Source: Octopus vulgaris
Lineage: Eukaryota
Assembly: GCA_951406725.2 (NCBI GenBank)
Contig: OX597841.1
Location: 18,538,001 to 18,602,000, forward strand
Length of the DNA stretch: 64,000 bases
Reading direction: 5' to 3'
Shown here: piece after piece, positions 1-64,000 of the stretch
How positions within the stretch are numbered: the first letter of the stretch is position 1
Layout of the letters: each line of letters opens with the position of its first letter
Made by a program: the position numbers and the translations under genes
The notes under the pieces: generated by a model
The model's input: the letters and a program-made list of their open reading frames with translations, nothing else
The model's database searches: none
What the model was told of the DNA's origin: nothing

Positions 1-3000
1 AGTCATGAAACTGGTGCATCGGATAATACTCAGAGGAAACCGAGGGTTTTGTGGCCTGCTGCTAATGAGAAAGTGAAATATAAAGAGTTTGAAAACAAGG
101 TTTCTCGGACTCTTTATAAAATGACAGGCTCTACAGTGGAGAAACTGGGAAAATTATCAAGCTCAATATACGATATAGGAAAAGATTTATTTGGAATAAA
201 AGAGAATATCCGACTAGAGAAAGGAAAGTGTGGACCAAGCAGGAGGATCAGAAAAATGCAGCAGTTGAGGAAGGAAAAGTCCGACTTAAGAAAGCGATGG
301 AGATGTGCTGCACTAGATGAGAAGCCTGGCCTAGCGTTGCTGTATAACGATTTGAAGAGGAAATGTCGTTATGTGCAACGACATATCCGCCGATATGAGC
401 GTCGAAAAGAAAGTAAAAGGACTCGGGGGCAGTTTCTGAAGGACCCGTACGGGTTTACTAAGAAGCTGTTCACTGGACCGAAGAGTGGTACTTTATCGTG
501 CACTAAAGAAGAATTGGATGCTCATATCAAGGAAACCTACAGCGATCTGCACCGTAATCAGCCGCTGCCACCTCTACATGGGCTAAATCATCTCTCAGGA
601 CCTGATATCGAATTCCAGATTGGGGATATCAGGGAGAGAGAGGTGAATGACTTCGTAAGAAAAGCTAGAGCAAAGAGTGCCCCAGGAGGTGATGGCGTCT
701 CATATAAAGTCTACAAATACTGCAATCATCTGCGAAAGAAGCTCTTCGTCCTAATCCGACAACTGTGGCGCAAGGAGACTATAGTAGAGGATTGGTGTAA
801 GGCAGAAGGTATATACCTGCCGAAAGAGGCCAATGCAAAGACCATAAAACAGTTTAGGCCAATATCCTTATTGAATGTGGAAGGCAAGATCTTTATGGGA
901 ATTCTGTCGAGGAGAACAGTGGCATATTTACAGAGTAACGGATATGTTGATGAATCTGTTCAAAAAGCCAGAATCCCTGGGATCCCTGGATGCGTTGAAC
1001 ACTGTTTTTCGATTTGGAAAGCGATCCAGGATGCCAAACAGAACAAGAAAGTCTGAACGTGGTATGGCTCGACCTAGCTAACGCGTATGGTTCAGTGCCA
1101 CACAAATTACTAATAACAGCCATGGACCACTTCCACATTCCTGACAAAGTGATCAAAATAATGAGGATGTACTATGAAAGTTTCGAAATGAGGTTTACAA
1201 CTGGAAATTTTACAACAAATTGGCACCGATTGGAGGTTGGCATTGCTGCTGGCTGTACAATATCTGTCACATGGTTTATCTTAGTCATGGAGTTGATTTT
1301 GAAAGGTGTAGATTTTTCGGAACAAATCGCCCATGTACAATCGCCTAAGAAAGCCTTCATGGATGACGTGACACTTCTAGCTACAGATAAACAAATCATG
1401 CAGAATGCCCTTTTGAGATTAGACGAACTTGTAAGGTGGTCAAGGATGCGATTTAGAGCGAAAAAGTCGCGTAGTCTGACATTTGTTAAGGGAGTGCAGA
1501 AAGAATTTAAATTTCGGATATCTGAAGAAAGCATTCCAACAGTCAAGGAAGAGCCTGTCAAGAGCTTGGGACAAGTATACGCTGGAACATTGTCAGACAG
1601 AAGTCGTGGGATTGAAATTATGAAACAGGCCGAGGCTGGGTTATCAGCGATTGATAATTCGAAGTTACCAGGTAAATATAAAATTTGTTGCTTGCAGTTC
1701 AGCTTGTACCCGCGTCTTGCGTGGCCACTTTTAATATACGAAGTAGCATTGTCACGAGTTGAAAAGATTGAACAAAAATGTAATGTGTTCATTAGAAAGT
1801 GGCTAGGTCTACCTCGTATGTTGAACAGCTCAGCTCTTTATCGTAAAAGAGGTTCGTTGCAGTTACCAATAGCATCAATAGTCGAAATATATAAGTTGGG
1901 GAAGATACGGACGGTCATGATGCTGAGAGAATCGAAGGATATGGAAATCAGGCGTAACCCACCAGAGGTGAAAACAGCCAGGAAGTGGAAAGCAGAAGCA
2001 GAAACTGACAACATCTTGTCTTCTCTTATACACAGAGATATGGTGGGAGCAATGCAGAACCATCGGAAAGGATTTGGTTTTGGCGCAGATCAGTTCAGAC
2101 CGTTTGCAAGCATGATGCCGTGTGAACGCAGATCTGTTGTTAGCAACAGCATCAAAACAAGAGAAGCAGAGAGAAGAGAGCTTCATTTGATCCGATGTGT
2201 TCATCAAGGTCAGATGACGAGATGGGAAGAACATGTTGTTGAGAGGAAGATAAGTTGGGATGAGATGTGGAAGTGGATGACATCTCGGCTGAGTTTCCTG
2301 ATTCGTTCATCTTATGATGTTTTGCCATCACCTACGAATCTAGTAAGATGGAACGTCTTAGAGAATGACATCTGCAAATGTGGAAAAGTCGGTACACTAA
2401 AACATATTCTTTCCAACTGTTCATTAGCATTGAACAGGTACACATGGAGGCACAACTTGGTCCTTAAGGTTATCTTCAAAGCTATAAAGAACCAAATTCA
2501 TCTCAACAACACTGAGGAAAAATCGTTAAAAGTACCATCAAGAGAGTTCATTACCTTCGTGCGACCAGGTCAGCAGATCCGTTTCAAGAAGAAGACCAAG
2601 AAACTTCCTGAGAAAAATGAAAAGTGGAACGGCTATTGGGAGGTAACTGCAGATTTACCTGGGTGCCAGGTTTTCTTTCCCATCCCAGTTTCGAAAAAAA
2701 CAGATATTTTGATGTGGTGTGAAAGAAAGAAAGTTGTAAATATAGTCGAGCTAACGGTTCCTCACGAAGATAATATGGACGCCGCTCGAGCTCGAAAATT
2801 AAACCATTGTGAAAACCTCCTCGAGGAATGTGAAGACGCAGGCTGGAAAGCGGAACATTTTCCTTTCGAAGTCGGATGTAGAGGGTTTGTAGGACACAGC
2901 GTGAGACGACTGTTGTTATCGTTAGGCCTAACTCATCGTAAAGTCAATAGCACCATGACTGATATCCAATCTACAGTGGAGAAGGCTAGCCACTGGATTT

Positions 3001-3240
3001 GGTTAAAAAGAGACGATGAGCGATGGCTAGAAGGATATTGAGTTTAACTTCATAACCAGCTGATCTAGCAAGCGGGGCCTCATATCAGTGAGGGGGGCCG
3101 GTGCGCATTGATGCCGTCGAGAGGTAGGCCCCGAAATGGCGCGCATTCTCTCCTGATGACCCCATACACTTGCTAGCTTCCGGTATGCGGAGTTTTTAAC
3201 TGGTAGCACTTGCATGTGCAAGTTGTTTGCAAGACATCTA
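1..3240 (+). mobile_element. Non-LTR retrotransposon with restriction-like endonuclease (R2 group, HERO-like); 5' end runs off the window
   Basis: ORFs 49-1056 and 1014-3041 join into one RT-RLE protein. RT motifs: SAPGGDG, FRPISLLNVEGKIF, VVWLDLANAYGSVPH, GIAAGCTIS, AFMDD. Downstream are a zinc knuckle CKC...HILSNC, an RHN motif, an endonuclease core (K-T-D...ELTVP.E...RK) and FEVGCRGF. A GC-richer 3' UTR extends to ~3240. Confidence 0.92.
49..3041 (+). pseudogene. RT-RLE ORF of the HERO-like element with a single 1-nt frameshift near 1048-1051
   Basis: The sequence aag aaa gt ctg aac gtg gta tgg reads ...KQNKKSLNVVWLD continuously if one A is added. No other stop occurs in ~3 kb. Confidence 0.85.
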
Positions 3241-3277
3241 TAACTAAAAGCAAACATTTTAAAATATCTTATTTTAT

Positions 3278-3440
3278 AGGCACAAGCATGGCTGAGTGGT
3301 AAGAAGTTTGCTTCCCAGCCTCGTGGTTCTGGGTTCAATTCCACCGTGTGGCACCTTGGGCAAGTGTCTTCTGCTATAGCCTCATGCCAAACAAAACCTT
3401 GTGAGTAAATTTGATAGACAGAAACTGAAAGAAGCTTCTT
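3278..3440 (+). mobile_element. tRNA-derived SINE family A, 5' part
   Basis: A-box-like tggctgagtggtaag and B-box-like gggttcaattcc, followed by the family core ttgggcaagtgtcttctgctatagc...gaaactgaaagaagc. Confidence 0.8.
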
Positions 3441-3496
3441 GTATGTGTGTGTGTGTGTGTGTGAGTATATGTGTGTGTGTATATATATATGTGCAT

Positions 3497-3687
3497 ATTC
3501 TTTTATTTGTTTCAGTCATTTGACTGTGGCCATGCTAGAGCACTGCCTTTAGTTGAGCAAATCAACCCTAGGACTTATTCTTTGTAAGCCTAGTACTTAT
3601 TCTATTGGTCTCATTTGCCAAACCGCTCAGTTATGGTTACATAAGCACACCAACATCAGTGGTCAGGCGATGATAGTGGGACAAACA

Positions 3688-3781
<94 letters not shown>

Positions 3782-4199
3782 CACATACGTATACGACAGA
3801 CTTCTTTCAGTTTCTTTCTACCAAATCCACTGACAAGGCTTTTGTTGGCCCGAGGCTATAGTAGAAGACACTTGCTCAAGGTGCCACCCAGTAGGACTGA
3901 ACCCAGAAGCATTTGGTTGGTAAGCAAGCGACTTACCACACAGCCTCTCCTACACCTATCTATATATATGTATTCTTTTATTCTTTCTTTTACTTGTTTC
4001 AGCCATTTAACTGCGACCATGCTGGAGCACTGCTTTTAGTTGAGCAAATTGACCCCAGAGCTTTTTCTCTGTAAGCCTAGTACTTATTTTATCAGTCTCT
4101 TTTGCCAAAATGCTAAGTTACGGAGATGTAAGCACATCAGCATCAGTTGCCAAACGATGTTGGGGGGTCAAACACAGACACACAAACACACACATACGT

Positions 4200-4248
<49 letters not shown>

Positions 4249-4289
4249 CAATGGGCTTCTTCCAGTTTCTGTCTACCAAATGCACTCAC
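3497..4289 (-). mobile_element. Two tandem SINE family A copies (~3497-3956 near full length; ~3973-4289 5'-truncated)
   Basis: Reverse complement of the family tail (ttgtttcagtcatttgactgtggccatgct) and head (cttaccacacagcc), with internal (CA)n/(TA)n. Confidence 0.85.
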
Positions 4290-4400
4290 ATACATATATA
4301 TGTATATATATGTATATATATATGCATGTATATATATATGTCTGCATATATATGTATATATATAAATATATATATATATTAATGTATATATATATATATA

Positions 4401-4550
4401 TGGCGTTAGGAAGGGCATCCAGCTGTAGAAACACTGCCAGATCTGACTGGACTGGTGCAGCTTTCGGGCTCCCCAGACCCCAGTTGAACCGTCCAACCCA
4501 TGCTAGCATGGAAAGCGGACGTTAAATGATGATGATGATGATGATGATGA
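4401..4550 (+). mobile_element. SINE family B 3' part with (GAT)n tail
   Basis: ggcgttaggaagggcatccagctgtagaaac...catgctagcatggaaagcggacgttaaatgatgatg. Related copies at ~6222-6300(-), ~12045-12250(-), 15418-15660(-), 40575-40912(+), 57860-58155(+), 60510-60890(-). Confidence 0.75.
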
Positions 4551-4637
4551 TATATATATATAAATATATGTATATATATGAAAGTATGTATATATATATA
4601 TATATATACATATGTATAGATATGTGTCTATATATAT

Positions 4638-4672
<35 letters not shown>

Positions 4673-4838
4673 CATACATATATTTATATATATACATATA
4701 TATATTTATATATATACATATATACACATATATATACAGTAGGTACTGTAAATTTAGGGTGAATACTTGATATGTGTAAGCACCTTTATATGCCAAATAT
4801 ATATCAAATATAATTAAAACCAGAACACAACGGATATT

Positions 4839-4929
4839 GCGATACACCTGTTTCAAGCTTTATAAACAATCCGTTCTTACATCAGTGTATTATTGATATA
4901 AAAGATGGTTTAAAGCTCTCTTCAGCCGC
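4839..4929 (-). ncRNA. Type I hammerhead ribozyme motif (Penelope-type), inverted copy
   Basis: Minus strand reads gcgg-CTGAAGA-gagcttta...taaagctt-GAA-ACaggtGT-A-tcgc. Confidence 0.65.
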
Positions 4930-5364
4930 AGACATTGTTAGTCCAAAGAATTACATCACAACATAAAAGATATGAAAAGCACATGTAGTATTACCCATTA
5001 TAATAGGTATATCATATCTCCCTGAGAAAGTGTATTTGGAAAATTGCCTAACTGTATAAATGTATAAAGATTCATTGGATTTCGAAAATCTGCCCATACT
5101 GTAGCACCAGTCAACATAGAGAGAGTGAATGTTAAATAGATTGGAATGGGTTTTTTATTTAATTCGCTTGTATAAGATAGGAAGGAAAAAAAAGGAGAAA
5201 ACGAAAAATAGAGAGAAAAAAATAAACGTTAAAAAATGAAATAAGAAATAAAGGGCAAGGGTCCTGGAAGTAAAAGACAATGAAGGCAAAAGACAAAAAT
5301 AGTAAAAAAAGTAAAAATAAGGATAATAAAGTTAGAACCACAAATATATAAGAATTAGCGAAAT

Positions 5365-5455
5365 GCGGCTGAAGAGAGCTTTAAACCATCTTTTATATCA
5401 ATAATACACTGATGTAAGAACGGATTGTTTATAAAGCTTGAAACACGTGTACCGC
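5365..5455 (+). ncRNA. Type I hammerhead ribozyme motif (Penelope-type) with long stem II and palindromic stem III
   Basis: Stem I gcgg(5365-68)/ccgc(5452-55); core CTGAAGA(5369-75); stem II gagcttta/taaagctt; GAA; stem III ACACGTGT (self-complementary); GUA cleavage triplet ending at 5451. Confidence 0.75.
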
Positions 5456-5545
5456 GATATCCTTTGTGCTTTGTTTTTAATTTTATTTGATATATATATA
5501 TATATATACATGTATATATATGTATATATATGTGTATATATATAA

Positions 5546-5601
<56 letters not shown>

Positions 5602-5738
5602 AGTAGGTGAATGAATTATCCTATGTTTATCGTCAGCATGGAAAATTAATTTAACTGAAACCTGGGTAGCAAATTCACGTCAGAGTAAAGGAATTTTGTT
5701 AACATCTTCGTTCGACTCCATTCTTTCATTTATTTATA

Positions 5739-5985
<247 letters not shown>

Positions 5986-6824
5986 AAATAGATGTATATT
6001 TTTTTTTTTATTTTATCTAGTTTCAGCTCACGAGCTGTGGCCATGCTGGGGCACCGCCATTTTATATATATCTTTGTACATTTATACAGTTAGGCAATTT
6101 TCCAAATATACTTTCTCAGGGAGATATGATATACCTATTATAATGGGTAATACTACATGTGCTTTTCATATCTTTTATGTTGTGATGTAACTCTTTGGAC
6201 TAACATATATACATTTATATATATCATCATCATCATTTAACGTCCGTTTTCCATGCTGGTATAGGTTGGATGGTTTGACTGGGGTCTGGCAAGCCAGGAG
6301 GCCACTTCCGAATTCAAACAGACGAATGAGATCTCGTATTCTCCCTCACCCACCCACGTGTGTTATTGAGTAAAATTCTACAGAAAAACTGTAGTTTACT
6401 ATCAGCAAGAGAATTATATTATCAATAATAATAAACAGTAAAATTAATTAATTAATTAATAATTAATAATTTTACCAAGTAGTTTGGCATGTTAAAAGAG
6501 CCATTTTCGGTAAAACAAAAATTTTTATAATTATGAGTATAATTATAATTAGGGTTCAGCAAAAAATTCGCTTCACCACATACCGAAATTTAGAAATAGC
6601 AGTCAAAACTGGCTATTTCTCTACCATAAGAAAATCTCCCAGACAACAATACTCAAGAACCCACCTAGGCAAAGAGAAAAAAATAACGAATTCACCCGGC
6701 TTTGATTAACTGCAGACACGTTTTGGAGTTATATAGATAAATGCCAGAGCAGATTTCTGCCCTGACATCCAAAACTTGGAGTTTTATTATGGCAACCAAA
6801 TAATTGTCACATATTATTTTACAG

Positions 6825-6877
<53 letters not shown>

Positions 6878-6887
6878 CATACATACA

Positions 6888-6923
<36 letters not shown>

Positions 6924-6951
6924 CATACATACATACATACATACATGTATA

Positions 6952-7625
6952 AAATCCTTAAATCCTTAAAAATGTTCTAGCCCGAAGGCCGCGGCCATGC
7001 TGGGGCACCACCACTGAATGATTTGTGGCCCTTGGTCAGCAAGGGAGTTCGATGCCGCTACCCGCATCGGTGCCTCCTGTTGTGAGGTAGGTTCATCTGG
7101 GATCCCCAACAAGAAGAGATCCAGTTTCGTTTTAAAGAAACCCACATCCACACCATGCAAGTCTCTCAGGCATTTAGGGAGGATGTTAAAGAGCTGTGGT
7201 CCTCTGAAACCCAAGCTGTTGCAGTATCTGGTCTGAATTTTGATGGTGATGCTGGAATCTTTGGCACCATGCAGTGGCGCCCCGTTCTGCGGTTGGAGTA
7301 ACTTTGAATGCCAAAGTTTGGGACAAGACCCTCCAGGATTTTCCAGATGCATATCACCGCATATCTCTCCCGCCTCCGCTCTAGGGAGAAGAGCTTTAAT
7401 ACTTTCAGTCTTTCCCAGTAGCTGATATTTTGCATTGAGACGATTTTCTTTGTGTAGCTTCTTTGAATTGCTTTGAGTTCTGCTGTTAGTTTTATATTGT
7501 GTGGAGACCATAGTTGGAAGCAGTAGTCCAAGTGGCTGAGGACGAAAGTTTTCCATAGGACCATCAGTGTCTCCTTCTCTCTTGTTCTGAAAGTTCAGAG
7601 AATCCATCCAGCTAGCCGTCTGCAT
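6952..7625 (-). mobile_element. 3' fragment of a CR1-group LINE (ORF2 C-terminus, 3' UTR and tail)
   Basis: LWKTFVLSHLDYCFQLWSP...IQRSYTK...SYWERLKVLKLFSLERRRERY, then after a frameshift GPQLFNILPK.LR...FKTKLD.FL..IPDEP. Ends ggtgccccagcatggccgcggccttcgggctagaaca plus (TTTAAGGA)n. Confidence 0.88.
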
Positions 7626-7645
7626 TTTATCACCAGATTAGTATA

Positions 7646-8020
7646 CTCTTTTACTCTTTTACTCTTTTACTTGTTTCAGTCATTTGACTGCAGCCATGCT
7701 GGAGCACCACCTTTTAGTACTTATTCTATCGGTCTCTTTTTGCCGAACCGCTAAGTGACAGGGACGTAAACACACCAGCATCGGTTGTCAAGCAATGCTA
7801 GGGGGACAAACACAGACACACAAACACACACACATATACATATATATACATATATACGACAGGCTTCTTTCAGTTTCCGTCTACCAAATCCACTCACAAG
7901 GCATTGGTCGGCCCGAGGCTATAGCAGAAGACACTTGCCCAAGATGCCACGCAGTGGGACTGAACCCGCAACCGTGTGGTTGGTTAGCAAGCTACTTATT
8001 ACACAGCCACTCCTGTGCCT
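7646..8020 (-). mobile_element. SINE family A, near full length
   Basis: (ctctttta)n tail, family core and tRNA-like head in reverse. Confidence 0.9.
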
Positions 8021-8092
8021 ATGTATACATATATATATAAACTTACTTCAAAATGGATGCATGGTGTTCAATTAAATAATGATATAAATATA

Positions 8093-8135
<43 letters not shown>

Positions 8136-8138
8136 GTA

Positions 8139-8182
<44 letters not shown>

Positions 8183-8250
8183 TATGTATATATAGGTAAA
8201 ACTTACTTGGAAATGGATGCATGGTGTTCAATCACATAATAATATAAATA

Positions 8251-8323
<73 letters not shown>

Positions 8324-8989
8324 TATATACATACATATATGTCCATACTTACATATATATGTATATATATGCATATGTGGGTACAGGACGTCATAGAATG
8401 TAAACAATATGAAATACAAACATTTTTTGCAAACAACAAAAGAAACAAATAGAAAAATAAGACAAGCAATATAAAGAACGACCCTTCATCAATTGTTGGC
8501 TGTTTTTCTACTTGGTATTTTGAGCAATTCATGACAAGATATGATTTCACCAAAACATTTGCTCCTGCAAAGCAAAAAATGTAAAATTTGGCATTGGTAA
8601 CAAAAACAGGACAGTGAAACAAACAGAAAGAGCTGCTAAGCCTTAATGAGGTGAGGTGGCAAAAGCTGGAGGAACAAGCTTTGACAGGGGACAGGCAAGA
8701 ATGCATCTGGTCTCTGCTGCTGATTGGATAGAAAGAAAGAAACTCAAGTTAGGAAAAGAAGGATGGCCGATGGTCACATGCGAGCAACGAGAGAGCAAAG
8801 GAAGAAGAGTGAGGGAGAGAGAAGGACAGACCCCTTCGTCGTTCTCTTTCTGTTCCTCTCTCTCCCTCACTCTTCCTCCTTTGCTCTCATTGCTTGCACA
8901 TGACCTTGTTTATCTAAATTGAGTTCCTTTCCTTCCGATCAGCAGCAGAGATCAGACGCATGGCAAAATATGTGTGTGTGTGTGTGTGT

Positions 8990-9212
8990 GTGTGTGTATC
9001 TGTCTGTCTGTCTTTATGCCAGTGTTTCTTCCCTACCATTGCTTGACAACCAGTGTTAGTGAGTTTATGTCCTTGTAACTTAGCAGTTTGTCAAAAGAAC
9101 TGATAAAATAGGCACCAGGCTTTAAAAAAATGAGTCCTGGAGTCAGTTTGTTCAAGGTGGTGCCCCAGCATGGCCACGTTCAACTGACTGAAACAATTAA
9201 AAGATAAAAGAT
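8990..9212 (+). mobile_element. SINE family A 3' part (diverged)
   Basis: cattgcttgacaacc...ggtggtgccccagcatggccac...tgactgaaaca...aaaagataaaag. Confidence 0.75.
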
Positions 9213-9804
9213 ATCTGCAAACTAAGTATATACAGTCTACTCTAATTGTATTTACTTAGATGATTTCTCTATAAACAATCTACTTAGTGAATGTTCTATA
9301 TCCATCCTTATGATGTGTTCTCGGCTGCACAGCTGAATGCTCTTTGATCCTCAAATATTCTCAGGTTTGTTGTTAGATCTCCACCTCTGCTGATAACAAC
9401 ATATAATTGTCTGTGTGTGAACAGTGGACTCAGAAGACACAATCTGCACCTCTTTAGCTCTTTAGTATTCAGATTACTCTGTCGAATGTAATGCTTATCT
9501 ATTCACTTCATTTAGAATTAATTATGCCATTAGTTTATACTTTGAGATTTCAATAATGTAATTGTTTAGTTTTAGAATGACATTGTAGGATAGGTGTCAG
9601 AGGTCAGATCTGGCTGTTTTGGACATAAAACAGGTTGAATTTTTGTGTTGGAATTGTTTTGTATCATTGACTGAAAATTTTGGCACAAGGCCACCAAATT
9701 CAGGGGATGAGGTAAATCAATTGCATCAACCCCAATGTAGAGCTGGTACTCATTTTAGGAGCACTGAAAGGATGAAAGGCAAAGTCGGCCACGGCAGAAT
9801 AAAA

Positions 9805-11250
9805 AAAATGGATGTCATGAATCTGTTTCCTGAAATCCAGTTGTATTCATATGGACCGTAATTTTCTCAAAGCACGAGATTTGATATTTTGTAGAAGTTG
9901 TTACTGCTTCAGTTTGAAAACTCATCACAATTATCTGTGGTAGTTTGATTAGCATGGAGGTCTCTTGAAATTTCTTCCCATTGAAGCTAAATATCACAAA
10001 TAATGTTAGTTTTCCAAATTTTATGATGATAGCCATTACATCATAGTTGTGTTCTGCCATAGATCTTGGACAGCTCACTGATGGGTTTGGGAGGACATAT
10101 TAATTCCAGTCTGACCAGTCTCACCCGCAATGATTGCATTATACAGGCCTGCTCATAGGGCCTGTTGATTCTTTCTGATATACTGCAACTGAGCAACCTT
10201 GGACCTTGGTCCATTAGTCTACACAAAATTGACGGAATAGACGATGTCTATGATGCAATATATTATCTGATTCAGCTTTCTTTGTTATCTGGAAAGAATA
10301 AAGTTAAAATGGTTGTTGCTTGTTGGACTTGCTATTACAGCAGTGAGTGAGTGAGAGAGGGAGAGAGAGAGAGAGAGAGAGAGGACAAGTGGGAGGTGGG
10401 ATAGGTTAAAGACATAACTTTTCTATTGTCTCTTTGTTTTAGTATATTGTGATGCTGTCCATCTAAGCCACCAAGAAAGCTATGGATACATCATGGCATA
10501 ATTGGCTCGACGAGAGTTGCTACTATTTGAAGGCTTTGCTGATTGTTCTCCAATTGAAACTTGCTTACCAATAGTCTACCAGCCTAATGAGTTTCTTCAT
10601 CATTACTTGATATCAATACAGCAACCTCACTGGATGTGGACAATCTTTCTGGAGTGTTTTCCATCTGGCTTTTTGTCAGCATCCAATAGAAATATTTTCT
10701 GATGTTGTGCCAAACAGGAATGATTGTAAATAAGTGTTGTTAACTGAAACTGTAGCAGAATTAGAATCTATGCAAAAGAACAACATCAATATTTTCCTCT
10801 TCTATTATCTGCATCCACTGTTGAATTTGTCTTCAGGATTGTAAGTTTGCAGACAGAATGACGCATCTGTAACAGCATTTCTTGGTGCTCCAAAAAATCT
10901 ATAAACTGTTCTGCGAATTCTGGAAGTAGGAAGGCCTCAAGCAATTGTAGTATTATTTATTTTCGTGCTGCACATGGCCGTAGCACTGTTGAACATTTGA
11001 ATGTGTTTTCTGAAATATTTTGCTTCTGGTGAATCAAGTATGTACAATTGATGTAGCTTATCAGATAAATGTGATACTTCTGGAATACAGATTAAACCAG
11101 ATCAACAGCAAATACCAAAATCAGGATCGGCCGATGTTCTTGCAGAGCCCTTTGCCACGAACATTATTAGTTTGTTGCAAAATCGGCATTTTGTATCCAT
11201 TAAGCCAGTGGATCCTAAATAGTGTGGCCTGCCTCACAGGTGTGGTGGAA
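9805..11250 (-). mobile_element. Decayed Helitron Rep/helicase gene fragment (N-terminal and Rep region)
   Basis: Across several stops and frameshifts the minus strand gives KYFRKHIQMFNSATAM..PTSRI..VYR, ADKKPDGKHSR..TSSEVAVLI, RLFRQFCVD.WTKV..QLQYIRKNQQAL and SCPRSMAEHNYDVMAIIIKFGKLTLFVIFSFN. These are collinear with Helitron motifs HFR.NIR.YNS.FAM, ADKRP.GEH.RR.N.PT..EVA, RLFQQF.VD...K.E..RL.YIR.NQ..LR and GSPR.M....QDAM..VR..G.PDLFITFTCN. Confidence 0.8.
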
Positions 11251-12334
11251 GAGGAAAGCAGGTGAGGCAAAATGATTGAAAGACAAATATTTAGAAACAG
11301 TTTCAAAAAATTCATATGCCAAAAATAGAAAGGATTTCGAAATTTAAAATATTATAGATTACTTATAATTGCATGCATGAGACTCAGTACGAATAGTTAT
11401 AAACAATTATTGACTGATTTTATCATTGTAATATTTTTGCATTATATCAAGAATTAAGAGTATAGTAATTAGGGTCCACAAATTAGAGGAAATCCATGGT
11501 TATTGCTCTTTAACTCCTTGGACCTTTGGTGAGGCACAAGCAAATTTTCATTCTGAAAATGCAACCCGGAGAAAAAAGTCTCGGAACTCCTGCATTAAAC
11601 CATAGTTATGCTGAGTGATATTGACTGCTACTTCTAGCACTGCATCTATGTTCTTGCAACATTCAACATCCTTCTTTGTTCACTGTCAGTCTCCTTGTTG
11701 CTTCTTTTCTGTGAGACATTTTACATTGCTCATTCATATCTGGTCCTTTTATTGAATATAATATATTTGAACAAACTGCAATAGTGAAGAATAGAAAAAA
11801 TATGAAATTTAAGTGAAGCCCTTGTCTCAGTGCCCAACTGGTATTTATTTTATCAACACCAAAAGGGAGAAAGCAAAGTTGATCCTAGCAGGATTTGAAC
11901 TCAGAGTGTAAGGAGCTGGAAGAAACAAGTAAACGATAAAGATAAATTTAATGTAGTTAAAATTGTTTTTAGTGGAACTGTAAGCAGATATTTGAGGTGG
12001 ATGGAGCTGGGTTTATGCAAACGCCCACACACACACCATTACCATTTAACATGTCTTTCAAGCTGACTTGGGTTAGACAGTTTCACAGCATCCAGCAAAT
12101 TGAAGGATTGCATTGTGCTTCAATGTCTTCCAAGGAGACTGACAATGTCTTCCTTGGCATGTTTCAGGAGCTATAGATGCCCTTCCTAATGCCAGCCACT
12201 AGACAGAGTGTACTGGAGGCTTTCTTTTTTATTGTGACACCAGCATAAGTGAAGTTGTCATGCAACTTGCAAAACTTAAGAGCCTTCTCAACTGAATGGA
12301 AATCTGATGGCAGCCAGTTGTTGAGAGTTTAAAG

Positions 12335-12626
12335 CAGGGTTTCTCATTTTTACCTTTGGACCCCTTTAATTACTATTTTATTCTGGTGGACCCCCAGAGC
12401 CAGTCAATGTTTAAAAACTAGTTTTGTAGTTACTTTTTTCAAAATTCTATTTTGTTTTCCACACATTAACTTATGTAGGTTGATCTACATAAAATGTTGG
12501 AGAAAGAAACCTAGCTATTTCTTGCAATTCATACCAGTACATACTTGCTTGCATGGACCCCACCCCCACCCTCAAGTCTTTTAATGGACCCTCAGGGGCC
12601 ATATAGACCCTGGTTGAAAACCACTG
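12335..12626. mobile_element. hAT (Charlie-like) MITE with 8-bp target-site duplication
   Basis: Termini cagggtttctca / tgaaaaccactg, internal ggacccc motifs, and identical GTTTAAAG flanks at 12327-12334 and 12627-12634. Confidence 0.85.
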
Positions 12627-13394
12627 GTTTAAAGTGTGATAGGAAAGGAACAGATCTGATGTTGCAGAGGTGGTACATGGCCACCCTACCTTATATGTGA
12701 GCTACTGGAGGGGAGCTGAAAAGAGCAATAAAGATAGTGGTGACAAGATGCTAAGAGAGGACCTTCAGAGGAAAAGAAGAAAGTGTGAGGGCAGAAAAGT
12801 GGGAAGGAGGTGTTTCAGGAGAATGATAGGGTGAGAGTGAATGTAATGAATTGAGAACATGGGTGGTGGGGTAGTTGATGGAGGGAAGGTAGGAGAGGAA
12901 GTGATGACTGGAGAAGAATGAAGAACAGCAGGATGATGATAATAGTGGAAATCCTTACCTTATTGAGAAAGGATATTGATTGCAATAGTCAATAGAATAG
13001 AAATAAAGCTGAAATTTCCCCTTCTGTGTGGCCCAGTACCAAATGTTCCACAGCTGCTCAATGGCTGGGGTCCCTTGCTCTACATGACAGAACATCTTCA
13101 TATCTGTCCCTACTGTAAAAAGGGAATGTTTTCAAAGGATGGGTTCCTGTTGTTCTAATTAACAGAACTATCCACTTATTGTATTAATGTGCTATTAAGG
13201 CTGTAAAAGGGAGAGTAAGTCATTCTTTCCATCCATAGGCACCATGGGTAAGTGCTGGTTAACCCTTTGCTCTCCTGTGCCAGGGATGTGGTGAAGATGC
13301 ATGCAGCAGGACATTGGATGACTAACAAAGCAGAGGGGTCACTGGACCAATGGCTTGAAGGTTATTATGGTCAAACAGAAGACCTGTACCATCA

Positions 13395-13587
13395 GCACAA
13401 GTGTAGTTAGAGTGTGTGCCACCCAGGGTGGCCCTTCGATTTGCTGCCCCAGGACCCCACAAAAATACATATTGCCTACAGCAAGCACAAAAATGGTGTC
13501 ACCCCTGGGCCACCACAAAGAATACATATTGTATACAGCAGACCCAAAGATGGTGCCACCTCTGCCCCACCTCTAGCTATGCTAGTG
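13395..13587. mobile_element. Putative MITE with internal ~60-bp duplication
   Basis: Imperfect inverted ends cacaagtgtagttagag / ctctagctatgctagtg; ccacaaa.aatacatattg...acagca...aaa.atggtg.cacc occurs twice. Confidence 0.55.
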
Positions 13588-14054
13588 ACTGACAACAGTT
13601 TGAGTGTCAACAAGCAAGGTGCTACAGTGGGGTAGCCTTGTCATTGACCATGTTCGGTGCACTCTTGTACGCCACTTGGTATTTGGCTTGGCGGCCCAAG
13701 AGGCAGTCTGGTGGTGAGGGTCAGTGCCAACTGTGTTACTGCGTTACTCACAGAAGTGGGGAACCTTGAAAGGATGTAGTAAATGTGACAGCAGTGGTTG
13801 TAAGTAACTGGGAGGGGCTAGCAAGAGCTCTGCACACAGGCAGCTTGCTCCAGTGGTTACAGTGAGTGCTGGTTGAGTATTCCACAGACACTTTGTACTT
13901 GTAGTTATATGAGGAGAGGGTTGTATATGGGAAGTAAAATAATCTAGATGGATGAGGAAAGAGGGAGTCTGGAAGACGAAATGGAACCAAGACATTGACA
14001 GACATTGACTGTTGCTGTCCATGGACTGAAACAGGGAAATGATGATTGACATTT

Positions 14055-14467
14055 ACTCTTACTCTTTACTCTTTTACTTGTTTCAGTCATTTGACTGCGG
14101 CCATGCTGGAGCACCGCCTTTAATCGAGCAACTCGACCCCAGGACTTATTCTTTTGTAAGCCCAGTACTTATTCTATCGGTCTCTTTCGCCCAACAGCTA
14201 AGTAATGGGGACGTAAACACACCAGCATCGGTTATCAAGCAATGGTGGGGGACAAACACAGACACGCAAACACACACACACACATACATATATACATATA
14301 TACGACGGGCTTCTTTCAGTTTCCGTCTACCAAATCCACTCACAAGGCATTGGTCGGCCCGAGGCTATAGTAGAAGACACTTGCCTAAGGTGCCACGCAA
14401 TGGGACTGAACCCAGAACCATGTGGTTGGTAAACAAGCTACTTACCACACAGCCACTCCTACGCCTA
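14055..14467 (-). mobile_element. SINE family A, full length
   Basis: Complete head, core and tail in reverse. Confidence 0.9.
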
Positions 14468-15028
14468 TTGATTACTTACCCTGAATCAATTCGTTATCCT
14501 GTCACCTGGCAGGTCAATAATGGTGGATTTTGTTGCATTGTCTATGTTTATTGTTTGTCTTCTGCAACATAAACAATCTTCAATATAATTGTCCTAAATC
14601 ATGTTATTCCACCCACTTTGCTTTCCTCATCCCTCCAGCCTATATTCTTCTTCTAACACTCACACAACCGTTCTACTTAGATATATTAATTTCTCTTAAT
14701 TCCTCTTCAGTTAATTGCTCTTCCTCAATTTTCACCTTTACCGTTATTTTGCTTCAAATTTACAAGCGACGACAGCTAAGGGGCGATAATTCCCCACAAA
14801 CATAGAAGAGTTACTCCCCTTGAGGGAAATGTCAGTTTGAAGAAACGTAAATATCTGAACTTGTTCAATCTGTTCAAGACTGGAGTGGAGACTGGAGGCC
14901 TGAAGTAGCGGCGTGGGACCAGGGAAGCTGAGGGAAGACACCACCTTATGACGACTCATACCGTTTAACGAATATTAATGCATCACTTCATTTATTATAA
15001 TTCTTTTGTCATTTTTGATATTAATTGA

Positions 15029-15042
15029 TATCTATCTTTCTA

Positions 15043-15073
<31 letters not shown>

Positions 15074-15106
15074 GTCTGTCTATCTGTCTGTCTATCTATC
15101 TGTCTG

Positions 15107-15205
<99 letters not shown>

Positions 15206-15234
15206 GTCTGTCTATCTATCTGTCTGTCTATCTA

Positions 15235-15266
<32 letters not shown>

Positions 15267-15282
15267 TCTGTCTGTCTATCTA

Positions 15283-15345
<63 letters not shown>

Positions 15346-15384
15346 GTCTATCTGTCTATCTATTTATCTATCTATCTACCTATG

Positions 15385-15417
<33 letters not shown>
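15029..15417. repeat. (TCTA/TCTG)n tetranucleotide microsatellite
   Basis: Direct reading. Similar tracts at 28811-29050, 50080-50130, 50985-51095, 51340-51440, 53218-53297 and 62525-62990. Confidence 0.95.
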
Positions 15418-15419
<2 letters not shown>

Positions 15420-15662
15420 TCATCATCATCATCATCATCATTTAGCGTCCGTTCTCCATGCTAGCATGGGTTGGATGGTTCACCTGGGGTCTGTGAAACC
15501 AGAAGGCTGCACCAGGCCCAGTCTGATCTGGCAATGTTTCTACGGCTGGATGCCCTTCCTAACACCAACCACTCCGTGAGTGTACTGGGTGCTTTTTACG
15601 TGCCACCGGCACGGGGGCCAGGCGAGGCTGGCAACGGCCACGAACGGATGGTGCTTTTTACG

Positions 15663-15712
<50 letters not shown>

Positions 15713-15728
15713 TAATTAGATAGATATA

Positions 15729-16890
15729 CAGTAACATGCAAAAGTCTTCATCTACTTTAAACTCGTGTAAATTTCTACCAATTGCCAACCTATAAGTCGA
15801 TGTTTCACATTGTGTTTTTTACAGATGAAACATTGGCCCTGTTGGAGTCATTTCCATACCTAATCCTTATATTTTGTAGTCGGGGTTCTGAATGAGAGGC
15901 GAAGATGCGAGACGACCACCAAAAACGGTCATGCAAAAGTTTTCAGCCACCTCACAGAAACCAATCAAGATACAGTGTTTGAAAACAGAAAAATGTCTAT
16001 AATGAAAATTTATTGCATAATGTTCATTTCAGAAATTTACTGAACATTGTTAATATCTTGTAGCTTGCTTACCAACCACATGGTTCCGGGTTCAGTCCCA
16101 CTGCATGGCATCTTGGGCAATTGTCTTCTGCTATAGCCCCGGGCCGACCAATGCCTTGTGAGTGGATTTGGTAGACGGAAACTGAAAGAAGCCCGTCATA
16201 TATATGTATATATATATATGTGTGTATGTGTGTATTTGTGTGTCTGTGTTTGTCCCCCTAGCATTGCTTGACAACCGATGCTGGTGATTTTACGTCCCCG
16301 TCACTTAGTGGTTCGGCAAAAGAGACCGATAGAATAAGTACTAGGCTTACAAAAAATAAGTCCCGGGGTCGATTTGCTTGACAAAAGGTGGTGCTCCAGC
16401 ATGGCCGCAGTCAAATGACTGAAACAAGTAAAAGAGTAAAAGAGTTAAGAGAGTATCTCGTGTGGCTTCCTTTAGCTTGAAAAATTGCTTCAATGTACCT
16501 GAGAAGAGATGTGTACAAATCCTTCACCATCTTCACAGGTATGAGATGCCATTCTCTGTGGCTGATCTCCCACAACTCTTCAAGATTGCATGGATTCTTC
16601 TGACAAACACTTCTCTTCTGTTCTGTCCACATTTGCTCGATGATGTCAGGGCTCTGAGCTGGACAATCTTTAAATAACGGTAACACCTTCATCAGCCAGA
16701 CTCTGTAGTGTTGAACATAATCTGTGGCACAGACCTCTGTCATGCTGAAAAATCTCACCTTCATCCAAGTCTTGTATCAAATTGTCCTTCAGCAACTGAA
16801 TGTATTTGGCATTGTTCAAGTTATCGTCAATTTTAACTAACTTTCTCGAACCATCAATTTTTGTGTATCCCCAAAGCATCATGTAATGTG
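15729..16890 (-). mobile_element. 3' half of a Tc1-family DNA transposon, interrupted by a SINE
   Basis: MMLWG...YIQLLKDNL...IFQHD...H, then after a frameshift PAQSPDI.IEQMW...W..IP...LY.SL....EAIFQAKGSHTRY. Candidate terminus TA|CAGTAACATGCAAAAGT at 15729. Confidence 0.8.
16062..16450 (+). mobile_element. SINE family A inserted at the Tc1 stop-codon region
   Basis: Family core and (aaaagagt)n tail; imperfect flanking repeat aatatcttgt (16052-61) / agtatctcgt (16452-61). Confidence 0.9.
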
Positions 16891-16947
16891 GATCATTTTG
16901 CTTTCCTGGAGGCCTTCTAGCAAGTTCTCACTTATTATATATATATA

Positions 16948-17990
16948 CTAGCATTATGACCCGTCGTTGCCGGGTCATAGTGCTAGTGCATGTATATATG
17001 TGTATATATATGTGTACATATTACAAGTACATTTATATATATACATCTACACATAAAATACAAAATACAAAGTTATATCTTGATATCGCTAGTAATAACA
17101 ATACTCAAAATATATAACAGACTGGAATTGTAGGCCCGTCTCTTGCAATTTCGATCAATTGTATCATGTCCTACCTCTTGTATAGAAGTGTGGCTACAAT
17201 CCAGCCTACCTCTACTTCTGGTGGGGGGGACATTTTAATTTTTTTCCGGGAAGTCCTACATCCCAGATATAAGGGTAAAAATAAAATATTTCCACTTTAC
17301 AAGGTTCGAGTCGATTACTTCCTTGCACGCTCCGTTGACTCGAACCTTGCTTCAATTGTGGCAAATTTACCGCCTCTGGTTAGATACTTGATATCTTTCA
17401 TAGTTGCACCAAGACACTTTTCAATGGTGCTTTACTCCAGGTGTTCAAATCTTTTTTCTCTACATTGTATACTTTATAGACAATAGGCTTTTCTTTAATT
17501 TAATTTTTTATTATCCATCTGGACTATTCCATTTCTGCATGCTAATTTTATTTTTAATTTATTCCCATTCATGTGAAACCACTTATTCAAGTTCAAGTCA
17601 TTGATGCAATTTTATACCAATTGCTATTTTTACTTTTGTTATGTTACGATTATATTATACTTTAGTTTGATTTTAATTATTACTTACTACATATAATTCA
17701 ATTGTTATTATTATCTCTAATTTTTATTGTTAAAGTGAAAGTATGTGACATAAAATAGAGAAATGTTTTTGTTTCACTTTTAACACATAATACTGAAATA
17801 GTGGAGAAGATATGATATTGCTATGGACTCGCTGTAGGCAAGAAGTTGAACATTTTTTTTGCCCATGAAACTACATGGACCCTAAGTAAGGCATGTGTAA
17901 AATTTGAATGAAATTGGTTGTGTAGTTCTCAAGTTTTAGGGAAACACACAGACAGACAGACACACATTCTCAGTTTTATATATAGAGAGA
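16948..17990 (-). mobile_element. Non-autonomous Helitron-type element
   Basis: Minus-strand 5' end A|TCTCTCTATATATAAAACTG followed by (GTCT)n and aaccaatttcattcaaattttacac. The 3' end has a hairpin (gacccg...cgggtc) followed by CTAG|T. Insertion lies between A and T. Confidence 0.78.
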
Positions 17991-18781
17991 TACACACACA
18001 TATACATACATACATACATACATACACACATACACACATAAACATATATATAAATACATAGATATATATAAATATATATATGTACATACATGTATATGTG
18101 TATATATATATGTGTGTGTGTGTATGTGTGTATGTATGTATGTATGTGTGTGTATGTATGTATGTGTGTGTGTGTGTATGTATGTATGTATATATGCGTG
18201 TGTGTGTGTATGTGTGTGTGTATGTATGTGTGTGTGTATGTGTGTGTGTGTATGTATGTATGATGAATGTATGTATGTATGTGTATGTATGTGTGTATGT
18301 ATGTATGTATGTGTGTGTGTGAGTGTGTGTGTGTGTATGTGTGTGTGTGTGTGTGTGTGTCAAATTCCACTCGTTACTCAACCCGAACCTATATTAGAAG
18401 ACACTTGTCCAAGGCGCCACACATTTGGGTCAAAATCAGCTTTCAAATCACAGCCAGGACATTACTTGTTGTTGTTGCTGTTGTTGTTGTTGCTGACCTG
18501 TCGTTCGTTTTTAAACGTATTTCCTTTTTTTTCTTTTAATCTAGATTCAAGCCTGATTTGAAACCCATTCACTGTTCATTGTATTGACTGCTTGGAGAGG
18601 GAGAGAGAGGGAGAGAGAGGGAGAGAGAGAGAGAGAAAATAATAGAAAGAAGCGAAATACAATAACAACAGAAGAAAAATAAACAACAAACAAACAAAGA
18701 ACAAAAGAGCAAAATCCAAAACTATCACGAAAGGCAAAAAATATAATACGTTGATTCGCTGACAATTTGCTAATTGAGATA

Positions 18782-21700
18782 ATGAAGCCGTCGTCGACTG
18801 AGAGAAATGTTCAAGACACAAAAGACAACTGGGACAATGTGAATGATGCCGACAGCGACGGTGAGATTGCAGAACTTGGTAACGATGACGATTTACTTGC
18901 GGATCCTAGCAACCTCGGTCGGATGCTGCAAACTATTCCTCAAGGCAAATACTCAGAAACGCAGAGGGACGCTGAAATTTACTGCAGCAGCCAGCAGTAT
19001 ATGTCGAAGGAATTTCTGACACAGACCGACGGGGCCAAATGGCAGATATCGGGTCAAATCGATGACAAAATTAACACCAACAATGCCTTGCGTGATTGTT
19101 TGGGTCTTTACAAGTCACAAGAAAGCATTTGGCAGAATAGTGACGAGGACCTTGTTGCTAGGGAGGAGGAAGAAGAGGAGGATAGAAGCCAGAACCCTAA
19201 TTATACCCCGACAGCCGTTGACTTTATTCACGAACCTATCCCACATATTTGGGACCTTTCTTCTTGTGGTTCTACAAATCTGACAAACAGGGTTGATTTT
19301 AACATTCCGAACTCATCGGATGACTCTGAAACGTGCAAGGGTAAAAGCCCGGACTCAATCGAAATAATGGCACCAGATTCTCAGCTCCAAAAATTTGCTC
19401 CGTGTTTTGTCACAAGCAGTTTGGATGATAGGGACGATGCCCCTACATCCACTTTGAACTCACCGTTTAAGATATTTCAAAGTCACGTTAAACCCTGCGA
19501 GGATTTAGATTGTAACAGGCTCCTACACCAGCCAAGTGTTACTCATCGATCTAAAGACAGGGAATTGGAAGATTCACCGAAGAAGAATACACCTAACCAG
19601 AACAGATTCGATCACGAGTCTTGTGATGGTTCTAAACTCGACTTGGACGAAGTTTGTGAGCTGCCATTTAGTGAAGGTAACGCCGAGGCGTGTGGTTATC
19701 AAAATTCATACTCATCTTGCATTACTGTGAGTAGTGATGATGAAAATACTTACGACAGTTCGCTCAAATCACACCATTACTATAGCAACAGATATTCACC
19801 ATCTGTCGATACGCTCCAGAGAAAGTGTCATTTAAGTGAAACCGATATCACTACTCCCACCCCTGATCTTCCAGATAATGTGCTGCAAGTTTCTTATGAA
19901 GGCCACCTGAAAAATGAACGCGATCACAAGCACCAACACGACGACCTCATTGTAGTAAATAAATTGGAAGCTTACAAAGAGACGTTTGTGTTGAGTCACG
20001 GGACTAGTAATGAGACATGCAGAAGTTTTACACCAGAAACACAACACCAATCTCAATTGTGCAACATTGTAAAACCCTCACAGCATCCGGGTCTCAACCA
20101 CTTATCTGTATTTCGCCCTCGAACCTCTCCTCCTCAGAGCGCCAGTGTCGTTAACTGTGTTGCTACGCTGCCTTCGCTTCCTCAGTCTATTGTTCGTTGG
20201 GACAATGCCTCGGGTTGCAGTTCAACAGACGACATGAAAGGAAACAGCAAGCCAGTATTTAAAAACCTGAATATTTTGGATGACCGACCAACCTATCCAG
20301 GAATAACAGTCTCTTCAGAAAAAATAACCGAAGAGTCTTTAGGCAGACCAGAAAACATCGGTAATATATTAGTAAAAAATCCTCAGCTCGTAGCAAACAC
20401 AAACAAAGATACATCTACATCCGCATGCACAAAAGCATATGCACACACAACCACAGATCTAGATACAAATACAATCATAAATACAAACACTGACCGGTCC
20501 ACAGTTAAAACTGGCAAAAGTGAAACGCAATGTAGTCTGCCAAGATTTTCTACTACAGAAAAAACGCAGAGATTTCCGAATCAAGTCGACAACTCCTCCC
20601 TGAACTCAAACCCGAGGGACTATCGAACTATCCCCAACTGGGACCCTGTTGCTGTTACAAGAAATACTGTTATTACAGGGGACAATCGTAGCATGAAGAA
20701 GCTCCCCGAAGAGAAAACCCCTCACAGCGAGGGCAGAATTGTGAAGGTTGTTCAGCGAGACATTGACGAAACTGATGCAAGTGAAAAATGTATTAATGAT
20801 AATAACTTACTAAATGTCGATGAGAAGTATCATAGAGAGGATGTATATAATGATGTATATAATGATGTATATAATGATGTATATAATGATGCCACTACAT
20901 TATATGGATCACAGGATGGTAAAGATATCAAAAATAAAACTATTCGTCATAACCAATATACCGATAACACGCTTACATGGGGAGATGCATGTAAAGTTAT
21001 CAACCCCTTGTATGAAACATGGGATAATAAAGATATGGAAAACGGAAGATGTACAAACCTCGGCTGCAAGAATAATGAAAGTATTCCCTCGAAAGATAGA
21101 TATAAATCTAAAAGCGAAATCGAGAAAGAAGACAGAAGCGAAGAAAAGGAAGAAGAATCGGTTAAAAGCAACAGCAACAATAATAATGAAGATGCTGATG
21201 AATGTAATAATGTAGAAGAAACCGAAGAAAAGTGTGACCTCGTTGATACTCTGTCTCTCAACGCAGAATCTAGAGACAGTGTTAATCATTCTGGTGTTTG
21301 TAGTCTGAAGTTGGATAAGAGAAACTACTTCAGAAACAGCGACGATGATTTATTAGCTGTGACCGTTGGAGAAAAGAATTATTCTGATGCCATCGTCCCG
21401 TCTTACTATACTGCAGCGGCTGTAGTAAGTGTGGGAAGGGACGATTGTCAGATGTACGGTTCACAGAGGGAGGGGGACAGCTACAGCCAGAGTAATAGTA
21501 GTAGCTACATCTTCGATGACTTTGATTGCATGAATTCAGCCTCGCAGAACGAGACCTTTCACTTTAAAACTCAGACAGAGGAAAACCAAATTGAAGAAGA
21601 AGAAGAAGAAGAAGAAGAAGAAGAAGAAGAAGAAGAAGAAGAAGAAGAAGAAGAAGAAGAAGAAGAAGAAGAAGAAGGAAGAAGAAGAAGAGGAGGAGGA

Positions 21701-24700
21701 GAATCTACAAAACCCCATACAGGCAACAATGTTTTAGCAGAAACAGAACCAAAGCATGAGCCCATCAGCGAGCCATCTTATTGCAATAGCCTTACTAGTG
21801 AAACAGCAAACTTCCTTCATGCAAGCAATTCACAGATGGATTTATTTAACGACTGCAGTGACCTTTTGCCAGATTATAGCCCCACGAAAAAAGGTGAGGC
21901 AAGAAATGGTCGATTTTATCCTAATATCCTGGATGTCGGGGAGAACCAAATAAGTGAAACAATAGAAGAGCAAGTAGAAAGCAATAACATTTGTTTAGCA
22001 AAACCAACACCTATTTGTCAGCCCATTAATATTCTTCCCGAATGCGAAAATACCATCAAACGTAGCTCAGAGACGAATACTCTAAACCGTAGCCAAAAAA
22101 ATATTGTCGAAACGTGCTCGAATGATTTTCGCAATTTCTGCAATAATGCGTGTGTTCTCGTCAATGAAGAAGAGGAGGTTAAAATAACAGGTCAATCCTC
22201 AAAGAATATGAACTCTGATTATAAAAACTTGGACGTAAGTCGAAATCTGATGGGCGCATGTAACAGTAATTCAGATGTAGGTGAGAATCGGCCAAACACA
22301 AATTACGGAAACTCAGGTAAAAGCGATAACAAACAAGAAGTATCATACAAAAGTAAAAGTAGTTTAACTGAAACAGAACCAACATGCCAACCCATTGAAG
22401 TTCTATCTTATTGCGATGATGCAGCCAACAAGAAGATAAGCCTTCCTTATACAAGTAGTTCACAGACGAGTATCTTCAACGGCTGCAGTGACGTCTCAGA
22501 CTATAGTAAAAACAATAAAGATGTAATCAGAACTGATCGATTTTATCCCCAAATCCAGGTTGACGAGGAAAACCGAAAAAGTGAAAACAAAGAGAAGTAC
22601 GTGGAAAGCAATAACAATTGTTCAGCAAAACTAGGGTTGAGGTGTCAACCCATTGTTATTCCACCTAATGACAGAGATGCCGTCATATATAATTCACAGG
22701 TAAATGTCCTTAACTACAACAGAAGTGATATTGTTGAAGTGTGTTCGAAAAACGTTCGTAATAATGTTCCTGTTGACGACAATGCAGAAGAAGGGGATAA
22801 CGAAGCGAGCCACTCTACAAACATGAACACAAATTATAGGACTTTAAGCGTTAAACGAAATGCAACTGACGAAGATTACAGTAACCCTGATGGAATGCAG
22901 ACGAATTCCAGGAGGGGAAATTCAGATGAAAGTGAAGATCCAATGAACGCCAATCGCAGTAAGACAGACGTAAAGGGAAAGTGGACAAACACGAATGTTC
23001 GTGGAAACTTAATGAATTCGAATTATGTAAATTTGCATATAAGTGATAATTGTTTGAATGAAAATTGCAGGAACTCAGAAGTTTGCGGAAATCAGACGAA
23101 CACGAATCACAAAAAGGAGAAGGCAGAGGAAGAGAGGGAAAAAGAAGAAGATGAATCTATGAAACCCGACAACAGCACGAGTGGTTTAGCTGAAACGGAC
23201 CCTAGATGCCAACCCACTGAAGTTCCATTTCTGTACTATCCTGCAGCCAGCGAGAAAGAAAATGTTTATCACAGAAGCTGTTCCAAGATGAATAATCTTA
23301 AGGGTTGTTGTGAGGCTGAATTAGACGATGAACACACCAATAAAGATGTACTCAGAAATGATGAATTTTATCTTAAAATCCAAGTAGATGAGAAGAGGAG
23401 GAATGAAAAGAAAGCAGGGAGTGTGGAAAGCAATGACTGCTATTTAGCAAAATCACAGTTTATTAGTCAATCCGTTGTTGATTCACTTAAAAGCAGAGAT
23501 GTCCTGGAACACAGTAGAAATGACGCTGGTAAAACATGCTCGAATAACGCTAGCAGTTTTTACAATGATAGAGCTGTCTTCACCAATTCAGATGAGGATT
23601 ATGAAAGAGCCGAATCCTTAATGAGCACCAACGTGAATAACAGAAATTCTGACGTAAGTGGAGAACAAACGATGAGAGTCAATCACGGAAATTTGTACGT
23701 AAGTGGAGAACAAACGATGAGAGTCAATCACGGAAATTTGTACGTAAGTGGAGAACAAACGATCCCAAATTACGGAAACTTGGATGTAAGCGGCCAACAA
23801 CAAAACGGAGACTCAAACTTGAACGGAACTCGAATGAAAACAAGCTACAATAAACCTGAAGGAAAAGAAGAAGAAGAAGAAGAAGAAGAAGAAGAAGAAG
23901 AAGAAGAAGAAGAAGAAGAAGAAGAAGAAGAAGAAGAAGAAGAAGAAGAAGAAGAAGAAGAAGAAGAAGAAGAAGAAGAAGAAGAAGAAGAAGAAGAAGA
24001 AGAAGAAGAAGACGACCAACAAGGACAAGAATCTTTGGAAGTCGACGATAGAAAGAAAAGTTTAGTTGGAATGGAATGTCATCGTGATGTCGTTCTGTTG
24101 ACGTGCTGTGATGCAACCAGTGAAAGAACAAGCGTTTCTCACACAAGTAGTTCACAGATGGTCGTCTTTAACGACGGCACTAACGCTGTCTCAGATTATG
24201 GTCCCACCCACGAAGATGTGACAAGAAATGATCGATTTCACCCTACAATCCTGGCTGGCGAAGAGGATCGAAGAAGCAAAACTGCAGAGGAGGAGTGTGT
24301 GGAAGTCGATAACAGCAGCATACGTTTAGAACCAGCAGACTCGTGTAAAGGTGTCACATGTAGATCACAGGCGAATATCCTTAACCAGAACAGAAATGAT
24401 ATTGTCGAAGCGTGTTCAGGTGAGGTTCACAATTTCTGCAATGACGTCCCTATCCTCAAAAATGTAGAAGAGTTTAAAGAAAAAGTCCAATCCTTAAAGC
24501 GTACGAACTCAGATTATGGAAATCCGCACGCAAGTCAAAATCCGACGAAAGAAAATCCCAACAACCCAAATGTATGTGGAAATCGAATGAATGCTAATTA
24601 CGGAACATCAGGTGTAAATGGAAATTTGACAAACAAAAACTGTGGAAAGTCAGACATAACTAAAATTCCAAGAACAGAAGAAAATTGTGGGAAATCGAAA

Positions 24701-27644
24701 GAAAGTGGCAAACTGGTCGACGCAAATTTCAATGAGTTAAACGTAACTACAAATCAGATGAACACAAGTTATAGAATCTCAGAAGTAAGTGGAAAACTAA
24801 CGAAGGAAAAGCTCAGCATCACGGAAGACGGCAACGATGAGGAAAAAGAAAAATCTAATAAAATTCACAAAAGTACGAAAAATTTAGTTGAAACGGAACG
24901 GAAGCGTCATCTGGTTGAAGTTTCGTTAATGTGCAATGAATGCAACGAGAATGCAAACTTTTCTCACACAAGCAGTTCACAGACAAAGATTGTTAATGGC
25001 TGTAGTTGCACCAATAAAAATGTTGTCAGAAACGACGAGGAGAAGCAAAGAAGACAGAAGGTCGAAGAGCACGAGAAAAACAATAAGAGAAGAAAAGCAG
25101 AGTGGAAGTGTCAGTCCGTTGTAAGTCTATCCAGAGACAGAGATGTTAGCATACACGGCTTACAGACGAATATCATGAACTGTGGCAGAAACGGTTTTGT
25201 CCAAACGTTTGCGAATGATGTCCTTAATTTCTGCAATAATGTCCATGCAGTCGGCAATGTAGAAGAAAAGGAAAACGAATCAGGGCATTGTTCAGCGAGG
25301 ATAAACTCAATATATGGAGATTCAGGCGTTTGTCGAAACCCGACGAACGCAGACGTATGTGGAAATTGGAATAACACAAATGATGGAAACTCGGTAAATT
25401 CAAAATGCAAAAAATCAGAAGCGAACGGGAGTCAGACAAAAGCAGACGACAAAACCCCAGAAAAAGGAGATAAGGAAGGAGAAGGGAAACTAGTAAGGAA
25501 AATCCTCAAAGGCAACGGTGAAATAGAAACAGACCGTCACACCATTGAAGGTCATTACGGAAATAATGCAGCCAGCGACAGAGCCAACATCTCTTACAGA
25601 AGCAATTCACAGATGGATAGATTTAATGGTGACACCAATAGTGACGTCACCAATGATCGATTTTATCCCCAAACCCAGGAAGACAAGGAAGCCCGAATAA
25701 GCCGAAAAGAAGGAGGGCATACGGAAACTGATAACTGCCGCAGCTCTTTAGCAAATCTTGGTTCCCTATGTCAATCAGTTGGTATTCCACTTATTTGCAG
25801 TGATGCCATAAGCAGCTTGCAGACGAATGTCTTAAATCAGATCAGTAATGACCGTGTCGAAGGGGGTTCAAATAACGTTTACTCCTTTTGCAATAATGTC
25901 CCTGCTCTCATCAGGGCACAAGATGACGAAACAAATCAAAGCTCAAACAGGATGAATGCAACTAACGGAAACTTGGATGTAAATCGAATTACATCCAATT
26001 GCGGTAAGTCAAACGACATTGGGAAGCGGACGAATTCCATCTGCGGGAAATTAGAGGCAGATGAAAATCGGGTGGACGCCAGTTGTGGAAACTGGAATGT
26101 AAATAGAAAAAGAACGAGTGAATATTGTGAAAATCTGCACGTAAGTGGAGATCAACCGGGAAACGCAGACGTAAGGGAACATTCTAGAAATTCAAATTAC
26201 GTTTACTCAGATATAAGCGGGGATAGAGTGAATTTATATCACGGAAAATTAGAAAACGGAGATAAGGAAGGAGAAGAAATGTCAATGAAAATCCACAAAA
26301 GCAACAATGATTTAGTTGAAACGGAACCGGAGCGCCATCCAAGAGAGGTTCCATTTCCATGCAATATTACAGGAAACGCGAAAGCAAACTTGTCTGAGGT
26401 AAACAACTCAAAGGTGAATAGCTTCAACGGTTGCAGAGACGTTGTCTCAGATACTGGCCTCGTCATTAAAAATGCAACTAGAGATGATCGATGTTATCTG
26501 AAAACCATGCCTGGCGATGAAGATGAAAGGGAAAAGGAAGTGGAAGTAGAATACGTGAAAACGTTCAATAGCAACAGTTCTTTAGCAAAACTAGAGTTAA
26601 GATGTCAGCCCGTTGATAATTCAACTCTGGATTCGCATACCACAGTACATAAGTCACAGGAGGCCAGCTTAAGCGACAACAGCAGCAGTGATATCGTCGT
26701 TGGACGTTCGAATGTCAGTCGAAATTCTGGCAGGGCTATCCCTTTTCTTAACAATGCGGAAGATAACTCACCAAGAAAGTTCTCAAACGGAACTAACCCA
26801 AATTACGGAAACTCAGACGTAAATGGAAATTTAACGAATAGAAATTACGGAAATTCGGAATATGAAGATAAGGATCAAGAAATATCTAAGAAAATCGACA
26901 ACAGCAATAATTATTTAGGTGAAGCGCAACCTAAGCATAATCCCACGAAGGTCCCATTTCTGTGCAATGCTGCAACAAGCAAGAGGACAGACTTTCCTTA
27001 CACAAGCAATTCACTGATTCACAACTCTCATGGCTGCACTGATGTTGTCTCAGATTATAACCACATTGAGGAAGATGTGGCCAAAGATGATCGATTTTCT
27101 CCTAAAACCCAGGCAAACAAGGAGGCCCGAGGAGGTCAAAAGGAAGGAGAGTATGTGAAATCCGACAAGAGCAGAAACAGCTCTTTACCTACAATAAGTC
27201 CTGTTTGCCAGCCCGTGGCTAATCCACCTGGATGCAGTGATGCCATAAATTGCTCACAGAGCAGTAATGATGCTGTGAAAAAGAGTTCGAATGACGTTCG
27301 TAGTTGCCGCAGTAATACTCTCTCTGTTCTCGACGATGCTAACGACGGTGGCTTAATAGGAGAGATATCGAACAGAACGAATAGAAATTGCAAAACCATG
27401 GATGCGGATGGAAATCGGACGAATGTAAAGAACCTCGCTCAAGATTCAAGTGGAAAGTCGACAAATGCAAGTTACGGAATCTCAGACTTAAATAGGAATC
27501 ACGCGAATACACCGCTATTCCGGATTGAAAATCCCAATTGCTCCGATGATCAGCGTGTACCTGCGGCCAATGACAAGACAGCCTCCTTCCCGATCATCCT
27601 CTCAATCGATCAGCAAGAATCTTTCTATTCTGATCTCCCACCAA
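18782..27644 (+). CDS. Giant (~8.86 kb) coding exon; unknown acidic, Asn/Ser/Cys-rich repeat protein (~2954 aa), probably continued by splicing
   Basis: Open frame 18767-27733 with an upstream in-frame TGA (18752-54) and first ATG at 18782 (A at -3). Pyrimidine-rich acceptor ending ctag at 18544; donor A|GTAAGT at 27645, followed by SINE-like sequence. No TE or non-triplet microsatellite lies inside. No recognisable domain. Confidence 0.8.
21740..27500 (+). repeat. Eight diverged in-frame tandem repeats (603-876 bp) inside the giant exon
   Basis: Units start near 21740, 22370, 23192, 24068, 24890, 25526, 26318 and 26921 (ETEP/ETDP-like). Most carry SQ...FNGC, (R)NDRF(Y)P, LAK...CQP/S, N.LN..RND.VE.CS....FCN and N-rich subrepeats. 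Confidence 0.85.
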
Positions 27645-27659
27645 GTAAGTATTATTATT

Positions 27660-27800
27660 TTGGCTGTCTTTACGTTCTGAGTTCAAATTCCGCCTTTCAC
27701 CCTTTCGGGGTCGATAATGTAAGTACCATTTGAGCACTGGAGTCGATATAATCGATTTACTCCCCTCCCCTCTAATGCTGGCCTGATACCAAAATTTGAA
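27660..27800 (+). mobile_element. SINE family C fragment
   Basis: tttacgttctgagttcaaattccgcc..tttcaccctttcggggtcgataa..aagtacca. Related copies at ~9672-9800(-), ~11830-11920(-), ~31860-32010, 52478-52600 and 52690-52860. Confidence 0.7.
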
Positions 27801-28221
27801 AAGCAAAATATTGTTGTTGTTGTTCTTGTCATGTCAAGCGCATTTGAATCCCTCCACGTTTCCCTGCGATCCATTATATCTGGAACCCATTTTTAAAAGC
27901 TTTGTATCCTACAACAGATGCTGCACATACGCTAGACAATGTTTCTTTTTCTGTCACATACTCGTCCCTATAGTCATAATTAACGTCCAATTTTATCTTT
28001 TCTTTGCCAACACTGCCCGACAGACGACGGGCTTCTTTCAGTTTCCGCTTACCACATCTTCTCACAAAGCTTCAGTCGGCCCTGAGCTATACTAGAACAC
28101 ACTCGCCGAAGGCGCTGCGCAGTAGCACTGAACCCAATGACCACAAGATTGAAAAGCAAACTTCTAACCACACAGCCACGTCTGTAAATAGTTTCTTCTT
28201 CATTGATTTTAGAAGAGAAAT

Positions 28222-28259
<38 letters not shown>

Positions 28260-28260
<1 letters not shown>

Positions 28261-28805
28261 AACGATGACGCTTATAGCAGCGACGACGGGAGTATTAACT
28301 CGTGTCCGAGTAACTAATCTGTAGCGAGTGATTGAACCTCTTCATCCTGAAGGGTGCGAAGAGTGCCGGTGCCTGAGGAGGCTGTTAAGGCCAAGGGTTG
28401 TATAGAAGAGCCGGGGGCGGCATATATTGCAGGGGAGGGTTGGTTGGGAGAGGAAGTGCGAATCGCTCTTTGCGCCTTCGACATCCTATTTCTTCCTCTC
28501 GTCTGTTATATTCCATCTTGTCCGTTCCCTTCACGATGTCATGCCGCTGTTTTGGCGGTCACTTGGCGAGTGTCTCCCAGGTATTTGGACTAATGGAGCA
28601 ACGGAAGAGAGTGGCCTTGAGCTCGTCTCGAAAACGGAATTCACAAATGGCCTTCAGGTGATATTGTTTAGGGTGGATCATGTATTGCGATCATCAGAAC
28701 CAAGCACTCGGTCATCCGCCTTCATCAGCGGCACCCTTGGCATTGGTGACATGCTGGACCTGGTTACAGGTGTTGCAGTGGATTGCCGGATGCTTCAGGT
28801 ATAAT
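28260..28805 (-). mobile_element. 3' fragment of an RTE-clade LINE
   Basis: Minus strand gives RFRDELKATLFRCSISPNTWETLA...RRRKERF...CNIC.R.F.T.LGLNS..RH, matching an RTE ORF C-terminus with a terminal zinc finger. Confidence 0.72.
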
Positions 28806-28810
28806 CGAGA

Positions 28811-28818
28811 TCTATCTT

Positions 28819-28893
<75 letters not shown>

Positions 28894-28925
28894 GTCTGTC
28901 TGTCTGTCTGTCTGTCTGTCAGTCA

Positions 28926-28956
<31 letters not shown>

Positions 28957-29952
28957 AGTCAGTCTGTCTGTCTGTCTGTCTGTCTGTCAGTCAGTCTGTC
29001 TGTCTTTCTGTCTGTCAGTCAGTCTATCTGTCTGTCTGTCTGTCTGTCTAGCTAGCTAGATGCCTAGCTAGCTAGATGCCTAGCTAACTTTTATACACCC
29101 CCCCACACACACACACTACATATGTGGGAAATTTTGATGAAACTTGACACGGGAATAGAACTCATGCCTGGAAACCTCATGGCATACTCAGATTGTTGAA
29201 AAAAAAATCGTTGCTAAGGCCCCTGGAAGGTATCCTTATATATATCGAATGTATTTCATTTTAACAGCCAAGGAAATAACCCATTCATTTTTCCGAAATC
29301 ATTTGATATAAATCAAATTGTGTATACTTTATTTCTTAGTATTTGAAATGTGAGAGTTATTTTCACAATTTCTCCAGTACAACCCTTAAACAAGTAAATA
29401 GTAGTTTCCTTAACAATAGATCCACTTATTTCAGTTAGTGACTTATTCACGAATATACCAACACTAGCGCTGCTGAGGGTAATATTATCTGCGAATGCAC
29501 AAAAGCTCTTTTCAGAGTTATTTACTATGAATTGTTATTATCTCATATCTGATTAGCCTGTTATTACATAACATGCCTCAAGATTTTAGTATACATACCT
29601 TATTGGTATTTCCCCTAAGTTAAAGTCCTTTCTTGTATATAGCCCTTTCTGGGTCAACAATACTTGAATTCTTACTATAAGGTAACTAATTTCATGTTAT
29701 AATTCTTATTATAAGGTAACTAATTTCATGTTATTATATAACTGACTTCACAATTTGCATATTCATAACTTATTAGGAATTCCTAAAAGCAAGGTCCTGT
29801 GTAAGACAGTTCGGTATTCTCTGTAAATGCACAAAAGCCATTTTAAGGGCTACATACTTTGTATTGTTGTTATTGGATTAGCGAAACAGTTATGAGAACG
29901 GAACTAAGAGATAAGCCCTGCTTTCCTGAGAATTCCCGGGTACGTTAGCTAG
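28811..29952 (+). mobile_element. Putative non-autonomous Helitron-type element
   Basis: 5' (TCTA/TCTG)n followed by attttgatgaaacttgacac; 3' imperfect palindrome cctgagaattcccggg followed by CTAG|T at 29949-29953; internal ~33-bp tandem duplication at ~29670-29735. Confidence 0.6.
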
Positions 29953-29965
29953 TATGTATATGTAT

Positions 29966-30524
29966 ATTGCACCTCCCCACACACACGCACTGACAGGGAA
30001 GCTATCCGCCCCATGACCGTCTTTGGAATGTACATATATATATATATATATAAAAAGGAAATGAAGAAAATGCTGACAAAATAATTTAAGTAAGGGAGAG
30101 TGTATTTAATTAGGTGAAAGTTCTTTTCTTTAAACAAAAAAAAGAGAAAAATTGGGTTAGAATACAATGTACATTTTTACCGGTTGCGCATTTGTTATGC
30201 TTATCAAAAGATATTTTGAGTGAGATAGAGTTCCTTTCTGATTGATTTTTTTCTCTTATCTGACTTTTGATAAGATAAGTCAGATAAGAGAAAAAAATCA
30301 ATCAGAAAGGAACTCTATCTCACTCAAAATATCTTTTGATAAGCATAACAAATGCGCAACCGGTAAAAATGTACATTGTATTCTAACCCAATTTTCTCTT
30401 TTTTTGTTTAAAAAAAGAACTTTCACCTAATTAAATACACTCTCCCTTACTTAAATTATTTTGTCAGCATTTTCTTCATTTCCTTTTTTTATATATCACA
30501 ACTCGTGTTCCACATCTCCTTTTT

Positions 30525-30568
<44 letters not shown>

Positions 30569-30629
30569 CAAAGACGGTCATGGGGCGGTTAACTTCCCTG
30601 TCAGTGCGTGTGTGTGGGGGAGGTGCAAT
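29966..30629. repeat. Large fold-back inverted repeat
   Basis: Inner arms ~30052-30266 and ~30277-30488 are near-perfect with a 10-nt spacer; outer arms are 29966-30028 and 30566-30629. Confidence 0.95.
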
Positions 30630-30774
30630 GGTGCAGTGGTTAGGGCAGCGGACTCGCAGTCGTAGGATCGCGGTATCGATTCCCAGACCGGGCAAGTGTT
30701 TATAGAGCAAAAAATCTAAAGTTCCACGTGGCTTCAGCAGGGGGTGGTGGCGAATCCTGCTGTACTCTTTCGCG

Positions 30775-31220
30775 TATGTATGTATGTATGTATGTATGTA
30801 TGTATGTATGTATGTATGTATGTATGTATGTATGTATGTATGTATGTATGTATGTATGTATGTATGTGTGCGTGTGTGTGTATGTATGTATGTATGCATG
30901 CATGCATGTATGTATGTATGTATGTATGTGTGTATGTATGAATGTATGTATGTATGTATGCATGCATGCATGCATGTATGTATGTGTGTGTGTGTATGTG
31001 TGTGTATGTAGGTATGTATGTAGGTATATGTATGTAAGTATGTATGCATGCATGCATGTATGTATGTATGTATGTATGTATGTATGTGTGTGTGTGTGTA
31101 TATATGCATGTATGTATGTATGTATGTATGTATGTGTGTATGTGTGTGTATGTATGTATGTATGTATGTATGTATGTATGTATGTATGTATGTATGTGTG
31201 TGTGTGTGTGTGTATGTATG

Positions 31221-31251
<31 letters not shown>

Positions 31252-31358
31252 GTGTGTATGTGTGTGTATGTATGTATGTATGTATGTATGTATGTATGTG
31301 TGTATGTATGTGTGTGTGTGTATGTATGTATGTATGTATGTATGTATGTGTGTATGTA

Positions 31359-31389
<31 letters not shown>

Positions 31390-31398
31390 ATGTATGTC

Positions 31399-31430
<32 letters not shown>

Positions 31431-31506
31431 TGTATGTATGTATGTATGTATGTATGTATGTATGTATGTATGTATGTATGTATGTATGTATGTATGTATG
31501 TATGTA

Positions 31507-31541
<35 letters not shown>

Positions 31542-31548
31542 ATGTATG

Positions 31549-31582
<34 letters not shown>

Positions 31583-31765
31583 TGTATGTATGTATGTATG
31601 TATGTATGTGTGTGTGTATGTATGTATGTAGGTAGGTATGTATGTATGTATGTATGTATGTATGTATTCATGCATGTATGCATGCATGTATGTATGTATG
31701 TATGTATGTATGTGTGTTTGTGTATGTGTATGTATGTGCACGCGCGTGTGTGTGTGTGTGTGTGT
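30775..31765. repeat. (TATG)n / (TG)n microsatellite array
   Basis: Direct reading, ~1 kb. Confidence 0.95.
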
Positions 31766-32578
31766 TTTAATAGTTATGACGACTTTTCCACGTGAAAACT
31801 GTTTCGTTTTTATCAACAATCTTAAATTAATTCTGTTGCTAAGCAACTAACGAATTAGCGGAGTCATTAGGACAAATCGCCTGGATCTCTGTGCACTGAG
31901 TTCAAATCTCGCTAAAGTCAACTTTATCTTTCAGAACTGATGAGAAACCACCAGTCCCGGAAGGTGGACTCAATACGTGGCGCCACATATTAAACTCGGT
32001 ACTTTGTGGTTTCTGAGTTTTTCAAATTCCTTACCTGGTTTAACAAATACTATTTTACCCTTGGCTGACTTTAGTGGAAATCGTTTTGTGCCACCATTCT
32101 TTTCGCCACTCCCTCAGACTCAAAAAAAATTTTTAATTAGTAAAAAAAAGAGGCGGTGTTATCCTCCTATCGCTAATTAAACGAGTAAAACAAAAAAATA
32201 TACATATTTACATAAAATATTTTACTGAAGCTAACAAGGGAGGCGACCCTTCAATAACCAAGTCATACTCGACATTATTATTATTGGGCTTATGTTGTTA
32301 CCTCCCTTGTACATATCTTACTTGTTTCGGTCTTTAGACTGCGGGTCATGCTGGCCACTGTCTTGATGGGTTCGAGTCCAACAAATCGACCGCAAGGCTT
32401 ACTTTTTCTAAGCCTGGTACTCATTCTGTTAGTTTTTTAAAAAAAATTTTTTGTCGAACCATTGAGTTACGAGTATGTAAACCAACCAAACTGGTTGTCA
32501 AGTAATAAGGCTGGGAGGACAAACACAAAAACACACACACACACACAGTTTTATATATATATACGTATATATATATAC

Positions 32579-32624
<46 letters not shown>

Positions 32625-32625
<1 letters not shown>

Positions 32626-32860
32626 TATTATATTAAATTAGAGATAAATCCATTATTAGGTAAATCAAACAATGAAAAACTTAAGCCAATACATAAAATT
32701 AATTCATTTATATTATTTTAAATATATATCATTATCTTTTATTTTAATACTTTTGATATATATTTAAAATAATATAAATTAATTAATTTTATGTATTGGC
32801 TTAAGTTTTTCATTGTTTGATTTGCCTAATAATGTTTTTATCTCTAATTTAATATAATAT
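32625..32860. repeat. AT-rich fold-back inverted repeat
   Basis: Arms ~32625-32731 and ~32754-32860, spacer ~22 nt, set between (TA)n tracts. Confidence 0.9.
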
Positions 32861-32953
32861 AATATTTTACTATAAAATTGGATTTAATCCTAAATCTGAT
32901 TTTTCCCTGTAAGTTTGGATTTATTCCCTAATATTTTATTATATATATATATA

Positions 32954-33144
32954 TCCCAGATGAACCAACTTCATGGCAGGAGGTGCAGATGAGGGCTGCT
33001 GCATCGAACTCTCTCATGCACCAAATGGCAATTGCTAAAAAGCATTCGTGAAGTAAAATCATGTAGCAACACCAAATGGCGGTGCCCCAGCATGGCCACA
33101 GCTTGTGAGCTGAAACTAGATAAATAAAAATAAAATAAATAAAA

Positions 33145-33145
<1 letters not shown>
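32954..33145 (+). mobile_element. Extreme 3' end of a CR1-group LINE related to 6952-7625
   Basis: atcccagatgaaccaacttcatggcaggag..atgagggctgctgcatcgaactctct (IPDEPT..E..MR.AASNSL) with tail ggtgccccagcatggccacagcttgtgagctgaaac. Confidence 0.8.
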
Positions 33146-33227
<82 letters not shown>

Positions 33228-33240
33228 GTATATATATATG

Positions 33241-33271
<31 letters not shown>

Positions 33272-33302
33272 GTATATATGTATATATATATGTATATATA
33301 TA

Positions 33303-33337
<35 letters not shown>

Positions 33338-33527
33338 CACACACACACACGACAGGCTTCTTTAAGTTTCCATCTACCAAATCCATTCAGCTCTGATTTG
33401 AAACTGGAATTATGTGGTTGGGAAGCAAAGCCCTTACCACACGGCCAAGACCTTACCTACCAGCCACTCCTGTGTCTGTTCCTTTAAGGGAATACCAAGT
33501 TCAAGCCCATGTTCTTTTCTCTCCTTA

Positions 33528-34409
33528 TACATTGGTCTGATCAATAAGTATTCGAACATGTTGTCATAGTAACGAAGCTAAAGCACACAGAGTAAAGCCA
33601 CTTGGTACATATTGACCTTGAACTCTGCTGTGCTTGCACACTAAGTTTTAACGTTCTAGCTCACTTCCGCTGTTTATAGCAGTGCTTGGAAGGACGTGTG
33701 TAGCGTGTGATTGTTGCAACGACCACAACAGAGAAAGTTGGGCAGAGAATCTGCATCAAATTTTGCCAAAAGCTTAGCGATCCCTGCTCAGGGGCCTGCA
33801 CAAAGTTTTCAAAAAGTTCTTATTGTTTCCGACACAATGAAGAAGATCTGCAACTGAAACCTGGGTGTTTTTTTTTTTTTTTGTCAATTGAAAGCAGTTT
33901 TGGCAGAACCTTAGTAGACATGCACCTCATACCAAAATCTTCAGTGATAAAGGACTGAACTGAACCAGAACTAATCCGCACATCCTCTGATAACTCTGGA
34001 TGGTGATTCGATGGTTTCCCTCCTCAGCTGCATACACTGTGATGTTTTTCTCTGTTCGACTGGTTGCGGGTCTCCCAGAATGCTCGTCAATAAGGACATT
34101 TTTTCAGCCATCTTGGAAATGTTTCAACCACTTGTAGACCTGTGTTTCCTTCATACACTCCTCTCCATACACTTTCTGCAACTTTGTGTAAGGCCTCTGA
34201 GCAGGTATCACCATGACAACTTTCTCTGTCATGGTCAATGCAATGATCACACACTACACACCTTCCTTCCAAGCACTGCTGTAAACGGTAGAAGTGAGCT
34301 AGAACGTTAAAACTTAGTTCACATGCACAGCAGAGGTCAAGGTCAATCTGTACCAAGTAGCATTCATTACTATGGCAACGGTCTGGATACTTATTGTTCA
34401 GAACTTGTA
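33528..34409. mobile_element. Mariner-derived element made of two inverted 5' ends, with TA flanks
   Basis: Ends tacattggtctgatcaataagtattcgaac / gtctggatacttattgttcagaacttgta, with ~200-bp inverted arms. EKVGQRICIKFCQKL is on the + strand; a transposase N-terminus relic (DEHSGRP.TSRT) is on the - strand at ~33900-34235. Confidence 0.8.
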
Positions 34410-35074
34410 TAGGTGTGAGTGAATCTCTGTGTGTGTGTGTGTTCCTCGAAATTGCAGGCCTTGTGCTAAAATTTGAAATTTTACCCTTCCCCTTCTTATT
34501 TTTACAATCTTCTTACTTTTTAGAGAGACATTTCAACTACAAAGGGAACTTTACATGGAAGAAACCTTTAGAAGACTGTTCTGTGACTGTGAGGACGAAT
34601 TCAGCAGAAACAGGTAAACTAAAGCAGTATGATTACCATTGTTGTTTGACCTCCTCATCAGGCTCGCCTTGGCTGTGGCCTTCTCATCATTTATTTAGAT
34701 TTAGCCTTGAGATGAATTGTTAAGAAGATAAGAATGTCCTTCAGTGGCTTAGTGGTTAGGGTGTTGGATTCACGACCGTAAGATTGTGGTTTCCATCCCT
34801 GGACTGGGTGAGCCATTGTGCTCTTGAGCAAAACACTTCATTTCACATTGCTCCAGGCCACTCAACTGTAGATATGAGTTTAGCCCGGGGAGAGGGATGG
34901 GCTCTGCCAGGCTTTCTCACCCCAATGACAGCCAAGGGGTTTAGGGACTTGGCATTGTCATTACCTTGTCAGTAGCCCAGTGAATAAGAATACCTTGCTG
35001 CAGGGTTATCATTATCAGGGAGAGAACTCATGACAAGAAAGACCCTAAACTGAGAGACAAGATCTGGCAGTTAT

Positions 35075-35520
35075 TATTGCTCCCAAGAAGACAAAAAGTC
35101 ATCTTCCTCAAAGCAACAACTGAAAGTGTGCAATTTTAGGGATCTGAAAGTTGGACCCTAACAAAAATGTTGCAGGAACTTCTAGACAGATGCTACACCC
35201 ACTAACTCTGACGTGTACGAAAATATTGAGTGGCAACAGAGGGTGACCAGTAAAGACCTCTATAGGAGACTTTCCCCTGATAGCAAAGGTGGTCAGAGCT
35301 GGAAGACTGTGTTTTGCTGGGCACTGCTACCAGGCCAGAAGCGAATGCATCAGGGATGTGTTACTCTGGGAAGCAACACATGACCAAAGAAGCAGAGATT
35401 GACTGGCCACAACATATGTTAACAGACCAATGGGCGACACTGGCTCATCGGTTTCCAAGTTCAAGTCAGCAATGGAAGGCAGAGACTCTTGGAAGAACGC
35501 CTGTGCAGATGAAAGAAACT
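35075..35520 (+). mobile_element. Decayed RTE-clade LINE 3' fragment
   Basis: KIW...KVIFLKATTESVQF*GSESWTLTK...LDRCYT...RLCFAGHC; an inverted related copy lies at ~35912-36108. Confidence 0.72.
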
Positions 35521-36410
35521 CAATCTAAGAGGTAGACTAGCATTTTAGAAATAAAGATCCCTAGTTCAATTTGTGTCTGGTACCCTGTACCTATTAAGAG
35601 ATAGGAATCAGCATGGATGTGTGGTAAGAAGCTTGCTTCCCAATCACATGGTTTGGGGTTCAGTCCCACTGCATGGCAGCTTGACCGAAGCCTTGTTTTG
35701 AATTTGGTATGCAGAAATTGAAAGAAGCCTATCATGTATGTATTTATATACATACATATTTATAAACAAGGTGCAGGTATGGCTGTGTGGTAAAGCTTGC
35801 TCAACCACATGGTTTCAGGTTCAATCCCACTGCATGGCACCTTGGCCAAGTGTTTTCTGCTATAGCCTCAGGCCTTGTGATTGAATTTTGTATGCAGAAG
35901 ATCCTGTCTGAGTCCCTGTAGAGGTCTTTATTGGTCCCCCTCTGTTGCCACTCAATATTTCAGTGCATGTCAGAGTAGCATCCATCTTGTAGTTCCTGCA
36001 ACTTTTTTGCCAGGGTCCGAGTTTCAGATCCCTAAAATAGTACACTTTCAGCCATCACTTTGAATATCATGACTTTTTCTCTTCTTGGGAATGGTGACTG
36101 CCAAATCCTGTGGTGTGAAAGTTCTTGTACCACCTAACAGACAGGTGAGAAAAAAGATTTGATAACAATTACAATCAGGTATTTGGCCAGTCAAAGTGTA
36201 AAATGTACAATAATCTATGTTTTAAAAGAAAGTTTGAAATTCAGTCTGGTACTATATAAAGACCCAAGAGTGAGACGCATGGATTCTAGAACAAAATGAT
36301 GAAATCAGAATATAGGGTGGATGTAGATATTATGAGTATGCATACTTAACTGGTACACTTAAGTTTAAATATAAAGGCTGCGAGTTCAAGTCCATTCTGA
36401 TACTGTGTAT

Positions 36411-36814
36411 AGGCGCAGGAGTGGCTGTGTGGTAAGTAGCTTGCTAACCAACCACATGGTTCCGGGTTCAGTCCTACTGTGTGGCATCTTGGGCAGGTGT
36501 CTTCTGCTATAGCCCCAGGCCGACCAATGCCTTGTGAGTGGATTTGGTAGACAGAAACTGAAAGAAGCCTGTCATATATATGCATATATATATATGTATG
36601 TATGTATGTGTGTTTGTGTTTGTCCCCCTAGCATTGCTTGACAACCGATGCTGCTGTGTTTACGTCCCCGTCACTTAGTGGTTCGGCAAAAGAGACCGAT
36701 AGAATAAGTACTGGGTTTACAAAGAATAAGTCCCAGGGTCGATTTGCTCAACTAAAGGCGGTGCTCCAGCATGGCCACAGTTAAATGACTGAAACAAGTA
36801 AAAGAGTAAAAGAG
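36411..36814 (+). mobile_element. SINE family A, full length
   Basis: ggcgcaggagtggctgtgtggtaag head, B-box-like gggttcagtcc, and tail ggtgctccagcatggccacagttaaatgactgaaacaagtaaaagag. Confidence 0.92.
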
Positions 36815-37052
36815 TATTAGACACATGATAATAATGATGATAATGATGATAATGATGATAATGATGATAATGATGATAATGATGATAATGATGATAATGA
36901 TGATAATGATGATAATAATGATAATGATGATAATGCCCAACACAAAATGGAGATTTGGCCTCTGATGTCGCAACAAAATTGAATTATTCTTTGTTGGTTT
37001 ACACACACAAACACATACATGTATAGAGAGAGAGAGAGACATAGAGTATGAT

Positions 37053-37086
<34 letters not shown>

Positions 37087-37305
37087 GTTGGCCGGAAGTC
37101 ACTGGACAGTAAATCAAAATTCCATAAATACTTAATATTCAACTTTTATTTATTCCTTCCAATTATGAATGTTTAATAATTTTGAATCCTGTCAGATAAA
37201 ATCACTGCTTTTTTGTTTTCCACATTTGTCTATTTATTAGTGAAGTCTCATATAAAATCATTTTTTGTCTTAATCTTGGAATTTTGATTTACTGTCAGGT
37301 GTACA

Positions 37306-37677
37306 TGTATGTATGTATGTATGTAGGTATGTAGGTAGGTATGTATGTATGTATGTATGTATGTATGTATGTATGTATGTATATATGTAGGTATGTATGT
37401 ATGTATGTATGTATGTATGTATGTATGTAGGTATGTATGTATGTGCGTATGTATGTATGTATGTATGTATGCATGCATGTATGTATGTATGTATGTATGT
37501 ATGTATGTATGTAGGTAGGTATGTATGTATGTATGTATGTATGTATGTATGTATATATGTAGGTATGTATGTATGTGCGTATGTATGTATGTATGTATGC
37601 ATGCATGTATGTATGTATGTATGTATGTATGTATGTATGCATGCATGTATGTATGTATGTATCTGTGTGTATGTATG

Positions 37678-37739
<62 letters not shown>

Positions 37740-37886
37740 TGCATGCATGCATGTATGTATGTATGTATGTATGTATCTGTGTGTATGTATGTATGTATGT
37801 ATGTATGTATGAATTATGTATGTTTGTATGTATGTATGTATGTATGTATGTATGTATGTATGTATGTATGTATGTATGTATGTATG

Positions 37887-37922
<36 letters not shown>

Positions 37923-39342
37923 TGTATGTATGTATGTATGTATGTATGTATGTATGTATGTATGTATGTATGTATGTATGTATGTTTGTGTATGTATGTA
38001 TGTATGTATGTATGTATGTATGTATGTATGTATGTATGTATGTATGTATGTATGTATGTATGTATGTATGTATGTATGTATGTATGTATGTATGTATGTA
38101 TGTATGTATGTATGTATGTATGTATTATGTATGTATGTATGTATGTATGTATGTATGTATGTATGTATGTATGTATGTATGTATGTATGTATGTATGTAT
38201 GTATGTATGTATGTATGTATGTATGTATGTATGTATGTATGTATGTATGTATGTATGAATTATGTATGTGTGTATGTATGTATGTATGTGTGTATGTATG
38301 TATGTATGTGTGTATGTATGTATGTATGTATGTATGTATGTATGTATGTATGTATGTATGTATGTATGTGTGTGTGTATGTATGTATGTGTGTATGTATG
38401 TATGTATGTATGTATGTATGTATGTATGTATGTATGTATGTATGTATGTATGTATGTATGTATGCATGCATGTATGTATGTATGTATGTATGTATGTATG
38501 TATGTATGTATGTATGTATGTATGTATGTATGTATGTATGTATGTATGTATGTATGTATGTGTGTATGTATGTATGTGTGTATGTATGTATGTATGTATG
38601 TATGTATGTATGAATTATGTATGTATGTATGTATGTATGTATGTATGTATGTATGTATGTATGTATGTATGTATGTATGTGTGTGTATGTATGTATGTAT
38701 GTATGTATGTATGTATGTATGTATGTATGTATGTATGTATGTATGTATGAATTATGTATGTATGTATGTATGTATGTATGTATGTATGTATGTATGTATG
38801 TATGTATGTATGTATGTATGTATGTATGTATGTATGTATGTATGTATGTATGTATGTATGTATGAATGTATGTATGTATGTATGTATGTATGTATGTATG
38901 TATGTATGTATGTATGTATGTATGTATGTATGTATGTGTGTATGTATGTATGTATGTATGTATGTATGTATGTATGTATGTATGTATGTATGTATGTATG
39001 TATGTATGTATGTATGTATGTATGTATGTATGTATGTATGTATGTATGTATGTATGTATGTATGAATTATGTATGTATGTATGTATGCATGCATGTATGT
39101 ATGTATGTATGTATGTATGCATGTATGTATGTATGTTTGTATGTATGTATGTATGTATGAATTATGTATGTGTGTATGTATGTATGTGTGTGTGTATGTA
39201 TGTATGTGTGTATGTATGTATGTATGTGTGTATGTATGTATGTATGTATGCATGTATGTATGTACATACATACATACATACATATATATATACATATCTA
39301 TATACATATATATATGTGTGTGTGTATATGTATATATCTGTC

Positions 39343-39380
<38 letters not shown>

Positions 39381-39463
39381 GACAGATATATACATATATA
39401 TATATATACAGATATATATATATATATATTTGTATATATATGTATATCTATCTCTCTCAATCT

Positions 39464-39530
<67 letters not shown>
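37306..39530. repeat. ~2-kb (TATG)n array ending in (TA)n/(CA)n
   Basis: Direct reading; recurrent tatgaattatg interruptions. Confidence 0.95.
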
Positions 39531-39536
<6 letters not shown>

Positions 39537-39687
39537 GGTTTGGAGGTGATGTACAGGTATTATATATAAGAAGAAATCTGGATGGTTTTATATTTACAGA
39601 TTTTTATTAATGTCGCATGTTTTCATAAATCATAGATTAGTGGTGTATAAAACCATCCAGATTTCTGAGTACCTTATTTCTTCTAAC

Positions 39688-39722
<35 letters not shown>

Positions 39723-39844
39723 TATTACTTTTTTCTAATTTATGTATGTATGTATATATGTGTGTGTGTGTGCATGTGTGTGTATGCGTGTGAGTGTATG
39801 CATGTTTCTATATATATGTATGTGTTTGTGTGTGTATATATATA

Positions 39845-40229
39845 CTCTTTACTCTTTTACTCTTTTACTTGTTTCAGTCATTTGACTGTGGCCATGCTGG
39901 AGCACCGCCTTTAATCAAGCAAATCGACCCCAGTACTTATTCTATCAGTCTCTTTTGCCTAACCGCTAAGTAACGGGGACATAAACACACCAGCATCGGT
40001 TGTCAAGCAATGCTAGGGGGACAAATACAGACACACAAGCACACACACGCATGTATATATATACATATATACGACGGGCTTCTTTCAGTTTCCGTCTACC
40101 AAATCCACACTCACAAGGCTTTGGTCAGCCCGAGGCTATAGTAGAGACACTTGCCCAAGGTGCCACGCAGTGGACTGAACCCAGAACCATGTGGTTGGTT
40201 AGCAAGCTACTTACCACACAGCCACTCCT
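39845..40229 (-). mobile_element. SINE family A, near full length
   Basis: Family sequence in reverse. Confidence 0.9.
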
Positions 40230-40249
40230 ATATATATATATATATATAT

Positions 40250-40296
<47 letters not shown>

Positions 40297-41590
40297 AAAG
40301 ACACTAAGGTGTAATTTGAAGGAAATCCAGTCGCTATTTCTGGCAGGATGAGTGACCACATTGACACAGTAATCAAATATAGTGCAGATGTAAAAAAAAA
40401 AAACAGACAAAAATAAGCAGAGAAATAAAGGTTTGTAGTTCAAATAGAGTTGGGTACCCTGTAAACACCCAGGAATAAAACATAAAGTGCTTATAACGAC
40501 AGATAGATGTAAGTATTAAGAAATCCTCCATGTTGAGGTTTATGACAAGTCCTGAAAATGTTCAAGTTTAATGCCTGTGTGGTGACATGGAAAAGTACCT
40601 GTACAGTGTCACATAAAAGTGCCATGAAAAAGTGCCATGAAAAAGTGCCATGAAAAAGTGTCGATGTGGTGTCACATAAAAGTGCCCCTGTTATACCATG
40701 TCAAAGCAGCCATGTGGTGCCATGTAAAAGTGCCTTTGTGGCACTACATACAGAACCCAGCACACCCTGTAAAGTGGTTGGCATTAGGAAGGGCCTCATC
40801 CAACCATAGAAACCAGATCAGACTGGAGTCTGGTGCAGCTCCCCAGTTTGCCAGGTCTGGTCAAACCGTCCAACCCATGCTAGCACGGACAATGGGCATT
40901 AAATGACGATGAATAACCATAAAATTTGTTTCTTGTCTTCGGCAGCAATTGTTGATTCTCCAACAATGAATATTAGAAAGATTTTACGCATTGGGCTTTC
41001 AAAGCGACAGAAAATACCTGCACTACATCCATATATTAAGAGAAGAAGAATTGATGATGAGTGATGTATACAAGAGTTCTGTTGTTTATACTTTATACTT
41101 TTTATACCTTTTAGCACTTACGTTCAAAGTGTCCAGATCTGGTCTCTCACACTTATCCTACCATGTCATTCTAAAAGTAAGCAATCACATCATCAAAATC
41201 TTGAAGCTTCAAGCAATTGCATGATTCATTTAAAGTAATATAAATACATTCGACAGAGTTACCTGAATGCTAAAGGGTTAAGGAAAGAGTAGTGGTGATG
41301 GATTTGTGGAGTATTTTAGGGTTTTCAGTTTTCTATAGCCCCAAGATGACCATAATTTGTTAGTGGATTTGGTAGACAGAAACTGAAAGTCTCCTGTAGT
41401 TTATAAATATGTGTGTGTGTGTGAGAGAGAGAGAGTGTGTGTGTGTGTGTGTGTGTGTGTGAGTGTGTATGTATATGAGTGTAAGTGTGTATGTGTGCGT
41501 GTGGAAGTGTGAGTGTGTGTGTATGTACATGAGTGTGTGACTGTGTGTATGTGTGCGTGTGAAAGTGTGAGAGTGTGTGTGTATGTACAT

Positions 41591-41636
<46 letters not shown>

Positions 41637-41844
41637 ATGCGTTTCTGTCTCTTTGTCTTGATATTGCATGAGACTCGTAAACGAGTGTCACTGTCGTACA
41701 AGCAGTGTCATTCATTTCCAGTATTCTGTGAGAACATGGCTGACCATAGGAAAATGCTACCTTGCTTGGAAGGGCAGCTGGTTATAGAAAATCTGCCTCA
41801 GACTCTGTCCAATCCATGCAAGCCTGGAAAAGTGGGCACTAAAA

Positions 41845-41886
<42 letters not shown>

Positions 41887-42648
41887 AATGATGATGGTTG
41901 CTGTTGTTGTTGTTGTTGTTGTTATGGTGGTGGTTGCCTGACCCAAAGTTAGCCTTGCTGAATGAGACATTCCATCAAAGACATTCCTACCATGACCACC
42001 TTGCCATTTTGTGTAGCCAAGACTACATTATTCAAGGCGTCCCTCCATTTCTTTTTTTTTGAGACGTGATGATGCGATTTCACTGCCAATTGTAGCAAGT
42101 CAAGCCACCACTTAGAAGTTCCCTTCAAATGACATGGCAAGTTGTGGGGGAAAAAGACCAAAATACTCCAGATCTGTTAATGTTAAATTAAAATTTTGTT
42201 GTTGTTGTTGTTGTTATTGTTTAATCCTGTCTTTTATTCCGGCATCGAGTCTCTAGGACTACATTATCTAATGTGTCATTTCTTCTTTTAAGATATAAGA
42301 GCTGTGTGTCATGTTCTTGAGCAAGACTCTTTATTTTCACCTTGCTCCAGTTCACTCAGCTGTAGAAATGAGTTGCAACATCACTGGTTTCCAGCTGTAT
42401 CAGCCCCTTTGCCTTTTACCTTGGACAACATCAGTGATGCGTAGAGGGGAGGCCGGTATGCATGGGTGACTGCTGGCCTTCCACAAAACAACCTTGCCCA
42501 GACTTGTGCCTTCATCAGCGAAGGGGGATCTTTACACAAGAAAGCAATGTGATTAAGTTATCGTTACTATTTCCTACAAGTGGCCACATAAAAGCTGCTT
42601 TGTTAGTTTCTGGTGCTGCCATTCAAGTGGAGGTGTATGACCTCTAGT

Positions 42649-42880
42649 GGAGGTGCATGGCTTAGTGGTTAGGGTGTTGGACTCATTCACAACCATAAGA
42701 TTGTGGTTTCAATTCCTGGACTTGAGCAAAACACTTCATTTCATGTTACTCCAGTCCACTCAGTTGGCAAAAATGAGTTATCCTGTGATGGACTGGTGTC
42801 CGGTCCAAGTGAGGAATTTATACACCCTGGAAACCAGGAGACTGGCCCTTATGAGTTGGCCTGACTCAAGAAGGTAACCT
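42649..42880 (+). mobile_element. tRNA-derived SINE family D
   Basis: ggtgcatggcttagtggttagggtgttggactc...ggtttcaattcc...cttgagcaaaacacttcatttca..ctccagtccactcag. Related copies at 34740-34880, 42305-42520, 59050-59340(-), 59640-59990(-) and 60040-60320(-). Confidence 0.7.
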
Positions 42881-43926
42881 TCACCTAAGTTTACTTATCT
42901 CCAGAGTGTGCATCTAAGCCTATATTGCCTAAGTTCCAATTCGGACCTATAATCAAATAGAGGTACCAGCCATAGACATCCCATCTTTATTTAGTCAGCG
43001 TATCTAAGAATACTCATTGAATACATTTAGGGGTTCATTCCAAAGTTGGTCAGAATGGTTTCTTCTGGTCAGTGTCATAACACATTAAGGATTCTTCTGG
43101 GTGGGTCATTGGTCCTCCACAGAATAGTCAGGTGATAGGGCAGCTATCCTGATGATGTGCTGTGGGTCACCATTTGTCTGGGACCTCGTCAGAACACCAA
43201 GAATACCAGAACACCCAGGGTGGCCCTTGCCAGGAGCAAAACTCCAGATGGTAGTGCTCTCTTGGATCTATGGAGCATGCAAAGCCCCGTCACTATGACA
43301 AGAGCAGACCCAGGAGGGAGATGCAGAGAGGTTGGCACAGAATTACCAGCGATGGAGAGCACTGGTCAGCTGTACACATGATGATGCCTCTGGGACCAGC
43401 ATCCTGGGATAACCCCAGCCCCTTTAAGCAAGCATCTAAAAATCCATTATTCAATGTGTCATTCCTTGTTGGCATCAACTTTGACAAAACAATTCTATGA
43501 TCAAATAGATGTTCCATACATGACCAACCTGTCTTTATTCAGACATAGCATTTATGGAAGACTACATTATCCTTTCTTCTTAAACAGTCAGATGCCATTT
43601 TAGGGAAGCTTGGCTGTTGTTTCTTTTTCAGCAGACTGAGTGATTAAATAAAACTTCATGTACAAGTGTTAAGGGTGTAGTGTTGTGGTTGTGTTATATC
43701 AATAACACACACACACACACTTATGCATGCACACACACACACACACACACACATGCACACATAACATACGCATACACACATGCACATACACACATACACA
43801 CATGCACTCACACACATATACACACATACACACACATAGGCACACACATGCACACACACATACACAGGCACACACACATGCACACATAACATACACATTC
43901 ACTCACACACATACACACACACACAT

Positions 43927-43998
<72 letters not shown>

Positions 43999-44146
43999 AA
44001 GCACACACACACACACACAGAGGTTGAGTTCTGAGATGAGAAGTTAAGCCAGTCCTCTTCCTTCCAATCAATTCATCACAACACATTTTTTTCTCCCCAT
44101 TTTTCCCCTCTCAATCCTTCTTGTGGAAGAGCAGAGGCACAAAACA

Positions 44147-44246
44147 NNNNNNNNNNNNNNNNNNNNNNNNNNNNNNNNNNNNNNNNNNNNNNNNNNNNNN
44201 NNNNNNNNNNNNNNNNNNNNNNNNNNNNNNNNNNNNNNNNNNNNNN
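44147..44246. other. Assembly gap (100 N)
   Basis: Run of N; the true length is unknown. Confidence 0.99.
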
Positions 44247-46690
44247 TTAACGTATTAGCCTATGAAGATAAAAGTATTGAGTCTAATACAGAGATTAAAG
44301 TATAGGTCTATGGAGATTAACGTATTAGCCTATGAAGATAAAAGTATTGAGTCTAATACAGAGATTAAAGTATAGGTCTATGGAGATTAACGTATTAGCC
44401 TATGAAGATAAAAGTATTGAGTCTAATATAGAGAGATTAAAGTATAGGTCTATGGAGATTAACGTATTAGCCTATGAAGATAAAAGTATTGAGTCTAATA
44501 TAGAGATTAAAGTATAGGTCTATGGAGATTAACGTATTAGCCTATGAAGATAAAAGTATTGAGTCTAATACAGAGATTAAAGTAACGGTCTATGGAGATT
44601 AACGTATTAGCCTATGAAGATAAAAGTATTGAGTCTAATACAGAGATTAAAGTATAGGTCTATGGAGATTAACGTATTAGCCTATGAAGATAAAAGTATT
44701 GAGTCTAATACAGAGATTAAAGTATAGGTCTATGGAGATTAACGTATTAGCCTATGAAGATAAAAGTATTGAGTCTAATACAGAGATTAAAGAGTAACGG
44801 TTTATGGAGATTAACGTATTAGCCTATGAAGATAAAAGTATTGAGTCTAATACAGAGATTAAAGTAACGGTTTATGGAGATTAACGTATTAGCCTATGAA
44901 GATAAAAGTATTGAGTCTAATAAACAGATTAAAGTAACGGTTTATGGAGATTAACGTATTAGCCTATGAAGATAAAAGTATTGAGTCTAATACAGAGATT
45001 AAAGTAACGGTTTATGGAGATTAACGTATTAGGCTATTGGCTAAGATAAAAGTATCGAGTCTAATATAGAGATTAAAGTATAGGTCTATGGAGATTAACG
45101 TATTAGCCTATGAAGATAAAAGTATTGAGTCTAATATAGAGATTAAAGTATAGGTCTATGGAGATTAACGTATTAGCCTATGAAGATAAAAGTATTGAGT
45201 CTAATACAGAGATTAAAGTATAGGTCTATGGAGATTAACGTATTAGCCTATGAAGATAAAAGTATTGAGTCTAATACAGAGATTAAAGTATAGGTTTATG
45301 GAGATTAACGTATTAGCCTATTTAGATAAAAGTATCGAGTCTAATATAGAGATTAAAGTATAGGTCTATTGAGATTAACGTATTAGCCTATGAAGATAAA
45401 AGTATTGCGTCAAAAACAGAGATTAAAGTATAGGTCTATGGAGATTAAGGTATTAGCCTATGAAGATAAAAGTATTGAGTCTAATACAGAGATTAAAGTA
45501 ACGGTTTATGGAGATTAACGTATTAGCCTATGAAGATAAAAGTATTGAGTCTAATAAACAGATTAAAGTAACGGTTTATGGAGATTAACGTATTAGCCTA
45601 TGAAGATAAAAGTATTGAGTCTAATATAGAGATTAAAGTATAGGTCTATGGAGATTAACGTATTAGCCTATGAAGATAAAAGTATTGAGTCTAATACAGA
45701 GATTAAAGTAACGGTTTATGGAGATTAACGTATTAGCTTATGAAGATAAAAGTATTGAGTCTAATACACAGATTAAAGTATAGGTCTATGGAGATTAACG
45801 TATTAGCATATGAAGATAAAAGTATTGAGTGTAATACAGAGATTAAAGTATAGGTCTATGGAGATTAACTTATTAGCCTATGAAGATAAACGTATTGAGT
45901 CTAATAGAGAGATTAAACTATAGTCTATGGAGATTAACGTATTAGCCTATGAAGATAAAAGTATTGAGTCTAATACAGAGATTAAAGTATAGGTCTATGG
46001 AGATTAACGTATTAGCCTATGAAGATAAAAGTATTGAGTCTAATACAGAGATTAAAGTATAGGTCTATGGAGATTAACGTATTAGACTATGAAGATAAAA
46101 GTATTGAGTCTAATACAGAGATTAAAGAAACGGTTTATGGAGATTAACGTATTAGCCTATGAAGATAAAAGTATTGAGTCTAATACAGAGATTAAAGTAA
46201 CGGTCTATAGAGATTAACGTATTAGCCTATGAAGATAAAAGTATTGAGTCTAATACAGAGATTAAAGAAACGGTTTATGGAGATTAACGTATTAGCTTTT
46301 GAAGATAAAAGTATTGAGTCTAATATAGAGATTAAAGTATAGGTCTATGGAGATTAACGTATTAGCCTATGAAGATAAAAGGATTGAGTCTAATACAGAG
46401 ATTAAAGAAACAGTTTATGGGGATTAACGTATTAGCCTATGAAGATAAAAGTATTGAGTCTAATATAGAGATTAAAGAAACAGTTTATGGGGATTAACGT
46501 ATTAGCCTATGAAGATAAAAGGATTGAGTCTAATACAGAGATTAAAGAAACAGTTTATGGGGATTAACGCATTAGTCCATAGAAATGACATGATTGGTCT
46601 AAAGGGGTGGAAGTATGACGCTGTAGATAGAAAACGGTTTATGGAGATTAACGTATTAGCCTATGAAGATAAAAGTATTGAGTCTAATCG
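44247..46690. repeat. 70-bp satellite, about 33 copies, truncated by the gap
   Basis: Unit ttaacgtattagcctatgaagataaaagtattgagtctaatacagagattaaagtataggtctatggaga (first two starts at 44247 and 44317). Confidence 0.97.
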
Positions 46691-46785
46691 GGCAGAGATT
46701 AGACCTCGCGGTGTCTTCGAGATGCTGCCTCACAACCATGGTTGTCACGCGTTTAAAATGACATGATTGGTCTAGATATGCTTTG

Positions 46786-46808
46786 TGCAGCAGTAGTGGT
46801 AGTAGTAA

Positions 46809-46848
<40 letters not shown>

Positions 46849-46855
46849 GGTGGTG

Positions 46856-46908
<53 letters not shown>

Positions 46909-48016
46909 GGTGGTGGTGGTAGGAGTAGTAGTAGTGGTGGTGGTGGTAGTAGTAATAGTAGTCGTGGTGGTGGTAGTAGTAATAGTAGTGGTGGTGGTGG
47001 TGGTGATGGTAGTAGTAGTCGTAGTAGTAGTAGTAGTAGTAGTAGTTGTGGTGGTGGTGGTGGTGGTAGTAGTAGTTGTAGTAGTAGTAGTAGCAGTAGT
47101 AGTGGTAGTACTGGTGATGGTAGTAGTGGTAGTGGTGGTGGTGGGGGTTGTGGTAGTTGTAGTAGTAGTAGCTGTAGTAGTAGCAGCTGTAGTAGTAGTA
47201 GCTGTAGTGGTAGTAGCAGCTGTAGTAGTAGTAGTAGCTGTAGTAGTAGTAGCAGCTGTAGTAGTAGTAGTAGTAGTAGTAGTAGCGGTAGTAGTAGTAG
47301 TAGTAGTATCGGTAGTAGTAGTAGAAGTTGTGGTGGTGGTGGTGGTGATGGTGGTGGTTGTGGTAGTAGTAGTAGTAGTAGTAGCTGTAGTAGTAGTAGT
47401 AGTAGTAGTAGCTGTAGTAGTAGTAGTAGTAGTAGTAGCTGTAGTAGTAGTAGCAGCTGTAGTAGTAGTAGTAGTAGTAGTAGCTGTAGTAGTAGTAGTA
47501 GTAGTAGTAGTAGCTGTAGTAGTAGTAGTAGTAGTAGTTGTAGTAGTAGTAGTAGCTGTAGTACTAGTAGTAGTAGCAGCTGTAGTAGTAGTAGTAGTAG
47601 TAGTAGTAGCTGTAGTAGTAGTAGCAGCTGTAGTAGTAGTAGTAGTAGCTGTAGTAGTAGTAGTAGCTTTAGTAGTAGTAGTAGTAGTAGTAGCGGTAGT
47701 TGTAGTAGTAGTAGTAGCGGTATTAGTAGTAGTAGCTGTCGTAGTAGTAGTAGCTTTAGTAGTAGTAGTAGTAGTAGCGGTAGTAGTAGTAGAAGTTGTG
47801 GTGGTGGTGGTGGTGATGGTGGTGGTTGTGGTAGTAGTAGTAGTAGTAGCTGTAGTAGTAGTAGCTGTAGTGGTAGTAGTAGCTGTAGTAGTAGTAGCAG
47901 TAGTAGTAGTAGTAGTAGTATCGGTAGTAGTAGTAGAAGTTGTGGTGGTGGTGGTGGTGATGGTGGTGGTTGTGGTAGTAGTAGTAGTAGTAGCTGTAGT
48001 AGTAGTAGCTGTAGTG

Positions 48017-48050
<34 letters not shown>

Positions 48051-48070
48051 CTGTAGTAGTAGTAGCAGCT

Positions 48071-48158
<88 letters not shown>

Positions 48159-48160
48159 CT

Positions 48161-48215
<55 letters not shown>

Positions 48216-48409
48216 CAGCTGTAGTAGTAGTAGTAGCAGTAGTAGTAGTAGCAGCTAGTAGTAGTAGTAGTTGTGCTGTAGTTGTAGTAGTAGTAGCAGC
48301 AGTAGTAGTAGTAGTAGCTGTAGTAGTAGTAGTAGTTGTAGTAGTTGTAGTAGTAGTAGTAGTAGTAGTAGTAGCTGTAGCAGTAGTAGTAGTAGTAGCT
48401 GTAGCAGCT

Positions 48410-48449
<40 letters not shown>

Positions 48450-48460
48450 CTGTAGCAGCT

Positions 48461-48494
<34 letters not shown>

Positions 48495-48532
48495 CAGCAG
48501 CAGCAGCAGTAGTAGTAGTAGCAGCAGCAGTT

Positions 48533-48575
<43 letters not shown>

Positions 48576-48633
48576 CAGTAGTAGTAGTTGTAGTAGTAGT
48601 TGTAGTAGTAGTAGTAGTAGCAGTAGTAGTAGT
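46786..48633. repeat. Compound (GTA)n trinucleotide array with GTG/GCT/GCA variants
   Basis: Direct reading, ~1.85 kb. Confidence 0.95.
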
Positions 48634-48901
48634 CGGCTGTTGCCATTGTGATGTGGCCGTCTCCTACATTTCGTAGTTGGTGTGTTTGTGGCAGCGTGAA
48701 AGAGGAGGAGATGGAGTTAGAGAGGGAGGGAGGCGGAAGAAGGTGAGAGAGTGTGAGAAATAGTGAGCAGGAGAGAGTGAGAGTGATGGCGATAGAGAGA
48801 GAATGTGCTTGAGAGAGAGAGAGAGAGAGAGATGGATGGATTGACGGTCATTCCATGTTTAAATGTAGGAAAGAAATGAAAGAGAAAATGAAGAAGAACT
48901 C

Positions 48902-48955
<54 letters not shown>

Positions 48956-48965
48956 TGAAAGCGAT

Positions 48966-49048
<83 letters not shown>

Positions 49049-49529
49049 TATGGATAGATAGATAGGCAGATCCTTACATATATGAGGGGAAGAGGATAGG
49101 GGTAAATAAAGGGGGAAAATAAGATATTGAGAGAGAGGAATGGGGTAAAAGTATTTGTCTGAAAGAGAAAGTGAGGGAAAGAGAAATATAAGCCTTAGGA
49201 AGAGAGATAGAAAGATTAAGGGAAAGAGAGGTAGAGACACGCAGAAGAAGATAGAAAGAAAAGGGTGAGAGAGAGAATGAATAAGTGTGAGAAGAAGTAG
49301 GAGGCAAATCGTGAGAGAGAAGATGGAGGGTGTTGAGTATGAGGAAGAGTGAGTGAGGTTTGAAACACAATGTGTGAAAGATAGATAGAGAGAGAGAGAG
49401 AGAGAGAGGGCTGAGACACAATGTGTGAAAGAGAGAGAAAAGATTGAGACACAATGTATGAAAGAGAGAGACACATGTGAAAGAGAAAGTGAAACACAAT
49501 GTATGGAATAGGGAGGGAGATATTTTGTA

Positions 49530-49568
<39 letters not shown>

Positions 49569-49668
49569 TAGGTAGAAGAGAAAGAGATGGCCCTTCTGAT
49601 GGAGAAAGGACGGAGAGATAGAGGGATAGTGTAAGATAACGATATAAATACACACACACACACATATT

Positions 49669-49700
<32 letters not shown>

Positions 49701-49742
49701 AAGAGAAACTGAATAAGAGAGGGGGAGTGAGAGATAGTCTGT

Positions 49743-49776
<34 letters not shown>

Positions 49777-50078
49777 ATTATGTAAGCTATATGAAAATGA
49801 GAAAGAGTCATATGATATAAGGAGTGAAGAAGAGAGGGAGGAAACGAGAGACAGAGAAAGCGATTGGGAGAGAAAAGGAGAGAGAAGACAGTGGAAAATG
49901 TAAACTGGACATTTGTGTGTTTGTTGTGTCTGTGTGTCTGTTTGAGAGTGAGTGTGAGTGGAGTGGAGGTGTGAGTGTGTCTGACGAAACACAAGTCGTG
50001 AGTGTGTGTGAGTGTGTGTATGAGTGGTTTAAACATACACACTTGCATTCACACACTCACATACATACATTCCTATCC

Positions 50079-50131
<53 letters not shown>

Positions 50132-50625
50132 CTTTATATATACCTATCTATTTGTATATATATATATATACATATATATATCTGTGTATGTCTCAGCTAC
50201 ATTCATACAGCATACATAAATTCATTCACAAACACACACCGACACACACATATATGTGCATATGTATATATTCGTGCGTAAGGGCGAACATTTAGTTGTA
50301 CAGATGTATGTTATCTGTCGAATATATATACACACACATATAAACGCGTGCACAACATAATATAATTTCAATATACAAGAATGTCACATAGTACAATACA
50401 CTAGATGCATGCTTGAGCGTACATACATACATACATATATACATACATCGTATGATATGTATACGTATACATACAGATACACGCGCAAATATATACGTTT
50501 GTATATATATATGTATGTATATTATATATGTTGTATATACATGTATAGCTAAAATGGTTGTGAAATCGCATGTTGGTGTGTGAATAGCAGGTGCTTTTGA
50601 AGAGACACAAAAAACCCCGGGAACC

Positions 50626-50818
50626 ATGAACAACCAGCTTCTGTTGACCGTGCTGTCCTTTTCGACTGGGGCTGTGGCCCTGGTCACTCTGGCCCTTGCT
50701 GTGGCCACAGATTCCTGGCTTTACACAGAAGAGGCGATTGACTATGTGTTGGACAATGTCACAATAGTATACGTGGTCAGAACACACTCTGGACTTTGGA
50801 GGGTTTGTACAATCAACG
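50626..50818 (+). CDS. CACNG: First coding exon of a voltage-dependent calcium channel gamma subunit / stargazin-TARP family protein (PMP22/claudin superfamily)
   Basis: MNNQLLLTVLSFSTGAVALVTLALAVATDSWLY...NVT...THSGLWRVCTIN contains TM1, the AV.TD.WLY motif and the THSGLWRVC signature. Phase-1 donor G|GTGAGT at 50819. Later exons were not identified in the window. Confidence 0.9.
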
Positions 50819-51001
50819 GTGAGTATCAACTGACCGACTCAGCTTCGATTATTTATCCTTATTTATCGGTATTTCTTGTATTTTATTCTTTGACACGACA
50901 TCCATCCCCTGACGGCTTCGTTTGGTGTTGGAGATTCTGCTCTGCACTTCCCCATCAAATCATTTGGATATGTGTATAGCTAGCTATCTATCCATCTATC
51001 C

Positions 51002-51095
<94 letters not shown>

Positions 51096-51220
51096 ATATA
51101 TATATATATATATATATAAATACACATGCACATATAGAGAGGGAAAGAGAAAGAGTGTATATGTGCCTGTCTATTAATGTGTGTGTGTGTGTGTGGGTAC
51201 ATACGAGAAACGGAAAATAG

Positions 51221-51369
51221 TGACCGACTGATTTGTATATTATTAAACATGACACTACCGCTTACACACACACACATGTGTGTGTGTGTGTGTGTGTGTG
51301 GAGAGAGGTCGATATATGTGTTTAAGAATTTCTTTATCTCTTTCTATCTATCTATCTTTCTATCCATCC

Positions 51370-51437
<68 letters not shown>

Positions 51438-51440
51438 GTC

Positions 51441-51482
<42 letters not shown>

Positions 51483-51682
51483 TATAGATAGATAGATAGT
51501 GATAAAAAAGTCCTTAAACATATATAAATATATATATATACCTACCTCTCTCCACACACACATCTATATATATATATGTGTGTATGTGTATTTTCGCGCG
51601 CACGCGCACGCGTGTGTATTTTCGTGTGTGTGTGTGTAAGCGGTAGTGTCATGTTTAATAATATATACAAATCTGTCGGTCA
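51221..51682. repeat. Degenerate fold-back inverted repeat in the CACNG intron
   Basis: tgaccgac.gatttgtatattattaaacatgacactaccgcttacac pairs with gtgtaagcggtagtgtcatgtttaataatatatacaaatc.gtcggtca. Inner pairs are gtggagagagg/cctctctccac and atgtgtttaag/cttaaacatat. Confidence 0.85.
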
Positions 51683-51743
51683 TACACACACACACACATA
51701 TGTATATGTATGTACCACAACATGAAACCACAGATATCTAAGG

Positions 51744-51777
<34 letters not shown>

Positions 51778-51986
51778 TTGTTTTCTGTTACACAGCTTCT
51801 GTGATATATCTATTGTTCGGTATTACACTGTGAACAGTGTGGATGTATATCTGTCCATCCATCCGTCCATTGACTTCTCTATGCACGGAAGGTATCTCTG
51901 AATGCAGGGTATGCACATGTCTGTGTGTGTACGTGCGTGTGTGTGTGTCTGTACGTGTGTGTGTGTACGTGTGTGTGTGTACGTGC

Positions 51987-52048
<62 letters not shown>

Positions 52049-52154
52049 GAGATAGATAGATAGATAAATAGATAGGCAGAGAGAGAGAGAGAGCTGAATA
52101 TATATTTTTGTGTCAGTGTCTACAATATGTGTGTGCGTGTGTGTACGCGCACGC

Positions 52155-52286
<132 letters not shown>

Positions 52287-53218
52287 AGGTGTGTGTGTGT
52301 ATGTACATATATGTGTGTATATATATGGTGCAATAAACGGTGAGTTAGTGACCAACACAAAATTATATCACTGCAATATCTCTCTGTCTTTGTATGTATG
52401 TGCATGAATAAGTGTGTGTGTGTGATGAAACGAAATATGGTGAGTTGTTGAAGACAATATCATTGTTATCATTTAAGGTGGCGAGTTGGCAGAATCGTTA
52501 AAGCGTCGGATGAGATGCTCAGCGGTATTTCTTCCGGCCTTGCGTTCCAAGGTAGACTGCTTTTCATTCATTTCGGGGTTGAGGCCCCAGCCTCATTGAC
52601 AACCCCCCCCCCCCCAACACACACACACACACACATTTTATGCACTGCCCCTATAGTAGAATGGATTATTATTATTATCGTCATTGACGAGGTGGCATAC
52701 TGGCAAAAGCCGTTGGCCATTCGCTCCTTTACGTTCTAAGTTCAAATTCCACCGAAGTCAAGCGTTATATACCATACCAACTTCGACTTTCATCCTTTCC
52801 GGTCGACGAAATGTCATGCCAGTCAAATGCTGGTATCGATGCACCCGACTAGCACCCGACTACATCTACGAGTTATTTGTATCTTCAGTTTTTTTTTATG
52901 TCTAGTGAAATCGCTCCGAGTGTTGATCCGTCTGCTTCCATGTCCGTCTCTTTCACTCTTTCTGTCTCCGCTTTTCTAACCTGTCTATCGGTCTAAGCTT
53001 GTCTGTCCAGCCCTCTGTCAATCTGTCCATCCGTCCGTCTGTCTATCCATTTGACTGTTCATCAATCTATCCATCCATCAACTTATCTTTCTGGCGGTCT
53101 GCCTGTCTCCTTGTCCACACAGCCATCTGCCTGTCCGTCTGTTGGTCTGTTTGTTGATACATCCGTCTGTCTGTCAGTCTGTCCATACATCCACTTGTCT
53201 GTCCCTCTACATAGTTAA

Positions 53219-53298
<80 letters not shown>

Positions 53299-53355
53299 TT
53301 CTCTCTCTCTTTCTCTCTAACTGCCTGTCTCTTTCTTTGTCTGCCTCTCTCTCTC

Positions 53356-53414
<59 letters not shown>

Positions 53415-53859
53415 GTTTGTCGGTCTATCTGTCTATTTTTCTGTCTCTATTTCTATCTATCTATATGTCTATATTTATCTGTCTGTCTCTCTGTCTGTCA
53501 GTCTCACTCTCTCTCTATCTCCTCACCCACCTGTTCTCCAGTGTACAGGTGTGTGTGCTTTGAGGTGCTCCATTTCCCCTACCCCTTCTCCCCTCAACCC
53601 TCTTTTTCGCTGATTCGTCACTCTGACGGAAATGGTCGCTCTGTAGAACTTTTCATTAGCTTCTCATGCTGTCTCCTCATTTAGCAACAACAACAAACAT
53701 CATTTTGATAATACTTCTGGAAAGTCAAATTCAAGAGGGGTGGCTCTCTGATACTGGAAGCAATTGGTTGAGCAGGAATCTTCAACAATCTGCCAAGCCC
53801 AGCTGTAAAGCTTCTTGTATCCTGGTTAGCAGGAACAGTACTTGAATCACACATAGTAG

Positions 53860-54380
53860 ACTCCCGAAAGGACTTCTGCTTGGAAGGCATGTAACAGACT
53901 TGATAAAGATTTGGCATTCAAACCTTCCACCAACGTTAAAAGTTAAAATATTAAGGAACACTGATTGAACCGGTCCTTCTCTATGGATCAGAGACCTGGA
54001 CCTTATTGGCTCTCTTAGAAAAACAACAAGATGGAACATATACCAACCTGCTCAGAAAGATGCAGAAAATCAGGGGGAGATCTCACCCAACACTTAGTAA
54101 CATCTAAGGAAATCTGATACCGATATTCCTCAAGCTAGAGCAGAATCGGCCACAATTTGCCGGCCTCTATCATCAAGGAGAGAAAGGGATTATCTCATTC
54201 CTTTTCCTATGGCATCCCTCTGGAAATGTTTCCCCCAGGAAATTGAAATTTGCAGATACTATATCTCAGGACCCAGGACTGGACATTAGGGATCCGAACA
54301 GAGCAATGCAGGACCATGTAGAGTGGAAAGGGATTGTCAATGGAGTTCCGACCAACCTAGGGTCAAACGATGATGATGAT
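53860..54380 (+). mobile_element. Decayed RTE-clade LINE 3' end with (GAT)n tail
   Basis: AWKACNRLDK-IWHSNLPPTLKVKILR-LIEPVLLYGSETWT...DGTYTNLLR...QFAG...AMQD..EWK.IV, ending gatgatgatgat. Confidence 0.8.
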
Positions 54381-54697
54381 GGAGCTTTTGTTGTAGGGGC
54401 TCCCTTCCCCAAGATTCTATAATTAAAGCCAGAATCCCTAGACATTCGGCTACTTTGATTTTTAGGGACCAGGTTGTTATATTCTTTTATCCTCTTATTC
54501 TTTTACTTGTTTCAGTCTGGGGCCATGCTGCGGCACCACCTTTTGGCTGAAAGAATTGACCCTTGGACTTATCCTTTGCAAGCCTGGTACTTAATCTATT
54601 GCTCTCTTATGATGAACCACTAAGTTACAGGGATGTAAACACACCAACATCAGTTGTCAAGCAATGGTGAAGAGGATAAATGCAGATACACAAAAAA

Positions 54698-54873
<176 letters not shown>

Positions 54874-54978
54874 GAGAGAGAGAGAGAGAGAGAGAGCAAT
54901 AAGAAAATGGAGGGGATCAAAAGGTGGTATTCATCAACTTTTAGACATTATATTATGTCAATTTGTTTATTTATTTAC

Positions 54979-55153
54979 TATAATGACAATTACAACAACA
55001 TACATACATGTATGACAAATTATGCTTTACACATAAAAATATATTGATATATAAAGATTACTGGTATATCTTTATACATTAATATATTTAATATCTTATA
55101 TGTAAAGCATAATTTGTTAAACATGTATGTATATTGTTGTAATTGTCATTATA
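54979..55153. repeat. AT-rich fold-back inverted repeat
   Basis: Arms ~54979-55058 and ~55068-55153 (tataatgacaattacaacaa... / ...ttgttgtaattgtcattata). Confidence 0.85.
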
Positions 55154-55465
55154 GGCTAAATGAATTGATATAATTTGGAAGACAGGACGGAAGCTCTAAA
55201 CATTTGTAAAGGAAGAAACAGCTGTCAACGAGTGATGTAAGAAGAGAGCAACATTCCAAAGACTCAAGGATGGGTGAGCAGCCAGGACTGGTAAGAAGCT
55301 TGCTTCCCAACCACATGGACCCGGGTTCAGTCACAATGTGTGGCACCTTGGCCAGAAGTCTTCTTCTATAGCCTCAGGCCAACCAAAGCCTTCAGTGGAT
55401 TTGGTATGAAGCCCATTATATGTATATATATATATATATATATATTTAATTTATTTTATAGAAGG

Positions 55466-55516
55466 AGCTTCTACAGGACTAGAACTGTTTCATTCAAAAG
55501 AAATCATCCGGAAGCT
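55466..55516 (-). ncRNA. Degenerate type I hammerhead motif (core CGGATGA)
   Basis: Minus strand reads agcttc-CGGATGA-tttc tttt gaat-GAA-ACAG ttctagtc CTGT-A-gaagct. Stems I and III are intact; U4 is replaced by G. Confidence 0.55.
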
Positions 55517-55792
55517 AAGTGACAAGAATAGTTTTGGCATTTATACATTTAGGCAGATTTAAAGGGGTGGTGGTGGGGGACTTTTTGGGGTAGGCATGGC
55601 ACAAACTATCTTTCTTAGGGGGGTGGTCAAAGGAATCAGTGATAAAGTAGATAAAAGAGTAAATAGAAGAGTAAAATATATATATATATATACTGGATGT
55701 CCACTCAGTGGTCATCCCTCTTATATATGTATATATATATATATGTATGTATTTGCTCTGTCTTCCCTTCCTTGGACCTTTCTTTTTTCTAT

Positions 55793-55827
55793 GTTTCTGA
55801 CGAAGAGCTCCGCTCGAAACGTTAAAT
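55793..55827 (+). ncRNA. Minimal hammerhead ribozyme motif (Penelope pseudo-LTR type)
   Basis: gttt-CTGACGA-A-GAGC tcc GCTC-GAA-ACGT-T-aaat, with a loopless palindromic stem III, inside a short segment bounded by (TA)n. Confidence 0.7.
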
Positions 55828-55934
55828 CCTGCTTCTTTCTTTCCTTTCCTGAGCGTCCAATAACACTATACTTGTTCCACGTCCTTGCGTTGTTGTGTTT
55901 TCACTTTGTGTTTTCATTTTTGGATTAACTATAT

Positions 55935-55983
<49 letters not shown>

Positions 55984-55984
<1 letters not shown>

Positions 55985-56070
55985 CGTAAATCCTCGAGTA
56001 TAATCCCCATTCTTTCCCAAAATTTAAAGGTCAAAATCCCTAGTGCGTACTATATACGAGGTTAAAAATG
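55984..56070 (+). mobile_element. Possible left terminus of a pogo/Tc2-type DNA transposon
   Basis: CCGTAAATCCTCGAGTATAA after a (TA)n tract, with an internal inverted echo (tatatacgagg); the other end was not found. Confidence 0.4.
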
Positions 56071-56185
56071 AAAGATATTTTCCAAGCAATGACCAAACAC
56101 AGATATGATTCGGAGCACTGTAGCCCCCTCTTATGCCATGCGTAGTTGCCTGTTTCTAACATGACATCATGAACTGTTCATCATT

Positions 56186-56586
56186 CTTTTACTCTTTTAC
56201 TTCTTTCAGTCATTTGACTGCAGCCATGCTGGAGCACTGCCTTTAATCGAGCAACTCGACCCCGGGACTTGTTCTTTTGTAAGCCCAGTACTTATTCTAT
56301 CGGTCTCTTTTTGCCGAACCGCTAAGTTACGGGGACGTAAACACACCAGCATCGGTTGTCAAGCAATGCTAGGGGGACAAACAGACACACAAACACACAC
56401 ATACATATATATACATATATACGATGGGCTTCTTTGAGTTTCCGTCTACCAAATCCATTCACAAGGCTTTGGTCGGCCCGAGGCTATAGCAGAAGACATT
56501 TGCCCAAGGTGCCACACAGTAGGACTGAACCCGGAACCATGTGGTCGGTAAGCAAGCTTCTTACCACACAGCCACTCCTGCGTCTA
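56186..56586 (-). mobile_element. SINE family A, full length
   Basis: Family sequence in reverse. Confidence 0.92.
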
Positions 56587-56668
56587 TTGAACGTGTTTGT
56601 TGTAGCACTGCATCCATTAGTTTGAAAGAAAGCTTTCTACCTGCACTCATTCCTTGTTATCCTTTTAA

Positions 56669-56887
56669 CCCTTTAGTATTTAAACCAGCCATATCCGGCC
56701 AAAATGGCTAATCTGTTTTATGTTCAAACTGACCAGATCCAGGCTCTCATACCTACCCTACAATGTTATTCTACATTAAGTAATTGCACCATCAAGATCT
56801 TGAAGATATGAGATAATGCATGATTAATTCAAATCAATGGGAATCAACAGGCATTATGTTTGATTGAATAATCTGGACACTAAAGGG
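56669..56887. mobile_element. piggyBac-type MITE with TTAA target-site duplication
   Basis: TTAA|CCCTTTAG ... CTAAAGGG|TTAA. Diverged relatives at ~41105-41281 and, inverted, at ~9455-9640. Confidence 0.85.
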
Positions 56888-57280
56888 TTAATGTTCAGTT
56901 TTCCAAGCTCATGTGAGTTCAACAGAATTTGCTGGAACATATTTTCTACTCGCTTAAAAGCCGCTCTCCGCATGGAATTTTGAGGAAGCTTGTATGGAGC
57001 ATGAATTGGGTATGTGGCCCCAAACTAAAATGACCTGAATAGCATGACCTTAATACATCTCTACTGAATATCAGCCCTGGTAATATTTCATCAGAGGTTA
57101 AGGGCAAATGGAAACTAATTCTGTAAGGCAATCATGCTATTGTTCCAGTTCCAAGCTGAATTCCGACTTTTGGGTAATATGTCCAGAATTCTAATCTTGG
57201 CATGAAATTAACGAAGGATATTTAATTTATCTGCCCCTTCTGACATCATCTGACTTCATCCAACAAATGCAGACCAATAT

Positions 57281-57598
57281 GGTATGGTCCCTACCATTTT
57301 CCACTGATACACTCTCTACTACCACTGGTATTGTTTACCATTTTCCACTGATACAGTATCTAATGTCACTGGTATGGTTTCTACCACTTTCCAGTGATAC
57401 AGTCTCTACTACCATGGGAATGGACTTAACCATTGTCCATTGATACAGTCTCTACTGCCACTGGAATGGTCTTTTTCACCGATACAGTCTGTATTGGCAC
57501 TGCTATGGTTTCTACCATTTTCGACTGATAGAGTCTCTGCTGTGACTGGTATGGTCGTAACCATTTTTCAATATTACAGTCTCTACTACCACTGGTAC
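57281..57598. repeat. ~46-bp minisatellite, about 7 diverged copies
   Basis: Consensus ggtatggtttctaccattttccactgatacagtctctactaccact. Confidence 0.9.
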
Positions 57599-58397
57599 CT
57601 TGCTCAAGGATAAAATGCTTTGCCAGGAATTGAACTCATAACCTTATGATCATGATCCATGCACCTTCACCAACCATGTATTTTCTTTGTGGTAGCACAC
57701 CTGTTTCTGTCTTCATACCTGATCTTTCCCTCTCTCCGGCCAGGTAACATTGTACTTCCTCTACAGCAAGACACCTGCATCTGTCTCACTATAACCTTTT
57801 CATCATCACCTCCTCCAATGCCTCCTCCCCTCTTAAAAGATTTTGTCTTGCAAGGAACTTGGTGACCCTGTCAGTGCAGGTGCCACTTAAAAGCACCCAG
57901 TCCACACTGTAAAGTGGTTGGTGTTAGGAAGGGCATCCAGCTGTAAAAACCTTGCCAAAACTGACCTTGCTTGTGTTGGTGCCACATAAAAAGCACTCAG
58001 TCCACTCTGCTGGGTGGTTGGTGTTAGGAAGGGCATCTAGCTGTAAAAATCCTGCTAAAGCAGTCACAGAAGTCTGGTGCAGGCTTCGGCCTGGCCGGCC
58101 CTTCTAGTACTGTCTCATGCCAGCATTCAACACAGACATTAAATGATGATGATGATTATATATATATGTATGTATGTATGTGTGTGTGTCATTTGGCAGG
58201 AGGACTTAAATGACATGCAAAAGTACATGAAGCCCAGTTACAACTACAGTCGGCTATTACCAATAAAGGTTTTGGTTGCCAATTCTGTACAAGACATTGT
58301 AGATCTTTAGCTGGGCTAAATAGTCACATTCGATCACAGCACCAGTAACAGTTAAGCTTCGTGCAATGGCCATACTCGATAACGAGGGGGCAGCCAT

Positions 58398-58398
58398 C

Positions 58399-58432
<34 letters not shown>

Positions 58433-58670
58433 TTGTTTGTATGTATGTATGTATGTATGTATGTATGTTTGTATGTATGTATGTATGTTTGTTTGTATGT
58501 TTGTTTGTATGTATGTATGTATGTATGTATGTATGTTTGTGTGTGTGTGTATGTATGTATGTATATATGTTTGTATGTATGTATGTAAGTATGTATGTAT
58601 GTATGTATGTGTGTGTGTATGTATGTATGTATGTATGTACGTATGTATGTATAAATGTATGTATGTATGT
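58398..58670. repeat. (TATG/TTTG)n microsatellite
   Basis: Direct reading. Confidence 0.9.
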
Positions 58671-60767
58671 TTTGCATTAGTGCATAATTATTGCCGCTTT
58701 TTTTCAACAAATTTTATTCAACAAAAACAACAACAACATTTAACAAAAACATCTTTAAATGATTATTCCGGAGCATATTCACCATCTCCTTCAATTACTG
58801 CTTCCCATTTGCTTGGCAATGATTATGCACCGGGCCCAATATATATTTATGGATATATATATATGTATGTACGCATGTATGTGTGTGTTTGTCCCCCACC
58901 GACCATCACTTGACAACTGATATTGATGTGTTTATGCCCCCATAACTTAGCAGTTTGGCAAAAGAAACCAATAAAACAAGTACCAGGCTTACAAAGACCA
59001 AGTCCTAGGGTCGATTTGTTCGACTAAAACGTTGTACTCCAGCATGGCCGGTTTTGATGATTGGGTTTCCACTTGATCTGATCAAGGGAACAGACTGCTA
59101 GTGAAATTAACATGCCAGCGGCTGAGTACTTCACAGACATGCATACCCTTAACGTAGGTCTCAGGGGGATTTTCAGCATGACACAGAGTGTGCCAAGGCG
59201 GCCCCTTTGATATACAGGTACAAGCTCATTTTTACCAGCAGAGCTGACTGAAGCAATGTGAAATAAAGTGTCTTGCTTAAGAATACAATCCACTGCCAAA
59301 AATCGAACTCACAACTCCATGGTCATGAGGCAAATAGCCGAAGCAATAAGTCACCATCACATGGGTTAGATGAATGTATATTATTAACAGCTGGATACCT
59401 CTCCTGTCACTAACCCTTCTTCCTCACAGCAAACGAGCAGTTTGTCCAGCGGAAAACCACCAGCTCAGTCCACAGCATCGGAAGAAACAGCAAATAGAGA
59501 CCTTCGCACAAACACTCATACACGTACGTAACACGATAGACTTCCATGCACTTTCTCTTTGCTGAATATTTTCACAAGATTTTGGTTGACCCCGGGATGG
59601 AGTAGAAAAGACTTGCTCTAGGTGCCATCCAGTGGGGCTAAAGGAGGGATAAAGACTCCCTTCGGTCGTGACTAACCATGGGTTTGCACCTAGAAAGTTA
59701 CCCTCCCAGGTACAAGTCCGGGCAAGGTTGTTTATAGAAGTCCAGCAGTCGCCCATGCATACCAGCCTCCTCCTCTCCACACCACTGATGTTATCCAAGG
59801 GAAAGGCAAAGGGGCCGATACAGCTTACCGCCTGTGACACTGCAACTCATTTCTAAGGCTGAGTGAACGGGAGCAAGATGAAGTAAAGTGTCTTGCTCAA
59901 GAACATAACACACAGCCTGGTATGGGGATTGAACTCACTACCTCATGATTGTGAGCTTGACATGCTAACCACTGAACTATTCACCTTCATGTATATATAA
60001 ATATATATTGTGTGTGTATGTGTTTGTGTTTGTATAAAGGGTAAAGGTCAACCCCACCACCACCACCACCACCACATCGGTCATAAATGACCATTGAATT
60101 TAGCCTAGAAAGTTCCCCTCTGAAGTAGAAGTCCAGGCAAGTTTATTTCTGGAAGACCAGCAGTCGCCCATGCATGCCAGCCACCCCAGTGATGTCGGAA
60201 CTCATTTCTACAGGTGAGTGAACTGGAGCAATGTGAAATAAAGTGTCTTGCTCAAGAACACAACACACTGCCCAGTCCTGGGATTCGAACTCACAACCTC
60301 ATGATTGTCAGCCTAACTAGTGAACCAAATCTGAAAGTACATAGTTGAGAAGTAAACATCTGAGGCATCCATCCGTGCTCAGGTTTATTGTCATGCAGCG
60401 GAATTGAACCAGGAACCATCTGTTTAAAAAGTGATCTTCTGAACCACAGTTATGATAAAATAAGTAACACTAATGGCCTTATTATTTCATCATACCACCA
60501 ACAACCCTAACATCATCAGCAGCATCATTGTTTTCCATGCTGGCATGGGTTGGACGGTTCGACCGGGGTCTGGGAAGCCAGGAGGCTGCACCAGGCTCCA
60601 ATCTGATCTGGCAAGGTTTCCACAGCCGGATGCCCTTCCTAACTCCAACTGCTTCGAGAGTGTAGTGGGCGCTTTTTATGTGCCGCCAGCACAGGAGCCT
60701 GTCAGGAGGCACTGGCATCAACCACATTCAGATGGTGCTTTTTACAGGGAGCCTGTTCCACCAGCAC

Positions 60768-60897
60768 AGGTGCCAGTCAGGTGGCACTGGTAGGTGGCCA
60801 GTCAGGTGGCACTGGTAGGTGGCCAGTCAGGTGGCACTGGCAGGTGGCCAGTCAGGTGGCACTGGCAGGTGGACAGTCAGGTGGCACTGGCACCAGT
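60768..60897. repeat. 25-bp tandem repeat (about 5 copies) within a family B SINE
   Basis: Unit aggtggccagtcaggtggcactgg(t/c). Confidence 0.9.
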
Positions 60898-61169
60898 CAC
60901 ACTTACGATTTCCCGTTTGATTTCCTCATTGCATGTAGATTTGTTCATCAGCTACAGTTGAGGTCAGGTCAAGAAAATCTTGATACTGGCATCGTGTAAC
61001 TCAGTTGAGCCTGTTTTAGTTGTCAGGTAGCTAACGAGTAAATCAGCTCCCCCCACCAGGTGAGGAGGGTGCTGTGGACTTAAAACAAGACCTGTCAGAG
61101 GATAAATTAGTTCATTGTGAATTAATGGCCATCCATGAGAGTGGTGTCTCTTAAAAGCATCCTACATAA

Positions 61170-61643
61170 GGTGCAGATGTGGCTGTGTGGTAAGAAGCTT
61201 GCTTCCCAACCACATGGTTCCAGGTTCAGTCCCACAGCATGGCACCTTAGGCAAGTGTCTTCTACCTTAGCCTCCGGCTGACCAAAACCTTATGAGTGGA
61301 TTTGGTAGACGGAAACTGAAAGAAGCCTGTCATTTATATATATGTATGAGGGGGGGGGCATGTCTTTGTGTCAGGACTTGACCCCCCAGCACCATTTCAT
61401 AACTGGTGTTGGTTTGTTTTCATCACTGTAACCGCTTGGATGAATATAGGACACACAGAATAAGTACCAGGCCTAAAAAAAAAAAGGTACTGGCCTGTGT
61501 AGTAAGTAGCTTGCTAACCAACCACATGGTTCCGGGTTCAGTCCCACTGCGTAGCATCTTGGGCAAGTGTCTTCTGCTATAGCCCCGGGCTGATCAATGC
61601 CTTGTGAGTGGATTTGGTAGATGGAAACTGAAAGAAGCCTGTC

Positions 61644-61678
<35 letters not shown>

Positions 61679-61908
61679 TGTGTGTGTATATGTTTGTGTG
61701 TCTGTGTTTGTCTCCCTAGCATTGCTTGACAACCGATGCTGGTGTGTTTACGTCCCCGTCACTTAGCAGTTAGGCAAAAGAGACCGATAGAATAAGTACT
61801 GGGCTTACAAAGAATAAGTCCCAGGGTCGATTTGCTCGACTAAAGGCGGTGCTCCAGCATGGCCACAATCAAATGACTGAAACAAGTAAAAGAGTAAAAG
61901 AGTAAAAG
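61170..61908 (+). mobile_element. Older SINE family A copy (61170-~61490) followed by a younger near full-length copy (~61493-61908)
   Basis: Two heads in tandem; the second has a complete (aaaagagt)n tail. Confidence 0.85.
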
Positions 61909-62340
61909 AAGTGCCCCAGAATGGTCGCGGTCTAATAACTGAAGCAAGTAAGAGATAAGGCATAAAATATGGTCTGGTGTAGTGTGCAGTTGCTCCAAGA
62001 GCCATGAAGACTCCGAGGAAAGACAGATCCCCCATGCTGGAGCTGAGGTCCACAAAATGATGTGTTATGTCCTGGTTTGTGTCTGTTGTAAATAGCAACA
62101 AGTTCACTTCTGATGACTCGCTGGGAAGTTTTGTAAGATTTTAGTGTAATATCCTCTGTGTTAGTTAGGAGGAAACTGTGAGGAATCCTTCCCTGTATGC
62201 TGATGCATTCTGTTGTTTTGGTACTTGTGCTGGTGGTGTTCGTTGTTGTCATGGCTGCTATCGTAGTAACAGCAGGGGGGGCGGGGAGATGGTATCGTAG
62301 TTGAAGAGTAATGGCAGTTAAAAGATGGTTATAGATGTGT

Positions 62341-62372
<32 letters not shown>

Positions 62373-62593
62373 GTACTACTACTACTACTACTACTACTAC
62401 TAATAATAATAATACACAACAAGCATTGGCACTATTACCACTGGTACCAATACCACAGTGGCTGCAACATCAAATACTACTAATAGTACTAATAGTACTA
62501 ATGCTATTTTCAGTATCAAGAGATTGATAGATAGATAGATAGACAGATAGCTAGACAGATAGGTAGATAGATAGATAGATAGATAGATACACC

Positions 62594-62639
<46 letters not shown>

Positions 62640-62689
62640 CAGATAGCTAGACAGATAGGTAGATAGATAGATAGATAGATAGATACACC

Positions 62690-62735
<46 letters not shown>

Positions 62736-62755
62736 CAGATAGCTAGACAGATAGG

Positions 62756-62871
<116 letters not shown>

Positions 62872-62936
62872 CAGACAGATAGATAGATAGATAGATAGAC
62901 AGACAGATAGATAGATAGATAGATAGATAGACAGAC

Positions 62937-62972
<36 letters not shown>

Positions 62973-63289
62973 GAATAGATAGATAGATGGATATCATGTA
63001 CGATCTATGCAGCCGGTTTATGTGTATTTGTATGTGTGTAGTACAGATAGATATCTGGGAACAGACAGTCCCTTATTTATCTAGATGTATGCGCAGATCG
63101 ATAGATATATATATATATTCTGTTATTCTTTTGCTTGTTTCAGTCACTTGACTGAGCTCATGCTGGAGCACCACGTTTTGTTATTGGAACAGATCGAACC
63201 CCAGGACTTATTCTTTGTAAGCCTTGTACGAGCAAAAGAGACCTATTCTATCGGTGACTTTTGCCGAACCGCTAAATGCAAGCATATAC

Positions 63290-63312
63290 ACGTTTGTGTA
63301 TGCGTCTGCGTG

Positions 63313-63400
<88 letters not shown>

Positions 63401-63407
63401 TGTGTGC

Positions 63408-63456
<49 letters not shown>

Positions 63457-63632
63457 TGTGTGCGTGCGTGTGTGTGTGTGTGTGTTTGTGTGTGTGCGTG
63501 CGTGTGTGTGTTTGTGTGTGTGTGTGTGCTTGTGTGTGTGCGTGCGTGTGTGTGTTTGTGTGTGTGTGTGTTTGCGTGTGTTTGTGTGCGTGCGTGTGTG
63601 TGTTTGTGTGTGTGTTTGTGTGTGTGTGTGTA
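63290..63632. repeat. (TG)n microsatellite
   Basis: Direct reading; a complementary (CA)n tract lies at 43705-44018. Confidence 0.95.
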
Positions 63633-64000
63633 TACATAATGTAGATATATATATAAACTCACACAGACACACACGCACACACTTTCGTGTAGTATAAACA
63701 CGTTAAATGTGCTTATGTTTTAGCAAGCCGTACAGAATGAGTTTGAGTGTACCTAAGAGTGTGTGTGTGTGTGTGTGTTTGTGCGTGTGCGTGCGTGTGT
63801 GTGTTGCAGCCAGCCAGCCAGCCAGCCAGCTGACCAGCCGGGGTGATACAGTTGCTTACGTCAGAAGCTGACACAGTGCTTGGGCACGTGACCATCGGCA
63901 GGGGAATGAGGGAAGAAAAGAATAAGAGAATTGCAGAGGGAGGGAAGAAGAGTAAAGGTGCCGGGGGGGGGGGGACGACGACGACGACTGGCTCCCTCTC

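Follow-up and report, generated by a model that had tools for sequence, protein, structure and literature searches.

A giant Octopus vulgaris exon is probably the first coding exon of a gene for a RAD51AP2-like, RAD51-binding protein

Our analysis suggests that a giant exon of Octopus vulgaris probably opens the coding sequence of a gene with three exons. The acidic, likely disordered protein product likely attaches to RAD51 by its 25 C-terminal residues and likely has a meiotic role resembling that of RAD51AP2. The exon lies in a window of 64,000 nucleotides, the whole stretch of DNA that was analysed, which is part of contig C28 of a 2.8-Gb genome. Positions refer to this window, and the features are collected in Table 1. 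A preliminary description had proposed a single ~9-kb exon encoding ~2950 aa of no recognisable family, probably lineage-specific. The exon itself stands. Two more exons inside the window extend the gene, and the predicted protein reaches 3,023 aa. The missing family affiliation and the restriction to one lineage had to be revised, because the giant exon appears as exon 1 of 3 and the last exon carries a motif of the RAD51AP1/RAD51AP2 type in a RAD51AP2-like layout.

Table 1. Features of the giant-exon gene in the window
Feature	Position	Strand	Basis
Polypyrimidine tract and AG (AG at 18543-44), candidate acceptor of the giant exon	18520..18544	+	sequence
Putative 5' UTR, 237 nt, ATG-free, in-frame TGA at 18752	18545..18781	+	role presumed
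Giant coding exon, 2,954 codons + 1 nt	18782..27644	+	ORF; 3' part matches XP_036371267.1 and XP_014790363.1
Non-repetitive N-terminal region, aa 1-935	18782..21586	+	16 SQ/TQ sites vs 7.3 expected
(GAA)28 poly-Glu tract, then apparent compensated +1/+2 slip reading EGRRRRGGGES	21593..21702	+	sequence
Eight degenerate tandem repeats, 201-292 aa each	21683..27643	+	protein and DNA self-comparison
(GAA)48 poly-Glu tract, in frame	23867..24010	+	75 nt shorter, frame kept, in second genomic copy
Splice donor GTAAGT, phase 1	27645..27650	+	sequence; run X16 contig ends at 27644
Exon 2, 90 nt, phase 1-1; F-T-W-K-K-P at 34550-34567	34524..34613	+	mapped from Octopus annotations
Exon 3 to stop; LRIGLSK 40984-41004, LHPYIK 41023-41040, KRRR	40946..41064	+	mapped from Octopus annotations

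The open reading frame was located by an ORF scan, which places it from stop to stop at 18755-27733 on the plus strand. The frame is stop-free from the first in-frame ATG to the donor. The alternative frames of the exon contain 143 and 314 stops. In 200 shuffles of the exon the longest ORF had a mean of 101 codons and reached a maximum of only 191, and the giant ORF is therefore not a product of chance. Residues 1-935 are stop-free by themselves, with a chance probability of ~1e-28. The 8.9-kb stop-free frame, the acceptor-like AG, the upstream in-frame stop and the donor were thus recovered at the places at which the preliminary description had put them. The stretch between acceptor and ATG, which had been counted as part of the coding exon, reads instead as a putative 5' UTR. 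Simple repeats had also been said to crowd the flanks and spare the exon, and this was borne out, as di- and tetranucleotide runs number 0 in the exon, 15 in 8000-18544 and 45 in 27645-38000. A transposon reading of the exon was considered and rejected. The 5' part has one genomic match and the 3' part two, a Pfam search detected no RT, integrase or transposase domain, and by annotation the exon is spliced to two host-type exons.

To find relatives, the 70 codons at the 3' end of the exon served as the query. Among 133 candidates two proteins were found, XP_036371267.1 of O. sinensis (893 aa) and XP_014790363.1 of O. bimaculoides (1,278 aa). Both are named ‘putative uncharacterized protein DDB_G0282133’, and the names carry no link to RAD51. 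Both run 70 residues past the exon end, and these residues map to exons 2 and 3, the ends of which are canonical (AG/GT); use of the last acceptor in O. vulgaris gives one Ala fewer. The joins between exons 1, 2 and 3, taken from the annotation of these two other species, are likely. A 640-nt contig of run X16 (the kind of run is not on record) covers 27336-27644 and then carries 331 further letters, and its end fits with use of the donor. Contigs of runs X17 and X19 continue past the donor to 27685. A splice-site scan of the window failed to pick up exons 2 and 3. The two annotated proteins start at aa 1764 and 2132 of the predicted protein; they share the orthologous 3' part and both final exons, and lack the first 1,763-2,131 residues.

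The predicted tail reads LRIGLSK-x6-LHPYIK at aa 2998-3016. RAD51 binding requires R316, L319, L328 and H329 in human RAD51AP1 and L1134, L1143 and H1144 in human RAD51AP2 (PMC1636435). Counterparts of all these residues are kept in the octopus tail, where L3002, L3011 and H3012 correspond to the three RAD51AP2 residues with a 9-10 residue spacing. The Leu-to-His spacing of 10 equals that of both human proteins. In RAD51AP2, but not in RAD51AP1, the motif is followed by Tyr-Leu-Lys (PMC1636435), and the octopus HPYIK places Tyr-Ile-Lys there, with Ile for Leu. Structurally, LRLGLSR and Leu-His of RAD51AP1 occupy two grooves of RAD51 (PMC12704761). The last 55 residues of the octopus protein contain 7 R, 4 K and 1 H together with 7 acidic residues, compared to 7 R, 5 K, 3 H and 1 acidic residue in human RAD51AP2. 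The KRRR in exon 3 is a predicted nuclear signal.

To assess this assignment, exon 3 was compared with Pfam. PF15696 (RAD51_interact) was the sole match, with 16.6 bits and an E value of 0.0092 over positions 22-39 of 39. Because this score is below the cut-off of 25 bits, the gene is not filed under PF15696. Full-length XP_036371267.1 and XP_014790363.1 gave no PF15696 match in Pfam, a PF15696 search of the genome (20 candidates scored) did not return the giant-exon locus, and a phmmer search of exon 3 against the PDB returned no chains at E<=10. A second PF15696 match, on C1 with 25.2 bits, was set aside, as the frame that holds it spans just 18 codons from stop to stop. A DNA pattern for the motif, devised with the sequence already known, has 5 matches in the genome, and its reversed control has none; for a pattern so chosen, the chance per position is ~1e-11. 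Three of the five matches meet the full protein motif in 2.8 Gb, namely a gene on contig C7 and two copies of exon 3. In a complex prediction with a tool unproven on disordered peptides, the C-terminal 70 aa (XP_036371267.1 824-893) and two stand-in RAD51 molecules received a score of 0.00, which speaks neither for nor against binding. The stand-in, taken from a metagenome contig, is 84% identical to the octopus exons.

The C7 gene appears to be the better RAD51AP1, because its last exon matches the human RAD51AP1 chains 9QNC and 9QN8 in the PDB (E 0.005) and its penultimate exon ends in W-N-P-P. With the RAD51AP1 slot thus filled, the genome would hold both a RAD51AP1 and a RAD51AP2 type. No giant exon was seen when 80 kb ahead of the last C7 exon were inspected. 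The octopus genome also has a RAD51-like gene, on C1 near 123.64 Mb, and a DMC1-like gene, on C5 near 105.89 Mb.

The layout of the gene resembles that of RAD51AP2. Human RAD51AP2 has 1,159 aa and coding exons of 1083, 27 and 49 residues (PMC1636435), and the octopus gene likewise combines one huge coding exon with two small ones (2954/30/39 codons). RAD51AP2 is likewise domain-free outside the C-terminus and holds the motif entirely within the last exon. Compared via the published motif description, both proteins read R-x-G-L-S...L-H-P followed by Tyr-Leu/Ile-Lys. A short motif-bearing last exon is common to RAD51AP1 and RAD51AP2 (PMC1636435), so this feature by itself cannot separate the two. 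However, the octopus protein is ~2.6-3 times longer and comes from a protostome, it carries eight long repeats and two poly-Glu tracts, and its extreme C-terminus is more acidic. Against RAD51AP2 identity we note the PF15696 score below the cut-off and that mouse RAD51AP2 does not bind DMC1 (PMC8754306). Judged from ~15 residues and the exon layout, the gene may be orthologous to RAD51AP2.

Features of RAD51AP1 are seen as well. Its Site-M LRLGLSR resembles the octopus LRIGLSK, Site-C provides the Leu-His at equal spacing, and both proteins share an upstream W-x-x-P and a disordered character. This echo is loose: the F-T-W-K-K-P of exon 2 retains only W and the last P of the RAD51AP1 Site-N K-x-x-K-W-x-P-P, where RAD51AP1 reads W-V-P-P. 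The distance from W-x-x-P, a motif class covered in PMC11229353, to Site-M is 32 residues in the octopus gene and 28 in RAD51AP1. RAD51AP1 is a ubiquitous protein of 335-352 aa with DNA-binding sites, whereas the giant-exon protein is far larger. A further comparison concerns BRCA2, which has a giant exon 11 with eight BRC repeats and a C-terminal recombinase-binding site. The octopus gene likewise combines a giant exon, eight repeats and a candidate C-terminal recombinase-binding site. However, its repeats are not BRC repeats by the published motif definitions (PMC11229353), as they have no Pfam match and the whole 3,023 aa contain a single F-x-x-A motif; a BRC reading of the repeats was rejected on these grounds.

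The long arm of the protein is dominated by eight degenerate repeats, which start at 21683, 22313, 23135, 24011, 24833, 25469, 26261 and 26864. They span aa 968-2954 in one frame, two thirds of the exon, with a mean pairwise amino acid identity of 34%, and are detectable in DNA at 57-82% identity. The preliminary description had overlooked them and listed only short repeats. These short repeats were located as in-frame tandem units, i.e. (GAA)28, (GAA)48, a 12-nt unit (4.3 copies at 20840) and a 45-nt unit (2.8 copies at 23636). The full protein has a predicted mass of 339 kDa, a pI of 4.8 and a net charge of -193. Hydropathy peaks at 1.23 (19-residue window), and a TM-like segment is absent. 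AlphaFold2 gave repeat 2 a mean pLDDT of 34 from a shallow 8-row alignment, which fits with disorder. The earlier picture of an acidic, probably disordered and TM-free protein is thus upheld. SQ/TQ, the ATM/ATR consensus, occurs at 32 sites in the full protein versus 17 expected.

Searches with the arm were largely negative. The giant exon matched no Pfam family, and a whole-protein homology search scored 7,995 candidates with lengths of 1,645-5,236 aa, none of which passed. For aa 1-935, no credible relative was found among 1.84 billion representatives; a lone match to a bacterial-type repeat protein (E 1.8e-6) was judged spurious. The ESM Atlas returned no usable match for the C-terminal 74 aa or XP_014790363.1. 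No database protein found by these searches contains aa 1-1763.

To examine selection on the frame, variants were read from four sequencing runs over 24015-28220. Of 62 differences, 40 were examined (25 replacement, 15 silent), giving an omega of 0.46-0.61; the probability of so many silent changes is 0.02-0.10. Among the indels listed, the exon has one of 3 nt and the intron three of 1-2 nt. All 28 repeat pairs show dN/dS <1 (median 0.6), although the pairs are not independent. In XP_014790363.1, 986 of 1,190 aligned residues are identical to the exon (82.9%, 8 small gaps), and in XP_036371267.1 813 of 823 (98.8%). Identity to O. bimaculoides reaches 95% over the last 41 residues, compared to 83% for the giant exon. 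Given an omega of ~0.5-0.6, frame-preserving indels and intact frames in the relatives and in a second genomic copy, the frame is held and the residues drift. On the sequence data, the reading frame is the main target of selection and residue-level constraint is weak. Of the purifying selection proposed earlier, preservation of the frame is supported, and the proposed dN/dS and indel-phase check agrees with it; strong constraint on residues is not seen.

The second copy corresponds to 22982 to ~43955 of the window and is located 555 kb upstream (C28:18.004-18.027 Mb), with an exon ~99% identical. Relative to the exon it has 27 replacement changes, 12 silent ones and deletions of 45 and 75 nt, and it contains no stop. 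Since it carries 17/17 variants common to runs X16, X17 and X19, it may represent either a haplotype that the assembly failed to collapse or a genuine partial duplication. Run X1 contains 0.86 of the words of 18545-21500, yet it yields only three small depth-2 contigs over 24015-27644 and was left out of the evidence. Also left out were 11 runs with word shares below 0.3 and 4 with none; none of the listed runs that contain the words is recorded as RNA.

This copy also bears on the continuity of the exon. The first GAA tract ends in what resembles a compensated slip, and whether aa 1-940 are continuous with the remainder would depend on the phase of 21593-21702. It is improbable, in our estimate, that the 2,954 codons are not one unit, either because a base-call accident in this tract joined the N-terminal 940-1,400 codons or because a shorter 3' product is made. 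Residues 1-935 are stop-free at odds that exclude chance and start from the first ATG downstream of a leader that has none, the repeats continue in one frame from aa 968, and the second copy stays in frame across the second tract despite its two deletions. In sequencing runs labelled with four organism names, 0.63-0.86 of the words from 18545-21500 occur. These points stand against the slip-like reading of the tract, where each of the two alternative frames meets a stop within 30 codons, the late starts of the annotated proteins, and the start of the second copy at aa ~1401. A splice of the giant exon as an N-terminal extension to a stargazin-like TARP gene that lies downstream, at 50591, is hardly credible. 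A phase-1 acceptor at 50590 would keep the TARP TM1 exon in frame, but both annotated orthologues join exons 2-3 and then end, for which reason the fusion was rejected, and an assembly gap (44147-44246) lies between the two genes.

With regard to the identity of the protein, a duplication of RAD51AP1 in cephalopods or molluscs might have given rise to a RAD51 binder that gained its giant repeat exon independently. The likeness to RAD51AP2 would then be convergent, and the role maybe one in somatic repair or replication. We consider this origin unlikely, though it is the most serious alternative. The W-x-x-P at a RAD51AP1-like distance from Site-M, a possible parent on C7, the enlargement of the giant exon by local tandem duplication and the description of RAD51AP2 as vertebrate-specific (PMC1636435) would agree with it. 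On the other hand, the C7 gene ends in LHPTVK without the RAD51AP2-type Tyr-Leu/Ile pair, its exon is only 40% identical to octopus exon 3, the intron follows W-x-x-P after 1 residue on C7 and after 16 in the giant-exon gene, and a huge exon with two small ones would have had to arise twice. It seems still less probable, at a level only slightly above that of a split frame, that the gene encodes a lineage-specific acidic disordered protein that functions through its repeat arm, with the motif as a relic or coincidence. While 98% of the protein is without family or distant relative and the Pfam score is below the cut-off, nine motif positions match with fixed spacing at the C-terminus, the full motif otherwise occurs in 2.8 Gb only in the RAD51AP1-like gene, and conservation is highest in the tail.

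If the protein is a RAD51 binder of the RAD51AP2 type, its basic tail would carry it to the nucleus. LRIGLSK would sit between the N-terminal and ATPase domains of RAD51 and Leu-His in the adjoining shallow groove, by comparison with the cryo-EM of RAD51AP1. RAD51AP2 is described as specific to meiosis (PMC1636435, PMC8754306). In the mouse, it uses its C-terminus to load onto meiotic axes, binds RAD51 and stabilises recombination intermediates; mutants lose X-Y crossovers, which are the most affected (PMC8754306). By analogy, docking of the octopus tail would bring the protein onto RAD51 filaments at sites of meiotic breakage and stabilise recombination intermediates. The arm of 2,950 residues would be flexible and acidic and act as a tether or scaffold. 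Its SQ/TQ sites may be phosphorylated, and its length and frame may be more important than its sequence.

In the literature searched, with subscription journals and database family annotations outside the search, no RAD51AP2 of cephalopods, molluscs or other invertebrates turned up among the papers listed, whose titles on RAD51AP2 concern vertebrates, mammalian germ cells or general topics, and no paper on the phylogeny of the RAD51AP1/RAD51AP2 pair was found; an invertebrate RAD51AP2 could thus already be documented outside this scope. An invertebrate RAD51AP1 is not new, as a sea cucumber genome paper names it (PMC9700323). Only Rad51d is named in the available sections on octopus sex-chromosome meiosis, which also report that achiasmate female meiosis has been proposed in cephalopods (PMC13669787).

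It is conceivable, and we propose it tentatively, that the RAD51AP1/RAD51AP2 pair is older than the divergence of protostomes and deuterostomes and that octopus has a 340-kDa RAD51AP2 whose acidic repeat arm scaffolds meiotic RAD51 filaments. Genes of this kind escape profile searches, because fast-drifting repeat makes up 98% of the protein and no more than 15 residues are diagnostic. Our analysis gives a name to a gene so far present in databases only as shortened ‘uncharacterized’ proteins. If the assignment is true, it would push the origin of the pair to early bilaterians, or else reveal a striking convergence, and it would provide a candidate entry point to the control of crossovers in cephalopods.

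Besides the RAD51AP2-like gene, a second copy of this gene was found on the same contig. It is truncated at its 5′ side, starting at about residue 1401 and extending through exon 3, with an open frame of 1,554 codons. The truncated copy abuts unrelated DNA and no N gap lies at the junction. It could represent a haplotype or a real duplicate.

Two other loci in the genome score with PF15696, the Pfam family of the RAD51-binding motif (cut-off 25 bits). With 40.8 bits, the RAD51AP1-like gene on C7 carries a penultimate exon that ends in W-N-P-P and a last exon with a complete Site-M/Site-C. The match on C1 (25.2 bits) consists of 18 codons flanked by stops and is either a decayed copy or a chance match. 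The RAD51-family gene on C4, which comprises 359 codons, is probably a RAD51 paralogue; RAD51B might be named as an example, as a guess.

Features in the window and related loci (G000, O. vulgaris genome; C, its contigs, with the window on C28; L, genomic stretches; window numbering is carried on along C28 beyond 64000)
Feature	Position	Strand	Remark
Non-LTR retrotransposon ORF	window 1-3041	+	RVT_1 domain
Long inverted repeat	window 30036-30530		intron of RAD51AP2-like gene; by eye
Assembly gap and satellite stretch	window 44147-48633
TARP-B (stargazin-like) plus copy, exon 1	window 50591-50818	+
TARP-B plus copy, later exons	C28 window-coordinates 77433-77522, 81191-81325, 94100-95479	+
Inverted TARP-B paralogue	C28 window-coordinates 284981-168779	-
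Second, 5′-truncated RAD51AP2-like copy	G000:C28:18004332-18026599 (L176-L178)
RAD51-family gene, intronless	G000:C4:88679340-88680080 (L072)
RAD51AP1-like gene	G000:C7:23557046-23560130 (L064, L062)
PF15696-scoring short frame	G000:C1:180793323-180793361 (L063)

The retrotransposon ORF is split over two frames. The intronic inverted repeat is hairpin- or MITE-like, its arms being estimated by eye at roughly 240 bases around 30280. The RAD51AP2-like gene is separated from the TARP gene by the assembly gap (100 N), which is followed by a 70-bp satellite (33 copies) and an AGT array (614 copies).

The two TARP-B genes on C28 form a tail-to-tail pair. An expansion of TARP-B in octopus is already known (PMC9282427), and the TARPB1b orthologue is located on C9. 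In the plus copy, the Gln/Tyr-rich tail, in which Y-x-x-L motifs recur, is about 360 residues longer than in the inverted paralogue. The pair shows 99% identity over exon 1 and 170 nt of intron, and the start of exon 4 is nearly as identical, whereas exons 2-3 carry many silent-site differences. This pattern of sequence identity suggests gene conversion between the two copies.

Follow-up and report, generated by a model that had tools for sequence, protein, structure and literature searches.

Human RAD51AP2, described as specific to vertebrates, is encoded by three exons (1083, 27 and 49 aa), and the part that binds RAD51 is confined to the last of them (PMC1636435). Binding is through the C terminus, to RAD51 and not to DMC1, and expression is restricted to meiotic tissue. 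In mouse it is needed mainly for the X–Y crossover (PMC8754306). The human protein does not bind yeast RAD51. RAD51AP1 (PIR51; Pfam PF15696) is smaller, at about 335 aa. It has DNA-binding sites and is not known to have a giant exon, and mutation of its residues R316, L319, L328 and H329 cut RAD51 binding. A third protein with which comparison is instructive is BRCA2, where eight diverged repeats, the BRC array, lie within the giant exon 11, each with an FxxA motif. PMC11229353 names eight BRC repeats along with FxxA and FxPP motifs, and RAD51AP1 has been solved by cryo-EM (PMC12704761). Literature searches gave no report of an invertebrate RAD51AP2 among the matches listed, most subscription journals lying outside the search, and passages from PMC4787752 are silent on distribution among invertebrates.

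We have analysed a stretch of 64,000 nt of Octopus vulgaris DNA (the window), which contains a gene that probably codes for a RAD51AP2-like accessory factor of recombination, with a giant first exon in which a disordered repeat has undergone lineage-specific expansion.

Structure of the gene

All features lie on the forward strand of the window, which is rich in repeats. Starting at the 5′ end, the gene has an untranslated leader (18649..18781) with an in-frame TGA stop (18752-18754) upstream of the ATG. Contigs from three runs begin in the leader (X1 and X16 at 18649, X17 at 18706) and all pass unspliced through the ATG. The giant first coding exon (18782..27644; 8863 nt, 2954 codons plus one nucleotide) ends at a phase-1 GT donor at 27645. 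Its first third is a non-repeated N-terminal region (18782..21733) of about 985 aa, acidic and rich in Ser and Asn with a poly-Glu end, and without a Pfam domain; the remainder is occupied largely by a tandem repeat array. Exon 2 (34524..34613; 90 nt, 30 codons) is bounded by AG and GT, and the last coding exon (40946..41064; 119 nt up to the TGA) carries a RAD51AP1/AP2-type motif and a basic KRRR cluster. The introns are GT-AG, and the encoded protein comprises 3023 aa (2954 + 30 + 39 codons). The two downstream exons, which identify the gene, had been missed in the first-pass annotation.

The alignment of the X16 and X17 contigs breaks off at 27644; beyond it lie a further 115 and 331 letters respectively, which probably belong to exon 2, going by their length and the RefSeq models. 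Two Octopus RefSeq proteins (P0001 and P0002) splice at the same donor and have the same spliced tail. The X1 contigs cover the 5′ part and not units 4–8 of the array, and give no evidence either way.

The RefSeq relatives XP_014790363.1 and XP_036371267.1, both named 'putative uncharacterized protein DDB_G0282133', are orthologs or alleles. The O. bimaculoides protein has 80% BLAST identity across units 4–8 and the tail, and that of O. sinensis is identical at 881/894 positions. They differ from the present gene in being 5′-truncated models (1278 and 893 aa) with a low-complexity label and no functional assignment.

The conserved tail

The tail formed by exons 2 and 3 is identical to that of O. 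bimaculoides at 66/69 residues (28/30 in exon 2 and 38/39 in the last exon), compared with 986/1191 (83%) in units 4–8 (Fisher p 0.0025). The last exon contains the motif R-I-G-L-S-K...L-H-P-Y-I-K, where the counterparts of RAD51AP1 R316, L319, L328 and H329 stand at offsets 0, +3, +12 and +13. At +15 there is a Tyr, common to the vertebrate RAD51AP2 proteins and absent from RAD51AP1; here it is part of Y-I-K, corresponding to Y-L-K in vertebrate RAD51AP2. Judged from its sequence, the last exon has every residue shown to be necessary for RAD51 binding in RAD51AP1/AP2. The six motif positions would occur by chance in a 38-residue exon with a probability of about 1e-7 to 1e-6, and the pattern R..L.{8}LH is found once in the whole 3023-aa protein. 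The sole family match of the last exon is to Pfam RAD51_interact (PF15696; 16.7 bits, E 0.0086), confined to profile positions 22–39 and below the gathering threshold of 25 bits. The four residues preceding the motif differ from those of the mammalian counterpart stretch, the deletion of which abolished localisation in mice.

Searches with the tail gave matches in Octopus only. Neither a vertebrate RAD51AP2 nor an intermediate protein from an invertebrate came up (2/24 candidates passed, and 0/7 among shorter proteins), and a sequence search of the PDB with the last exon had no match. ESM Atlas queries with the tail and with unit 2 came back blank, an outcome that indicates neither absence nor novelty. 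One of 508 metagenomic candidates passed; it is bacterial, by our reading ribosomal protein L33-like, and was rejected. Looking among viral contigs for a eukaryotic RAD51 turned up only one RadA of archaeal type, which would be of little use as a stand-in in a modelled complex given that human RAD51AP2 does not bind even the RAD51 of yeast.

Relationship to RAD51AP2 and RAD51AP1

Since the tail searches returned neither RAD51AP2 nor intermediates, the link to that protein depends upon the 18-residue motif together with the exon layout. Both genes have a single exon of great length and then two short ones, the second of about 27–30 codons, and in both the motif lies wholly in the last, where the octopus Leu, Leu (+9), His (+10) and Tyr occupy the published offsets. 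In each case the long N-terminal region is without recognisable domains and tolerant of large changes in length, 154 aa of that of RAD51AP2 being absent in mouse. The octopus protein is unlike RAD51AP2 in its size (3023 compared with 1159 aa), its protostome host, its lack of demonstrable similarity outside the motif and its eight-unit, two-level internal repeat, none being mentioned for RAD51AP2 in the available portion of the source (PMC1636435). With an exon layout and a final motif that match those of RAD51AP2, the gene likely encodes a RAD51-binding recombination helper, and we consider true orthology to RAD51AP2 slightly more probable than not.

An alternative that we consider unlikely is that we are dealing with a RAD51AP1 ortholog, or with a gene that carries the motif independently, to which a giant first exon was added. 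Its product would then bind RAD51 but would not be specifically related to RAD51AP2, and need not be meiotic. The motif is indeed common to both proteins. The published Site-M sequence of RAD51AP1, LRLGLSR, corresponds to LRIGLSK in octopus, the Leu-His of Site-C follows at the same spacing close to the C terminus, and both proteins are largely disordered (in octopus by prediction). Moreover the Trp of exon 2 lies 46 residues ahead of the motif His, near the W304–H346 spacing of 42 in RAD51AP1, and a gene named RAD51AP1 is reported from sea cucumber in the available part of PMC9700323. However, the octopus Trp is in the stretch W-K-K-P rather than the W-x-P-P of Site-N, and neither FxPP nor WxPP occurs anywhere in the 3023-aa protein. 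RAD51AP1 is a protein of 335 aa with DNA-binding sites, whereas the octopus protein has 3023 aa and is strongly acidic (net charge −193). The Tyr of RAD51AP2 type, absent from RAD51AP1 together with the rest of its Tyr-Leu-Lys, and the layout of one long and two short exons also argue against this alternative.

The repeat array

The array (21734-27526) comprises eight units of 201–292 aa: unit 1 (21734..22363, 210 aa), unit 2 (22364..23185, 274 aa), unit 3 (23186..24061, 292 aa), unit 4 (24062..24883, 274 aa), unit 5 (24884..25519, 212 aa), unit 6 (25520..26311, 264 aa), unit 7 (26312..26914, 201 aa) and unit 8 (26915..27526, about 204 aa). Taking the first position of each as its anchor, the spacings are 630, 822, 876, 822, 636, 792 and 603 nt, exactly as given in the first-pass annotation. 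All 28 pairs of units score above every one of 100 shuffles per pair (z 5.5–34.7), with a mean core amino-acid identity of 34% among the eight. Within the units are sub-repeats of 14–15 aa, so that the two-level hierarchy proposed earlier is borne out. Autocorrelation gives 42 nt, or a multiple of it, as one of the strongest peaks in most units; in unit 3 the period is 45 nt, and this unit contains a recent triplication of a 45-nt sub-repeat (23636-23763) and a poly-Glu tract of 49 codons (23865-24012). No ninth unit was found in the N-terminal 985 aa, and within the window the copies are confined to one ORF. All the units lie inside the first coding exon, supporting the suggested intra-exonic duplication.

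Other features ascribed to the units are less general. Only two alignment columns are invariant (one Ser and one Asn). The Cys described as conserved are nowhere invariant, the best five columns being kept in 7, 6, 6, 4 and 4 of the eight units. RFYP is present in three units, while the exact NDRFYP occurs in one and unit 5 lacks the RFYP stretch. Long acidic linkers, assigned earlier to every unit, precede only some (with poly-Glu ahead of units 1 and 4). In unit 7 a Cys replaces a Phe that is present in X16, X17 and both RefSeq proteins.

Pfam searches of the ORF and units gave weak compositional matches only. A unit HMM searched against 1.84 billion proteins had two matches: P0002 of O. sinensis, and P0003, a bacterial protein with repeats whose match (E 6e-4) was rejected as chance; no described family is matched by either approach, as the first-pass annotation had supposed.

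The array resembles that of BRCA2 in that eight repeats, now diverged, share a single giant exon, and BRCA2 is likewise a recombinase-binding protein. Unlike BRCA2, the octopus protein has no BRCA2 Pfam match, a single FxxA in its whole length, no FxPP and no register of such motifs, and its units of about 200–290 aa evolve in a near-neutral manner.

Evolution and folding of the units

Sequence change in the units is nearly as free as in DNA under no constraint. Maximum likelihood codon models give dN/dS of 0.82–0.92 among units; ω = 1 is rejected marginally in only one of six models (p 0.047), and ω = 0.5 is rejected with 2ΔlnL = 47.5. Identities at the three codon positions are 0.61, 0.59 and 0.57, and 13 of 46 changed codons relative to run X17 are synonymous (neutral expectation 25–28%). 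The excess of synonymous change among units that would be expected of a conserved domain is essentially absent. Heterogeneity of rate between sites is very low (gamma shape 7.7), and neutral simulation reproduces the apparent unit motifs (P 0.055–0.21), which mostly represent retention of ancestral residues. Slight constraint is hinted at by the NG86 ω of 0.69, the p of 0.047, and P values of 0.07 and 0.055 for the RNDRFYP window and the Cys columns. The open frame is the only clearly selected property of the array; about 45 stops would be expected without selection on frame, and none is seen.

The RNDRFYP element could be a short-motif module, an idea compatible with the gene identity that we favour and to which we give little credence. 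It is the best-kept window of seven columns (0.61, compared with 0.53 ± 0.05 in simulation), retention in the ortholog is slightly higher at columns that are conserved among the other units (189/218 compared with 460/563, p 0.11), and the Phe replaced in unit 7 is present in the other four sequences. Yet neither the window nor the column test is significant, the element has been lost from unit 5, the units have no FxxA register or FxPP, and the low gamma heterogeneity also tells against it.

It is very unlikely that the units are individually folded metal-binding domains with Cys ligands, the beads proposed in the first-pass annotation. Three Cys columns are present in 6–7 of the eight units, with the excess over neutral simulation noted above, and His is kept at 28/30 ortholog positions. 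Against this, ω is near 1, no Cys or His is invariant across the eight units, and no recurring CxxC or CxxH pair was found across them. Cys is kept between orthologs no better than other residues (36/43 and 1052/1259). The suggested AlphaFold prediction gave no confident fold (pLDDT 38.7, pTM 0.10, with pLDDT <50 at 194/204 residues), although an alignment of only eight sequences makes low pLDDT weak evidence. FoldIndex is negative in all eight cores, and the array is predicted to be disordered.

Near-neutral divergence of the units in a repeat-rich window might suggest that the ORF is not genic but a transposable element, a satellite or some other repeat. This reading is contradicted by canonical splicing to a conserved tail and can be given almost no weight, there being in addition 2992 open codons, no reverse transcriptase or transposase domain in Pfam searches, copies restricted to this ORF within the window, and single low-depth contigs over the units compared with depths in the thousands for an intronic short interspersed repeat.

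Discussion

If the octopus protein is a RAD51AP2-like accessory factor, its last exon would be predicted to dock on RAD51 filaments. By the precedent of RAD51AP1, in the available part of the cryo-EM account (PMC12704761), the Arg and Leu of R-I-G-L-S would enter a pocket that lies beneath the N-terminal domain of RAD51, and a groove on the ATPase domain would take the Leu-His pair. Docking may lend stability to filaments or to intermediates of strand invasion; germ cells are the most likely site, as with mouse RAD51AP2. The repeats are likely to be a long disordered spacer selected for reading frame and not for sequence, and the acidic region of 2950 residues could be without a fold of its own and serve as a tether or a weak multivalent surface. 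The star-like tree suggests that the units were born in a burst, each ending in copies of the 42-nt micro-repeat, and have drifted since.

A bolder and improbable extension is that RAD51AP2 is an ancient bilaterian meiotic gene, traceable only by its exon layout and 18-residue tail, in which the RNDRFYP-like elements of octopus form BRC-like multivalent contacts with recombinase or axis, independently of BRCA2.

The array indicates that selection on frame alone can maintain some 1900 residues of protein repeat, and two uncharacterised Octopus models gain a likely function. If our assignment is true, a protostome gene with the layout and motif of RAD51AP2 would date the family back to the ancestor of bilaterians, and would raise the question of what role RAD51AP2 plays in a lineage whose sex chromosomes follow a different system.

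Gene structure and Octopus relatives

The repeats lie in an open frame of 2992 codons on the forward strand (18755–27733). The gene that contains it comprises a coding exon of 8863 nt followed by exons of 90 and 119 nt (34524–34613 and 40946–41064), and encodes a protein of 3023 aa. With units 1 and 2 as query a single match was obtained among 3889 candidates, Octopus bimaculoides XP_014790363.1, with 80% identity over units 4–8 (BLAST). A unit HMM searched against 1.84 billion cluster representatives gave two matches: O. sinensis XP_036371267.1, which is identical to the protein end coded in the window at 881 of 894 positions, and one bacterial sequence that was dismissed as chance. The near-identity points to O. 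sinensis or a species very close to it as the source of the window. The C termini of the two Octopus proteins place onto the two small exons, and the introns joining the three exons are GT-AG and of phase 1. Contigs of sequencing runs X16 and X17 (one study) end their alignment at 27644, with 115 and 331 letters beyond, known by length; these contigs are probably spliced, since a DNA contig would have continued into the intron. On the 5′ side, contigs from X1, X16 and X17, which belong to two studies, begin at 18649–18706, span an in-frame stop and pass the ATG at 18782 unjointed. The mapped protein ends and the contig boundaries therefore define a three-exon gene.

The protein has a net charge of −193 and a basic KRRR close to its C terminus; no signal peptide or membrane helix was found by hydropathy. 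The acceptor of the last exon (40939–40947) yields one alanine fewer than is present in either Octopus RefSeq protein, as would result if a tandem acceptor had lost its first AG.

The repeat array

Units 1–8 start at 21734, 22364, 23186, 24062, 24884, 25520, 26312 and 26915 (forward strand), reproducing exactly the spacings reported in the first-pass annotation, and measure 201–292 aa, where 200–290 aa had been claimed. All 28 unit pairs score above every one of their own 100 shuffles (z 5.5–34.7). Within the units the sub-repeat period is 42 nt, or 45 nt in unit 3, where the copies of a triplication are still 95% identical. This confirms the two-level hierarchy. When the window was scanned with a DNA profile of the cores (the ∼140-aa part of each unit), the eight units came up, as did several sub-repeat tails; nothing in the window matched outside the repeat open frame, and there was no ninth unit upstream of unit 1. 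The NDRFYP motif and conserved cysteine columns described earlier are present, but looser than described. NDRFYP is exact once and gone from unit 5, the best cysteine columns are kept in 7, 6, 6, 4 and 4 of the eight units, and just two alignment columns are invariant.

A 12-bp coding minisatellite of 4.3 copies at 20840–20891 is 36 nt shorter in X17, an in-frame length polymorphism. At 26493, 24658 and 26823 the window differs from every covering run aligned, reflecting either rare alleles or assembly errors; the first encodes Cys in the window, and Phe in two runs and both RefSeq proteins.

Selection and fold prediction

The units were analyzed by maximum likelihood over 169 codon columns (kappa about 2.9), giving omega of 0.82, 0.84, 0.87 and 0.92 under four models. 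Under MGK+F3X4, the best model without rate variation, omega = 1 costs 0.86 in 2ΔlnL; it is rejected in only one of six models (GY+F3X4, p about 0.047). Setting omega to 0.5 costs 47.5. The NG86 method, which disregards transition bias, gives 0.69. The three codon positions are about equally conserved (identity 0.61, 0.59 and 0.57), and 13 of the 46 codons changed relative to X17 are synonymous, for a neutral expectation of 25–28%. The excess of synonymous change anticipated for a conserved domain is thus not clearly seen. Compared with 400 neutral simulations, the well-kept columns (17 observed, 13.7 ± 3.3 simulated), the best seven-column window (RNDRFYP, P 0.07) and the cysteine columns (P 0.055) all fall inside the range of chance or on its margin. 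Ortholog retention is 87% at paralog-conserved columns versus 82%, a non-significant difference (p 0.11), and cysteine, retained in the ortholog at 36 of 43 positions, matches the background rate. Were the frame unselected, the unit tree should have accumulated about 45 stop codons; none is observed. The tree is star-like, with divergence among units ∼5.7 times that between the two octopus species, making it likely that the array arose in one old burst.

AlphaFold2 applied to unit 2 with the eight-unit alignment returned a mean pLDDT of 38.7 and a pTM of 0.10, a result that is weak alone because the alignment is shallow. FoldIndex is negative for all eight cores and for 84% of windows. The unit matches no known family and is undescribed as a sequence, yet with omega near 1 and these predictions a new folded domain is not supported.

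The C-terminal tail

The tail encoded by exons 2 and 3 is identical to that of O. bimaculoides at 66 of 69 positions, compared with 986 of 1191 for units 4–8 (p 0.0025). In Pfam the last exon matches RAD51_interact alone, at 16.7 bits (E 0.0086), short of the 25-bit cut-off. At offsets 0, +3, +12, +13 and +15 the exon carries Arg, Leu, Leu, His and Tyr, and Ile-Lys comes next. By a post hoc estimate, such a motif would arise by chance in an exon of this size with a probability of about 1e-7 to 1e-6. No vertebrate or intermediate relatives of the tail were retrieved by searches that are weak for an 18-residue motif.

In RAD51AP1, R316, L319, L328 and H329 are required for binding, as are L1134, L1143 and H1144 in RAD51AP2; the three exons of human RAD51AP2 encode 1083, 27 and 49 aa, and the last of them contains the region that binds RAD51 (PMC1636435). 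The octopus gene is RAD51AP2-like in both exon layout and key motif residues. According to PMC1636435, vertebrate RAD51AP2 proteins have in common a Tyr-Leu-Lys after the motif, which RAD51AP1 lacks; the octopus exon has the tyrosine, then Ile-Lys in place of Leu-Lys. The RAD51AP1 stretch LRLGLSR, corresponding to octopus LRIGLSK, occupies a pocket beneath the RAD51 N-terminal domain, while its Leu-His pair sits in a groove on the ATPase domain (PMC12704761). An invertebrate RAD51AP1 has been named (PMC9700323), so by that report the motif itself is not new outside vertebrates.

Other features

A non-LTR retrotransposon reverse transcriptase occupies 1–3041 (+) in two overlapping frames (RVT_1, E 1e-14). 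Within intron 1, 29975–30619 is a nested inverted repeat of about 640 bp with a 10-nt centre and arms 93–96% complementary, MITE- or foldback-like. At 44147–46575 a 100-N assembly gap precedes a 70-bp satellite (33 copies, 94% matches). An open frame of about 636 codons at 46753–48663 (−), nearly pure Thr/Ala and derived from a trinucleotide tract, is either mucin-like or merely microsatellite. The first exon of a claudin/PMP22-family gene lies at 50626 to about 50820 (+; Claudin_2, E 1e-8), and presumably resembles calcium-channel gamma (TARP) subunits. Outside the window, an ORF at 907–1866 (−) of the separate 70-kb viral contig L002 reads as a 319-aa archaeal-type RadA-like recombinase.

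Discussion

In mice, RAD51AP2 requires its C terminus for localisation and acts to stabilise intermediates of recombination, above all in the pseudoautosomal region of X and Y (PMC8754306). The octopus protein probably works like RAD51AP2; true orthology is only slightly favoured. The last exon is predicted to bind RAD51, and most likely docks the protein onto RAD51 nucleoprotein filaments, where it would help stabilise the filaments or the products of strand invasion, probably during meiosis. The 2950 residues that precede the tail, the eight units among them, are likely a disordered acidic tether, for which length and frame would count for more than sequence. We consider this combination of docking, stabilisation and tethering a good though not secure reading. 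What gives the finding its value is the gene around the repeats, a candidate protostome RAD51AP2 that carries a lineage-specific two-level repeat expansion.
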